64,000 bases of DNA from positions 128,001 through 192,000 of the forward strand of contig CAWJKV010000005.1 in assembly GCA_963843555.1 (NCBI GenBank). Direction: 5' to 3'. Both the position numbers and the translations under genes were made by a program. The DNA is from an uncultured Methanosarcinales archaeon. GTDB taxonomy: Archaea > Halobacteriota > Methanosarcinia > Methanotrichales > Methanotrichaceae. The notes under the pieces were generated by a model that saw only the letters and a program-made list of their open reading frames with translations, was not told where the DNA came from and made no database searches. Shown in pieces: positions 1-64,000 of this stretch (position 1 is its first letter; each line of letters begins with the position of its first letter).

Positions 1-282
1 GACAAAGGTGTCACAGTAACCTGGACAGCAAAAGGCTCTGATCCGGATAAGGATACAATTCTTTATCAGTATGTTCTCAAAGGGCCTTCGACTGAAGAGC
101 AATGGCTGCCTGTGACTTCCTGGACCACAAACAACGTCTGGGTATGGAATACGGGTCAGTCAAAGGCTGGCGTATACATGATAGAAGTCTGGCTGAGAGA
201 TGGATACCATGCAGATGTAGATAATTCGGATGCCTCTGTTAGGATGCCGTTTGTCGTAATGCAGAAAGGAATAATCCAATAA
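1..282 (+). CDS. 3' end of a surface/secreted protein, Ig-like (Y_Y_Y-like) domain; 5'-truncated by the window
   Basis: Frame 1 open from base 1 to TAA 280-282: DKGVTVTWTAKGSDPDKDTILYQYVLKGP...WTTNNVWVWNT...GVYMIEVWLRDG, a beta-sandwich pattern. Confidence 0.65.
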   Translation, partial: DKGVTVTWTAKGSDPDKDTILYQYVLKGPSTEEQWLPVTSWTTNNVWVWNTGQSKAGVYMIEVWLRDGYHADVDNSDASVRMPFVVMQKGIIQ

Positions 283-800
283 ATCAGAAGAGATCGGAGT
301 AAATTTGCAGCGGGCAAATCAAGGCGGGCAGACCGGCTAGAATAGTGAACGGTCTATGGGATGCTGCTCATGCGCGCGCGGGTCAAGCGGGCCGCGCGCC
401 CCGGAGCCTGCCCCCGGTAGCCGGATGGCGAAAGATTAGGTTCGGCCAAAGAGCAAAACATTTTTCGCGTGATCACAAAGGAGTTTCCATTGCCAGGAGG
501 AGGTCAGGAAAAGTACTGGCGTAGGAGGGACTTTGGCCTGCGACGTTCCATTTGGGTGGGCAGAGTGGAGAAGAAATTAATGAAAAAGAAATCAGAGGGA
601 TGAATGAGAATTACCACTCCCACTTTGCGTCTGTAATGCCCCTGTGCTTTGAGCGTCTCTTTTAGCTTCTTGCGGGATTAAGTGTAAGACCCAGCAAGGT
701 CAGACGAATAGGATATAGTATGTAACTATCAAATTATATAAATAAAAATATGTATTAATACATTGAGTTACCATTAGTAAATGGGGGTGTTGGTATTAAG

Positions 801-1129
801 TTGTTGATAATGCTTCCTCTATTGGCACTCGGATTGCTCTGCTCTATTGCCATCGCACAGTCGCAAGGGTATGAAAGTGCAAGCTATCAATCTCAAATGA
901 CATCTACAGGTGGCTATGATTGGATGTCTCCGTGGTATCCCAGCCACTATAGCTATTGGTATCCCCAGTACAGCTACCCGTCTTACAGCTATTATTACCC
1001 ATATAGCTACTACTATTCATATAGCTATTATTACCCATATAACTACTACTACACTACCCATATAGCTATTATTACCCGTATAGCTACTACTATCCATACA
1101 AGTATTACAGCCACTGTACGTATTGTTGA
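801..1129 (+). CDS. Small secreted tyrosine-rich repeat protein (apparent frameshift near 1051)
   Basis: Hydrophobic signal peptide, then PYSYYY repeats; the repeats continue in another frame after ~1051 to ...YPYKYYSHCTYC-TGA (1127-1129). Confidence 0.65.
975..1100 (+). repeat. Imperfect 18-bp tandem repeat (consensus ~ccatatagctaytaytac) encoding PYSYYY
   Basis: About 6-7 consecutive imperfect copies visible in the sequence. Confidence 0.85.
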
Positions 1130-1147
1130 CCGGATCTAAGAGAGTCG

Positions 1148-1200
1148 AAGTCGATAAGATCTTTATCCTGCCGATTCTGTATCGACTTTCCTATTTTTCA
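1148..1200 (+). terminator. Inverted repeat followed by a T-rich tract
   Basis: aagtcgata (1148-1156) / tatcgactt (1180-1188), then tcctattttt, just after the Tyr-rich gene. Confidence 0.45.
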
Positions 1201-1389
1201 TACATTCCACAAAATTCAATCAAATATCCGGTATTTTTTTGAATGTTACTCCAGTGGACTTTCACTTTCACCATCAATACCCATTGGGGATGGATGTTTC
1301 ATACATCGATAGTAATTTGCCAGAGTTTGACCGACACACTTGTAGAAATCGCGGCTTTGATATGCCAGCTTCGAGAACTCAACCTTGCT

Positions 1390-1521
1390 TTAGGCAACGA
1401 CTTTGCGAGGACCAGTTGAAATGAATGTATCGACGAGAAATTCTGCATTCATGTTATTGTCCAATGCAGCGATGCTTTTCTCGTTTCCACAAAAGCTTCT
1501 GACTGATTTCATCTTTATCAT
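1390..1521 (-). CDS. Putative 43-aa small protein
   Basis: MIKMKSVRSFCGNEKSIAALDNNMNAEFLVDTFISTGPRKVVA*, preceded by SD-like GGATGGTGA; below the ORF-track cutoff. Confidence 0.35.
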   Translation of the reverse strand: MIKMKSVRSFCGNEKSIAALDNNMNAEFLVDTFISTGPRKVVA

Positions 1522-1643
1522 GTCACCATCCTAGATTGGACTATAAAGCTGAATGGTTTCAATAACTCATGCCCGATGTGGGATATACCATTGCGACATT
1601 AACACTCCTAAAAAGGCAAAATCGACATCATAGAATACAATAA

Positions 1644-1727
1644 TGCGGGGTACGGGATTCGAACCCGCGAACTCCTGCGAGACAGGATCTTAAGTCCTGC
1701 GCCTTTGGCCAGCTTGGCAAACCCCGC
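1644..1727 (-). tRNA. tRNA-Leu (anticodon TAA)
   Basis: Reverse complement folds as a cloverleaf: acceptor GCGGGGT/ACCCCGC, anticodon arm CAGGA-CTTAAGA-TCCTG, long variable arm, TTCGAAT T-loop; CCA not encoded. Confidence 0.97.
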
Positions 1728-1844
1728 GACTGCTGAAGACCGCCATTCGCAATGGTTCACGATGGATAAATTAGTTTCCCTTAAGAAAAGTCGAAGGGCC
1801 ATTTTTCAGGCCCATTCGTTTTGCTTGCTTTTTCCAGCTCGACG

Positions 1845-2477
1845 CTAATTCGTTGCAGGTGGCATATCTGTGCTGCCAGATGCAGGTGGCATGGCTGCCT
1901 GGCCCTTCACCACTTGCAGACTGCTGAGCAGGTTTTCGGTTACGTCCTGTGGGTAGGATGAGGTTATATCCACGCGAACTGTGCCCGCGGATACAGGTCC
2001 ATAATCCTTGCTGTCCATCCAGTAGCTGGCGCGGTAGAGCCTGACATCGGCAGGAACGGCGGTGTTTTCCGGTACTGGCTCGCTGGTGAGCAGGAAGCCA
2101 TCATTTCCATCTATGGTCCTATCTTCCACATTTGTTACATTGAAGTAGTTGAGAGCGGCCTGAAGGAGGAGCATTTGTTCATACGGTCCCAGAGTCGAAT
2201 CAACGGGGCTTGCAAACTCCTTAATGGTCACTACAGCATTCGTATCATTGTTGGTAAATATCTGCATGCCGTAATTTGTCGCAGATGGGATGCCGAAAAT
2301 ATCCGCAGCTGGCGTCTGTAGGGGCTCCATGACCCTTAATTCAGGCTGTGAATCGGTATTCATATCGAAAGAGACTGCATATGGTCCAAGCTGACCGCTT
2401 TCTGGCACTGCCAAGGCCAGAGAGGAGAGCATCAGCACTGATGCAATGGCTATTAACAATTTCACATAATTCACCAT
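1845..2477 (-). CDS. Secreted hypothetical protein
   Basis: 210-aa ORF with N-terminal signal peptide (...SSLALA) and Pro-rich tail. Confidence 0.8.
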   Translation of the reverse strand: MVNYVKLLIAIASVLMLSSLALAVPESGQLGPYAVSFDMNTDSQPELRVMEPLQTPAADIFGIPSATNYGMQIFTNNDTNAVVTIKEFASPVDSTLGPYEQMLLLQAALNYFNVTNVEDRTIDGNDGFLLTSEPVPENTAVPADVRLYRASYWMDSKDYGPVSAGTVRVDITSSYPQDVTENLLSSLQVVKGQAAMPPASGSTDMPPATN

Positions 2478-2540
2478 AACCTCAATACTACCTCATCCTA
2501 GAAAAGTCTTCCTTTAATATGTGTCTCGTATTGCTCCTCC

Positions 2541-3011
2541 ATGGAAGCATTAAGCTCAAATAGGTGCCATCCAGAGCAGCTTTTCATGATCCTTGGATGC
2601 AGTGAGCCCGGAATTTATACTATTCTTCTAAATCTTGATAAGGCAAAGGAGATAGAGGTCGGATCCCTGGGCGCTATTGCCTTTGCAGCCGGATACTACG
2701 CTTACACCGGCTCGGCACGCGGTCCTGGCGGCTGCAAGCGCGTGGATCGCCACATAAGGGTAATGCAAGGCATTGAATCAACCCGGAGGTGGCACATCGA
2801 CTACCTCTTGCCCCAGGCCGGCTTTCAGGAGGTCTTCATCACCAAAACAGACCGCGACCTGGAATGCAGAATAGCATCAAAGGTCGCAGAGCGACTTTGG
2901 CCCATAAAGGGCTTCGGCTGCACGGATTGCGGCTGCATAAGCCATCTGCATTATGCCCAAGACCTGTGTTATATGCAGGAGGCAGTTCGTCTGGCTCACG
3001 AACAACAGTAA
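2541..3011 (+). CDS. GIY-YIG/DUF123 family endonuclease (start may be ATG 2586)
   Basis: GIYT...YAYTGSA...RV.RH...WHIDYLL...EC...GFGCTDC.C.SHL motifs typical of archaeal DUF123. Confidence 0.85.
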   Translation: MEALSSNRCHPEQLFMILGCSEPGIYTILLNLDKAKEIEVGSLGAIAFAAGYYAYTGSARGPGGCKRVDRHIRVMQGIESTRRWHIDYLLPQAGFQEVFITKTDRDLECRIASKVAERLWPIKGFGCTDCGCISHLHYAQDLCYMQEAVRLAHEQQ

Positions 3012-3508
3012 TGACGTCGTTATCAAGAGAATTTTGTCGATAGCCATTCGATCTGAGCCTGATTCGTCAACATCGCAAATGAACAGTATTTTCCGCGCAG
3101 GACTCAGACCCCTGGGCACCGCTGAAATGCTACAAACGCCCCGAAAAGAAGATTCGTACCCTGCCCGGTATTACATATCCTGTCAGATCCCCGGCCTGTC
3201 CTGCCATGAAGGCAAAAGAGGTAGCAGAGACGACTAAACTCAAGATTTGCTCCATCCTACGCTGTGACCAAGTTGACTGGATTGAGGCTGCCCGAGAATA
3301 TGAAATGTGCTCATGAAATTACTGTATATATTTGTAGCTATAAAACAATAATTATGCATGCAAAGCCTTTTTCTCCCAAACATCCGAAACGCATTTATAG
3401 ATAGAAATATAAAAAATGAACTGAAGGGTTTAATCTTTATTAATTGTCAGGGATAACAAGTGGCGATCTATTGTAAGGGATAGATCAAGGGAAAAAGGGA
3501 GTAGTTGA

Positions 3509-6500
3509 ATGAGGAGGGGTAGGTTTAGGCTCAGACTACCTCGGGGGAGGCGTAGTCTAAAGGCAAGTCCCGCGTTTGCTGGGATTAGCCGCATTTCTGG
3601 TCATTCTAGTTCCAACTTTATTCTATCTCTTCCCTCATGCTCCGGATTCACGTTCCCTTGACTCCGATTTATCTGATTCTCAACCCATACTTCCTTCCGA
3701 CTCAGACGACCTCGAGGATGACCTGGTTGCCGAAGGTGCAATCCGACAATGCACCCGAGCCAGTTCTGAAAGTAGCATCCTCGGGTGCCTCTCTTCAGGC
3801 ATCGGTCAATTCCAGCAGAGACATCTCGCAGATCTACCTGGAGAACGCCGGCACCTCAAAGCTTCGTCAAGTGAAGGTCCAGAGCGACGGAAAAATCCTG
3901 GGGCTCCTTTCCGAGCTTGTCCCCGGGGAGAAGAAAGTGCTGGCCATCAGCGGCCCCGTGGACGAAATACTGGTGTCGGCCTTCGATTCATCCGGCCAGG
4001 AGATTGTGGGCCGGGTTCAGCATAACTCAGACAAAGGTGACTGTGTCCGCTTCAGCGGCTACAGGGGATACTATGCTGAACACTAAGGCCGCTCCAGAGG
4101 CTTCCGTTTCTTTTTCCGGTCCCTCGAAGATGACGGCACCAGCACCCAAGGCCCCCGCAAAGCCCACACCACCAGCGAAAATAGTTCCACCAATCGCGAA
4201 GAAGCCCGAGGTATCACTCTCTTTCGATAAGCATTGCCGCGAACAGATCAGAAGGCAGGGAAGGAGAGGTCGTGGGCTACAGCTGCAAAGCGGTAAACTT
4301 GGGGTCCATTGAACTCTCCGATGTACGGATCACCTGCGCTGGCAAGCTGGTTCCACCAGGTTCCTCCCTCCGCATAAGGAGCTATTTCTCGATGGAGTCC
4401 TGGTGATTGAGAATGTACCAATCTCTCGGCCAGAGTGGATGGAAAGGATGCCAACGGCAAGCGTCTACACAAATGATACCTCAACTGCCGTTCGGATGGT
4501 CTCACCTTTGATCAAGCTGGAGGTGACGGCCCCAGGCGTGGTGAGGCGTGGTGATATTGTCCGCTTCCAGATCCGGGTTGAAAATAGCGGGAAGGGGAAA
4601 CTCACCGATCTAATCGTCTCCGATAGCTTTGGTGAGATAGGCAGAATAGACATTATCAACCCGGGAGCTTTCCAGGTGCTGCAAACAGGAGAGAGTTGTG
4701 ACCCAGAGTCTGCAAGATGATGTAAGAGTCACCGCCCGGGACGATTCTGGCCAGGAGCTCTATGCCAGCCAGAGCCTGAGCCTTCGGGTGAGAAACTCCT
4801 CCCTGGAGATCCGGGGCGATCCGGCAGAGGTCAGGACGTATCCGGGAAATCCAGTTGGAGTGACCTGGATCCTGAGCAACACCGGTGAAGAGCTATTGAA
4901 GAACATAACTCTGGATGGAGACGGCAAGAGATGCATGCTGGCGGAAATGCCGCCGGGGCGATCCGTGCGCATGGCTGCGATCTATAGCAAGAACACTACC
5001 ACCTGGATAAACGTCACAGCCCATGGCGTTGACGAGAATGGATTTGATGCCACTGCCGAGGCTTCTGTGCTTCTGAAGTCCATTCAGCCCGGCATCAGTT
5101 TGCGGGTTATGCCCATAGAGATAGAGGCCTGTCCCGGAGATACGGCTGAAATAACAAGTCTCGTCACCAATTCGGGAGACGACAGCCTGAATGATGTGGT
5201 CATCACTCAAAATGGGTCCGATCTGGCAGCCATCGGCCGTCTGGAGCCGGGCGAGTTCCAAGTCGTTAACTCTCGAACTGTGATATCCAACAATTGCACC
5301 ATTCAATTTTCAGTCGAGGGAAAGGATTCGAGCGGCAAGATCTGGTCTGACGAGTCAAGCGTGAAGGCAAGGACGGCTGTCACTGCTCTCAAGGTATTCG
5401 TCAGCGCCTCGCCGCCTGTGGTTATGCCCGGAGCCCGCAGCAATCTTACCTGCACAGTGGCCAACACAGGCAGTGTCCCACTCTACAGCATCTTCGTCAT
5501 CAGCAAAAAGCTGGGCCCCCTGGGCAATATCGATTATCTCTCTCCCAAGCACCAGAAGGTGATCTATGCAGAAAAGGCGATCACAATAGCAGGGGATGAT
5601 ACTGTAACTGCAGAGGGATTCACTCAGGATAAGAAGCCCGTTCGAGAGTCTTGCACACTTAATATCGGCCTCTTGAGTGGCACTGCAAAGGGTTTGGAGG
5701 ACTCTGCGTCAGGCTCTCAGAATTCAGTCAGGATGGCCCCGGCAAACATCAGCTACGGCAACCTGAGCCTGCCTTTCAACCTGCCCGACGAGAAGGAGAC
5801 AGTCACTCAAATCTCGGGCGCCATTGGAAGGGATTTTGACCGCTCGGCAACCCAATCAAATAATGCGGTCGTTGACGGTATCACAAACCTCCTGAGATAT
5901 GTGGAAACGCTTCTGGGAATGTCCGGCAACGAGATTGAGAGTGAGAATGAGTCCGAATCTCATGCCGCCCAGGAGTTTGTGCCTCAGGCAAAAGATGGCC
6001 TGCCCGGTGCAAAGGATTACGAGCTGAGCATTGAGGGAGTGAAGAGCTCAGAGCACGGAGCCATAACCATTCTGGATGTGAACGCCATGCCCTCTCAGCC
6101 CGCATCCGGAGAACCGGTAAAAGTAACAGTGCATTTGCAGAGCCCGACCCCAATAACGTCCGCCTCGGTGAAATACGGGCTCTCTGAGTCTCCCCTAACC
6201 AAGCAGGATATGCTGGGTGTGGCGAGGGTTTATGATTCCAGTCTTAGCCTGGAATCGGGCAGCGCAAAAGATGGATACTGGAGCTGCACCATACCCGGAA
6301 AAGCCGCCGGTACTTACATGCCTCTCTCTGTCTGGATGACAGATGGGTCGAATACCGCGGAAGGCGGGCCGTACTTGATTCACTGGAGCACAGTCAAATC
6401 TGCGACCAGGGACGTAATCGCTCCCGTCTCTGGAAATGGCAGGCTCTTTATTGAGTCTTCATCGGTAAAGGGAACAGGAGAGGTCTCCATAAAGGATACC

Positions 6501-6932
6501 TTCGAGGGAACGGCGATGCACTACAATGAGAAGATGATGGGCAATGGCTCCATAAGCCTGGAGACCCAGAGAAGCCTTGACCGCAAGGCATCCGTCGACA
6601 ACTTCGTCGAGAAGAAGGATCTGGTCTTCACCGGCGGCAACCTCAAAGGCCGTCAGACGGTTGAATCACCCACCTTCGATGGCGGCATGGGAGCGTCCGT
6701 CACAGAGAGGTTCAACTTAAGCCATGTGGACAGAAGCGAGACCTCCAGCGTCTCCAGCGCCAGCTATACCAACAATACTCTGAACTTCAAGACGGAACAG
6801 GCCTTCAACGGAACCTGGAATATTCAAACCAAGTATGCCAAGTTCTTCAAGAAGATCAAGGCAGATCAGCAGTACAGGGGTTCCTTCCAAACCCAGAAGG
6901 AGATCCAGTTCCAGGACGCGGGACAAAATTAA
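3509..6932 (+). CDS. Large membrane-anchored surface protein with repeated Ig-like (DUF11/CARDB-like) domains; 5' third broken by several frameshifts
   Basis: Pieces at 3576, 3637, 3917, 4403 and 4698 join into one protein: basic N-terminus + TM helix, Pro/Lys linker, repeated 'V.NtG...L.nv.v......lG.i..L.PGe' units. Confidence 0.7.
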
Positions 6933-6968
6933 TTAAAAAAAAGGCTCTGCTGAACCGGGGCCGACCTC

Positions 6969-7322
6969 TCAACGCCTCGCCTTCGCAGCTTTGCTCCAGA
7001 TTTCGTCACTATTGTCCATTGACTCGATCAGGTCATGAATATCGATGCGGTGCTGAACCTCGGCCGCTCGCAGCGTTTTTTCCATGGAGAGCCGCATCAT
7101 CTCCCTGGCCTCTTCTCGCAGCCGTTCCGCCTCCAGCCAGAGGATCTCCGCCTGCCCCGCGTCGGACGGCCTCGTATCCACCGATTCGCGACGTAGCTCC
7201 ACCTCTTTTTGGCTCGATGCCTCGCAACCCTCCCGCAGGCGCTTTGCATCCGCTAAGAGTTCCTCTACCTCGAGGGCCATATCTTCTGCGCTTCTGGCTA
7301 CCAGATCCTTTTCCGAGAACAT
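6969..7322 (-). CDS. Hypothetical coiled-coil protein, probably co-transcribed with pdxST
   Basis: 117-aa Glu/Arg/Ala-rich helical ORF starting 1 nt after the pdxT stop. Confidence 0.75.
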   Translation of the reverse strand: MFSEKDLVARSAEDMALEVEELLADAKRLREGCEASSQKEVELRRESVDTRPSDAGQAEILWLEAERLREEAREMMRLSMEKTLRAAEVQHRIDIHDLIESMDNSDEIWSKAAKARR

Positions 7323-7323
7323 C

Positions 7324-7905
7324 TCAATCCTCCAGCATCTTCAGGAATAATTGATGAATTCGCAAGTCACAGGTGAGCTCAGGATGAAACGCCAGAGCCA
7401 GCAGATTCTTCTGCCGGGCCGCAACAACGGCGTCCCCCACTTTCGCCAGCACCTGCACCCCATTGCCCACCTCTGCAATGGCAGGAGCCCGGATGAATAC
7501 CGCCCGGTAAGGTTGCTCCAGGCCCTCAATCTCCAGGTCCGCCTCGAAGGACTCTCTCTGCGGCCCGAAGGCGTTCCTGCTGATCCTGATATCCATCAGA
7601 CCGAGTGGCTTAACCCTTGAATCGCCCTCTATCTCTCTGGAGACCAGCACTAAACCCGCACAGGTGGCAAGGATCGGCTTGCCGGAGATCGCTGCAGCTT
7701 TCAGCTCCTCTGTCAGACCTGACCTTTCCAGCTGACGAATGATGGCAGTGCTCTCTCCTCCCGGCAGCACCAGGGCTGAGCAATGCTCCATTTGGCCGGG
7801 CTTTTTGATCTCCACCACCCGACCCTGGCCCTGCATTACCCTCTCCAGAACTGCGACATGCTCCGAGACATCCCCCTGCAGAGCAAGGACTCCGATCCTA
7901 TGCAA
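7324..7905 (-). CDS. pdxT: Pyridoxal 5'-phosphate synthase glutaminase subunit
   Basis: IGVLALQG, LPGGEST, ATCAG, RNAFG.Q.ESF, FIRAP, FHPEL motifs. Confidence 0.97.
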   Translation of the reverse strand: MHRIGVLALQGDVSEHVAVLERVMQGQGRVVEIKKPGQMEHCSALVLPGGESTAIIRQLERSGLTEELKAAAISGKPILATCAGLVLVSREIEGDSRVKPLGLMDIRISRNAFGPQRESFEADLEIEGLEQPYRAVFIRAPAIAEVGNGVQVLAKVGDAVVAARQKNLLALAFHPELTCDLRIHQLFLKMLED

Positions 7906-8799
7906 TTACCATCCTCTCTTCTGCAGAACTTCTGCCTCAGGAATCGTTGCCGCATCCAGCCCTTTCATGGCCGCGCCCAGACCCTTGGATACATCGGCCA
8001 GGAGCGCTGGATCACTGTAATGATGCACTGCTTCGACAATGGCCTGTGCCATTGCCTCCGGATTCTCGGACTTGAATATGCCCGAACCTACGAAGACTCC
8101 ATCTGCACCAAGCTGCATCATCAGAGCCGCATCAGCAGGCGTAGCCACGCCGCCGGCAGCAAAGTTAACAACGGGCAGGCGTTGCATGCTGGCACATTCT
8201 CTGACCAGATCCAGGTCCGCTTCGATCTCACGCGCCACCTTCATGAGCTGCAGATCGTCCATGCCCTTCAGGCTCCTGATCTGGCCCAGGATCATCCTCA
8301 TATGCAGCACCGCCTGGCTCACGTCTCCCGTTCCCGCCTCGCCCTTGGTCCTGATCATGGCCGCACCTTCCTTGATGCGCCGGCATGCCTCCCCCAGGTT
8401 TCGAGCGCCGCAGACGAACGGAATGGTGAACTTGGTCTTCTCAATATGGAATTCATCCGCCGGAGTAAGGACCTCTGACTCGTCCACCATATCCACTCCC
8501 AGCGCCTCTAAAATCTGGGCTTCCACAAAGTGGCCGATCCTGGCCTTTGCCATGACAGGGATGGTCACAGCCTCGATGATCGACTCTATGACCATAGGAT
8601 CTGCCATCCTGGCCACACCGCCCATCTTCCTGATGTCCGCAGGCACGGCATGCAGGGCCATTACGGCTACAGCTCCCGCTTCTTCAGCTATTACGGCTTG
8701 TTTCGCGGTGGTGACATCCATGATGACGCCGCCTTTCTGCATCTTTGCGAAACCGCGTTTGAGCAGTTCCGTACCGAATCGAAGATTTTCAAGCTCCAT
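7906..8799 (-). CDS. pdxS: Pyridoxal 5'-phosphate synthase lyase subunit
   Basis: [57 protein letters not shown] motifs; ends RGW. Confidence 0.98.
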
Positions 8800-8937
8800 G
8801 AATTGCCCCAAACGTTATTAAGTGCGAGGCTAACGCATTGAGAACATAAATAAACTTTGCCCCGACAGACTGCGATCTATGTCCAAAATCGGGGCAAGAA
8901 AAATGGAGGCGGCAGCCATAGACTGCCCCCATCTGTC

Positions 8938-11900
8938 TTATGGCATATAGTTTTCGTAGATGTAGATATCTTTGTCCCCATTCCGATCATCGGTCCAGAC
9001 GATTCTTCCCGTCCTTATGCGCGGTTCAGTCTGGTTCCCGGCATCCGTGCAGATGGCTTTCTCACTTGCCACATTCTGGTCGTAGACATAAATGTCCCAG
9101 TTACCGTTTCTCTTATCCTGCCACACAATGACGCCGTTTTCGACATCGGGATTGGTCTGATCCGTCAGATCCTTGGTTATCTGTGTCTCCTTACTGGTTT
9201 TGAGGTCGTAGGCATAAATATCCCAGTTCCCGTTCCGGTTATCCTGCCAGACCACAGTGTTCCCATCTGTCGCCGCATTGGTCTGATCGTTGGCATCGCT
9301 CACCAGCATTACGGGTTTCTGGCCCTGCTTCCACAGCCAGATATCCCAGTTCCCTTTCTTATTATCCTGATAGACGACAAGATCTTTTCCGGCCCGCGGA
9401 TTAGTGCCGCTGGGCGGAGCTTCAGGACTGACCTCCTTTTCGAAAAGAGGTCTCACATAGACCATCCTGCCAAAGTAAGTATTTCTCAGATAGGCCAGAT
9501 AATCTGGACTGAGGGAGATCGATGTCGCGTTCTCCAGTCCAAAAACCAGCTCCGAGGAGTTGTCAATGGATATATCAAATGTTCTGATAGACCAGTAGTC
9601 CTCGATTCCATATTGGTTCTGGGGATTGCGGGCAACCCAACCGATGATACTTCCTGAGATATCCGGATTCATATCCTCATAGGGGCTTGCCGCTATGGGT
9701 AGCTCGATCTCCTGGTTCAGGCTGTAGACATAGATATCCGGGTTTCCGGTACGGTTATCCATCCAGGCCACATAGTATCCCACCTGGTCGTTGCCGCCAA
9801 CAACAGGTTGGCTCTGGTCGCCGGGCGCTTTGCATATAACGCTGGTTTGACCCGCCGTCACAGGTACCGATCTCGGCCTACCACTCTCGGTGTTGAGCCA
9901 GACCAGTTTCTTGTCCATGCTGGGCTTGACCTGCCCTGGTCCCGCCTGAACCAGCTCATCCTTCCAGTTGCTCAGGTCCAGCTTGCGGATGGAGGCATTT
10001 GTCCCTGCGTCATCAACATAGGCGATGTACTTGCTCGATACCACGGGGTTCGTCTGCTCTCCTGGGCGGGGATAGGTCTTACCCCACTTCTGATCCCAGA
10101 AGTAATAGGAGATATCTTTGGTCTTGCCATCCTCCCAGGCGATGGTGTTTCCAGAGATGTCGGGATAAAGCTGGTCTCCATCGCCCGTCAGTTTGGTCTC
10201 ACTTCCCAAATTCAGGTCTTTGACATAAACGTCAAAGTCTCCGTTTCTGTTGTCCTGCCAGACCACCAGGTCACCGCTGATGATGGGATACATCTGCTGG
10301 CCTGATCCTTTGTAGACGGGAACGGTCTCGCCCGTGGATAAATCTCGCATGTAGACATCCCAGTTGCCGCTGGAGTTGTCCTGCCAGACGACCCGATCGT
10401 TGGAGATGGACGGCCAGATTTGATCACCTTTTCCCGTGACAAGGGCCGATTCGACACCGGTAGCCAGGTTCTTCAAATAGATGTCCCCATCCCCATTTCT
10501 GTAGTCTGCGAATACTACTTTGTCTCCGGAGGCTTTGGGGTAGAGCTGATCATATTCTCCTCGAGAGATGGGCCTTTCCGCTCTTGTGGAGAAATCAAAG
10601 CCAAATATGTTCCAGTTGCCTCTCCGGTTGTCGCTCCATACTAGGAGGCTGCCATTGGTGTTGGGGAAGTCGGTATTGAGTAGCAGCAGGGGATCGGAGT
10701 TGATATACCTCATCTTGATCTGCGAATAGCCATTGCTATTGTCCATCCATACGATCTTGTTGTCGCTTATGATCTTGGAAGATAGGTAAGGCTTGACCTG
10801 ATCGGGATCTCCTTTGCCGTCATTGGGAGTCTGCTGATTGGGAAGCGTGGCCAATGGTACTTCCACCCTCTTCGCCAGATCGTAGAGATATATATCCGAA
10901 TCTCCCTGTCTTACATCCAGCCAGGCTAAATAGTCTCCATAAACCATTGGGTTGCCCTGGTTAGCAGGGTTAATTATTACGGCCCGTTCCGTTTTTGTGA
11001 CTAGGTCGTAAACATATATGTCCCAGTTCTCATTTCTGCCATCGGCCCAGACCACGGTATCGCCCCAAATCCAGGGTTGGGCCTGGCGAGCCGGGTTTGT
11101 GCAGATGGGAATCTCCTTTCCGGAGGTCAGGTTGTAGAGATAGACATCCCATTTATCCTCACCACTCCGAGAGTCAATCCAGACTATCTTGTCGTCGTTT
11201 ATTACCGGCGAGAGCTTCAGAGACTGTACAGTTGTGATCTGCCGTTCCTTTCCCGTAGCTATGTCGTAATTGTAGATCTGCTCTCCGCCCGAGCGTTCAT
11301 CAATCCAGATGATATTATTTCCGTCGATCATTCCGTAGCGATGGTCGGACGAATCGGCGGTAACCTGGGTAGTCTCTTTGCTCAATAGGTTGTAGAGGAA
11401 TATGTTGAGGTTGCCCTTGCTCTTATCCGTCCAGATCACATTGTCCCCGCTTATATCAGGGCTGCTGTGGTCAAAATCGCTATTGGTTATGCTCGTCTCC
11501 TCATTGGTGGCCGTATTGAATAAATAGACGTTGAAGTTGCCGTTTCTATTGTCTGTCCAGACGATATTCTCTCCAGAGATGGAGGGATTGGTGTGGTTGA
11601 AAGGCTCACTGGTTATGGATACATCTGCCAGGATCTCGAAGTCGTACATTTGAATGTTCGAATCGGTCTGTCCTTGCCTGTAATCCGTCCAGACGACGCC
11701 CCGGTCACTGATGGCCGGTTCCATCTTGATGCTGCCGGGAGCGAGACCAGAGTCCGTGCCGGTCGAAATGTCATAGAGATTGATCTCGGTGTGGTTGTTG
11801 AGATAGACGATGTACTTGCCGTAAATCCTGGGATCGGTCTGCACGCCTGGTTTGGAAAGCGTCGTAGTCTTCTTAGTTGTCAAATCAATAAAGGCAATAT

Positions 11901-12582
11901 CAGACTCCCCTGTACGATTATCGGCCCAGACTACGTTGTTTCCGTTCACAGAAGGAAAAGATTGATCATTGGGCCCTGTGGAGACGGGTGTTTCTTGGCC
12001 GGATGCGATATCATACAGGTAGATATCAAAGTCTCCCGTACGCTTGTCCATCCAGACTATTTTGTCTCCGCTGATCCGAGGCTCGATCTGCTCTCCCTTG
12101 GCTGAGGATAAGACCTGCTCTTTTTTGGTCGACATGTCCAGAAGATGAATCTGGTAGGTGCCTGCGCGGTCATCAGCCCAGACTACGCGATCCCCGCTGA
12201 TATCCGGTTGGGTCTGGTTTCCAGCGGCGGTTGTAACCGCGGACTCAGTCCGGTTGATGACATCGTACATGTAGATGTCTCCATTCCCGGAGCGCATGTC
12301 CAGCCAGACAATGCGCTCGCCTGATACGGCTGGATTGATCTGGAAGAAGGGATTGATGCATACCCATCTCTCCACTCCCGTCTCCAGATCGTACATGAAT
12401 ATGTCGTAGTTTCCGCTCCGGTTATCCGACCAGGCTACAATATGTCCATCTATGGATGGTTGCATCTGCTCGGAGCCCCCCACAATGGCTATGGGGCGCT
12501 CTTTTCCAAACTCCGCCCCGATGGCAGCGCTTGTATAGAGAAGTGCCGCCGTCATGATCAAAATCAAGATTGCCTTTTGCAT
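8938..12582 (-). CDS. Secreted cell-surface protein built of Methanosarcinales-type beta-propeller repeats
   Basis: Signal peptide then 28 ~40-aa repeats of 'P.I.G..IVW.D.R.G..DIY.YD'. Confidence 0.92.
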   Translation of the reverse strand: MQKAILILIMTAALLYTSAAIGAEFGKERPIAIVGGSEQMQPSIDGHIVAWSDNRSGNYDIFMYDLETGVERWVCINPFFQINPAVSGERIVWLDMRSGNGDIYMYDVINRTESAVTTAAGNQTQPDISGDRVVWADDRAGTYQIHLLDMSTKKEQVLSSAKGEQIEPRISGDKIVWMDKRTGDFDIYLYDIASGQETPVSTGPNDQSFPSVNGNNVVWADNRTGESDIAFIDLTTKKTTTLSKPGVQTDPRIYGKYIVYLNNHTEINLYDISTGTDSGLAPGSIKMEPAISDRGVVWTDYRQGQTDSNIQMYDFEILADVSITSEPFNHTNPSISGENIVWTDNRNGNFNVYLFNTATNEETSITNSDFDHSSPDISGDNVIWTDKSKGNLNIFLYNLLSKETTQVTADSSDHRYGMIDGNNIIWIDERSGGEQIYNYDIATGKERQITTVQSLKLSPVINDDKIVWIDSRSGEDKWDVYLYNLTSGKEIPICTNPARQAQPWIWGDTVVWADGRNENWDIYVYDLVTKTERAVIINPANQGNPMVYGDYLAWLDVRQGDSDIYLYDLAKRVEVPLATLPNQQTPNDGKGDPDQVKPYLSSKIISDNKIVWMDNSNGYSQIKMRYINSDPLLLLNTDFPNTNGSLLVWSDNRRGNWNIFGFDFSTRAERPISRGEYDQLYPKASGDKVVFADYRNGDGDIYLKNLATGVESALVTGKGDQIWPSISNDRVVWQDNSSGNWDVYMRDLSTGETVPVYKGSGQQMYPIISGDLVVWQDNRNGDFDVYVKDLNLGSETKLTGDGDQLYPDISGNTIAWEDGKTKDISYYFWDQKWGKTYPRPGEQTNPVVSSKYIAYVDDAGTNASIRKLDLSNWKDELVQAGPGQVKPSMDKKLVWLNTESGRPRSVPVTAGQTSVICKAPGDQSQPVVGGNDQVGYYVAWMDNRTGNPDIYVYSLNQEIELPIAASPYEDMNPDISGSIIGWVARNPQNQYGIEDYWSIRTFDISIDNSSELVFGLENATSISLSPDYLAYLRNTYFGRMVYVRPLFEKEVSPEAPPSGTNPRAGKDLVVYQDNKKGNWDIWLWKQGQKPVMLVSDANDQTNAATDGNTVVWQDNRNGNWDIYAYDLKTSKETQITKDLTDQTNPDVENGVIVWQDKRNGNWDIYVYDQNVASEKAICTDAGNQTEPRIRTGRIVWTDDRNGDKDIYIYENYMP

Positions 12583-12748
12583 CTTATCACTCTGTGTTCA
12601 TCTGTGACGCTTTCCTTTTGCGATATCCATAATGGTGTTTCTGGCGAACTAATATATGGACTTTTCTCGACGTTTGTCGTGAATCGACTAAAGGGACAAT
12701 TCTATATGATTTTGACACAAGAGAAGACAATCTCTCCGGAATCCCGGG

Positions 12749-14561
12749 CTAACGGATCATGGTTCTTCCCAGAGTTACCAGGAAAAGGGCCAGGAGCAGC
12801 CAGCCCAAGATAGACTCTATTGTAGCCATGTAGCGGCAGGCGCCTACAGGATACCATTTCACCTGCGTCCTGGCTGTGAAGACCATGGCGCTGAAGTAGA
12901 GGTTGTCCAGGAAGGTGAGATTCTCCTGTGCGCCAAGGCTGGCGCCGGAGCCGTTCAACGGCTCCACCACAATTCCTTCTCCCTGCCAGAAAAGGAAAGC
13001 GAAAAGAAGGATCAAAAAGCAGCTCAAAAATATGGTGTACCTGGGGCGAACGCCGTAGCCGCAGGAGATCCAGGCCAGGCCGTCCAGGAGCTTGGACCAG
13101 TTTATCTTTGCCTCTCTATCGGCCCGAACGATTAAGGACTTGCTGGACTGGCTCATGCGCCGATAATGGTAGTAGCAGTCGTCTGCGTCCTCAAACCATT
13201 CCAGATTCTTGAAATTCTTGGTCAGAGCGAGATATGCTGCGCCGTCGTAGATCAGGTGATCAGATAGATTCGGCCATCTGGCCTCCAGACGGATGAATTC
13301 GGCGTTATGCAGAGATATCTGTCCGGTGAAACTGGCATCGGAGAGGCGCATAACTTGAATTTTTGCACTTTCAAGATCCAGATCCTTTCGAAATTTTGCG
13401 CCTGTGAAGTATGCCGTCTTTGTAAACTGTGTTCCCTGGAAGGATGCCTCTTCCTGGAAGTCTGCGGAGTCAAAGTGAGCTTTTGCCTGGAACTCTGATG
13501 AGGAAAAGGATGCGTCCCTGCAAAACCGGACATGTCTGAAGTCCGAATCCATTGAAAAGACAGCATCCTGGAATTGGGCCGCTCCACCAAAGATTGCCTC
13601 CTCAAAGATCACGACCCCCTGGAACCTGGCACGGGAGAAGTTGACACTTCCCTCGAAATGAGATCCCATAAAGCTGGATTCGCCAAAGACGGCTTCTCTG
13701 AACTGAACATCACCTTTCAGGACGGCATCAATGAAGTTGACATTATTCAGTTGAACACGAAAGAAGTTGGCATTTCCTGATATGGATGATCCAAGAAATA
13801 TGACATTTCCCTGAAACCTGGCAAATTCCATATTAAGCTCTTCTCCGAAGCTTGCGCCCCGAAAATCGGCGTTTCCGGAAAGTACGGCGCTCTGAAAGCT
13901 GGCGTAACCCACGAATTTGGCTCCCTGGAAGTTGGCGTCATTGAGGAAGTCTGCCTTCCAGAAACTTGCCGCCCGGTCGAAAGTCGCCAGCCTGAAGTTG
14001 GCAGTTCCTGAGAACCTGGTCCCGGTGAAATCGGCATCTTCCCGGAAGCTCGCCTCACCGAAGTTGGTGCATAGCTCGCAAAAGCTGGCGGAGCCAAAGC
14101 TGGCCAGGCAATCGAAAACGGCATTGCCGAAGTTAGCGATAGCCGAAAAGGAGGCCCCCTGGAATCGGGCCTCGCGGGCAAATTTTGCATCTCTGAAAGT
14201 GGCATATCTCTTGAAGCCTGCGGCCTCGAATCTGGCTCCATTCTGGAAGGATGCTCCTTTGAAGCGCACCTCCTGGCCGAAGATCGAGCCGCAGAAGTCC
14301 AGAGGCTCCTGAAACCGGGCACTGGGCAAAGCTCACTTTGCCATGAAATTCGCAGTTCCTTATCTGGATCCGGGAGGAGACAACCGAGGCCGTCTGTGTC
14401 TGGCCGGGCGGGCGCTCGCAGTGAACGAGGGGCAGATCGAGTTCGGATATGTCGATGTCACCGACTATTGCCACATGATCAAAAATAACCGGATCACCAT
14501 TTTCGATCCGGTCCAGAATCTCGCGGGCTTCAATTACAGGAAGATGCGACTCTTCAGCTAT
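12749..14561 (-). CDS. Pentapeptide-repeat protein with C-terminal two-TM ion-channel-like domain (frameshift near 14330)
   Basis: Long 'A.F.gA.F' repeat region; C-terminal GYGVRP-TM-LYFS...-TM; N-terminal part (AEESHLPVIEAREILDRIENGDPVIFDHVAIVGDID) lies in the frame of ORF 14133..14474. Confidence 0.85.
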
Positions 14562-14680
14562 TTTTATCGCCTCGATGGATAGCAGATCGGTTAAGAGTTA
14601 TAATCCTGATTGTTGGCGCCCAATTAGCAATGACTATATATTCCTTCTGTCAACCCTAACCACACCGGGAGGAACTCTAG

Positions 14681-15902
14681 TTGAAGGATTATCTCACAAT
14701 GGATGACATCATACTCGATAACAAAAGGGTCCTGGTAAGAGTGGACTTCAACTCTCCCATGGACCCCAGCGGAAATATCCTGGATGATAAGCGCATCAAG
14801 AGCCATTTAGATACTTTGCGTGCTTTGGAGGACTGCCGGGTGGTCCTCATGGCGCATCAAAGCCGGGCCGGAAAGAAGGACTATACCACACTAGAGGCTC
14901 ATGCCCGCGTGGCGACGAGACTTTTGCGCCGCGATGTCGTCTATATTGACGACATCTTCGGATCTCACGCCCGGGAGGCTGTAAAGTCCCTGATGCCGGG
15001 AGAGGTCCTTCTCCTGGAGAATACCCGCTTTTATGCCGAAGAGAATATGAACCGCACGCCTGCGGATCATGCCAAGAGCCACATGGTGAAGAAGCTGGCA
15101 CCTTTATTCGATCTCTTCATAAACGATGCCTTTGCCGTTTCACATCGTTCTCACTGTTCCGTGGTCGGCTTCACCGAGGTGTTACCGAGCGTTGCCGGGA
15201 TTCTCATGGACAAAGAGATCACGGCGCTGGATAAGGGTTTGAAGGGGAATGAGCACCCAACGGTCTTCGCTCTGGGCGGCACGAAGGCAGACGATTCCAT
15301 TAAAGTCACTAAAAACGTTCTTGGTCGCGGCGGAGCCGATAAGATTCTGACCTCCGGGGTCGTTGCCACCGTCTTCCTGATGGCGGCAGGCATTGATGTT
15401 GGCGAAGCCAACCGCAAGTTCGTAGAGGATCAGGAGTATCTGGAGCAGATTCCCATTGCAGCAAAGCTGCTCAAGGATTATCCGGGCAAGATTGCCATGC
15501 CTGTCGATGTAGCCCTGAACAAAAATGGAGAGCGTGTCGAGGTCGCCGTGGATAAGATTCCCGCAGATCTGCCCATAGCGGACATTGGTCTTGAGACCAT
15601 CGTCAACTATTCCCGGGATTTGAAGGAAGCCAAGGTTACTGTTACTGAACGGGCCAACGGGGATATTCGAGCAGGAGAAGTTCCGGCTGGGCACGTCAGA
15701 GCTTCTAAAGGCAGCAGCAGAGTCGGGCTACTCCATTGCCGGCGGCGGGCATAGTGTAGCGGCCATCGAGCAGCTCGGCCTCGAGTCCCAGGTTCTCCCA
15801 TGTGAGCATGGGCGGAGGCGCGAGCATCACCTATCTCTCCGGCGAGCCATTGCCGGGCATTGAAGCCCTGAAGAAGGCCGCCATTCGCTGCGCAAGGCTT
15901 GA
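14681..15902 (+). CDS. pgk: Phosphoglycerate kinase (apparent frameshifts near 15640, 15790 and probably 15890)
   Basis: RVDFNSP, HQSR.G, LLENTRF, NDAF..SHR, LGG.K; the C-terminal LNGP.GIFE, AGGGHS, HVSMGGGA and G.PLPGI motifs appear in successive shifted frames. Confidence 0.93.
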
Positions 15903-15919
15903 TGAGTTTGAAGGATGTC

Positions 15920-16866
15920 TTCAGACCGGCTTGAAGTCTCTCTGCCACCTTTTTTTTGCACTCCAGCAAAAGGGCCCGGGACTCACCTCCCGCCTCCAGG
16001 GCGGCTGCGGCCCTGTGGCCCCCTCCATCGCCGCCGTGGGCCTTGCCAACCTCTCCCAGAAGTTCATTGAGGTTCAGGCCCGTTCTGACTGCCGCCCGGC
16101 TGGATCTGGCGCTGATGCGAACCCGGTCGCCATGCTTTCCGGCGGCAAAGGCCACATCTGCGCCCAGGTCCACCAGGGCCATAGCCGCGGAGCCCTCAAA
16201 GGAGTTGATCTCTGTGCTGGCGACCAGCCAGTCTCCCTGACGTTCGATCTCGGCGCGGGAGGCGGCTTTGAGGACGGCTATCCTCTGGGAGAGGTCCTGG
16301 GGAACGGACAGGGCTTGCAGCGCCTCTTCGTAATCAAATTTGCCCAGTTCCAGCAGCTCGGCCGCCGCCCGGAAGGACTCAGGTGTTGCCCTTTTGAAGC
16401 GGCCGGTGTCGGAGATCATGCCCACAAGAAGGCCCAGAGCCATGTTTCTGGTCACCATCTTCCCGTTCTCCTTTAAAATCGTCCAGACGATCTCAGCTGT
16501 GGATTTATTGGGCTTCTGTATGTAGAACTGCGCCCCATCCCGTATTCCTTCGTCCAGGTGGTGGTCTACCAGTGCATACTTCTCCAGGCGGATTTGGCCC
16601 AGCTGGAGACGGACAGCCGTGTCTACCACAACAGTGAGGTCGTATGCATCGGCCTTCGGGTTTATGAGGACCTCGGCTCCGATGATATTGGCCGCGGCTT
16701 CTCCTGCGCGGCTCAGGTCGTCCACGGCAGCTACTGTTCCGCCGAAGGCCCGGGCGAGGGCAAAAGCACTGCCTATGGCGTCGGGATCGGCGTTGCGGTG
16801 GCAGAGGTAGAGGACGTTGTTGTATTTGCCGATATGGATGCCAAACTCGGACTCGCTAATGCGCAT
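15920..16866 (-). CDS. DHH family phosphoesterase (NrnA-like, DHHA1 domain); true 3' end uncertain
   Basis: HRNADPDAIGS, VDT, VDHH, STAEI, DTGRF, GGGH.AAA motifs; the track ORF runs on into pgk (to 15607), probably an artefact. Confidence 0.9.
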
Positions 16867-16982
16867 GGAATAGTTGGGATGTTTGAGAATTGATATAGGT
16901 TGTCCAGGCAGAGAATGATGAATTTATTGAGGGAAACTATAGAACCCAAAAATTTATGCACTTTGCCGCCGCAATAATAGTT

Positions 16983-17618
16983 ATGCGATTCGAGAATCGA
17001 GCTGAAGCAGGAAAACTGCTCGCAAAAGCCCTGGCCAAATATGAATCTCTTGATATGGTGATATTTGCGCTGCCCAGAGGCGGTGTGGTTTTGGGCTACG
17101 AGATCGCCCGTCGTCTCCATTCGCCCCTGGATTTACTTATAACCAGAAAGATCGGCTACCCGGGAAACGAGGAGTGTGCCGTCTGTGCGGTTGCGGAAGA
17201 TGGGGAGATGATATGCGACAGCAACGCTTCTCGCCTGGATCAGGAGTGGCTCCGACAACAGGCGGAAAAAGAGAGGGACGAGGCCAAAAGGAGGCGGCAG
17301 GTGTATCTCGCCGGCCGAGAACCCATTTCTGTAGATGGAAAGGTGGCCGTAATCGTTGATGACGGCGTGGCGACGGGCCTTACCATTCTGCTGGCCATTA
17401 TGGTGCTGAAGAACCGCCACCCCAAGAAGATCATCGTGGCGGTTCCAGTATCCTCTCCAGATGCGGCAGCGAGGATTCGAGCCGAGGCCGACGAGCTGGT
17501 TGCTCTGGATGTGCCCCAATACTTTATGGCCGTGGGTGAGCATTATGAGCAGTTTCCTCAACTCAGCGATGAGGATGTCATCCGCTATATGAATCTGGCA
17601 GAGGACTTGGGCTCTTGA
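16983..17618 (+). CDS. Phosphoribosyltransferase family protein (COG1926-like)
   Basis: F.NR.EAG..LA, LPRGGV, RKIG.P, IVDDGVATG PRPP-binding motif, AVPV. Confidence 0.92.
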   Translation: MRFENRAEAGKLLAKALAKYESLDMVIFALPRGGVVLGYEIARRLHSPLDLLITRKIGYPGNEECAVCAVAEDGEMICDSNASRLDQEWLRQQAEKERDEAKRRRQVYLAGREPISVDGKVAVIVDDGVATGLTILLAIMVLKNRHPKKIIVAVPVSSPDAAARIRAEADELVALDVPQYFMAVGEHYEQFPQLSDEDVIRYMNLAEDLGS

Positions 17619-17657
17619 GGTGGTGTCTTTTCAAAATCGACCGTACATCTTATGCGC

Positions 17658-17932
17658 ATGCTCAATGGGGTAAGCTACCACGGAAACTCCACAAACTCGC
17701 CTTCTTCCACGATCCGTTCCATATCCCGAAAGAATCTGGGCCCTTTTCTCGAAGGAGAAAAGGAAAACAGATAAGCGTGCTGATGAAAGGCGGAAAATTC
17801 CAGCCTGTTTCCGGCAAGCTGGTGGACTTTGATGAATCTGCTCTTGTCCTTGAACAGAAGAATGGAGATCAATATCTGTTTGATATCGACTACGTGATCA
17901 GCGTGGCCGACTTCGAAGAGAAGACGGATTGA
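17658..17932 (+). CDS. Small Sm/Hfq-like fold protein (apparent frameshift near 17752; start uncertain)
   Basis: Reconstructed ...NLGPFLE/RKGKQISVLMKGGKFQPVSGKLVDFDESALVLEQKNGDQYLFDIDYVISVADFEE matches the Sm1/Sm2 pattern. Confidence 0.55.
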
Positions 17933-18052
17933 GTGGTCAGGGCCCGAATGGAACGTTTATTTTGGCCTCTATTTTCTCATTTTGCACTTACTGTGATCTC
18001 TTCGGCCTTCCGAATCCATCCTGCCTTTTCCCCTCATCTCATTTTGCCGGAT

Positions 18053-18694
18053 CTAAGCACGGTAACCGATGCTGACTCGCCCGGACTGGCTATCCTTCTG
18101 CATGACGCTGCTTTTCGTTGCATCAATTACAGCGACGTTTCCGCCGGATGCGGTCCTTTCTTCCGCCATCTCTTTCAACAGGTTGCCCTTCGATCCTTCC
18201 GGGATGGCTGGCTCTTGCCACCAGGTGGTGGGATCGAATTCATTCTTTTTGTCGTCATCGAGCTTGGCATAGCCGGCGTCTACAATGATTCTGTTGACGG
18301 GCGGCCAGATAGGCCTGTATTCCGAATCCATCAGATAGACTACACAGATCAACTGGCTCCATTCATTCCGTCCGCTGGCGGTGCTGTTATCGATGTCGAT
18401 AAATACTGTCTTATTCTTCAGCAGGGAATTGGCATATTTCTTGGCAGCTTTCCCTTCCGGGGTTACCGTCGAGGGAGAGATGATATCGGCCAGCCTTATG
18501 CTGTCGACGTTGTTTGTCCTGGGGTCCGAAATAATGATTTCGATTCCCAGCGAGTCGCCGCTGATGACGCTTACGACGCGCCCTACTGCCTCTTCAGGAA
18601 CGCCCACCGCCACTGGAATAAATGCGGCTTGAATAAATAAAAATATTAATAATAGCGTACCAAATGATAATTCCCTAGACCACTTCATGTCCAC
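18053..18694 (-). CDS. Exported thermonuclease (SNase)-fold protein with degenerate active site
   Basis: Signal/TM segment, then VVSVISGDS, IRLADI.SP, G..AK.Y...LL..K.V.ID.D, VN..IV..GYA, NEFDP..WW. Confidence 0.85.
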   Translation of the reverse strand: MDMKWSRELSFGTLLLIFLFIQAAFIPVAVGVPEEAVGRVVSVISGDSLGIEIIISDPRTNNVDSIRLADIISPSTVTPEGKAAKKYANSLLKNKTVFIDIDNSTASGRNEWSQLICVVYLMDSEYRPIWPPVNRIIVDAGYAKLDDDKKNEFDPTTWWQEPAIPEGSKGNLLKEMAEERTASGGNVAVIDATKSSVMQKDSQSGRVSIGYRA

Positions 18695-18847
18695 CTCGAC
18701 CCGTATCTCGATTTCCCTTATGTTGCAGGCATCCTGAAGAATTTGCCCCCCTGGAATTGCTTTATGGAATTCTGCTTAAAGACAATTCCGCCTGAATGGC
18801 ATTCATATTCGATTCAGATTCCGCCAGAGAAAACCGGACAGGATCAC

Positions 18848-19397
18848 TCAGGTATAGGCCAAACAGTACTTGCAGCTCGCCTGAAACGAACAGGAACTGC
18901 ATCTTCTCTTCTGATCGTGATCTCTCGTCGGGCATCCTGATCTCATGGATCTGCTTCATTTCTTTGACGACTCCAATCAGATCAGAGCGAAGAGGTTCAT
19001 CAAAAATTATTTTATTCTGTTTTCCGTCTGCGTATACGATAATCCCGTAGGGCACGGATTTGTGATAGGTCTCTTCAACGAGAAGACAGTATGCCGCCAG
19101 TTGCAGGACATGGTTTCTGTAGGGCTTGGCCGCCCGTCCGCTCTTGATCTCAATGGGAATCAAGCCACCGTATCTCTTATCGCTGATTATATAATCCGGC
19201 TTGCCGCTGATGCCCAATTTTTTGGAAAATAGAGCTTTTGCCGGGCGGTCCAGATCGGAGTAGATCACCCTTCCATGTGGAATCCCGTACTTCAGTCGAA
19301 TCGATTTTGCAGCACCCGATTCTCTATTGGAGAGAAAATGCGAGAATATTGCCAGAAGCAAGAGCGACAAAATCAGAAGCTCTGTCGTAAGAACCAC
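18848..19397 (-). CDS. cas4: Cas4-like PD-(D/E)xK nuclease, catalytic part with N-terminal TM anchor (frameshift near 18940)
   Basis: GISGKPDYI, IPIEIKSG, HVLQLAAY motifs; shifted frame gives the tail PTRDHDQKRRCSSCSFQASCKYCLAYT-TGA (18848) with C-x2-C-x5-C. Confidence 0.88.
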
Positions 19398-19645
19398 CCT
19401 ACGAGCAAAATCGCAAAGAGCGCTGAAGAGTACTCCAGGACGCGAAATGCCCTGGAAGCGCTATCCTTTTTCTGAAGGAGAGATAGCCTCTTGCCGGCTC
19501 CGATGTGCTCTCGAATTCCTCTCTCCAGGTAGGGAGATCTTGGTGATGCCCCCATTCTTTTCAGGTACCAGGAAACAGGGCAATACACGTATTGCGATAT
19601 CTCAGATGCTGCTATTACCTCGCTCTTGTTGGTACGCTTTGCCAT
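19373..19645 (-). CDS. Small membrane protein equivalent to the N-terminal part of Cas4 (first Fe-S cysteine)
   Basis: IAASEISQYVYCPVSWYL...LERG..EH equals the Cas4 N-terminal S-x-x-x-x-Y-x-x-CP...G...H motif, followed by a C-terminal TM helix; overlaps the downstream gene by 25 nt. Confidence 0.85.
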   Translation of the reverse strand: MAKRTNKSEVIAASEISQYVYCPVSWYLKRMGASPRSPYLERGIREHIGAGKRLSLLQKKDSASRAFRVLEYSSALFAILLVGWFLRQSF

Positions 19646-19740
19646 AATGATTTTTATGCAGACCCTGATTGCAGATAAAGCTATTTCAGATATTTTCCGG
19701 ATAGACATATTAATGATCTGCATTCATAGGTTTCCCTGAG

Positions 19741-20745
19741 ATGCCGGACAAATCCTTAGGTCTAAAGGTTGAACGAATCTATGGCGAACAATTTCGCAAG
19801 GCCCTGGTGGAGATGAATTCCTTCGACCGCTCCCGCAAGATAAGATCGGACAAATCCCATATCCATCTGCCCATTCTGGAGATGGGCGACCAATCGAAAG
19901 CCAGGCTTCGCCAGATAGCAGAGTTTGAACTCCTGCAACTGGATTTTGAGCAGGAAGAGCACATACAGACCCTCGAGGAAATGCTGGGCTTTCGGCCCAG
20001 TTTTGAGGTGGTGGGCGACATTGCCATGGTGGAGGATAGCGAAGCGGATAAGGTGGCTCTTGCCCTCATGTCCACCAGCAAAAACATAAAAACCGTAATT
20101 GCTCCCATCTCCGACGTGGAAGGGGAGTTTCGCACCCGTCGCTTCAGGCATGTGGCGGGAGAGCCGGGCACAGTTACCACCCATAAGGAGCACGGCCTGC
20201 GCTACCGGGTAGACCTGGAGGGAGCCTATTTCACGCCCCGCCTGGGTACGGAGCGGCTCAGGATCGCCGGCCTCGTGCAATCCACCGATGTCGTGCTGGA
20301 TATGTTCGCAGGAGTCGGGCCGTTCGCGCTGCTTCTGGCCAGGAGATGCTCCCGCGTTATTGCCATGGATAAAAACCCCGTTGCGGTGAAGTTCCTGCGC
20401 GAGAACGCCCGCCTGAATAAGATCGAGAACATCGAGATCCTGGTGGGAGATGCGAGTGTCCTGGCCTTGCCCTACGAGAATACGGCCGACCATGTCATCA
20501 TGAACCTTCCCCATAGCGCTTCTCTCTTCCTCCTTCCGGCAATTAGGGCAGCGAAGCCCGGAGGCGCAGTCCATTACTACTGCATAGCATCCGAAGATGA
20601 TCTCTACAAAGACGAGGCTCTGATAAAGGATGCAGCATTAAAGACGGGGGCCTCGGTCGAGGTTCTTTACAGGGGCATAGTGAGAAGCTATGCGCCTCAC
20701 AGACACAACGTGGTCTTAGACTTCGTGGTTCATAAATCCCAATAA
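19741..20745 (+). CDS. trm5: tRNA (guanine37-N1)-methyltransferase, Trm5/Met-10 family
   Basis: SFEVVGDIA, GEFRTR, HKE.G, YF.PRL.TER.R, DMFAGVGPF, IMNLP motifs. Confidence 0.9.
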   Translation: MPDKSLGLKVERIYGEQFRKALVEMNSFDRSRKIRSDKSHIHLPILEMGDQSKARLRQIAEFELLQLDFEQEEHIQTLEEMLGFRPSFEVVGDIAMVEDSEADKVALALMSTSKNIKTVIAPISDVEGEFRTRRFRHVAGEPGTVTTHKEHGLRYRVDLEGAYFTPRLGTERLRIAGLVQSTDVVLDMFAGVGPFALLLARRCSRVIAMDKNPVAVKFLRENARLNKIENIEILVGDASVLALPYENTADHVIMNLPHSASLFLLPAIRAAKPGGAVHYYCIASEDDLYKDEALIKDAALKTGASVEVLYRGIVRSYAPHRHNVVLDFVVHKSQ

Positions 20746-20896
20746 GGGTTATGGATTCTTTGCCGAACCTTTCTACCCATCTTTCCTCCCGAAAGACGCT
20801 TTTCCGCCTATTACCGAAAGAACTAATAAGCTTAGTCGATTAAATAATCCGAATCTGGAGCAACAAAATCGAGGCGTAAGAATAGCGAGGGAGCGG

Positions 20897-21631
20897 TTGA
20901 TTGTGGCAGTACAAAGCATCGAGTTTCCCCGGGCGAAGTCAGGTATACCCGGATACGACGAATTGGTCGATGGCGGTTTTCACAGGGGGACAGTCAATAC
21001 CATAACCGGGTCATCGGGTACGGGCAAGACCGTGTTTGCCAGCCAGTTCATCCATTCTGGAATCAAAGCGGGAGAGAAGGGAATGATCATCACTCCTTCA
21101 GAAAGCGCAGAATACCTGAAGCGTGAGATGATGTCCTCCTTTGGCTGGGACTTCTCGACTCTCGAAAAAGAGGGAAAATTGAGCATAGTCGATGTCACCG
21201 ACCCCGTGCTCCGCCTGCAGAAGAGCATCGATATAGATCCCGTGGAATTTCTCATAAACTTCAGAAAGCTTGTGGAGAGGAAGCTGGAGGAGGCAAAACC
21301 CGCCAGGCTCTTCATAGACGACCTGACTGCCTTTTTCATGGCTGTGGAGGCACCTTTCAAGATCCGGTCACTGACGGATGACCTCTTCGGCACCATTCGC
21401 GCCAGCGGCGTCACCTCGGTCATCACCATCGGAACTGCTTTCGGCACCAACCAGTTCCTGGAGTACGGCGCCGACTCCGCCACAGTGCTCAATCGGGAGC
21501 GCATAGGCAACACACTCATCAGATCGATATACATTATGAAGATGCGCGGCTCAAAGATCGCCAACAGCATAAGGGTTCTGGACATCTCCGACGAGGGACT
21601 GGCGGTCTCAGCGCTCTCCCCCTATCCCTGA
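20897..21631 (+). CDS. Single-domain KaiC-like (RAD55/RecA superfamily) ATPase
   Basis: SGIPG.DELV.GG, Walker A GSSGTGKT, Walker B LFIDD, C-terminal KMRGS. Confidence 0.92.
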   Translation: MIVAVQSIEFPRAKSGIPGYDELVDGGFHRGTVNTITGSSGTGKTVFASQFIHSGIKAGEKGMIITPSESAEYLKREMMSSFGWDFSTLEKEGKLSIVDVTDPVLRLQKSIDIDPVEFLINFRKLVERKLEEAKPARLFIDDLTAFFMAVEAPFKIRSLTDDLFGTIRASGVTSVITIGTAFGTNQFLEYGADSATVLNRERIGNTLIRSIYIMKMRGSKIANSIRVLDISDEGLAVSALSPYP

Positions 21632-21638
21632 GGTATGC

Positions 21639-23423
21639 ATGATCGAAAGATGGATCATTCTGGCCGCCGAGGAAGCGGGTCCAGCCTCGAACAAGATGGG
21701 CGGCATCTGGAATGTGGTGGACGCAGAGGCCATAATGCTGGCACGGCTTGTGGCAAAGGGAGATATTGAAAGCGGCCTTCGCATACTGGTGCTGGGGCCG
21801 AACTATCCCGCCTCGGGCTCGGACTGGAACACAGGCAAGAACCGGGTAACAGATCTCTCGGGATTCGATAAGCTGGATATGGGGCAGACGCTTGCGGCAA
21901 CACTTGCCACATTGAATCGGCTGGGCATTGAGACCGTCACCGGCCAGAGAACCGAACAGGGCGTTTCCATCGGCTATGTACTCTTCAATACCAACTACTA
22001 TCAGTCTCGCATGGTGCGCTGGATGAATCAGGAGATGACCCAGAACAATGCCATCAAAACGGAGGCTTTTGATCTGTTGGGCCTCGATTCCATGAGCTTT
22101 GAGAAGGAGCAGTATGGATGGGAGTATAATCACTACCTGAACCTCTCCCATGCCATATCCGAGCTGGTGCGAAACCTTGCCCTGGCCTCAGAAGAGAAGA
22201 CGCAGAAGTACAAAGACAAGGCCGTCTCGGAGTTTGCCAAGTCGGTGATGCCCAAAGTGAGAGTCTCTTTGCACTGCCATGAGTTTGGAGTATTTTATGC
22301 CGCAGCCAGGCTGGAGAAGATGGGCATCCCAGTAAAAACGGTCTGCACTCTTCACGCCACAGTTCCCGGTCGGACTGCTGGTTATAAGTCACTGGAAAAG
22401 ATCTCCCAAAACGACTCCGCAATGGAGCCCGGCACACCCCTGGGCTTTGCCACCCTGGAGGGATTGGCCCGCTATGCCGATGCCGTCACATTCGTAGGCG
22501 ACTCGACTATGAAAGAGGCCATGCTCTTCCACCATTTGAAGGGCATTGTCATCAGAAATGGGATCGATGTCGAAGCCGAGAAGATCGACTGGGACAAGAA
22601 AGAGCGTTGCCGGGCCAAAATTCAGGATTTCCTCTCCGAGAAAATCTATAAGCAGTGCGATGGCAATTGCGTGAGTGGGGAAAATATAGTTCCTATTTTC
22701 ACCATATCTCGCATAGAGATCGAGAATAAGGGATATCCCCAGCTTCTTGATGCCCTGGTCTTTCAGGATCACCTGCTCAAAAACAGATTAACCGGTCAGC
22801 GTCGTGCCGAGGACACCAAGGTGGTATGCTTCCTGATTGCGTCTCACGGACCTAAAGCTAAAGAGAAGCTTCCAGAGGGATTTCCCGTCAATCTGCCGGC
22901 AGAGGTTCTGGTGGGCGATGAGATCCGTCTGCAGAACATGATAAAGAATCGCGGTCTGGAAGCGAGGGAGCTGGTGTCAGGCAAGAGGATGGTCGTGGCG
23001 GTGCTTTATCCTCAGTGGTTGGGGCCGGATGATGGAGGCCTGGGCATGGGAGTCGATGAGATCATGGCCGGATGCGTTGCCGGGATATTCCCATCACAAT
23101 ATGAGCCCTTTCTTCTCACGGCACTGGAAGCAGGAAAGGAGGGCACACCCAATATCGTCAGCCGGGCGGCTGGCTACAGCGATGCCCTGAAGAAAGTCGA
23201 ACGCCGCGTGCCCGGCATGGGGGGCGTTGTGATTGTAGACAACATTGAGGCCCAACCTCAGGAGACTGTTCTGGACTATGCCCTGGCACTGGACTACTTC
23301 ACCTGGACCTATCTCGAGGATGAGGTCAAATACCGGCTGCTCTGCGAGGAGTCCTTCTCCCTGGCCAGGCAGTTCAGCTGGAAGGAGCCGGTTCTGGAAT
23401 ATTATAAAAATCTTGTAGTTTGA
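21639..23423 (+). CDS. GT3-like glycogen synthase
   Basis: NKMGGIWNV, HCHEF, TLHATVPGR, SRIE.ENKG, FPSQYEP correspond to GT3 motifs (NKVGGIYTV, HFHEW, T.HAT..GR, GRYE..NKG, FPSYYEP). Confidence 0.8.
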   Translation: MIERWIILAAEEAGPASNKMGGIWNVVDAEAIMLARLVAKGDIESGLRILVLGPNYPASGSDWNTGKNRVTDLSGFDKLDMGQTLAATLATLNRLGIETVTGQRTEQGVSIGYVLFNTNYYQSRMVRWMNQEMTQNNAIKTEAFDLLGLDSMSFEKEQYGWEYNHYLNLSHAISELVRNLALASEEKTQKYKDKAVSEFAKSVMPKVRVSLHCHEFGVFYAAARLEKMGIPVKTVCTLHATVPGRTAGYKSLEKISQNDSAMEPGTPLGFATLEGLARYADAVTFVGDSTMKEAMLFHHLKGIVIRNGIDVEAEKIDWDKKERCRAKIQDFLSEKIYKQCDGNCVSGENIVPIFTISRIEIENKGYPQLLDALVFQDHLLKNRLTGQRRAEDTKVVCFLIASHGPKAKEKLPEGFPVNLPAEVLVGDEIRLQNMIKNRGLEARELVSGKRMVVAVLYPQWLGPDDGGLGMGVDEIMAGCVAGIFPSQYEPFLLTALEAGKEGTPNIVSRAAGYSDALKKVERRVPGMGGVVIVDNIEAQPQETVLDYALALDYFTWTYLEDEVKYRLLCEESFSLARQFSWKEPVLEYYKNLVV

Positions 23424-23442
23424 ATCCAATTTCAGGAGCGAC

Positions 23443-24657
23443 TTGCCGATGCGAATCGCGTATTTGAGCACCGAGTACCCACCGCTAATCTATGGCGGCC
23501 TGGGTGTCTATGTGGATAATATATCCCGCAATCTATCAAGCCTTGGCCAGAAGATCTCTGTCTTCTCCTGGGGGCTTGAGAGCCTTCCCAGGCATGAGAA
23601 TTTAGGAGGTGTGGAGGTATTCAGGGAGCCGCCGCTGCCCATGCAGGACGGCATGGAGGTCTTTCTTTCGCCCGAGACTCTGGCCTGGGGAGAGGGCCTC
23701 AAGTATCTGCTTGAGCTCCTCAGCTATAACCAGATGTCTCTGGGCGATATCTTCCGGGAAGGGCCTTTTCAGCTGGTCGTCGCCCATGACTGGCTCGGTC
23801 TGCCCGGGGGGATGGCCGCCAAGAGAAAAGGCATTCCCTTGATCTATCATGTGCACGGCCTGGAAAGCGGACGCTCAGAGAGGCCCAATCCCCAGCTGGT
23901 AGCCCTGGAGCGCAGAGGCGCTGCTGTTGCGGACCTGGTCATTACCGTATCTCTGGCCATGAAAAGAGAGCTGGCCTCGCTGGGAGTTCCGGCGGAAAAA
24001 GTCAGGGTATGCTACCACGGCGTAGATACCGAGTTCTTCGATCCAAACCGTGTCGATCCCAATGCACTGGAAGCTCTGCGAGAGAAGTACGGCTATGCAA
24101 AGGATGATATCATCGTCCTCTTCCTGGGCCGGCTGGAGCCGGTCAAAGGCGTCATAGAGCTATTTTCTGCTATGCCTCAAGTCCTGGCAGAGCACGAGCG
24201 GGTGAAGCTGCTGGTAGTGGGCAAGGGCAGCCTGGAGGAATGGGCCAGGGGAGAGTCGCAACGACAGAGCAACATATCGCTGGTAACAGACTTTCTCAAT
24301 GACGGGGAGAAGAGGCTCTACTACGCTCTGGCGGATTTGTGCGTTTTTCCCAGCCTCTACGAACCCTTTGGCATTGTAGCTCTGGAGGCGGCAGCCATGG
24401 GCAAGCCCTCCGTGGTAGGCGCCGCCGGAACCAGCGGCCTGGGGGAGATTGTACTGAACCCTGCCGCAGAAAAACCCACCGGTGTTCATGTTAACGCTCG
24501 CGATCCAGAGGATCTGGCCTGGGGCATCAACCTGGCTCTGAAAGATCTGATGAGGCTACGGATTTGGGGGAAGAATGCCCGAGAGCGAGCGAGTTCGGAG
24601 TTCAGCTGGCAGAAAGCGGCCGTGAGGACCCTGGAGATTTATGAAGAAGTGGTTTGA
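23443..24657 (+). CDS. GT4 family glycosyltransferase
   Basis: EYPP..YGGLG, AHDW, FLGRL..VKG, FPSLYEPFGIVALEA. Confidence 0.92.
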   Translation: MPMRIAYLSTEYPPLIYGGLGVYVDNISRNLSSLGQKISVFSWGLESLPRHENLGGVEVFREPPLPMQDGMEVFLSPETLAWGEGLKYLLELLSYNQMSLGDIFREGPFQLVVAHDWLGLPGGMAAKRKGIPLIYHVHGLESGRSERPNPQLVALERRGAAVADLVITVSLAMKRELASLGVPAEKVRVCYHGVDTEFFDPNRVDPNALEALREKYGYAKDDIIVLFLGRLEPVKGVIELFSAMPQVLAEHERVKLLVVGKGSLEEWARGESQRQSNISLVTDFLNDGEKRLYYALADLCVFPSLYEPFGIVALEAAAMGKPSVVGAAGTSGLGEIVLNPAAEKPTGVHVNARDPEDLAWGINLALKDLMRLRIWGKNARERASSEFSWQKAAVRTLEIYEEVV

Positions 24658-24678
24658 GTCTTATGAGGAGACGACGGA

Positions 24679-25671
24679 ATGCCGGAGCTGAGACGCCACT
24701 ATTTCCTGGAAGAGTACTGCATCATCGCTAGCGAACGCAGTAAGAGGCCGTCCGACTTCCTGGTGGCAAAAGCCGTCCCGGGAGACGAAAAAACGTGTCC
24801 CTTCTGTCCGGGAAACGAGGACATGACTCCGCCAAATGTTGCAGTCTACACGGATAGAGGGGTTCTTTCTCTGGGTCCAAAAAGAGTCCCGGGCTGGCAG
24901 TTGAGAGTCTTTCCTAATGTATTCGCTGCCATGGTCCCAGGCCCCGCGCCTGCAACTGCCGAATGGATAGCTCTGCCGGGACATGGCTACCATGAGGTGA
25001 TTGTGGACTCACCTCTGCATAGGGAAAACCCGGCGGACTTCAGTCAGGAACACATGGAGCGGCTTCTCCTGGTTTATAGGGATCGCTATGTCCACTACAG
25101 CCACCTTGACGAGGTGAAATACATATCCATCTTCAAAAATTGGGGCAAGGAGGCAGGTGCATCTTTATCCCACAGCCACTCTCAGCTCATCACCCTTCCC
25201 ATACTGCCACCCCTGATGAAAAGGGAGCAGGACGCCATCTCCCAGGCATCTTTCTGCCCGTTCTGCAATATCGTGGAAAGGGAGAGAACATCGTGCCGCC
25301 TCATCGCCGAGGACGACCATTGGGAACTGATTGCTCCCTTCTATTCTCCTGCACCTTATGAGACCTGGATTCTCCCTAAGAGGCATCTTTGTAACCTTTC
25401 GGAGATGACGGCGCTGGAATGCAAGAATCTGGCCGCTCTGTTGAAAAGGATAATGGGAAGCTTGCGGTCCCTCTTAGACGATCCGCCATACAATCTCATG
25501 ATCTTCCAGCAATCTTCTGATTATCACCTCAACGTCAGAATTCAGCCTGCTGTGGCTAAGATTGCAGGATTTGAGAGAAGCACAGGCATATACATCAACC
25601 CCGTTCCGCCCGAGCGAGCGGCTGCAGAGCTTTCGGCGGAGATACACGCCGCCGAAAAGTTAATCAATTAA
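24679..25671 (+). CDS. galT: GalT-like hexose-1-phosphate nucleotidyltransferase (HIT superfamily)
   Basis: MPELR, R..RP, CPFCPGNE, RVFPN.F, G.HEVI, FKNWG..AGASLSHSHSQ. Confidence 0.88.
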   Translation: MPELRRHYFLEEYCIIASERSKRPSDFLVAKAVPGDEKTCPFCPGNEDMTPPNVAVYTDRGVLSLGPKRVPGWQLRVFPNVFAAMVPGPAPATAEWIALPGHGYHEVIVDSPLHRENPADFSQEHMERLLLVYRDRYVHYSHLDEVKYISIFKNWGKEAGASLSHSHSQLITLPILPPLMKREQDAISQASFCPFCNIVERERTSCRLIAEDDHWELIAPFYSPAPYETWILPKRHLCNLSEMTALECKNLAALLKRIMGSLRSLLDDPPYNLMIFQQSSDYHLNVRIQPAVAKIAGFERSTGIYINPVPPERAAAELSAEIHAAEKLIN

Positions 25672-25773
25672 CAATCCTCATAGTATCACAATTTGATATT
25701 TCGAGCTTCGTGACTTTCATAAAACGTGGAGTAAGATGTACAGAAAAAGCGCTAAAATAGATACGGTGAAGAG

Positions 25774-26937
25774 ATGAGAATTGCAATGCTCTCCTGGGAG
25801 AGCTTATACTCAATAAAAGTAGGTGGCGTTGCCCCCCACGTCTCAGAGATCTCCGAAGCTCTGGCCAGGAGAGGCCATGAAGTTCATGTTTTTACTCGCC
25901 GAGGCGATTATGAGACCTATGATAAGATCAATGGTGTACACTACCAGAGAGCGGATGTAGATAGCTCTGGAAACATCCTGGATCAGATGGATCGAATGTG
26001 TGATGCTCTCTATGATCGTTTCTGTGCGGTGCAAGAGCTCTTCGGCAACTTCGATATCGTGCATGGTCACGATTGGCATCCTGTGCTGGCTTTGGTCCGC
26101 ATAAAGAATGACTTTGGACTGCCCTTTCTCATAACTATGCACAGCACAGAATGGGGGAGGAATGGAAACAACTTTGGATACGGCATATCCCAGGAGATCT
26201 CCCGCCGAGAGTGGCTGGGCTGCTATGAGGCCTCTAAGGTGATTGTGACAACGATACGCATGCAGGATGAGTTGATGTGGATCTACAATCTGCCTCAAGA
26301 CAAGATCTCGATCATACCCAACGGCATCGTGCTGGGGAAGATGAAGCGGGAATTGGATGCAGGCCGGGTCAAGGAGAAGTACGGCATTCACCCCCTGGCG
26401 CCCATGGTACTCTTCTGCGGCAGGATGAGCATCCAGAAAGGGCCCGACCTCCTGGTGGAAGCAGTCCCTCATATCTTGTGGAACAGATCCGGTGTCTGTT
26501 TTGTCTTCATTGGAGAGGGAGACATAAAGGCGGAGTGCGAGCGCAGAGCTCGCGAGCTGGGCGTGGGGAATTCCTGCCGGTTCCTTGGCTATACTTCCAG
26601 CGCCGAGAAACAGGAGCTCATGAACGCATGCGACCTCATGTGCGTTCCCAGCCGCAACGAACCTTTCGGGGTAGTCGTCCTGGAGGCCTGGGATGCCTGC
26701 AAACCCGTGGTAGGGACGGAAGCTGTGAGCATCATCAAGAACTTCGAAGATGGACTGCTGGCCTATGTGCAAGCGGAGTCCATCGCCTGGTGCATTAACC
26801 GGCTGATTTCCAACCCCGAAGAGATGAAGAAGCTGGCCCGGGCCGGATACAACAGGATCAATAGCGAATTCAGCTGGGATCGAATCGCCAAGAATACGGA
26901 AGACGCCATGGAGCAGGCCATCGATCAGAGCCGCTAG
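25774..26937 (+). CDS. GT4 family glycosyltransferase
   Basis: SWESLYSIKVGG, HGHDWH, HSTEWGR, GR...QKGPD, PSRNEPFG.V.LEAW. Confidence 0.92.
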   Translation: MRIAMLSWESLYSIKVGGVAPHVSEISEALARRGHEVHVFTRRGDYETYDKINGVHYQRADVDSSGNILDQMDRMCDALYDRFCAVQELFGNFDIVHGHDWHPVLALVRIKNDFGLPFLITMHSTEWGRNGNNFGYGISQEISRREWLGCYEASKVIVTTIRMQDELMWIYNLPQDKISIIPNGIVLGKMKRELDAGRVKEKYGIHPLAPMVLFCGRMSIQKGPDLLVEAVPHILWNRSGVCFVFIGEGDIKAECERRARELGVGNSCRFLGYTSSAEKQELMNACDLMCVPSRNEPFGVVVLEAWDACKPVVGTEAVSIIKNFEDGLLAYVQAESIAWCINRLISNPEEMKKLARAGYNRINSEFSWDRIAKNTEDAMEQAIDQSR

Positions 26938-27040
26938 TACCATTTTTCTCCATTTTTTATGTCCAGCATCAAAGTATTGGTGCATCATTTTGGGTTCTAA
27001 CCGAAAGGTTCATGAAGGGCTAACACAAGGGGCTCTTGGC

Positions 27041-27114
27041 GCCTCGATAGCTTAGCCCGGTATAGCGCGTCCTTGGTAAGGACGAGGTCGCGGGTTCGAA
27101 TCCCGTCCGAGGCT
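27041..27114 (+). tRNA. tRNA-Thr (anticodon GGT)
   Basis: Cloverleaf with anticodon arm CGTCC-TTGGTAA-GGACG, T arm GCGGG-TTCGAAT-CCCGT, acceptor GCCTCG/CGAGGC. Confidence 0.95.
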
Positions 27115-27191
27115 TAATTAAATAATGTCTTCATTTTTAGTGACTTATTTCTCTTCATAGCTCTCCGGCCGTGAGACGTGAATCGTCTCTA

Positions 27192-28669
27192 TCATCTCCC
27201 TTTCGAGAGTGCGGCATTTACTGCCTTCAAGAGGCTCCGACGCAGTCTTTCGCCTGTGATCGATTGCATCCTGGCCATCTTCTCAGCCAGTGCCTCGTCT
27301 CCCAGGCTCGTCCTGGCCCAGGCGGCGAAATCACCTTCACTATTATGATACTCCAGGGAGGCCAACTGAACAGTTCCTAGAATCTCTTTCATCCCTCTCA
27401 GTGTCCAGGCGACTTCTCCCGTGAACTCATCGATTCCTGTGGCAAACAGGAAGGGTGAATCTGCCATATGGGTCTTATTCTTGAGCCGGTAATGCAGATC
27501 ACATAAAACGCTGAAGTAGGTAACCGAGGCTTCATAGGGATTACCGTACGGGCTGAAGTAGCTGTGCACCTCGCCAGGCCCACCACCATGAGTGAAGATG
27601 TAATAGAGATGATCGGAGAGGCCAAGGATCCTCCAGATCTCCAGTAGATCGGAATCGCAACTTTCCTTGACAGGTGCCTCCAGCCTCTTCTGGTATATGA
27701 AACAGGCCTGCTGCAGGGCATTTCCCAGCCAGCAGCTCGTATCCCTCTCCAGGTCCGCCCAGGAGACATATTCCGGTCACGGAAAGCTCTCTTCTGGGAG
27801 TTATATTCCTGGCAATCTCGGCAGGAGTTGCAAATTCTAGATTATCATATCGGATCACCTGTTCTGGCAGATAGCGGAGAAACTCAAAGATGCCCGTCTC
27901 CGTCCACTGGTGCTCGCCAAAGGTCTCGTAGTCGCAGAAGAGGTTTATGCACCTGCCCGGGGTCGCCGCCAGCCAGCGGGCATACTTGTCAGCAGTGAGA
28001 GGGTATTCTTCCCAATGTGAGAGGAGAAGCGAAAGCCAATATCGTCCGTGAGCTGATAGTTTCGCAGCAGCAGGGAAATGGAGGTTCCTTTGGGCCGGTA
28101 GACGATAGTTCGGATTCTCGACCACCCCCTCAGCGAATATGGCCTTGTATCCCATGGATTCTGACCATTAACGCTATCTCGTCGCTATAAATCAGCTCGG
28201 TATTCTCGAAGGTCGTCGGCTTCACGGCAAAGATATCCCAGATCAGCTCCTGGTGCATCTTAACCTGTTCGTAGAACTCCTGGGCATCCTCGTAGAGGCT
28301 GGCCAGAGAGTGATAGTAGGTCTGCTCCATCACCTCCACCTGCCCCGTCTCCACCAGCTCGACGAATGAGTCCAAAACCTCCGGGCGGTATCTTCGGCAC
28401 TGCTCCAGGAAGATGCCGGAAAAGCTGTATGCGACCTTGAAAGGCTTATCCGATCCCTCATGCTTTTGAATGCCTTCCAGGATCACCTTGTTGGCAGGCA
28501 GATAGCATTTATCGGATACGCGTTCGAAGATCCTTTTGTTCTCGGAATCGTCGAAATAAAACTCCCTCCAATCGGGCACGACCTCTCTATGCAGAGAACT
28601 ATCCCAGAAGAAATTTTTATTCAGCCGGAGGGGCTGGTGTACCTCGAAGCAGAGGGAAATAAGGGTCAT
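27192..28669 (-). CDS. GH57 family alpha-amylase/glucanotransferase with C-terminal DUF5752-like domain (about four apparent frameshifts)
   Basis: FEVHQP, TYYHSL, NTELIY, LLRNYQLTDDIGFRFS (shifted frame), DYETFGEHQW, SWADLERD, SDHLYY, YFSPY recovered across frames. Confidence 0.9.
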
Positions 28670-28999
28670 GTCTTACTATCCGGCTGCAAATTATTTACAT
28701 CCTTCGCATTTGTTCCCTTCAGAGGCACCCTTATGTCTGCATGACACACCCTTTTAAGTGCATACTTCTGAGTAAAGGGCTGTATATCCTGGGCGAAAGA
28801 GGCATATCTTTGATCAAAAGGCTGCATAACTTCAGGTCAGAGGCAGCACAATCCCGAATTCTTTTACTTTTTGCCCGGACTCAAATATATATTTTTATTT
28901 ATTATTCAATTTACTCTTCGTCATTGGAGCAAAAAGTATATATATCCTACTATGAACCAAATGGTTGGCTTCAGTGGGGGAATTTGAATAGTAATAGGA

Positions 29000-29266
29000 T
29001 TGACAATGATCAAGGTTAGGTCCGGCCAGGAAAGGTCTGTCTATGCCGATCTGCAGAAAAGGCCGGAAGTGAGGGACGTCTATCGTCTCTTTGGTGAATA
29101 TAACTTCTTCCTGGTTATGCAGGCGGATGGCAAGAATGGGTTAGGTCAAATGCTGAGCCAGATCAAAGAAGAGCAGAACGTTATCAAGACGGGGCCCCTT
29201 CTTTTCACCACCGATAGCGATTTAGACAAAATCACCGAGAACGATTTAGACTTGGCCTTGGGCTGA
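29000..29266 (+). CDS. Stand-alone Lrp/AsnC ligand-binding (RAM) domain protein
   Basis: IKV..G.E..VY..L...PEV..VY.LFGEY.F pattern; no HTH. Confidence 0.75.
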   Translation: MTMIKVRSGQERSVYADLQKRPEVRDVYRLFGEYNFFLVMQADGKNGLGQMLSQIKEEQNVIKTGPLLFTTDSDLDKITENDLDLALG

Positions 29267-29703
29267 ATTCTCAGCATCTTTGGCACTTTCCAGGCAAGAA
29301 GGTTCGACCAGAGGAGCGAACTTTGTGCCGTAGTAGATGATGCCCCGATCGCCCTCTTTTCCCAGGATACGAAATACAGGCTGAACGCGCATACCTATCT
29401 TCACGTCGGCTGAACTGGAGACGATCTGACCTGTGATCTTGGGCCCCTCATCCAGCTGGATGATGGCGAGATTGTAAGGTGTCAGCCTCTCGAACTCGTC
29501 GGTGGCATTATAGATTGTGGTATAGGTGACGATGGTGCCCGTCCCCTTGAAGGTATACTCCTCCAGATGCGCTCCGCGGCGGCAGTTGGGGCAAAGATTG
29601 CGAGGCGGAAAGAAGTATTCGTTGCAGCGATTGCAGTGCGTTCCCAGGAGGTTGTACCTCTGAGGTATGCTTCTCCAGAATCTAGGCGCTTGCGTTGTCA
29701 TCT

Positions 29704-29707
<4 letters not shown>
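29246..29707 (-). CDS. DUF35 Zn-ribbon/OB-fold protein (thiolase/HMG-CoA synthase scaffold)
   Basis: PRFWR...RY.L.G..C..C...FPPR..CP.C, G.I.TYT, GII.YG.KF; directly downstream of thiolase. Confidence 0.92.
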
Positions 29708-31902
<2,195 letters not shown>

Positions 31903-31908
31903 GAGACT

Positions 31909-32628
31909 TCACCCTTTGCTCAAAGCACTGGTGATTTCATCAACAGAAAAGTGTGTCGTCAAAAGAGGAATATTTTCGACCTCTGCGATCCTTTTCGCTA
32001 CCGGGTCCACGTCGGCTGGCTTGAGCCCCTGCAAAACCACCGCACCGGGCTTGAGGTTGCTGACTCTCACTGCCACCATGGGCGATTTGCCGGACCGGAC
32101 GCCAGTAAATATCAGGGCTCGAGCCGTGCTTCGCCCATAGATCTTCTGGAACTGGTCGGGAAGCATCTCCACAATGGCCTTCATGCTGTCTATTACCGTA
32201 TATCCCCAGATGGTGATATCCGTCCGGCCATAGATGACCTCGGCTTCCAGTTTGCCTGCAATATCCTCGAGGGGGAGAGGCTCCTGGTACTCGCAGACAC
32301 TGCATATGGAATCAAGGCCCAAGATGTCGCCCCACATATTCTCATAGGCGCGCAGGACATTGCAGCCCCGGCTTTCATCCACTCTCAGCAGCGCATCGAT
32401 GATCTTGCTGACGATCATTATGCCCGGTGACTTTCTCCTGCCGCTCTCATAATCGGAGATGACGGAAGGGGATATGCCCAGATGATTGGAGAGGTCGGTC
32501 TGGGTTATGCCGAAGTTGCGCCGCCACTTCCTCAAGGTGTCGCCGGGACTCTGGGACAGGGTGATCTCTCCTGCAATCTTTTCAGCCAATAGTCCTCGTG
32601 CGTTGGAGATCTCCCCACCTGATTTCAT
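31909..32628 (-). CDS. XRE-type HTH transcriptional regulator (COG1709-like)
   Basis: LAEKIAGEITLS.SPG.TLRKWR, SPSVISDYESGRRKSPG, GYTVIDS, RALIFT.V.SGKSPMVAVRV; the track ORF is over-extended through the tRNA. Confidence 0.9.
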   Translation of the reverse strand: MKSGGEISNARGLLAEKIAGEITLSQSPGDTLRKWRRNFGITQTDLSNHLGISPSVISDYESGRRKSPGIMIVSKIIDALLRVDESRGCNVLRAYENMWGDILGLDSICSVCEYQEPLPLEDIAGKLEAEVIYGRTDITIWGYTVIDSMKAIVEMLPDQFQKIYGRSTARALIFTGVRSGKSPMVAVRVSNLKPGAVVLQGLKPADVDPVAKRIAEVENIPLLTTHFSVDEITSALSKG

Positions 32629-32709
32629 AAAGCAACAACTGGTTAAACTAGGATATAAATGTAGCGAAAAAATTCGGCATTTAACGTAACAATGGCCGGA
32701 TGAAAGAAG

Positions 32710-32807
32710 TGCGTCGACCGGGATTCGAACCCGGGTTGTAGGCTTGCTTCGCAGAATCAGATCTTCTGCCTGGAAGGCCCAAGTCATAACCACTAGACCA
32801 TCGACGC
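32710..32807 (-). tRNA. tRNA-Gly (anticodon TCC) with 26-nt intron at position 37/38 (intron 32745-32770)
   Basis: Acceptor GCGTCGA/TCGACGC; TGGGC-CTTCCA^[GGCAGAAGATCTGATTCTGCGAAGCA]^A-GCCTA forms a bulge-helix-bulge (CTTC/GAAG helix, two 3-nt bulges). Confidence 0.95.
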
Positions 32808-32860
32808 CCGCCCTCTTAGTCTCACAGGTTGAACTTAACTGTTTCGATCCAAATCCCCTT

Positions 32861-33220
32861 CTATGTGATATCCGGCTGTAATACCATTAATTTGATATAT
32901 TCTACCATGACGGGAATCTCTTTAGCTGCCAATGGCTTCCAGTCTTCATCGACCATAGGAACCCAGGCGCCACCCTTTTTTTCAAAGCTGAGTATGTCAT
33001 CGAGGCTGCAAAATCCGGAAGCTATTCCATCTGTCTTATTCACGAAGAAGCCAAAGAACCTCTTGCCGATCGGACCATACTCTGCCAGATACCAGTGCAT
33101 TTTCTTTTCGTTGTAGAGATGCAGATAAATCCTCTCTTCTCCAATGCAATAGTGATCAAAGGTTAAGGATGGAAGCCGGGCCAGATCGCCCGGATTCAAG
33201 TCGCAGAATTTCTTGTTCAA
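32861..33220 (-). CDS. Hypothetical protein, DUF2958-like
   Basis: HWYLAEY...RFFGF......SGF.SL.DI resembles the DUF2958 W-Y-x-x-E...FG...GY.SL.EL pattern. Confidence 0.6.
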   Translation of the reverse strand: MNKKFCDLNPGDLARLPSLTFDHYCIGEERIYLHLYNEKKMHWYLAEYGPIGKRFFGFFVNKTDGIASGFCSLDDILSFEKKGGAWVPMVDEDWKPLAAKEIPVMVEYIKLMVLQPDIT

Positions 33221-33408
33221 AACACATGCCTCCCAGGTTGAATGTCAGTCACGTATGCACCTCAATTTATGATCCTCAATAAGTCTCTGCCCCTCCTGCG
33301 GTCTACACCGTGTGCGTGAGTTCCTGATCCCCCCTCAGGGCGGAGAAGTGGAGTCGCTCCCTCAGATAATTTGATATATGGGAGACCGCGAAGAGCAATC
33401 TGAGTAAG

Positions 33409-33948
33409 ATGCTGAATGCCCTCATTGTCGCCTTCTGGCTGATGCTGCCCGCCTATATACCCAACAATAGCGCAGCGCTCTTCGGCGGAGGCATGCCACT
33501 GGACATGGGTCAGACCTTCCAGGATGGACGGCGAACTCTTGGCGACGGCAAGACTTTTCGAGGAACTATCGCGGGAACAGCCTGCGGCATCCTGATGGGG
33601 CTCCTGCAAAACCAGATCGCACCGGTGTTAGGTCTGCCGACCTTTGGCACAGGATTCGAACAACTGCCCGTTCTCTTGGGCCTCTCCCTGGGGGCGATGC
33701 TGGGAGATATTGTGGCTGCCTTCTTCAAGCGCCGCATGGGGCTGAAGCGCGGTGCGCCTCTTTTTGTGATCGACCAGATCGACTTCGTCATTGGAGCCTG
33801 GCTGCTCACCATAATCCTCGCGCCGCAATGGTTCTGGGAAAACTTCACCCCATTGATAATGCTGATTGTGTTGATAATAACCCCCATTCTGCACCGCGTC
33901 ACCAATATCATAGGCTACAAGATAGGAGCGAAGAGAGAACCCTGGTAA
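33409..33948 (+). CDS. carS: CDP-archaeol synthase
   Basis: LPAY.PN..A..FGGG.P.D.G, DG.R.LGDGKT.RG, GD...AFFKRR, DQ.DF, TP.LH..TN, K.EPW. Confidence 0.95.
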
Positions 33949-33999
33949 GCGCACCATTAGCCGCTGCCGCCATAGAAATTTTTTCCACACCAGTTATCG

Positions 34000-34014
34000 C
34001 GAAAGCTTTATAAG
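34000..34014 (+). promoter_or_regulatory. BRE/TATA promoter candidate for the mtr operon
   Basis: cgaaagc-TTTATAAG about 85-95 nt upstream of mtrE; SD aggaggagg before the ATG. Confidence 0.6.
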
Positions 34015-34099
34015 TTCAGGTAATTGATACCAAGAGCGTCATAGCCAATTTTATCGTGGAAAACTATAAAATTGGTGAAATGAAAAGGAGGAGGAATAA

Positions 34100-35005
34100 A
34101 TGGACGCATTTAGCATGGGACTTGTAGCTGCTATGGGAGCCCTTGCGACGGTTGCGGGCGCTTCTGAAGATATAGAATCAGATATAGGATCTCAGAGCAA
34201 TCCGAACTCGCAAGTACAATTGGCCGCCCAGGTCGGCAACCCCCACAGGATTTATAACAAGGCCATCTCGGGAGAACCCCCGGCCAATGCCCTGTGGTGT
34301 GCCACTGCTGCTATGGTAGCCTATACGCTTATTACTGCCTTCCAGATGCCCGCACTGCTTGCCCTGGTGGCAGGCGCATCCGTTGCCGCTCTATTCAACG
34401 GTGTCTTTTCAATGAGCGCCTATTTTGGCAGGAATTCCAGCCAGGCTAGGTTCAACCAGTGGGTCTATCTGGATATCGTCAGGTACACCACGCCATCCAT
34501 TATGGCGCATGCCTGGATAACATCGTTTTGTATTGCAACTATATCTTACATCATGGTATACATGCTGCCAACACCACATCCCTTCCCGATGGCAATCATC
34601 GCTCTGATCTGGGGATTGGCTGTTGGTGCTATCGGCTCCTCGGTGGGCGATATTCACTATGGTGGCGAGCGCGAGTTCCAGAACCGGCAGTTCGGCTGCG
34701 GTCTGAACACCATGCTCTCCGGCCAGATTGTGAGGAAAGCTGAGGCAGGCCTGAGAAACTCCATTGATAACGCCTGGTTCTGCACCAAGTTCGGCGGACC
34801 GGCAACAGGAATGGGCTTCGGCCTCACGGTATTCCTGGACAACTGGAGAACAACGGTATTTGATCCCGTAACTCAGGCGACTTATGCCATTCTCATGGGA
34901 GTTTTCTTTATCATTGTGATGATCGCTTATAACTTCTACATAGAAAAGTCCGTCCGGGCAAAATATGGACCCTATCCGGAATACAAGGGGGATATTGCAG
35001 CATGA
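34100..35005 (+). CDS. mtrE: Tetrahydromethanopterin S-methyltransferase subunit E
   Basis: EDIESDIGSQSNPNSQVQLA, NKAISGEP, GDIHYG.ERE, FC.KFGGP. Confidence 0.98.
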   Translation: MDAFSMGLVAAMGALATVAGASEDIESDIGSQSNPNSQVQLAAQVGNPHRIYNKAISGEPPANALWCATAAMVAYTLITAFQMPALLALVAGASVAALFNGVFSMSAYFGRNSSQARFNQWVYLDIVRYTTPSIMAHAWITSFCIATISYIMVYMLPTPHPFPMAIIALIWGLAVGAIGSSVGDIHYGGEREFQNRQFGCGLNTMLSGQIVRKAEAGLRNSIDNAWFCTKFGGPATGMGFGLTVFLDNWRTTVFDPVTQATYAILMGVFFIIVMIAYNFYIEKSVRAKYGPYPEYKGDIAA

Positions 35006-35691
35006 ACTTCGATGCTAATACTATTGTCTACATTCTGGAGATCCTCGTGGGTGGACTCCTGGTAGGCATTGGTGTTCACTTTGTGCCGGTGGGTGGCGCT
35101 CCCGCCGCCATGGCTCAGGCAGCCGGCATCGGTACGGGCACAGTGCAGCTCGCTGCTGGATCAGGCCTGACAGGGCTACTGGCAGCCGGACTGATGATGT
35201 CAGTCACAGACAACCTCTGGCTCATTCTGGCCTCAGGAGCTGTTGGCGCAGGAATCATGATGGGCTCTACCATGCTCACCGGCTCCTGGATCTATGCTTA
35301 CGCCGTGGGAGCACCCTTTGCCTCGGCCAAGGTCAATTATGACCCCATAACCGGATTTTCCCAGCCGCCTTATGTGGCTCCGGGAACGGTTGGCCAGGGC
35401 ATTCCCACCATCTGCTTCGTCAGCGGCATCATCGGCGCTGTATTTGGAGGCTTAGGTGGCGCTATGATCTACTATCCGCTCTATCTGATCAACGGCAATG
35501 CCGCTTTGAGCGCCATGTTCGCCATTGGTATCTTCCTGGTGAATGCCGTTATTGCATCCTGGAACATCCAGGGAACCATCGAAGGCTTCCACGACCCCAA
35601 GTTCAAGAAGTGGCCCTTCGCCTTCAAAGCCTGCGCCATAGCCAGCATACTGCTCGCTCTTGCGTCAGTGTTGATCACGGGAGGTGCCTGA
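35002..35691 (+). CDS. mtrD: Tetrahydromethanopterin S-methyltransferase subunit D
   Basis: VHFVPVGGAPAAMAQA.GIGTGT, DPITG, GTIEGFHDPKFK. Confidence 0.98.
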   Translation: MNFDANTIVYILEILVGGLLVGIGVHFVPVGGAPAAMAQAAGIGTGTVQLAAGSGLTGLLAAGLMMSVTDNLWLILASGAVGAGIMMGSTMLTGSWIYAYAVGAPFASAKVNYDPITGFSQPPYVAPGTVGQGIPTICFVSGIIGAVFGGLGGAMIYYPLYLINGNAALSAMFAIGIFLVNAVIASWNIQGTIEGFHDPKFKKWPFAFKACAIASILLALASVLITGGA

Positions 35692-36499
35692 AATGTCATT
35701 CTTATCTGACATGGATCCCAAGAAGCTGAGGATGTACGGTCTGGTCGGCTCAGTGGTGGGAATATATCTGGGTTCTATCCTCAACAGTGCCCTGGACACC
35801 AATGTATTCTCCTTTATCGGAGCCGTAGCCGCCATCTTTGCCGTAGTCATGGGAGCCAACGCCGTGAGAAGAGTCTGTGCTTACGGTATAGGCACTGGAG
35901 TTCCATCCATCGGTATGCTTGCCTTAGGTATGGGCATAATTGCCGTCATGTTCGGACTTTCTGTGGCTGAAACCTTAGGCATTCCACTTCTCGGCCCCAT
36001 TATCACGCTGGTCTATGCCGGAGTCTTCGGTTACATCATCGGTGTCATCGCCAATAAGGTCATCAAGTTCAACATCCCTGTCATGGAAGAGGGCAATGCT
36101 GACCTATCTATGGCAGGTGCAATGGCCCTCTTAGGCTGGAGCTTTGCCATATCCGGCACATTAGGCTACGATGCCATCTTGAACACCGTTCTTAACACCG
36201 GCTATATCGCCATCATCTTCATCGCCGGCGGTCTCGCCATCCTGCATCCCTTCAATGCTAATCTCGGCCCGGATGAGAAGCAGGATAGAACTCTGGTGAA
36301 TTCGGTCATGGTGAGCGGAGTTGCAATGATCGTCACGGGAATCGCGGCCATCGCAACGCAGGGCTTAGCGGCTGGACTGTTGCAGCTTGTCATCGGCTTT
36401 GCCATATGGTTCTACTTCTTCAAGATGTACTACCGTCTGGTCAAGAGAGATGCATCCGCAGTGGTCGGAACTGGACTATTGCCGCCAACGGTGCAATGA
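35684..36499 (+). CDS. mtrC: Tetrahydromethanopterin S-methyltransferase subunit C
   Basis: AVRRV..YGIGTGVPSIGM, ILHPFNA.LGPDE.Q.RTL. Confidence 0.98.
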   Translation: MPEMSFLSDMDPKKLRMYGLVGSVVGIYLGSILNSALDTNVFSFIGAVAAIFAVVMGANAVRRVCAYGIGTGVPSIGMLALGMGIIAVMFGLSVAETLGIPLLGPIITLVYAGVFGYIIGVIANKVIKFNIPVMEEGNADLSMAGAMALLGWSFAISGTLGYDAILNTVLNTGYIAIIFIAGGLAILHPFNANLGPDEKQDRTLVNSVMVSGVAMIVTGIAAIATQGLAAGLLQLVIGFAIWFYFFKMYYRLVKRDASAVVGTGLLPPTVQ

Positions 36500-36511
36500 G
36501 GAGGTCTAGAT

Positions 36512-36865
36512 ATGGGATTTGTTAGAGTTTCACCAGAACTGGGCCTGATCTTCGACCCCATGAAAGGAGTGGTTTCGGAGCAGAGGGCGGATCTGGTTCT
36601 GTATACTTTCGACCCGGTTTATGACAGAATAGAAAAACTGGACAAGATAGCCGATGACCTGGTCAACCAGCTTGTGCCGGACAACGAGCTTCTCAGTTCG
36701 TACGCCCACCGAGGCAAGGCCTCCTACATCGCCGGCCTGTACACCAACATATGGATGGGCTTCATCATCGGCCTGGTAGTATCCTTCGTGGTGCTGCTGT
36801 CCATGGCGTTCACCGATCCGGCAACCCTTGAGATCGTAAAGAAGGCATTGGGCGGAGGTGCTTAG
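36512..36865 (+). CDS. mtrB: Tetrahydromethanopterin S-methyltransferase subunit B
   Basis: V.VSPE..L..DP..GVV, L...ADDL.N.L.P, C-terminal TM; operon position. Confidence 0.95.
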   Translation: MGFVRVSPELGLIFDPMKGVVSEQRADLVLYTFDPVYDRIEKLDKIADDLVNQLVPDNELLSSYAHRGKASYIAGLYTNIWMGFIIGLVVSFVVLLSMAFTDPATLEIVKKALGGGA

Positions 36866-36867
36866 AA

Positions 36868-37599
36868 ATGGTACTCAAAAAGAAGCCATCTGAACCCTGG
36901 CCGACGATTACCGGCGAATATGAAGTCGGCAATCCGGAGAGCCCTGTCGCTGTTTGTACCTGCGGCTCGCATCTTCATGGCGCCGATCTGATCAAGGCCG
37001 GCGCAGCTCTTGCCGGACCGTGCAAGACGGAGAACATCGGCATAGAGAAGATGGTGGCCAACGTCATCTCCAATCCCAACATCAGATACGTAGTGGTTAC
37101 GGGAATGGAGGTCAAGGGGCACATCACCGGACAGGCTGTCGAGGCTTTTACCCAGAGCGGAATTGACAAGGAAGGAAGGATCATTGGAGCCAAGGGAGCC
37201 ATTCCCTTCATCCAGAACCTGACGCCCGAGTCAATTGAGCGCTTCAAGAGCCAGGTGCAGACGGTCATGATGATGAACACCGAGGACATGGGAGCCATCA
37301 CCGGCAAGATCAAGGAGCTGGTCTCCAAGGATCCCGGCGCTCTTGACGTAGAGCCCATGACCATAGAGATCAAAGAGGGCGGCGAAGAAGAAGTGGGAGC
37401 AGGTCTCCGGCCCATGGCCGCAGAGATCGTCGAGGTTCGCGGGAGGATGCGCGGCATAAATACTGCGGTCACCAACTCCGGTCTTCTCAACAAGCTGCAA
37501 GCAGGCATCTATGCCGGCAAGATCGAAGGCATTGCTCTCGGCATGACTACGGTCCTCGTCCTCTTCGGATTAATTCTCAAGGTGGCAGGAGGGATGTAA
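36868..37599 (+). CDS. mtrA: Tetrahydromethanopterin S-methyltransferase subunit A (corrinoid protein)
   Basis: WP...GEY.VG.PES.VAV.T.GSH, KTENIGIEK..AN.ISNPNIR, EVKGH.TGQ, GAIPFI.N. Confidence 0.98.
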   Translation: MVLKKKPSEPWPTITGEYEVGNPESPVAVCTCGSHLHGADLIKAGAALAGPCKTENIGIEKMVANVISNPNIRYVVVTGMEVKGHITGQAVEAFTQSGIDKEGRIIGAKGAIPFIQNLTPESIERFKSQVQTVMMMNTEDMGAITGKIKELVSKDPGALDVEPMTIEIKEGGEEEVGAGLRPMAAEIVEVRGRMRGINTAVTNSGLLNKLQAGIYAGKIEGIALGMTTVLVLFGLILKVAGGM

Positions 37600-37600
37600 A

Positions 37601-37828
37601 ATGGCTGAAGAGATTGCATACGGCCAGGGAATAGCGTCCGTGGTCGAGCCCAATATGCCTATGATTGATGCAATAGTAGAGGACATAAGGTACAAGGGCC
37701 AGCTTTTGGCCAGAGAGACCAAGCTGAGCTCCGGCGTCCTGGCTACGGTATCAGTAGGATTTGCCATTGGCTTTGTCCTCGCTATTGTGATGATGCTGGC
37801 GCCTTTCGCCTTAATGGGGGGGCTGTAA
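37601..37828 (+). CDS. mtrF: Tetrahydromethanopterin S-methyltransferase subunit F
   Basis: VEDIRYKGQL.AR..KL.SG plus TM helix. Confidence 0.95.
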   Translation: MAEEIAYGQGIASVVEPNMPMIDAIVEDIRYKGQLLARETKLSSGVLATVSVGFAIGFVLAIVMMLAPFALMGGL

Positions 37829-37831
37829 ACT

Positions 37832-38077
37832 ATGGCAGAAGATATTAAGCCGGTAATACCGGTTGCCGTAGTCGACCCTGATCAACTCAGAGACGTAATG
37901 GCAAAGCTGGACAAGATCGAGGAGAAGATCGAATTCTACTCCTCAGAGAAGTACATGAGAGCCGGCAAGTCCATCGGCAGAGATCTGGGCATAGCCTATG
38001 GTGTCTGCGCAGGGTTGATCTTGACTTTAGCATACATACTGTTCGTATACGCAGGCAATTGGAAAGCGGTGATTTGA
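37832..38077 (+). CDS. mtrG: Tetrahydromethanopterin S-methyltransferase subunit G
   Basis: KLD.IEEKIEF...E...R.GK..GRD.GI.YG. Confidence 0.95.
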   Translation: MAEDIKPVIPVAVVDPDQLRDVMAKLDKIEEKIEFYSSEKYMRAGKSIGRDLGIAYGVCAGLILTLAYILFVYAGNWKAVI

Positions 38078-39013
38078 ATGTTCAGATTTGATAGGAAGCA
38101 GGAAGTCTTCGATTTCGGTAAATTCAAGATAGGAGGCCAGCCGGGCGAGTACGCCACATGCTGCATCGGCACCATGTTCTACGCCAGGCACAAGATCGTC
38201 TCCGATCCGGAGCATGGAGTCTTTGATGCGGCAGCTGCCGAGAGACTCTGGAATGCACAGGTTGAGATGAGCGATGTCACAGGCAACTCCTGTATGAACC
38301 AGATAGTGGCCGAGAGCAACGAGGCCATGAAGAAGGAGATCGACTGGTTTGTAGGTCTATCGGATTACCCGTTCCTCATCGACTCCTCTGCTCCTGAGGT
38401 GCGCGCCTTCGGCGTCAAGTACGCCACTGAGATCGGCGTGGCGGATAGAGCAGTGCACAACTCCATCAACGCCTCCATCACAGATGAGGAGCTGAAGGCA
38501 GTCAAAGAGAGCGATCTCAACTCAGCTATCGTGCTCGCCTTCAATGCCATGGAGAAGGGAACCAAAGGCAAGATGGATATCCTGACCAAGGCTGCCGGCG
38601 GCGCCAAGAAGGGCATGCTGGAGTATGCCAAAGAGTGCGGCATCACCAGGCCGCTCATCGATACTGCCGCCATGCCTCTGGGAGCCGGCTCAGGCGCAAC
38701 CTATCGTGCCTGCATTGCCGTCAAGGCCCAGCTCGGCCTTCCGGTAGGCGGAGGATTCCATAACGGAGCCTCGGCCTGGGACTGGATGAAGAAGTGGAAG
38801 AAACAGCACAAGGAGGCCTTCGCTCCTGTCGATATCGGCTCCAACCTGGTGGCCGGAATCGTGGGTGCTGACTACTACCTCTACGGGCCCATAGAGAACG
38901 CCCCCATGATCTTCCCGGCAGCAGCCATGGTGGATATCATGAAGGCAGAGTCCGCAGAAGAGCTGGGACTGGAAGTTCTGGCTGAGAAGCATCCCCGGAA
39001 GACGACCCTTTAG
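38078..39013 (+). CDS. mtrH: Tetrahydromethanopterin S-methyltransferase subunit H
   Basis: MFRF...Q, KIGGQPGEY, PFLIDS, NSIN, GLPVGGG.HN, LYGPIEN. Confidence 0.98.
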   Translation: MFRFDRKQEVFDFGKFKIGGQPGEYATCCIGTMFYARHKIVSDPEHGVFDAAAAERLWNAQVEMSDVTGNSCMNQIVAESNEAMKKEIDWFVGLSDYPFLIDSSAPEVRAFGVKYATEIGVADRAVHNSINASITDEELKAVKESDLNSAIVLAFNAMEKGTKGKMDILTKAAGGAKKGMLEYAKECGITRPLIDTAAMPLGAGSGATYRACIAVKAQLGLPVGGGFHNGASAWDWMKKWKKQHKEAFAPVDIGSNLVAGIVGADYYLYGPIENAPMIFPAAAMVDIMKAESAEELGLEVLAEKHPRKTTL

Positions 39014-39039
39014 GTCGCTTCTTTTTTTCTTTCTTTTTT
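39003..39039 (+). terminator. Probable terminator of the mtr operon
   Basis: Short stem cgacc/ggtcg over the stop codon followed by two oligo-T tracts. Confidence 0.6.
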
Positions 39040-39049
39040 GGGGGTTTTC

Positions 39050-39706
39050 TTGCCCCGCGTTATTGTAAAGGCCGTTTTTGAAGATATCAAATTCCAGTGC
39101 CAGAGGTGCGGCTCCTGCTGCCATCATAAAAGGCCCCTGGAGTTCGATGATCTTGTTCCCATGGATCAACTGAAAGAGTTTTGGGAGAAGTCCAATCTGA
39201 TCTACCTCACGGAAAAGGATGTCAGAGCCATTTCCGAAAAGACGGGCAAAAAGGCTGCAGATATCGTTGATACCCTTTATGACTATGACGGATGTTATGT
39301 TAAAATTATGGATAAGGGAAGCAAGGTAATCCTCGACCTGCCGGTTATGAAAAGCAAAGAGGATACTACCTGCATCTTCTACCGGGAAGGCTGCACCATC
39401 TATTCTGTGCGACCTATTGCTTGCCGGCTTTTTCCCTTCCGGGTGGAAGAAGAGACCATGCCCAATGGAGATATTCTTCTTCAAATTGACTGCAACCCCA
39501 CCTGCCCGGGCGTAGGAAAGGGAAAGAGAGTGGATAAGAGGAAGCTGGAAAAGCTGGTGGTAGATCAGTTCCTGCAAAGAACAGAGGACATAACCCCCCA
39601 TATTCAAAGGCTTAAGGCCTCAGGAGAAATCGGGGCCCAGACCAGTGTATTCAGAACTCTGCCGGGAAGGCGAGCCAAGAGATCGTCGTCTCATCAGAGT
39701 CAGTGA
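39050..39706 (+). CDS. YkgJ/CxxCxxCC family Fe-S/Zn cluster protein
   Basis: F.CQRCGSCC, C.FY..GC.IY..RP.ACR.FPF, CPG.G. Confidence 0.88.
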   Translation: MPRVIVKAVFEDIKFQCQRCGSCCHHKRPLEFDDLVPMDQLKEFWEKSNLIYLTEKDVRAISEKTGKKAADIVDTLYDYDGCYVKIMDKGSKVILDLPVMKSKEDTTCIFYREGCTIYSVRPIACRLFPFRVEEETMPNGDILLQIDCNPTCPGVGKGKRVDKRKLEKLVVDQFLQRTEDITPHIQRLKASGEIGAQTSVFRTLPGRRAKRSSSHQSQ

Positions 39707-39848
39707 GCTTCGGTATCACTTCTTACGATCCACATTTAATTAAAAAATATATTTATTTATTCTGAACTCCTGAGGAATCAGAACCCCAAAGGGAGAGGTT
39801 CGTACTATTCAGAGCCCAGGGCTCAGATAGCTGCTTGCCGTTCAAGTT

Positions 39849-40004
39849 CTATGCCAGATGTCCAGTCAGAGCCGCAACCATGAATACGATTGCAGATATG
39901 AGGATGGTGTAAAATCCGGCATCCTCTGATGAGATTGCTCCATGAACTTCGATATCGTGCCCAACTAAGGGAGGTTCGTTGTGTATAAAGCCAGCCATAT
40001 TCAT
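39849..40004 (-). CDS. 51-aa small membrane protein (not in ORF track)
   Basis: MNMAGFIHNEPPLVGHDIEVHGAISSEDAGFYTILISAIVFMVAALTGHLA*; single C-terminal TM helix. Confidence 0.55.
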   Translation of the reverse strand: MNMAGFIHNEPPLVGHDIEVHGAISSEDAGFYTILISAIVFMVAALTGHLA

Positions 40005-40359
40005 TTCCTATACAGCAGACCTCGCCGATTTCTGAAGATCGCCGTACAAAACTCTATGAGATGCATTCCATTATTTAACCTTTCCCAATAATGATCGATT
40101 TTTTCGATTAAAAATTGACTCAATAGATGAATTGATCTCAATGTTCTCCCTTTAATGCCAAAAAAATTTTTGGCAATTTGGTTTTTTTGTTAAATACCTT
40201 TTTTACCAAAAAAACCAAACAAAAGGCGCTAGAAGAATGGCGAGAACGGGGGCAGCCAAGCTGTCGGCGAGAAATGTAATGATCAGCAAAAAGTTTATCA
40301 TGGTCGAGGTCTAATGGGCGCCTTGGCTAATCTTTCCAATTCCCCGGAGGTGAAAAGAG

Positions 40360-40473
40360 ATGGATATCATGTCTCAGATATACGCTATTATAATATTTGG
40401 CATACTAGTCGTAGCCCTGCCTACGATCCTGAACAAGTGGTCGGATAAGAGGTCGGGAGTAAGGCAGTCTTAA
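40360..40473 (+). CDS. 37-aa small membrane protein (not in ORF track)
   Basis: SD GGAGGTGA 6 nt upstream; MDIMSQIYAIIIFGILVVALPTILNKWSDKRSGVRQS* (TM helix plus basic tail). Confidence 0.7.
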   Translation: MDIMSQIYAIIIFGILVVALPTILNKWSDKRSGVRQS

Positions 40474-40488
40474 TAAAGTTTTCTTTTC

Positions 40489-40511
40489 CAGTCCTGGCCA
40501 AGCCAGGACTG
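40489..40511. terminator. Perfect 10-bp hairpin downstream of the 37-aa ORF
   Basis: cagtcctggc-caa-gccaggactg with T-rich flanks. Confidence 0.6.
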
Positions 40512-40725
40512 CTATTACTTACTTTTCTTCGAGTTCCAGGCCAACTAATTCGCAGCTGTTTTTCCTGAATGCTCGGCATGTTGCCAGACACTTCTTTGAC
40601 AATCCAGCCGCAGCCCTGGCGCTGATGCAAAAATAAATGCTGAATTGGCCCTACAGCTGGCAAATCTTCCATAGCTTTTAATACTGATAAAGGCAAACCA
40701 AAAGACAAAAAGGCACGGCGAGCAA

Positions 40726-41175
40726 ATGCCCAGCGTCAAATATACCAGAATAGAAATAACCCAAGAGGCATACATGGCTTTAGAGGCGGAAGCCATCCTA
40801 CAAGGGAAGACCTTGAAGAAGCTCGCGTCGGAAATGATAATGAAAGGGGCTTCCAAAAAGGCTCTAAATTTTGTCCAGGAATCTACCATTTCAATCGAAG
40901 CCAACTTGAATTTTAGCAGAGATAGACTATCAAAAGTGATAAACGATATCGGAACAACAAAGATGAACATCGACGAGAGCGTTATGGAGAACGTCCAACA
41001 GAGCCTGGTTGATGAGGGATATCAAGGTGCAATGTTGTATGTGGCTCAACATACGGCATCGATGCAAAGGGATGAGCTCTTTCGGATATTGACAACCTGT
41101 CAACTCAATAGAGTGCCTTCAGCGATGGCTGTGGATATCATTAAGAGTTTGAGGAGAATGCAAGGCGGCAAATGA
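40726..41175 (+). CDS. Hypothetical protein with ribbon-helix-helix-like N-terminus
   Basis: YTRIEITQEAYMALEAEAILQGKTLKKLASEMI fits a strand-helix-G-helix RHH pattern. Confidence 0.7.
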   Translation: MPSVKYTRIEITQEAYMALEAEAILQGKTLKKLASEMIMKGASKKALNFVQESTISIEANLNFSRDRLSKVINDIGTTKMNIDESVMENVQQSLVDEGYQGAMLYVAQHTASMQRDELFRILTTCQLNRVPSAMAVDIIKSLRRMQGGK

Positions 41176-41380
41176 GCATTATATAAGTGCATCCTGAAAA
41201 AGGGATTATCGTCTTGGTCTATACCAAATTGTTCTCGGAGTTTCAATCCGCTCCAAGATATCATGTGGCCACAAGAAATCCCTATGGATATAGGCTCCGC
41301 AAACTATTTCTATCAAAGTTTTTATACGCAGAAGACCATATTCAGCATCGAAGAGAATACCGCATGCAAGATAAAATGGA

Positions 41381-41707
41381 GTGATCATCTTGAAGAAAGA
41401 AGAATTCTTGGAGCAGATTGAGGGCTTCCTGCTTCCCGAGGTGTTTGATCAGAATCTTCTCGATCATGCTGCAGAGATGTTCGGGAAATGGGGAAAAAGT
41501 ACGCATATGGACGAGAAGGAGCATCTCTTCGAGAGCTTTGGCCTAACCTCCAAACCGGAAGACAGCAATGATCTGAAGAAGCAGAAGACAGCCCTGCGCT
41601 TTGTCTGCACGAAGATGATGGAATCCAATCTCAACCGGGAGGATGCCGTAGATCTCATCCGGAATTTCAATAAGTTCAAAGACCCTGGCTACGAATGGCT
41701 GGAATAA
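41381..41707 (+). CDS. Hypothetical protein
   Basis: 108-aa helical ORF with plausible composition; SD-like ggagtga near the start. Confidence 0.7.
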   Translation: MIILKKEEFLEQIEGFLLPEVFDQNLLDHAAEMFGKWGKSTHMDEKEHLFESFGLTSKPEDSNDLKKQKTALRFVCTKMMESNLNREDAVDLIRNFNKFKDPGYEWLE

Positions 41708-41827
41708 TTAAGAGAGGGTATTTGGCCGCGGCTGGCGACGGGTCCGCGACGCGTCTGCCTCTCCAACTGGTGCGACCGGCCCAAAGCCAAGGCTCATGAA
41801 GCCTTCTGCCCGGGCGCTCTCTCTCAG

Positions 41828-42400
41828 TCATTCTTTGAGTTTCTTCATCAGCCATCCCATATTCTGGCCCAGGACCTTCATGGTCTGCATTCCTTCCGGA
41901 TCTCGTTCCACATCCTTCTCCGCGAGTCCCATGCCAATATTCCAGTAGCTTGAGCCTGGAATTATCATCTGGTTGATCAGGAAGAAGTGATTGATGGAAT
42001 CGAAGACATGAATCGCCCCCGCCCTGCGGACGGCTACCACAGCCGCGCCCACCTTGCGCTTGAACATATCCCCGTTGGCTTTGCCCACAAATCCCGAGCG
42101 GTCAATGAGGGCCTTGAGCTCCGGGGTGAGGTCGCTGAAGTAGGTGGGCGAGCCCAGGATAATTCCATCCGCCTGGGCCATTTTCTCTATGCAATCGTTT
42201 ATGATGTCTTTATCCAGGGCGCACTTGCCGTCCTTACTCTCATGACACTTAAAGCAAGCGATGCAGCCCGAAATAGGCCCTTTCAGATGAACCAGTTCCG
42301 TCTCCATTCCCTGGCCCTCCAGCTCCATAAGAGCTTCACGAAGGAGGGTGGCGGTATTTCCGTCCCTGCGAGGACTGCCATTAAATGCAACAACTTTCAT
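41828..42400 (-). CDS. Iron-sulfur flavoprotein / flavodoxin-family FMN reductase
   Basis: NGSPR.DGNT, C..C..C.....[19 protein letters not shown]. Confidence 0.92.
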
Positions 42401-42421
42401 CCTTTTTCACCCCATATGTTT

Positions 42422-43528
42422 TCAGATCTCAATCAGCCTGTACTCCTTGTTTCCGAGACCAATTTCGGCCCCATAATCCAGCTGTATATTTCCCAGAGTA
42501 TTCTCCCAGACGCCCAGGAACTTGTCCTTCCCAGGCTCATGATTCCTCTGCAAGAGCGAGTTTGTGAGACCCATCTGCCGGTTCACCAGGTCGAAGCTCG
42601 CCTGGTCGATGGCCACCGGGTCGCGAGAGGCCAGGATGCCGATATCCGGGACGAGGGGAGCATCGCTCCAGGGAACGCAATCGCAGTCTGGGGTGATGTT
42701 GAGCAGGAAATTGAAGAACCCCACCCGATTCTCTTTTCCTGCAACGGCCCCAAAGGCATACTCCGTCAACCTCTCCATGAAGGGCGGAACCTCCACAAAC
42801 CAGTTGAAGTCCAGGGCATGCGTCGGGCAGACGCGCAGGCACTTGCCGCAACCCTTGCATAGATCGTAATCGACAGCCGAGATCTTCTTTTCCACGGTGA
42901 TGGCCTGGCTGGGACAGCTCTCCTGGCAGGCCCGGCAGCCCAGGCACAGCTCTGCATTGAAGATGGGTTTCGCAGAGTGCTGCTCTGCCTTTCCCTGAGC
43001 TGTAGCGCAGCCCATGCCCAGATTCTTAATGGCGCCTCCAAAGCCTGCCGGCAGATGGGCCTTGAAATGAGATACCACTATCAAACTATCACAACTGGCT
43101 ATCTCTCCCGCGATTTTGACCTTCTGGAAGTGTCTCTTGTCTATCTTAACTTCCTGGCAATTGTCGCTTTTCAGCCCGTCGGCAATGATCACCGGTGCTC
43201 CCGCAACGGCGCAGCCAAAGCCGTGCTCCAGAGCTGTCTTAAGATGATCGACTGCATTGGCGCGGCTTCCTCCGTAAAGTGTGTTGGTGTCGGTCAGAAA
43301 AGGCCTGGCTCCCTGTGCCCTGACTTTGTCTGCGATCGGCCGGACAAAGACGGGATTCACATAAGAGTCGTTTCCCTTCTCACCGAAGTGGATCTTTATT
43401 GCCGTCAAATCCCCTTTGTGCACCGCCTCATTCAGTCCGGCGGCATCGAAAAGCCCCTGGATCTTGTTTTGCTTGTTCTCCTGGTAGCTTCTCGCCCTGA
43501 TGCTGGCAAAATACACTCTGCTCTGCAA
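42422..43528 (-). CDS. DUF362 domain protein with 2x[4Fe-4S] ferredoxin insert
   Basis: AIKIHFGE.GN, TDTNTLY.G.R, HFK.H..AGFGGAIKNLGMG, two CxxCxxCxxxCP, PDCDC, DPVAIDQA. Confidence 0.92.
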   Translation of the reverse strand: MQSRVYFASIRARSYQENKQNKIQGLFDAAGLNEAVHKGDLTAIKIHFGEKGNDSYVNPVFVRPIADKVRAQGARPFLTDTNTLYGGSRANAVDHLKTALEHGFGCAVAGAPVIIADGLKSDNCQEVKIDKRHFQKVKIAGEIASCDSLIVVSHFKAHLPAGFGGAIKNLGMGCATAQGKAEQHSAKPIFNAELCLGCRACQESCPSQAITVEKKISAVDYDLCKGCGKCLRVCPTHALDFNWFVEVPPFMERLTEYAFGAVAGKENRVGFFNFLLNITPDCDCVPWSDAPLVPDIGILASRDPVAIDQASFDLVNRQMGLTNSLLQRNHEPGKDKFLGVWENTLGNIQLDYGAEIGLGNKEYRLIEI

Positions 43529-43669
43529 TTCTGGCCCACCTCTAAGTAACTGCTATCTGCATCCGGAACTAAAGAAGGTGATGCTTCGATCGATTGGATA
43601 TATTCCAGCTCATATTCAGCCTGAGGATAGCATGTCCATGCGGCCCACGCCCCGCCGGCCTCCTGGATG

Positions 43670-46600
43670 CTATGCTGGAATCGCCTTCTTAGTTGGTTTC
43701 CTATGGGCAGAGGATGTGACGGCTTCCAGGGCCGACCTCAGCTCTTCGATCTGTACCGGCTTGGAGATATATCCATCCATGCCGGCATCCAAGCATCTTT
43801 CCTTATCACCATCCAGGGCGTAAGCGGTCGTAGCCAGGATCCTGGGCCGATTTTCTAAATTCATCTCCAAAATGGCTCTGGTCGCTTCCAGGCCGTCCAT
43901 TTCCGGCATCTGCACATCCATGAGAATCACATCATAATGCTTTCGCCGCACTGCCTGCACGGCCTCCCGTCCATTGGATGCCACATCCGCCTTATAGCCC
44001 AGCTTATTCAACATGAGAAGAGCGACTTTCTGGTTGACCTGGTTGTCTTCTGCCAGCAGTATGGTCAAATCCGGGTGCTCGGCTGGGGGGCAGGAGACCC
44101 TTTTCATCCTGTGATTTTTGGGATGGAGTGCATCTTGCAAAGCGCTGCCGATGCTACTTTTCGTGACAGGCTTGATAATGGAAGTCCGGTTCATCCTATG
44201 CCGGCCCGGCTCGACAAGGGTGATTGTGGGCAGTCTCTTCTGCATCTCCTCCGCCAGCTCTTCGGCACCAGGAACCTCCGCGTCCAGAATTGCGGCATCA
44301 AAACGGCCTTGCGCCAGCTCCCGTGCTTCAAAAGCTGAGATTACGGGATGAATCTGCACCCCCAGGGAGCGGGCGATGGTGACTAGTTCCATCAGGCAGT
44401 CCTCACTGCTTACCAGGGCCATTATCTTCTTTCCAGCCAGATGGAGGTCGGTAGCATCTCCGGAAAAGGGAACCGTCTTGATTATAAAGTGAAATATTGA
44501 GCCCGATCCTTGTTCGCTCTCCGCCCAGATTTTGCCGCCCATGAGCTCTACCAGCCGTCTGCTTATGGCAAGGCCCAGGCCTGTGCCGCCGTATTTCCTG
44601 GAGGTGGAAGCATCGACCTGACTGAAGGACAGGAAGAGTTTGTCCATATCCATCGGAGAGATACCAATTCCTGTATCGGATACACTGAACTGGATCTCAT
44701 CCGGCTCGTCTTTCAATTGCACACGAATTGCTACTCTGCCACGTTCCGTGAATTTGACGGCATTACTGAGGAGGTTGGCCAGGACCTGGCGCAGTCTGGA
44801 AGAGTCACCCATAATGGTTTGGGGAACACCCTCGGCCACTACGTAAATCAGCTCCAGACCCTTCTCTGCAGCTTTTGCGGCTACCATGTCCAGTGAGGAT
44901 TCAAGGCTATCACGCAAACCGAATGGTCGATGCTCCAGCAACATCCTGCCTTCCTCGATCTTGGAGAAATCCAGGATGTCGTTGATGATGGCAAGCAATG
45001 AATCGCCACTGCTGTAAATTGTCTCGACAAAATCACGTTGCTCGAGCGTTAGATCTGTATCGAGCAAAAGTCCAGCAAGGCCAATGACAGAGTTCATTGG
45101 GGTTCGTATCTCATGGCTCATATTGGCCAAGAATTCGCTCTTGGCCTGGGAAGCAGTATCTGCCGCCTGCTGAGCCTGGCGAAGCGCTCTTTCCGTCTTT
45201 TTATGTTCGACCATCTCCTCTTGCAGAGCACCATTAGCCCTTAAAAGCCAGGCCGTCCTCTCCGCTACCCTCTTCTCCAGATCTTCCTGCGTTCTCTTTA
45301 GGGCTTCTTCAGTTCTCCTCCGCATAATGGCGTCCCCAAAGCTCCCGGCCGCCGCGTGAAGTATGGCAATTTCATTATCGATCCATTGCCTCTCGGCATG
45401 GCAGTCATCAAAACATATAATTGCATAAAACCGGCCTTCGATGAAGATGGGCACGAGCAAGAAGGAACGAACTCCATTCCTCTCCAATATCTTTCGACCG
45501 GGAGCCGGGACCTGGGAAGTAATGCCCTGGATGCAATTATCGAGAGCCAGTGCCTCCTGCCACTCTCTGAAAAGGTCGCTATTGGAGAAGCCTCCAGAGC
45601 CTGGCTTTGCAGGTTCCCTGAACCACTGCAGAGCCTGGCTTTGCAGGCATTCATGCTGCGTCGAATCAAGGATCTCCAGAATCTGAATCCGGTCTACATC
45701 GGCGGCAGTGCCCAGGATTCCCAGAGCCACTTGCACGGCATTGGGATCGGGTGTGAGAAGGTAGTTGGTGGCCCTGGCGACCCCCTGTAGCAGCAAGTCG
45801 CGCCTATGCAGCTCTTCCTCAGCCCTGCGTCTCTGGATGAGCTTCCACATACCGCCCATGAGCAGAGTGAGCTGACGCACATCGGCTTCGTTATACTCAT
45901 CCTCCTTATTGCCGACACCAGCCACAATCACTATCCTGCCCTTGTCCATGATGGGCACGTTCATGTGGCGCAAGACCGAAACATGACCGGGTGGAAGGCC
46001 TCGCTTCTCAGTGCAGGAAGGATAATCATTGGTTATTACTGCTCTTCGCTGTCGCACAGCATCGCCCCAAAGGCCCGTCTCCTCCAGAAGGTAGACCATC
46101 TTTTTCTGGTCTATGTTGCATTCCTGCATCGCTTCCTTGGACCAATGGTGCATTACGAGAATTTTCTCCTCTTTATCCACGAAGGCCAGATAGCCGACTT
46201 TTGAGCCGGTCAGCTTCACCCCGGCTTGCAGGGCGAAATCGGTTACCTCTTGTATGGATGCCTCATCCATCTGGTTCAGCTTCAGCAGCGCTTCCAGCCT
46301 GGAATCGTCCAGGAGAAGGGCTTCCTCGGCATGCATGCGATCGGTTATGTTGTAAAAGTTAGCGAGCAGGTAGATAGGCTTCCCGGAATCGTCCAAGACC
46401 CGCGCACAGATCATCTCTGCAGTGTAGGTTTGGCCATCACTCCTCCGTATGGGAAGCTCGCCGCGCCACTGTCCATGACTCTTGAGTGCGGGAAAGATCT
46501 CTTCACGCAGTTTGCTCTTGCCGTCTATGCTCGTGAATTCGAATACCGACCTTCCCCGAATCGGAGATGTATCACTGGAACCGCTGTTCTCCAGAAGGCT

Positions 46601-47230
46601 GCGGTTAACATATTCAATCCTGCCGTCGAGATCAGTAAGCACGATGGCCGTGGGCGCCGTGTCCACGGCTCTTGTCATTTTCCTTATTTCAATCTCTGCG
46701 ACCTTCAGCTCGGTTATATCTCGCACATAACCTGCCAGGCCCAGGGTCATTCCCGACTCGTTTCGCCAGGGGTAATAAATGGAGTCGAGATAGCGCTCCT
46801 TTCCCTGTATTGTGACTTGCACTTCGGTTCGGGCACTCTGGCCCGTCAACATAACCTCCTCTTTGATCCTTCTCACCCGCTGGGCTTCCGAAGGAGAAAA
46901 GATCTGGGTTTCAGTCTTTCCCAGTATCCGAGTTGCATCTCTTCCGAACGGCAATTCCTGAGAAAACCAGGTGTAGCGCAGATCGCGATCTTGCAGGAAT
47001 AGGAAATCCGGAGAGCAAGAGAGCATCTGACGAAAGGCATCTTCACCCGGAGGGGTGCGGCGCTGCCCCTCCAATGATACAGAAATATCGTCCAGATTTC
47101 GCCTCAAATCGTCAAGAAATTCTGGTAAAGATCCGCTATCATGTCCGCTCTCCAGGCAATTATCTACGCGCTGGCGCATGCGTTGGATCTTCGCTTCTAT
47201 CTCGCCACCTGTAAGCTTCTCTTCGCTCAA
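43670..47230 (-). CDS. Soluble hybrid sensor histidine kinase (PAS-PAS-GAF-GAF-HisKA-HATPase-degenerate REC-REC)
   Basis: [55 protein letters not shown]. Confidence 0.95.
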
Positions 47231-47443
47231 AACTCTATCCCTGCCTGCTCTCAGGGATTGGCATCTTACGTCCTAATCAATATATTGAATCTCCAAAGAT
47301 ATATATTTTAAGTTTATCCGATTGTTCTGCGCCACGACATTGTTTTGCAGCATAGATTGTACACTCTAAAAGGTTGTCCAAAATCATAACTCGCCTGAGT
47401 GGAACTGGTGTTCTGTATGAGAGAATCTCTAAACCATCTCTTA

Positions 47444-47956
47444 CTATTTCCCTATCCCGCGCTCCAACAGTTCAATCAGCTCCTCTGTATTGTACCTCGA
47501 TATCAGATCCAGCAATCTATCCGTCTGCCGGTAAAATCGTCTAACTTTGTCGATCCTCTCCAATGTAGCCAAAGATACATCCACAGAGGCCCGAAGATCC
47601 CTTTCCGTCCTGTCCAGAGCCACCATAATGCTCTGCATTCCTTGCCTCATGTTTATTATCAGATCCTTCTTCAGAGAATCAGGATCGGTTATCGGAATAT
47701 AGTGGTACTTCTTATCTCCCTGTATGATCACCCTTTTGGCCAGACCCTGTCTCTCCAGTGTGCTCATATTGGTGCTTACTGTGGACTTGCTGTAGCCGGT
47801 CTCTTCTACAAGCTGGTCCATGGAAAGTGGCTCATCGGTCAGAAAGAGAGTGCCACGCAAAACGCCTACCGCATCGCAACAGCCGCAGCTATTGGCCCCT
47901 TTGACACAAGCATCTATCATGTATCTTTTTAGGATATGGCGTTCGTCTCGATCCAT
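47444..47956 (-). CDS. GbsR/MarR family transcriptional regulator
   Basis: LFL.DEPLSMDQL.EETGYSKSTVS.NM..LE..G.....G.KK..Y winged HTH; probable start ATG 47956. Confidence 0.88.
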   Translation of the reverse strand: MDRDERHILKRYMIDACVKGANSCGCCDAVGVLRGTLFLTDEPLSMDQLVEETGYSKSTVSTNMSTLERQGLAKRVIIQGDKKYHYIPITDPDSLKKDLIINMRQGMQSIMVALDRTERDLRASVDVSLATLERIDKVRRFYRQTDRLLDLISRYNTEELIELLERGIGK

Positions 47957-47998
47957 CCCTATAATGAAGACCACAAATTTTAAGTACTTTTCGCATGT

Positions 47999-48022
47999 TT
48001 CGGACGTTTGGTCATTTCCGAA
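47999..48022. promoter_or_regulatory. Candidate operator between the divergent regulator and RND genes
   Basis: TTCGGA-N12-TCCGAA inverted repeat, 19 nt upstream of the RND ATG. Confidence 0.5.
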
Positions 48023-48041
48023 CGACATTGGAGTGAACTTA

Positions 48042-50387
48042 ATGAAAGGCTTGGAGCGGCTCGGCCAATGGATCGCAGATAATCCTATAATAATCATAGC
48101 GGCCGCACTACTTTTAACTATAGCCTCACTCCACTACGCTCAACAAATCGAGATGCAAGGAATGACCACTGAGAGCATGGTGGGCAAGGATTCACCCCTC
48201 TATCAGATTTATGACCATCTTTATGTTGAGAATTTTGGCACGGAGTCCATCGCCGTCCTGATTGAAGCGAATGATGTCACAAGACCGGAGATTCTTAAGT
48301 CTATGCTTTTGCTTTCAGATAAAATGAAGGAAGCTCCGAATGTGCTGGGAGTAATAAGCATAGCAGATATAGTGGCCGATGCAGAGGAGAACAGGACCGG
48401 TGTGAGAAGCATTCCCGAACAGGAGACGATAGATGAGATTTTATCCGATCCCGGCAATCCGGCAATAAGTGCCATAATGCCTGAGAAAAAGCATACCATG
48501 CTCTCCATCGATCTGCCTGTCAAATTGACGGAAGCACAACTGGGAGAGCTATACCTGGAGACGGGCGGCCAGGTGAAGATGGCAGACTTTCCGCCGGACG
48601 TGGGGGTTACAGTCACCGGTGAACCGGCACTCATGAAATCGATAACCGAGGAGATGGCCAAGAGCAATGGCCCCATTCTCGCCCTGGCGGGATTGCTCAT
48701 GATAATAGCGTTACTGCTCACTTTCAATCATGTAAAGTGGTCTCTCTTGCCTATCCCCGTCGTCTTTCTGGGTGTGATCTGGACCTTTGGAGCCATGGGA
48801 TTTTTGCATATACCTTTCACCATGGTATCAATGTCCGCCTTCCCGGTTCTGATTGGCATTGGCATCGATTATGCCATCCAGTTTCACAACAGGATTGATG
48901 AGGAATTCGCCAAAGGCGGAACGCCAGTCAATGCCGTGATAGAGACGGTCAAGCATGTCTCGAAGCCTGTCATGATCGCTCTGATCATAACCGCTATGGG
49001 GTTCGTCTCGCTTTTGACCTCGTCCGTGCCCATGACCAGAGATTTCGGGCTGATCTGTCTGGTAGGGCTCTTCCTATGCTACCTCTCCGCCCTCTTTGTG
49101 GGAGTGACTCTGCTCTACATAGTTGAGCGAAGAAACTCTGGAAATAGGTCGGGGGATAACACAGACGCGGCTGCCGATGTGGCTGCCAATTTACCAGAAG
49201 ATACGGTCATCGGGGGGATATTGGAACGCGTTTCGGATATCTGCATTCAAAAATGGCGCCTGGTGCTGGCAATAGCCCTCATCCTCTCACTGGGTGGGAT
49301 CTATGCAGACACTCAGGTCCTCGTCGACACCGACTTCAAGAACTATGTGCCTCAGGATCTTGCACCGTTAATTGAATTCAGACATATGAGCGACATCTTC
49401 GGGGGCACGGATACGGTTGAACTGCTTGTACAAGCCGATGACATTACCGATCCTGACATATTGCAGTGGATGGACGAGTTTACCATCTATCTTCAGAATT
49501 CCCGAGATCAAATATCCGGATACGCGAGCATTGCAGATTTCGTAAAACAGGCAAATGGCGGGGAATTGCCCCGGGATCAAACCGAGATCAGAAATCTGAT
49601 CGATGGACTTCCGCCCAATTTGCGGGACAGGTATCTGGACGGTCACAATACTGCTCTGATCGACCTGAATGTGGGCCAGGCTATCAGCAACCTGGGTGCG
49701 GAGGGCACAGACCGGCTCATTAAAGAGATCGACAAAGATGTCGCGTGGTATCCTCCACCACCAGGTGTGTCTGTCCGGGAGACCGGCGACTCAGTTGTAA
49801 TGACCACCGTCATCAGTGCCCTGACCACAGGAAGAACGCAGATGACACTGCTCGGATTGGTATTGATCTTTATCGTGCTCCTGTTCATCTACAGGGACCT
49901 CATCAAGGCGCTCCTGCCGGTACTGCCTATGCTGGTGGTAATCGGCTGGATGGGTGGGGTGATGTACATGACAGGAATGAAATACACACCGCTTACGGCA
50001 TGTCTGGGTGCGCTCATCCTCGGTGTGGGATCGGAATACGCCATATTGATGATGGAGCGCTTCTATGAAGAGCTGGCGAAGGTCGGAGAACCCCTGGAGG
50101 CGCTGAAGATCTCAACACGGCGCATCGGCTCGGCATTGATTGCCTCGGGCCTGACCACTGTATTCGGATTTGCGGCCTTGATATCTTCGCCCTTCTTAAT
50201 CACAAATAATTTCGGGACGGTTACAGTCCTGGCGATAGTACTCGCTCTGTTGACGACCTTCACTGTCTTCGTGGTGCTCATGTACCGCATGGAGATAAGA
50301 CGCGCCGCAGTGGAGAATGCTAAGTACGAGATGTTGAAAGCCCTCCGGCTGATAAAGCCCTGGGGGAGGATGACCGATGAGACTTAA
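48042..50387 (+). CDS. RND superfamily transporter (HAE3/MMPL-like)
   Basis: Two repeats of TM + extracellular domain + 5 TM; GIGIDYAI and GVGSEYAI motifs; probable start ATG 48042. Confidence 0.92.
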   Translation: MKGLERLGQWIADNPIIIIAAALLLTIASLHYAQQIEMQGMTTESMVGKDSPLYQIYDHLYVENFGTESIAVLIEANDVTRPEILKSMLLLSDKMKEAPNVLGVISIADIVADAEENRTGVRSIPEQETIDEILSDPGNPAISAIMPEKKHTMLSIDLPVKLTEAQLGELYLETGGQVKMADFPPDVGVTVTGEPALMKSITEEMAKSNGPILALAGLLMIIALLLTFNHVKWSLLPIPVVFLGVIWTFGAMGFLHIPFTMVSMSAFPVLIGIGIDYAIQFHNRIDEEFAKGGTPVNAVIETVKHVSKPVMIALIITAMGFVSLLTSSVPMTRDFGLICLVGLFLCYLSALFVGVTLLYIVERRNSGNRSGDNTDAAADVAANLPEDTVIGGILERVSDICIQKWRLVLAIALILSLGGIYADTQVLVDTDFKNYVPQDLAPLIEFRHMSDIFGGTDTVELLVQADDITDPDILQWMDEFTIYLQNSRDQISGYASIADFVKQANGGELPRDQTEIRNLIDGLPPNLRDRYLDGHNTALIDLNVGQAISNLGAEGTDRLIKEIDKDVAWYPPPPGVSVRETGDSVVMTTVISALTTGRTQMTLLGLVLIFIVLLFIYRDLIKALLPVLPMLVVIGWMGGVMYMTGMKYTPLTACLGALILGVGSEYAILMMERFYEELAKVGEPLEALKISTRRIGSALIASGLTTVFGFAALISSPFLITNNFGTVTVLAIVLALLTTFTVFVVLMYRMEIRRAAVENAKYEMLKALRLIKPWGRMTDET

Positions 50388-51429
50388 ATTGGCCTATGTT
50401 GCCCTCTGTCTATTCACTTTAGTGGCCGCCGTTCAGGCTCAAGACACATATATTCCTTTTGAGCTGGGCGGAGACAATTACTACACCATGTATGGTGGTC
50501 CGAGTATCTCAGCTAGCGTGGCCGGGACAGATGAGTTCGAGCGTGGGGATACCGTTTCCCTGTACGCCGATTTGACTAACTATGGAAGGATACTGGGTTT
50601 CAAACAGGATCAGACTCCTCAGAACCCTAAAGAGTTCAATCTAGCAAATAGCGAACTGCAAGAAGAGTACAAGAAGCCTACCGCATTGGGAATTACAGCA
50701 AACCTCGCCTCCAATAATTCCGAGATCGATATAAAATCCGGGAGCCAGGTGGTGGAATCCCTGAAGTCGGGTGATAAGACCCAATCGCCTTTAAAGTTCA
50801 CCATTAAAATTGGAGAGCACGCTCCTGCGGGGATTTATCCTCTGGGTCTAAACCTGTCTTACGACTACCAGGATAACGTCCGGGTCTCTGCTTCCGACCT
50901 TTCAACCAGCGGAGGCTCGCCAACTCTGGTGAACTACAGAGTCTCCTACATCTACCAGAAGGCCAATCAGACATTGCCTATCCTCATCACAGTCAAGAAG
51001 CAGGCTGACTTCGAGATAGTCAATGCCACGGCTTCGCTCGCTGCGGGCGACAAGAAAGCGCCGATCGACGTCACCTACAAGAATATCGGCGAGGATCCCG
51101 TCCGAGATGGAGTGGCAAGGCTGTCCATATTCAAGCCATTCTCTTCCACCGATGACCAGGCATTCATTGGGACCCTAGGTCCGGGAGAAGAGAAGACCGT
51201 CGTCTTCTGGATAGATGTGGACTCAGATGCTACGCCCAAGGATTATGGTATAAATAGCGAGATCAAATATACTGATGTCAATGGCGATACTGTCATCTCC
51301 GAGAGCATGAAGATCCCGGTTTCAGTCAATGCCGCCTCTGCGTCTCTGCTCCTACCGGCAATAGTCATTCTTATCATAATAGTCGCAGCAGGCTGGTATA
51401 TGTATAGAAGAAAACAGAAGAAGGCCTGA
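50377..51429 (+). CDS. COG1361 S-layer-family exported protein with C-terminal TM anchor
   Basis: Signal peptide, F.I.I...A.AG.Y.L, PFSSTDD.AF.G.L.PGE, Y..N.EIKY, TM + RRKQKK; overlaps the RND stop. Confidence 0.88.
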   Translation: MRLKLAYVALCLFTLVAAVQAQDTYIPFELGGDNYYTMYGGPSISASVAGTDEFERGDTVSLYADLTNYGRILGFKQDQTPQNPKEFNLANSELQEEYKKPTALGITANLASNNSEIDIKSGSQVVESLKSGDKTQSPLKFTIKIGEHAPAGIYPLGLNLSYDYQDNVRVSASDLSTSGGSPTLVNYRVSYIYQKANQTLPILITVKKQADFEIVNATASLAAGDKKAPIDVTYKNIGEDPVRDGVARLSIFKPFSSTDDQAFIGTLGPGEEKTVVFWIDVDSDATPKDYGINSEIKYTDVNGDTVISESMKIPVSVNAASASLLLPAIVILIIIVAAGWYMYRRKQKKA

Positions 51430-51835
51430 ACCTGGTGGCAATCTTTCTGTACTCTCTCTTTTTTGTCGCTTGGGGAATAGGCTGATCTGAAATATCGAGA
51501 AGACTTTTTTCTTAATAGTGACAGCAGACGAGTTCCTGTCCGGGGCTTATTGAGCTTGAGCATTGTTCCTCGATCTCTTCTGCCTCATCAGAGTCCCGGC
51601 CAGCTTCTCACACCTGGATGGGAGTTTGCACAGGCGCGTAGCAGCAATATCCAAGATCAGCTAAAATGGTTCAGAGGCCGCACCGGCGTGTTCGGGCATG
51701 ACAGTCCTGGGAGAAAGCTCGTCGCATGTTGTCGCACAGGTCCATACCCTCCGCTGAAGGGAATGTTTCAGCAAAGGAAATAAGGGAGTAGGGGAATATA
51801 ATACCTAATTAATTCCTCTAAAAGGAGTTGGGAAA

Positions 51836-52255
51836 ATGAATTTCTTAAGCAAAAAGAATCTGATAAGCCTATCGTCGCTGCTGCTCATAACGCTGGCACT
51901 TCTTGCAGTAACAGTCTACGCCGCGGATTCAACGAGCGGAGCTGCTACGAATAATACAACGCCTAACAATGTGACCATAGATGTGGTGGCCAATGGCATG
52001 GCCTTTAATACCAGCACCATTACCGTTCCCGCTGGAGCTAATGTCACCATCAATTTCAACAATATGGACGGCATTCCCCACAACGTCGCCTTTTATGAGA
52101 ATCAGGATGCTAAGAAGGCAATATTTGTGGGGGATGTGATCAACGGGCCCAAAACGATCACCTACAACTTCGTCGCTCCAGCCACGCCGGGAACATACTT
52201 CTTCCGCTGCAATGTTCATCCCCTGTCCATGTTTGGGGACTTCATCGTAAAGTGA
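51836..52255 (+). CDS. Exported cupredoxin (blue copper) domain protein
   Basis: Signal peptide, F....ITVPAG..V, PHNV, PGTYFFRC.VHP..M type-1 copper ligands (H, C, H, M). Confidence 0.92.
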   Translation: MNFLSKKNLISLSSLLLITLALLAVTVYAADSTSGAATNNTTPNNVTIDVVANGMAFNTSTITVPAGANVTINFNNMDGIPHNVAFYENQDAKKAIFVGDVINGPKTITYNFVAPATPGTYFFRCNVHPLSMFGDFIVK

Positions 52256-52267
52256 GCGAGGGCGAAA

Positions 52268-52290
52268 GCGGTTCCCACCGCACTTTTTTC
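52268..52290 (+). terminator. Hairpin plus oligo-T terminator
   Basis: gcggt-tccc-accgc followed by acttttttc. Confidence 0.55.
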
Positions 52291-52568
52291 AAGAATTCCA
52301 TGGGATGTATGCAGATAAGATTGGATTCGATAGAGAGAGTTCGTTACAGTCACCCTGCAATTGCAAATGCCGCGAGTTCGTAATTATCGATTGCATAAGT
52401 TATAACAATGCGTTATGCAAGGTTTAGCCTTTCAACATGTAGACACCCCGACTGGCCGAGACAAAGCTACTCAAGGAAACGAGGCTAAGAGAGTTGCTAG
52501 CTTTTTGGTGAATGTGCATAAGTCTACCAAGAAAGATTATAAACAAAGGAGACTAACGTTATCCTTGC

Positions 52569-53054
52569 ATGGCAGATGAAGCAAGATATTTCGAGGAACG
52601 CCGAGAGAAGCTGGCAGAGCTGGTGCGTTTCTTGCAGCAGGGTGAAGTGCCCATGTTGCGTCGTGATAAGACCGAGGGATTTGATGATCTTCCCTATCTG
52701 CTGGTGAAGGGAGCTCAGGATAAGAATTATCTCCTAGGTATGGTCTATGCCCAAAATGGTTTAGAGGCTCCATTTGACATCGGTAAGGCATGTGAATATT
52801 CACCATCACATATTAACATCAAAATTCCCGGAAGGAAACCATTATGTCTTGGAGACGTCAGTGACGCCGAAACAATCGGCACTTTAACTGAAAAGCTTGC
52901 CGAGAGTCTGGGAGTTGACAAGCGAAATTGGGGCTTTTATGTGGCAGGACCCAAAATGCAAGGCGAATTTCTTCCTAACAGCGCAAAAGTGCGTGAGATC
53001 ATGACCAATCATGCCAAGAATTTGCATTTTCTTCCAAAGACTGCTATCAAGTAG
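52569..53054 (+). CDS. Hypothetical protein with C-terminal ubiquitin-like (beta-grasp) domain
   Basis: 161-aa ORF; last ~80 aa follow the ubiquitin/YukD hydrophobic pattern by eye. Confidence 0.6.
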   Translation: MADEARYFEERREKLAELVRFLQQGEVPMLRRDKTEGFDDLPYLLVKGAQDKNYLLGMVYAQNGLEAPFDIGKACEYSPSHINIKIPGRKPLCLGDVSDAETIGTLTEKLAESLGVDKRNWGFYVAGPKMQGEFLPNSAKVREIMTNHAKNLHFLPKTAIK

Positions 53055-53361
53055 CTCTTTTGTAGACCCTAATTGACTCGCTGAGTAACAAACACCGTCC
53101 AACCGAGCGATTCCAGAGTAAAATGGCAGGTGCATCGGAAATTCCCCTCGGGCTCATGCGCCAGTTAATCCCGATGCATCATAGGTTCTTTGCTTTTCCC
53201 GGCTGCCTCATCGCAATATTTCCTTGCGGTAATAGCATTAAAATTGACTCATACAACAAGGGCTGCGTGGATCGGTGGGGCCGCGAAAGAGGACGTCCAT
53301 GTAAGCGTCGCCTATCCTCATCTTCAGCAAGTATTTATACTTAATAGATGAAATAATAAGC

Positions 53362-54117
53362 ATGCGAGGTAGAGGGTACTCAGAAGTGGAGTTGATACAT
53401 CATATAAAAAAAATGTCTCTGATTATTTCAATAACGCTAATTAGTTCCATCGTATGTGCTCATGGGGCCACTTTAATTGTGGGGGATAGCCCAAAAGGTT
53501 ACGGAAGCATTCAAGAGGCGATAAATTCGGCTAGAGTAGGGGATGAAATATTGGTTAATCCCGGAACTTATTACGAAAATATCGTTGTAGATAAGCGCAT
53601 AAATCTTATTGGGTTGAAAAATCCAGTTATTGATGCAGGGGGCGATTATTTCAAAGGTCCGGGTGTAACCATACTCGCTGATGGTGTGCTGATGGAAGGG
53701 TTTACCATTAGGAATTCCACAAATACCGCGGGAGATCCGCTATCCGGTGCTGGGGTATTGGTAAGATCAAACAACAATACTATCAAAGGAAACATATTAG
53801 AAGATAACTATCGCAGTGGAATCAAAGTTCTGGGTGGTAGTAATAACTCGATTACCAATAATAATGTTGATAGTAATTTTGAAGGCATATTGGTGTCAAA
53901 TTCGCATCGTAATAAAATATCAAGTAACCGCATAAATAGCAACAATGATGCGGGAATTTTTATTACAGGTTCTTCAGAACAGAATTTGGTAAAATATAAC
54001 ATTATAGAAAATAACTCTCGTGGTATATTATTGATCGATGCAGGCGTTAATGATATTACTAAAAATGAGGTTTTTAAGAATAATGTGAAAAATTTCGAGA
54101 CATTCTATACCAAATAA
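53362..54117 (+). CDS. Exported right-handed parallel beta-helix (NosD/CASH) protein
   Basis: Y.SIQEAIN.A..GD.I.V.PGTYYEN, GFTI.N, repeated GI.l..S.NN.I..N; start may be ATG 53413. Confidence 0.9.
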   Translation: MRGRGYSEVELIHHIKKMSLIISITLISSIVCAHGATLIVGDSPKGYGSIQEAINSARVGDEILVNPGTYYENIVVDKRINLIGLKNPVIDAGGDYFKGPGVTILADGVLMEGFTIRNSTNTAGDPLSGAGVLVRSNNNTIKGNILEDNYRSGIKVLGGSNNSITNNNVDSNFEGILVSNSHRNKISSNRINSNNDAGIFITGSSEQNLVKYNIIENNSRGILLIDAGVNDITKNEVFKNNVKNFETFYTK

Positions 54118-54318
54118 TATCGGCGCCCCTTCTGTCAAACATTTGTAGTTATTTTATTTGATTAATTTATGAGAATTTTAAAATTAAAGGCAAAAGTACA
54201 TCCTAAAGATGAGAGGAAGGATTTGGTTAGTAATTCCTCAATTTGATTCAGGATTAGTAGATAATCTTAAATCTAGGAAAGAATATTCAATTGTTCGGAA
54301 TGGAGAGATGTATTGGAT

Positions 54319-55904
54319 ATGAAAAGGAAGGGACTATATCAAATAACATCAGGGATAATTTTTCTGGTGCTCATTTTAGCTTCTATACCAGCTCTTCTTT
54401 CTCCAATTGTATTTGCATCCATGGCACAACAAGAAAAATCCGTATCAAAGGAAGCTGATCCTGCAGAAATAATCATAGAGCCAAAACAGTAATAACTGGG
54501 CATCTATGAATAGATATTTTGAATTTGAGCGGAAATTTGGGGTGGAATCATCCGAAACATTACAAATTGAGTCGAGCTGGATGGATGTTGGTTTGCCTGA
54601 AGATCCATATAAATCTTACGGGTCCTCTACCAGCAAATTCCAATAACCAACAATCTAAACAGACCATAATAAAGCAGGGTTTTATAGGATTATATCATCC
54701 TTTCAAAGGAAAAGTTTATGCAGGAACAGGCATTTATGAGGATGAAGATCTTTATCAAGCTTACCCTTTTGGGGTGAATGGCATATTGAATGCACCGAGT
54801 TATGGTGAGTACCTGTTTAAAGAAAATATCGAAAAACATTGTCTGGAATTTGATTCTAACCTGGTTTATGGAATAATTCTACCACCTTCCGAAAGGGGGG
54901 TCGCTAATAATCCCAAAGATACCAAGCTATGGGAACCAGATTCTTCACCAGGAATGATCCAAGCAGCAGCGAGGTTCTCCAAGCTATCTTCAATTTTTCC
55001 CCAAATAAGAGGGGTGATAATCGATGATTTTTGGGCTAACTATTACGGAAATGCCATTACATTGGAAGATATGAAAAATATAAAAGGTGCTCTGTCGGGG
55101 AAAAAAATGAAGCCCGATGGTACCGTGGATCTCGAATCACCCTCCACTACACCTGATTTGCAGATGTTCATTGTGACATATGGAGGCGAGTTGAGGGGTA
55201 CTCCCGATAAAAATATAATAGATATGATCGATGGTGTTAACTTCTGGATTTATGACCAGGAGGATTCCTATAACAACTTCGACCGATATTTAAGTGCCCT
55301 AGAGGCCCATTATCCAGATAAAGAACTGATCACAGGCGTGTATATCCATAATGGCGATTATGGAGATATGTCCAATCAATCCATATCCTATTTGATAGAT
55401 AAGGGCATACAGCTTTATGAAAAAGGTTTATCATCCGGGATACTTTTATTTGCTGGACATTGGCTAGTTAAGAACTATATATCACAAGAGAGAAGTCAGA
55501 AGATTGGGCTTTCTGATATTTTTTATAGCAAATATTATCCTTATCTCGGTGAGATTAATTGTCAAGTGGTGGATGATGAAACTTCGCAGCCGCTACAAGG
55601 AGTTAAAATCAAGATCTGCCACAATATGGCTAGAAAGATTACTGCCGCGGGAAAGACTACCAATGAACAGGGGATGTTCCGCTTTTCAGGATATGCAGGT
55701 AGATCCGGAGGCGTTTCATATAGCTTCACAGCCGAGAAAGACGGATATGATCCTTACAATGGATCGTTCACCATGGAGGCAAATAAAGCCATAAATCTGC
55801 CTCCAGTAAATCTCAAACTATTAGAACTGAATATTAAAGGTTCTGTTGAATCTCGTGGTAGTGGTCTTGAGAAAACGATATCAAACGACTACATAATATT
55901 TTGA
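54319..55904 (+). CDS. Exported protein, putative TIM-barrel glycoside-hydrolase-like domain plus carboxypeptidase-regulatory-like domain (frameshifts near 54480 and 54610)
   Basis: Signal peptide ORF at 54319-54492; main ORF has GVIIDDF, IDGVNFW and C-terminal V.D..T..PL.GV.I...TTN..G.F...YSFTAEKDGY. Confidence 0.65.
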
Positions 55905-55987
55905 TGCCAAGATCACTGGACTAACCAGGTTTGGGCTTCCGATATAATATACATTCAGCTGAAGCATGAGCATATCCATCAGGGGTG

Positions 55988-56128
55988 CAGTCCATACCAT
56001 ATGATAACGAATTTTGCAGGCAAAGTGACTCGCTTTCTTAACTTCAAAATCATCGACAGGCAATTATGCCACCTTGATTATGTCCGTTTCCTGACCAACC
56101 CAACCGCAGCAAGCAACGGGTATTCGAA
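55988..56128 (-). mobile_element. IS200/IS605-family remnant: element end plus 5' fragment of tnpA
   Basis: ...EVKKASHFACKIRYHMVW resembles the N-terminus of Y1 transposases (H......YH.VW); upstream ttcgaatacccgttgcttgctgcgg...ggtcag resembles a degenerate subterminal hairpin. Confidence 0.7.
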
Positions 56129-56229
56129 TTAAATAAACATCAAATACGTCTAATGAGGAAAAGGATGATACCCCTTTGTGGTGCGATCTGATGTTTTAGC
56201 GGAGATATTCAATGAAAACGCTAATTATC

Positions 56230-56510
56230 TATGACTCGGTCGCGCCTCGTCCCCGCGGTCTCAGCATATTTTGCCTGGAAACGTTCTGCTTCTACTGCAT
56301 TCTTTGGACCTTAATATCAATCCGTCATCATTTTATCGATTTGCTCTTCATCAAATCAAAGCCGATTCACTGAGAACGGGAAAACTCCTGCAAAAGTTCC
56401 AAATCGGCATCCAATAAGGTCGAAAGCGCCAATTCAACAATATTCGGATCGGTGGTCGGTGGCACCTCCAACCTATCCATTCACTTCTGCAGCGCCTTAA
56501 TCATTGTCAT
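56230..56510 (-). pseudogene. Decayed gene fragment with in-frame stops
   Basis: IKALQK*MDRLEVPPTTDPNIVELALSTLLDADLELLQEFSRSQ* then, shifted, DEEQIDKMMTD*; protein-like but interrupted. Confidence 0.4.
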
Positions 56511-56718
56511 CCTTGCCCTCCAACTTTCGAGGGCGCTTCTCAATGGCCCAACCTTTTCAATTTCACAAGAGCGGAGCCAACATTCAGAAAGCTGTATGAT
56601 TGTATCCACTTCAATATTCATGTCCAAAAAAGGGGCAACAAAATGTGCCTTCTTAGATATTTAATTGGAAGCTAAATATACAAAAAAAGGAATGAGGTGA
56701 GATAATTCCCCCTCATTC

Positions 56719-58209
56719 TCATGGTTTCTCTGATTTCATTGAATTCCTCCATTTCTCGATCTCTCGAGAAGCAGCTTCCCGTCCGCCCAATCCAAAGGCG
56801 AGAGCTACGGCTATTGCAATGGCTCCTAGCAAGAGGCCGAAAGCCAGATTAATGATATCATTGGCGACTCCTATCTCAAGAAGTGCCATTGCGCCCGCAA
56901 AGACAAGTATCGCAACCCGAGATGCCAATGACAGTATCTTGGCCTCTGACATTCCGCTGGATAATATTGCGTTGCTGGCCAAATTTGCCAAGAAAATGCC
57001 AATTGCAAATATGACCAGGCCCAGAACCACCCGTCCTGCGAATATGGTAAATCCGGCTATCAAATCGGCCAACAGGGAGAAGTTGAGAATCTGGGATGCC
57101 TCAATCAGGGCGAAGAGCATTATGGCTACAAATGCCAGATATCCAACTATCTCCGATGGCTTTCTTTGTCCTTCTGCAGGTCCCTCTCCTAATCCAAGAC
57201 GCACCAATATCTGATCAAATCCTAAGGCACCCAGTAGATTGCCGACCAGATCGCCAACCAACCTTCCGAGAATGTAGGCAATTACCAAGACCAAAGCTGC
57301 TCCGAAAAGCGCTGGCAAAGCGTTGAGCAATTGATTGAGCATATTGGAAATGGGCTGGGTAACAGCATCGATAGCTAATGCCTGTAGAGCTGCAACAAGA
57401 ACCGGAATCAGGACAAGGATGAAGACTATCAATCCGATAAGACCACCAAGGCCTTGTTTGCCCAGAAATTTGGACAATCCTATCCTTTCGCTAAAGCGCT
57501 CCGATCCCATAGCGACCAGAAGGTTAGTCACAATTCTTCGAATAATGGTCGCCACAAACCAGCCAACTACTAATATGACTATGGCTGCCAAGAGATTTGG
57601 AAGGAATGCAAGGATCTTGGCTAGCATGACTTGGATTGGTGCCAGGATGCCCCCGAGTCCTAGAATATCAAGAATCATGGGGAGGAAGAGAAGCCAGACC
57701 AGCCAGTATACGGCTTCTGCTACGCTATTGCTTAAAGGCACCTGTTTTTGTTCTAAGCCAGCCTGGTCGCCTATATTTTCGTCTACTTTAAAAGCTTTAA
57801 GAGCGGAAGCGACGATTTTTCTTGCAACAACAGCTACAATCCAGGCTACTACTACAATTATTATACCGCCGAGTAGCCTGGGAAGATAAGCCATGAACTC
57901 TGTTAACATCTGATTAATAGGATCTACTATTACTGTCAAACCCAGTACTTCAAAGAATGCAACTAATACAAACAATAGAAGGATATAGTACACGATCTTT
58001 GAGATCCATGTATCTGGGTCTACGTCCTTAGCTTCATCTCCCATCCTATCGGCTATTCTCTGGCCCCAACCAGTTTTGGCAAGCCCCTTTTTAACCAAAG
58101 ATGCAATTATTAGTGCAATTATCCATCCAACAATAAGAACTATTAGAGCGGATATCAGATTTGGACTGATTGTCGTCCACCATTGAGAGATCTGCTCAAG
58201 ATATGCCAT
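56719..58209 (-). CDS. Conserved TM-helix-repeat (CmpX/MscS N-terminal-like) membrane protein
   Basis: Four repeats of 'lP.l..A..il.vGw.iA' and C-terminal ALAFGLGGRE; probable start ATG 58209. Confidence 0.88.
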   Translation of the reverse strand: MAYLEQISQWWTTISPNLISALIVLIVGWIIALIIASLVKKGLAKTGWGQRIADRMGDEAKDVDPDTWISKIVYYILLLFVLVAFFEVLGLTVIVDPINQMLTEFMAYLPRLLGGIIIVVVAWIVAVVARKIVASALKAFKVDENIGDQAGLEQKQVPLSNSVAEAVYWLVWLLFLPMILDILGLGGILAPIQVMLAKILAFLPNLLAAIVILVVGWFVATIIRRIVTNLLVAMGSERFSERIGLSKFLGKQGLGGLIGLIVFILVLIPVLVAALQALAIDAVTQPISNMLNQLLNALPALFGAALVLVIAYILGRLVGDLVGNLLGALGFDQILVRLGLGEGPAEGQRKPSEIVGYLAFVAIMLFALIEASQILNFSLLADLIAGFTIFAGRVVLGLVIFAIGIFLANLASNAILSSGMSEAKILSLASRVAILVFAGAMALLEIGVANDIINLAFGLLLGAIAIAVALAFGLGGREAASREIEKWRNSMKSEKP

Positions 58210-58559
58210 AAAATCTACCTCCAGATCCGTGTTCCAGGCCCTTCGCCTGAAAACATTTCTTCTTATAGTTATTCTCTCGTTCATATTTATAAGTTTGGTT
58301 TATTTATAGATTGTATCAGAAATGTTTGTGATCCTGGTCCTTCATTGGCAGATGATCCTGTCGTGGAGATGACCTTATGACGACCTTCTTTCTTTTCAAT
58401 AGCTTCCTCAGAACATCGAGATAGGTTCGCTGATCCGGAGACATTTTACGATTGCTATTTCAGGTCTGATATTTCTCAGAACGAACTCGGTTGATTTGAG
58501 TTGGAACGCCTCTCTGCGAGAGCAGCGAGATATTCGGATAAAATTTTCCAACCCGTTAT

Positions 58560-58731
58560 GTGTTGCAAGACATTAAAAGAAAGGTTCCGCATGTTGGGAT
58601 GGATGGACGAGATAGTAGCTTCACCGACAGGCTTCTTTATCAAAGGCAAAATGGGTTCACTACGAGAAGGGAGGATTAGAGCGTGCACCTAATGGGCTAA
58701 AGAATTGTTAAGAGCAAAGAAAGCACGTGAT
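58560..58731 (+). pseudogene. Remnant of a flavodoxin-family gene (3' part)
   Basis: EIVASPTGFFIKGKMGSLREG then, across shifts/stop, LERA.*WAKEL, matching the flavodoxin C-terminal 'P.GFFV.GK.GPL.EGELERA..WA'. Confidence 0.55.
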
Positions 58732-58951
58732 CGAAATTTAGGTCGAGGTTTGCATTAAACAAGGTCTTCTCTTGCCCCATCAAAGATCCGCGCACTTCAT
58801 TTACATCCTTGAGGATCATTCCAACAGTCGTCTAATCGTGGTGTTCCTGCGAAGATTGTCCCAGACTCGATCATTTGAGCAGAGGCGGTTTGCCAGCCCG
58901 AAATTATAATCTACTCAATCCACCCATGAGGAAAACTAAAATCACAATGTT

Positions 58952-59599
58952 TTATCCTCCCAGGGTTATATCCTGCTCATTGTACCAATCGAGAGCTTCA
59001 TAAAAATGTTCGGTCTTAAAGTCGGGCCAATAAGCGTTAATTATATAAAAATCTGCATAAACGGATTGAACAGGCAGGAAGCCGCTGAGTCTTCTTCTGC
59101 CACCCCAGCGAATTATGAGATCCAATCTCGAAATATCTGAAGAATGAATTTTCTCTACGAAATTTTCCCGTCCACCATTGAGCTCTTCCATTGCGCCACT
59201 CAAATCCCATTGCCATCCATAGTTTACGAGGAAATTTAGCTTAATTGATCCCGATCCTGAGACGGTCCTTTTGGTGTACGGCAAGAACTCTTTTGGGAAT
59301 ACGGGCGAGTTCGAGTTGCCCATGATAAGTAATGAGGCATCCTCATTGGATATTAGCCTCACAGCTTCTAAGCAAGAGCTTTTGAAGGCTTTGACCTGCT
59401 CCCTGGGTCTCTTCGTATTATCCTGCGTGAAACCATAGAAGGTTAATTCCTTTATCCCTTCTTTCTTGGCCAATCTGAAGAGTGCCAATCCGGGGGCCAA
59501 TCCAGCATTGTAGCCGGCCTCCTTCGATAGTCCCCTTTCAACAGCCCACCTCCTGTTTCCATCTGGAATTATCCCGATATGTCTGGGTATTCGTTTCAA
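58952..59599 (-). CDS. cis-prenyltransferase (UppS family), non-canonical MA1831/MM_0014-like type
   Basis: PRHIGIIPDGNRRWA, YGFTQDNTKRP, NYGW.WDL, IRWGGRRRLSGFLPVQ, WPDF, QDITLGG. Confidence 0.88.
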   Translation of the reverse strand: MKRIPRHIGIIPDGNRRWAVERGLSKEAGYNAGLAPGLALFRLAKKEGIKELTFYGFTQDNTKRPREQVKAFKSSCLEAVRLISNEDASLLIMGNSNSPVFPKEFLPYTKRTVSGSGSIKLNFLVNYGWQWDLSGAMEELNGGRENFVEKIHSSDISRLDLIIRWGGRRRLSGFLPVQSVYADFYIINAYWPDFKTEHFYEALDWYNEQDITLGG

Positions 59600-59895
59600 G
59601 CAGAAAACTCCTCGTATAAAATAATCGTATTAACAGGATACAATGTCTTTTTTTTCGTATTTGAAGATTTACGCGACCCTGGCGATCCAACAGTACAACG
59701 ATCTTTTTGTTCTCTTAATCGCGTATCCCGTCAATGCGTATGAGAACAATAGTCAAACGTTGGACTTAATCTACAGTATACCTCTAACCTTTGTCAATTT
59801 CCCGGATGGCTGAGAGATTTTACGCAATTTTGAGTTAAAATCAGTTGACCTCATCTGCTTCATTTGACATCAAAAAGATATTAAATGATGACTCG

Positions 59896-60099
59896 TTAGG
59901 TTTTTACCGTCTTGATGTTTGACTTAATTTTCTCTTCGTCTTCAGGTGAAAGCTCTTTGCCATGAGCCTCCTTTTCATGCAATTTTGCATGCTCGATAAC
60001 CTCTTCTTCTGTCTTTGCTCTCACTTGAAATCCACATGCTTGGGCTGTATCGCCAAAATGGATGCAATGTATTAGTTCCTGATATTCATCTTGAGCCAT
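59896..60099 (-). CDS. DUF1059 small metal-binding protein
   Basis: C......CGF..RA.TEEEV..HA..H....HG......EKIK..IK. Confidence 0.85.
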   Translation of the reverse strand: MAQDEYQELIHCIHFGDTAQACGFQVRAKTEEEVIEHAKLHEKEAHGKELSPEDEEKIKSNIKTVKT

Positions 60100-60273
60100 A
60101 CATGATAAGAGGCTTTATTCGTATATGAGGGTTCCGAAGATCTTATTAAATAGAAAATTATAAATACTATTAATACTATAAAACTAGCGAGAAATCTTAC
60201 CGACTTTGCCATTTGGCAGGAATATGATCGAACTGTTCATTTCAGCAGCTTTATAGCCTTTCAGACGAGCAGC

Positions 60274-61052
60274 TCAAGCGTGATTAGCGGACCGCATATC
60301 GTTCCGATGCTCATGGAGATAGCGAAGACCGTTCCCGAATCTACCACCATATGGAAATCCCATGATGGTCATCTTGGTGAAGAAATTTTGGGTCACGGGG
60401 GACCGATTCATGTCATCACAAACGAAATCCATCACTTCGTATCCGTCAAGTGATCCTTCGACCTGTAACCAGTTCACAACTGCGATCTCTTGATCATTCA
60501 GCATGAAGTCGCTGGGGTAAAATCAGATCCGAGATTGAATTCTACTCTCATCGCGTCTTGTACTCCAATGGCTTGTGGCGCACATATGGCACCGCCAGTC
60601 GCAATATATCGTTTCAAAAGTCTCCACGTGGGTTCAATATCTCTCGGCAATTTAATGCATTTTGGCAAATGATGATGCCCGTTGTTCATAGCCATCTGGC
60701 ATCCTCCACCTGTTTCTTTTCTATGAGTGCATCTAAGATTGCAGAAAGCCACGGTTTTGATTAGCACTTTTCCAACATCGATTTCGATTGACGGTTCGGA
60801 AATGCTACGAGCAAATACTGCAACGGCCATGGCAAAGAAAGATAAGTTTTCGATTGCCCCCTCCGATAACTTCCGTGACAGATAATTCATTATTTTCGGC
60901 TCAATCTCGATTTTGGCCTGCTCGACGAGCGCACGATAGCCTTTTGCCGTTGGCATAAGCAGGTTTTGATCAAATTCGAACTCCTTCATTGTAACACGGC
61001 GGTCTATCAACTTAACAAAATGGCAGCCATATCTGTTCACATAATCGTCCAT
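60274..61052 (-). CDS. Hypothetical protein (~259 aa) split by one frameshift in a C-run near 60514
   Basis: ORFs 60498..61052 and 60274..60504 join (FTP/SDFMLNDQEIA) if one C is added; Cys/His cluster in the middle. Confidence 0.6.
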
Positions 61053-61574
61053 ATATCTCCAATAGATGTGAAATGACTCTTAGTAGACTTTAATGATTGC
61101 TAACCTTATATTATCTATAGATCTGGTCTTTTCTGATATTTTCTCTGACTATCCTTGGGTATACGCATGAGTATGCGATCTCAGTTCGGTTCCGAGGCAA
61201 AGTCCCCAAAGTTCTTCAGGTAGGCGATGACAATGGAGTCGATCTATACCTTTCGCAAACCTTCAAATACTTTTGCCTTCCCCCTTTTTATCAAAATAAA
61301 TGAGCATCATGTTACCTATATCAAAGCTGGTGCATATTCGTCCGGTTCTAAATTTTGCTTAATGTTCTTGATAGAAGTCGATTATGATCTCAGGTAACTA
61401 CGTAGCTCATATTCCTTTATTTTCATTTGGCGTCTTAATTTAGTCTTTAGAGGTTTCACTTTTCTTCTGCTAATTCTCTCACTAACTCTCATCTTTTTCG
61501 CAAGCCATGAGGCGGCAGCCAATATCATCTAAAATTTAGTAGCTTCTTTATCATAAAGATCGCATGAAATGATA

Positions 61575-61970
61575 TTACTTTTTAGAACTTATAGTTTTTA
61601 ATTGAATAGAGTCATGGACTTCGTTTACCACCATGTTTAAAGATGTGGTTTGGTGCATTTTCATATCTGTAGAATATTGGGATAGATCGAATCTCGCCTT
61701 CAGATAAGACCACCGAGAGGCGCATGCTACACTATCCTTAAAATAGGTCAGTTGTGATACAATTATCCCTGCCAATTTGATAAAGTACTGTGGGAGATGG
61801 ATGGCAAAAACCATGGTTCTCCTGGGCAATGGAAAATTACAGTTCGGACATTGGGGAATCTTCGATATGATATAAATCAAGTAGAAAAGGCCCAGACCCC
61901 GAATAAAATCACTCCATCTGAAATATATATTCGGCTTTATCTTCTCGCCGCAATTTCCACAGAACACCAT
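61575..61970 (-). CDS. LITAF-like zinc-ribbon membrane protein
   Basis: CGNC...hydrophobic stretch (GLGLFYLIYII)...CPNC. Confidence 0.6.
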   Translation of the reverse strand: MVFCGNCGEKIKPNIYFRWSDFIRGLGLFYLIYIISKIPQCPNCNFPLPRRTMVFAIHLPQYFIKLAGIIVSQLTYFKDSVACASRWSYLKARFDLSQYSTDMKMHQTTSLNMVVNEVHDSIQLKTISSKK

Positions 61971-62515
61971 ATATCCTCGATTTATGGTTGCCAACACCAA
62001 TTTTACAGGCGATTCGCATGGAGAGCTTGATAATGAAGGTTCTTGCTCTGCATTTCTAGAAGGTTCTTGGATGGTCTTATATTACCTATATTATTACTAA
62101 TAAGAACTGAAAGTATTTAAGTTATCATAACACAAATTGGGAATTATAGCACAAAAAGCGAACGTTATCTTCCAGAGTAGAGCCGACGCAATTTTGGGCA
62201 TGGGCCTTCAAAATGGGGGCTGCATTTATAATCTCAAGTATGTAATCCTTAACACCGGTTAGAAAATTGAATCAATTGAATTTGAGCGAATCCTATTTTT
62301 CGGAGACAATTTCTTTTCCTGGACTTTGGTAATCTGATCCTGAAGAGACATATATCTGAATTCTCTCGCCCGGCAGTTGGCGAAATCTAAAGCATCAATT
62401 TCCAGCACTGCTCCGGCGCAGGCTATCAAATGGATTTAGATATCCTCGTTTAATATAATCTCCCTAGAGCTTTGATGGCCTGAGGAATTTCCGCAGTATA
62501 AACTTCTTCCTCATT

Positions 62516-62755
62516 TCAATGTTCAGGCTTCTTCTTCCATATGCCTGTTTTTTCATCTTTCTCATAGGATTTTTTGACTGCAGACCAGGCAACCTTATGG
62601 GCAGTTTCTTCTCTTGAAGCATCCCCAAGTCGATCTTCTGGATTTTTGTACTCATCCCATGCGTTGTTGAAAGCCTCTAAGTAGATCTTTTGGGCATGCT
62701 CAGGCAGATTCTTTTTTACGCTGGCTGGCAGTTCCAACTCATTTTTGTAAGGCAT
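62516..62755 (-). CDS. chaB: Cation transport regulator ChaB
   Basis: MPY....ELP.SVK..LPEHAQ.IY.EAFN.AW, REETAHKVAWSAVK..Y.K...G.W. Confidence 0.93.
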   Translation of the reverse strand: MPYKNELELPASVKKNLPEHAQKIYLEAFNNAWDEYKNPEDRLGDASREETAHKVAWSAVKKSYEKDEKTGIWKKKPEH

Positions 62756-63142
62756 TTGAAAGACCTCTTTTGAATTTTCGCCATTGTATAATTGTTTTGA
62801 TCGTTAATCAATTTTTCTATACATCTATATTTGTTATAGGAAACTATTTCTCAAGATCATCTTGCTTAGGGGTCAACGAATGGATCCTCATCTCACTCAA
62901 GTCGAGCCCCCTCGTGCATCAGAACCAGATTCGTAAAGTATAGTTACTGATACTGGTTATGTATATGTGGGACCTTGCGTAAGGGGTAAGTAGACAATGT
63001 ACGGTAAGTCAGTCCCTAGTTCATGGGCTATCTGTCCTGGCGTTATCAGGGCGTCAAGAAGATATGCCAGGACCTGAATGGAAAGTTGCAGGCTTTGAGA
63101 TGAACTCTTGTATGAGCTTAAAAAATTAAAGGTGGATATATT

Positions 63143-63784
63143 ATGAGAAATCAGGGACTCCTATTTATTCTCGCAGTTATGTTTGTGACAAGTTCGGCTC
63201 AAGCTACATTGGCGACATGCCCGGCTTGCAGTGGAGGTCAAGCGGATTGGACGGAGAGTGCAAATTCTTTTTTGGAAGGAAAACCCATACAGGATGCTCC
63301 ATCCACTCTGGGTAGTCCGCAGCAGGCTAGACTCCTAAATGCCCAAATCGATTCCAGAAAGAAAGCGAGTAAAGATTCGAATGCCGCGAATAATATAGCG
63401 GTAACGCCGGTGCGCAACTCTACTCCAATGTTCGACATCCACCTGAACGACTTACATGCTGTACCCAATCCTGCAAAATTTAATGATGCGGTCAAAATAG
63501 TTGCGGTCTTCGGGAACATCAGCTCTAATTTAACAACTCGGGATAACTTATCGAAAGGGCCAGGTTTGACAAGTTTGACGGTTTACGCAGACATTAAGAA
63601 CTCAGCGGGATTAGACGTTGGCAGGGTAAATCTGAAACAGTCATCTGATATTGAATATTCCGGAATCTGGAATGTCAGTTTAGGATCTGACACCTATAAT
63701 ATAACTATTGAGGCAACTGGACCTGACGGATCAAAGGTGTTCAAGGACGCCTTGCAGATAATTGTGAGAGATATTCCAGATTAA
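63143..63784 (+). CDS. Secreted hypothetical protein with N-terminal CxxC and C-terminal Ig-like domain
   Basis: SD aggtgg, signal peptide, CPACSGG..DW..SA..FL, A.PNP, YSG.WN......Y.I.I.A. Confidence 0.8.
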   Translation: MRNQGLLFILAVMFVTSSAQATLATCPACSGGQADWTESANSFLEGKPIQDAPSTLGSPQQARLLNAQIDSRKKASKDSNAANNIAVTPVRNSTPMFDIHLNDLHAVPNPAKFNDAVKIVAVFGNISSNLTTRDNLSKGPGLTSLTVYADIKNSAGLDVGRVNLKQSSDIEYSGIWNVSLGSDTYNITIEATGPDGSKVFKDALQIIVRDIPD

Positions 63785-63858
63785 AATCTTCTAAATATTT
63801 CAAATACATTTCATGGGGAGTTTTAAATCTTCTGCTAAAAAGACCGTTGGGATCGTTG

Positions 63859-64000
63859 TTACTCAGTCGCCTCCACTCCTGTCATGGTGATTACCCTGCT
63901 CGCTATGGTTTCATCGCGATTGAACTCCACCGTAATGCCTAATTTTCGAAGAGCGGATGCCAATCACCTAAGAATGCCGCTCAGTGCGTTCGAAGCTCGG
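63859..64000 (-). pseudogene. 3' fragment of a probable mobile-element replication (primase/helicase-associated) gene with in-frame stop; 5' part outside the window
   Basis: ASNALSGILR*LASALRKLGITVEFNR...RVIT; TGA at 63964-63966 in frame with TAA 63859-63861. Confidence 0.5.

Follow-up and report, generated by a model that had tools for sequence, protein, structure and literature searches.

Two overlapping genes, here named S and L, appear to encode two chains that together form a solo nuclease of the Cas4 family, which would sit at the cytoplasmic face of the membrane and act on incoming DNA ends, a reading to which we assign a probability of roughly 55%. The genes lie in a 64,000-nucleotide stretch of archaeal DNA, the window analysed here (C5:128001-192000 of an 82%-complete genome, G000), which its named homologues assign to the Methanothrix-like methanogens. 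That the two chains rebuild one Cas4 is drawn from the conserved split, the existence of fused forms, the near-perfect co-occurrence of S and L and the genomes in which the two genes are unlinked.

Cas4 motifs divided between two overlapping genes

Cas4 proteins bind a [4Fe-4S] cluster through one N-terminal and three C-terminal cysteines, and solo Cas4 genes exist. Gene S (19645-19373, minus strand, overlapping gene L) encodes the 90-aa small subunit. Its translation, read from the ORF starting MAKR, contains the motif ASEISQYVYC with Cys22 (19582-19580, minus strand), the first Cas4 Fe-S ligand, and then GIREH with His47 (19507-19505, minus strand), a GxxxH metal ligand by alignment that was overlooked in the preliminary description. 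A long stalk helix leads into a C-terminal membrane anchor at approximately residues 66-87, which is of moderate hydrophobicity only (highest 19-residue Kyte-Doolittle mean 1.52, from residue 69). Both the ORF and its hydropathy thus confirmed that S is a separate 90-aa protein with the Cas4 N-terminal segment, the first cysteine and a terminal transmembrane (TM) helix. Modelled alone with AlphaFold, S gave a helix spanning residues 38-89 and a pTM of 0.42, a low-information fold. S matched positions 2-44 of TIGR00372 weakly (E 0.007) and aligned with the N-terminus of a fused relative at 99.9% probability, and a search of PDB sequences with the S profile returned chance antibody and coiled-coil matches only. 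The GxxxH of the family aligns with His94 of Pcal_0546 (4r5q) in a low-scoring stretch, the residue numbering being our own offset; in the available text of PMC4176176, His94 is a proposed fourth metal ligand, equivalent to His62 of SSO0001. S would contribute an active-site histidine as well as a cysteine, so the catalytic centre and the cluster would both be shared between the chains.

Gene L (19397/19388-18848, minus strand), of which the GTG start at 19397 lies 25 nt inside S, encodes the large catalytic subunit of ~180 aa. Its N-terminus is a hydrophobic helix (19-residue Kyte-Doolittle mean 2.42) followed by basic residues, and the PD-(D/E)xK and QxxxY motifs of Cas4 are all present in L, on the minus strand, as GKPD (residues 65-68, Asp at 19196), EIK (residues 83-85, Glu at 19151) and QLAAY (residues 99-103, at 19103). 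L scored 26.8 bits against PF01930 (E 6e-6, cut-off 22.7) and 65 bits against TIGR00372, exactly on the cut-off of 65. The three C-terminal Fe-S ligands, C-x2-C-x5-C (18901-18872, minus strand), follow in the frame entered after an extra base, and the true stop of L (18850-18848) is in this cysteine frame. The ORFs accordingly agree with the earlier account of L as a protein with a TM start and the PD, ExK and QxxxY motifs, its cysteines lying in another frame. The four Cas4 cysteines are complete only when the genes are summed, Cys22 coming from S and C-x2-C-x5-C from L.

The extra base that frameshifts L (18950-18952, minus strand; misplaced to ~18940 in the preliminary description) is private to the assembly. 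It is missing in all three close loci and, in answer to the read check proposed earlier, in one contig from each of two public sequencing runs covering the site; the relatives compared at this base are only ~82-96% identical to the window. The cysteine tail is in frame in all 13 related loci covering it and evolves under a dN/dS of ~0.16-0.28 when read in the cysteine frame. Frameshifts affect 11 of the 83 gene places tested in the assembly (two of them perhaps one gene counted twice), and the phosphoglycerate kinase gene 3 kb away (14681-15900, plus strand) has two, near 15680 and 15790. Because the extra base is private, the assembly indel-rich and the cysteine tail still selected, the base is very likely an assembly consensus error. 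The other explanation, that the window copy is a recent pseudogene in which the base is real and L has lost three cysteines, would fit the limited identity of the relatives lacking it and the indels also found in loci L057 and L088, but is made improbable by the broken genes nearby and elsewhere, which point to assembly errors, and by the constraint on the tail.

Distribution and co-occurrence of S and L

A GTDB scan yielded at least 589 confirmed matches, and the best-scoring 80 were analysed, with a bias towards the Methanothrix group (41 of 80). Among these best 80 of at least 589 matches, S and L are split and adjacent at 71 loci, fused at three (carrying 2, 4 and 0 membrane helices), represented by L without an adjacent S at four and cut by a contig edge at two. 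The question of whether homologues are always two genes thus receives a qualified answer, the split form prevailing and the fused and unlinked loci being exceptions; of 13 related loci examined, 12 are split and one is fused. The same split at 71 of the best 80 loci is a recurrence far above chance and rules out a sequencing error at this point, and the conserved junction led us to reject the earlier alternative of a single polypeptide interrupted by an indel at 19373-19397. By record title, the carriers belong to Methanotrichales, Methanosarcinales, Methanofollis, Methanocellaceae, Thermoplasmatota, Dehalococcoidia, Chloroflexia, Anaerolineae and Syntrophobacterales.

Among the split loci of the same best 80 of at least 589 matches, S invariably has the cysteine, GxxxH and a TM helix preceded by more basic residues than follow it (71/71), and L a TM helix, basic residues after it and QxxxY (70/70 scored), with ExK in 66 and the three cysteines in 67 of the 70 scored. 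The TM helices on which the earlier idea of two anchored chains depended are therefore present throughout these split loci. The two genes also occur together, as that idea demanded: S and L are both found in 16 of 41 relatives, one L being a contig-edge fragment, and neither in the other 25. Full-length L was found in 24 of 81 Chloroflexota genomes, and the S part was recovered for 23 of these 24, directly in 21 (three of these matches being weak, although adjacent), in one as a divergent neighbour and in one fused to L, with a contig end accounting for the last; the 57 Chloroflexota genomes without L gave no credible S, only one TM-only chance match. As kin genomes are not independent, no statistic is attached to these co-occurrence counts. 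In Chloroflexota genomes with a lone L, S was located on another contig in four of four tested, and in two further genomes an unrelated gene sits between S and L, from which it follows that a single polypeptide is not required.

Carriage is patchy, at 14 of 24 genus relatives, none of 13 genomes in the third family sampled and 24 of 81 Chloroflexota, which indicates that the pair is dispensable, and most carriers have a single copy. Both genes are under purifying selection, with a median dN/dS of 0.23 (S) and 0.18 (L). The identities of S and L correlate (0.79, 85 pairs), as expected from shared descent, and this is not taken as evidence of pairing. In a Chloroflexota subgroup (L111-L113, L123 and L125), S is longer, with an acidic insert separating the cysteine motif from the stalk, and in one member it is fused to L. 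Two divergent S/L pairs (L070 and L066) occur in one Thermoplasmatota genome, one with an ATG and the other with an ATA start, and genome G095 likewise has two pairs.

The S/L junction and the start of L

At the junction (19373-19399, minus strand), L is read in the -1 frame relative to S, as it is in 70 of the 71 split loci among the best 80 of at least 589 matches. A Shine-Dalgarno-like GGGTGG (19399-19394, minus strand) is followed after 5 nt by ACG at 19388, the main start candidate of L in the window, with GTG at 19397, 9 nt upstream, as the alternative. The position matching this ACG in the 37 closest of these best 80 loci is ATG in 29, ACG in seven and GTT in one, and a GAGGTG/GGGGTG/GGGTGG-like motif lies ~5 nt before the probable start. 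In the Thermoplasmatota loci (L060-L099), the start codon is ATA in 21 of 25, overlapping the S stop (ATAG, ATAA), and ATG in the other four; an in-frame stop 9-12 nt upstream excludes an earlier start in eight of the 21 ATA loci. As controls, ATA was found after 4 of 98 other such Shine-Dalgarno-like motifs and at the beginning of none of 19 candidate neighbour ORFs. Gene callers are misled by the conserved ATA and ACG starts and mis-start L, and L proteins with an ATA start in Thermoplasmatota have been given false N-terminal extensions.

Termination-reinitiation occurs in archaea, and L is probably translated in this way downstream of S, in many loci from a weak start. Heteromeric complexes are enriched among short gene overlaps, according to the available text of PMC10666635. 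A promoter and terminator scan of the window gave counts in the shuffled range, using a bacterial promoter model on an archaeal host.

Programmed recoding, in which a ribosomal slip (-1, or +2 at the S stop) would yield one fused hairpin protein and the separate ORFs would be an annotation effect, could draw on the near-constant -1 frame of L, on the occurrence of fused S-L forms and on the eight loci where the L frame opens only 9-12 nt ahead of the S stop. In Thermoplasmata, moreover, the Shine-Dalgarno-like motif lies one codon before the last S codon, which we take to be the geometry of prfB, and this last codon is NTA in 20 of the 21 ATA loci. No slippery heptamer is conserved at the junction, however, and ATG, GTG or TTG replace ATA at the same position in other lineages, while Chloroflexota have S and L on different contigs or with a gene between them; recoding is accordingly judged very improbable.

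Fused relatives, predicted fold and phylogeny

In fused relatives, 0, 2, 4 or 8 membrane helices are found at the point where the S/L split falls, and the alignment of S places the split inside the membrane hairpin of these proteins. The top 120 of 1380 homologues of a fused form comprise 98 L-type proteins with an anchor, 12 fused proteins with anchors, five full-length proteins without anchors and five L-type proteins without a detected anchor. A representative search gave 316 proteins at E <=1e-30, the best 150 of which were examined and add fused forms with 4 and 8 helices.

The Cas4/RecB-like fold was tested on P0041, a natural fused homologue, rather than on the S-L pair. The predicted fold of P0041 (pLDDT 88.9) has helices at residues 39-84 and 88-119, and its best structural match is Cas4 7mi4 (Z 20.6, rmsd 2.9, 185 aligned), with 8d3l also scoring high (Z 19.3). 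Its fold neighbours include Exo5, Dna2, AdnA and MGME1, the staple nucleases AddB, AdnA, Dna2 and Exo5 being matched at Z 10-13.5. A PDB search with P0054 returned 4r5q as the sole match (E 0.02).

A tree of the catalytic core was built from 53 of 165 rows, hand-picked after a FastTree result, and its bootstrap did not converge (0.971); rows called L from protein ids are assumed to be split, their DNA being unchecked. Placement of the fused proteins in one clade was rejected (AU p 3e-80, with 21 fused proteins among the 53 chosen rows). Two-helix fusions adjoin split forms in two places at 100/99 support, multi-helix forms group with some two-helix forms (97/94), and the forms without an anchor make up a small, supported group inside the family that has kept the post-helix linker. 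The deep order of the tree is unresolved, and no ancestral state is claimed. The repeated switching between split and fused forms with 0 to 8 helices provides a clear natural example of how a domain splits and fuses within a membrane insert.

A predicted two-chain enzyme

The positive-inside rule is well established, and by this rule the basic residues before the S helix and after the L helix place both soluble parts in the cytoplasm. S would thus be tail-anchored with its N-terminus inside, and L would have the reverse anchor with its C-terminus inside. The membrane helices and cytoplasmic extensions of the two chains would pair as an antiparallel hairpin and stalk, like those of the fused model. 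In the assembled enzyme, L would supply the Asp, the Glu-x-Lys, the QxxxY and three cysteines, and S the fourth cysteine and the metal-binding histidine; with the ligands divided in this manner, the Fe-S staple and the Mg/Mn site would be complete only in the heterodimer. We hold the predicted topology, assembly and catalysis, taken jointly, with good confidence on comparative grounds. Termination-reinitiation from the weak ATA or ACG start would limit the amount of free L. L might nevertheless cut without S, since the Fe-S cluster is dispensable for the activity of several Cas4 proteins, namely Pcal_0546, SSO1391 and the M. mazei solo-Cas4 (available text of PMC4176176 and PMC12501428).

Genomic context and possible role

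Neither Cas1 nor Cas2 turned up in the 82%-complete genome, which extends the earlier observation, upheld here, that the window holds no array, cas1 or cas2; the window has no CRISPR-like repeat family, and Rfam gave three tRNAs only. A crude genome-wide repeat scan flagged one 69-nt-period repeat on contig C7 and nothing else. The recurring neighbours tabulated for 84 and for 32 loci include no cas gene, and on these grounds a CRISPR link was rejected; Cas1 is encoded elsewhere in the genome of four of five near-complete carriers, G020 being the exception. PADLOC returned Cas4-type models and weaker PD-(D/E)XK models (DruK and one PDC-S01) and no dedicated system. A second, distant Cas4-like gene in the same genome (G000:C15:48323-48643, open frame of 239 aa) is perhaps an ordinary methanogen solo-Cas4.

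The recurring-neighbour survey found no neighbour common to all lineages, the neighbours being lineage-specific housekeeping genes (trm5, an RLI-like ATPase, a recN-like gene). The divergent upstream neighbour in the window is the tRNA methyltransferase gene trm5 (19741-20745, plus strand; 32 loci of the Methanothrix group). Downstream and co-oriented lies a gene for an exported SNase-fold protein (18053-18694, minus strand; 28 loci, all of the Methanothrix group), the catalytic motifs of which are degenerate when judged against what we take to be the SNase active site; the protein is possibly a non-catalytic nucleic-acid binder. It is strongly conserved in the Methanothrix group, and a second such gene lies on contig C14. 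An apparent neighbour cluster at 11 Chloroflexota loci was discarded as mostly the antisense shadow of L.

Elsewhere in the window, a glycogen cluster (20897-26937, plus strand) contains a KaiC-like ATPase, then genes resembling glycogen synthase, two glycosyltransferases and GalT. On the minus strand, 8938-12582 encodes an exported protein of 1214 aa built from 42-residue repeats, and 12749-14329 a protein with pentapeptide repeats and a membrane part at its C-terminus; an 18-nt tandem repeat at 960-1126 codes for a Tyr-rich stretch. The GC content at 54000-64000 is 38-45%, compared with ~52% elsewhere, which may mark a foreign island.

By analogy with the nucleases SNIPE and ACE1, we tentatively propose that the S-L enzyme could act as a constitutive gatekeeper, an exo/endonuclease that would trim or destroy DNA ends arriving at the membrane, whether of viral, conjugative or environmental DNA, with the tether keeping it off the chromosome. 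In the preliminary description, a two-chain Cas4 was suggested to serve incoming-DNA processing or defence; the two tethered chains are well backed by comparison of the predicted proteins, whereas the role draws no support from context, the neighbourhood being one of housekeeping genes and no defence island, and ComEC being found in none of 41 related genomes. Low dN/dS and stable synteny are, furthermore, untypical of arms-race genes and count against a defence role.

The main rival to the gatekeeper role is membrane-side repair, in which the same heterodimer would process ends or flaps of the cell's DNA at the membrane during repair, segregation or division, in the manner of Exo5, MGME1 and AddB. 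Such a housekeeping function, which we regard as doubtful, would suit the mostly single copy, the synteny that is stable within lineages, a dN/dS near 0.2 and the fold neighbours Exo5, Dna2, AdnA and MGME1. It would also suit the position of S/L, which lies upstream of a recN-like gene at five Chloroflexota loci and a Hef-like helicase gene at three loci (labels read from sequence), as well as the lack of any S/L match in 50,697 phage and 72,556 plasmid records, viral contigs giving only three weak and partial matches. The patchy carriage described above speaks against it, and no repair partner is conserved across lineages. A mobile-element origin was rejected on the phage and plasmid result together with the housekeeping neighbours.

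DNA uptake for recombination or food would give the same heterodimer the task of resecting DNA delivered by an importer, with the SNase-fold neighbour of Methanothrix as DNA receptor. The membrane tether and the presence of this degenerate neighbour in 28 loci are compatible with such a task, but the neighbour is limited to the Methanothrix group, ComEC is found in none of the 41 related methanogen genomes, and DprA-family matches, all short and weak and none full-length, occur in 2 of 16 carriers compared with 11 of 25 non-carriers. A ComEC/competence link was accordingly rejected for the methanogen relatives, and an uptake role appears quite unlikely.

A more far-reaching version of the gatekeeper proposal, which we consider rather unlikely as a whole, would make S/L a widespread archaeal and bacterial gatekeeper whose staple and metal site form only when the anchored chains meet. 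Assembly rationed by reinitiation would then act as a safety catch, the two-piece DNA tunnel would open and close on crossing DNA, and the pair would be an archaeal counterpart of SNIPE derived from a CRISPR-related fold.

Comparison with known systems

The Cas4 proteins of CRISPR adaptation (type I-C, 8D3L; type I-G Cas4-Cas1, 7MI4) are the best structural matches of fused P0041. These proteins are defined by a place beside or in fusion with cas1/cas2 and an array, whereas S/L was found with neither Cas1, Cas2 nor an array and has a membrane hairpin or a split inside the domain. AddB, AdnA, Dna2 and Exo5 have the same fold and the 1+3 cysteine iron staple; unlike S/L, they are single chains, mostly helicase-linked, and are not integral membrane proteins. 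We know of no precedent for two integral membrane proteins that share an iron-staple cluster and a nuclease metal site.

SNIPE, a membrane-tethered cytoplasmic nuclease that cuts phage DNA on entry according to the available text of PMC13190303, resembles the S-L enzyme in being membrane-anchored, with its catalytic domain on a stalk in the cytoplasm, and serves as the model for targeting entering DNA. As described there, it is a single chain with GIY-YIG and DUF4041 domains, no Fe-S cluster and proven defence activity, unrelated to S/L in sequence and fold, and the term Cas4 does not occur in that text. In place of the combination of TM helix, DUF4041 and GIY-YIG that marks SNIPE, S/L has a nuclease of the PD-(D/E)xK Cas4 type. 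The P0041 model also matches ACE1 (9IAB) at Z 10.5. Unlike S/L, ACE1 is soluble, single-chained and encoded with Argonaute, and no Argonaute neighbour recurs beside S/L. ACE1 is said to be an Argonaute-associated Cas4-family nuclease that acts on invading DNA outside CRISPR.

No description of a split, membrane-anchored Cas4 was found in the open-access articles searched. The available parts of PMC4158269 and PMC13621843 do not describe the S/L family, and the words 'transmembrane' and 'split' are absent from the available main text of PMC5704561, although the Chloroflexi solo-Cas4 branch presented there may well include L. The two-piece design, unconnected to CRISPR, thus appears to be undescribed. 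In annotation pipelines L is called 'CRISPR-associated Cas4' and S either 'hypothetical' or Cas4, so that many genomes carry wrong annotations for the pair.

The closest known relatives are the solo-Cas4 proteins (COG1468, PF01930, TIGR00372; SSO0001, 4IC1; Pcal_0546, 4R5Q; M. mazei, available text of PMC12501428), with which S/L shares the Cas4 fold, PD-(D/E)xK, QxxxY, the 1+3 cysteines and the lack of cas1, cas2 or an array nearby. A four-cysteine module is reported for all members in the solo-Cas4 survey of Hudaiberdiev et al. 2017 (available text of PMC5704561), and solo-Cas4 genes are common in archaea, their roles being an acknowledged open question (PMC5704561 and PMC12501428, as available). 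Like these genes, S/L lies outside cas loci and mobile elements. In place of the single soluble polypeptide of Cas4, there are two ORFs with one TM helix each at 71 of the best 80 of at least 589 loci, that is, two genes, two membrane anchors and a cluster and metal site predicted to be shared between the chains. The S/L subfamily thereby provides a handle on solo-Cas4, with a membrane location, two chains and testable residues on each.
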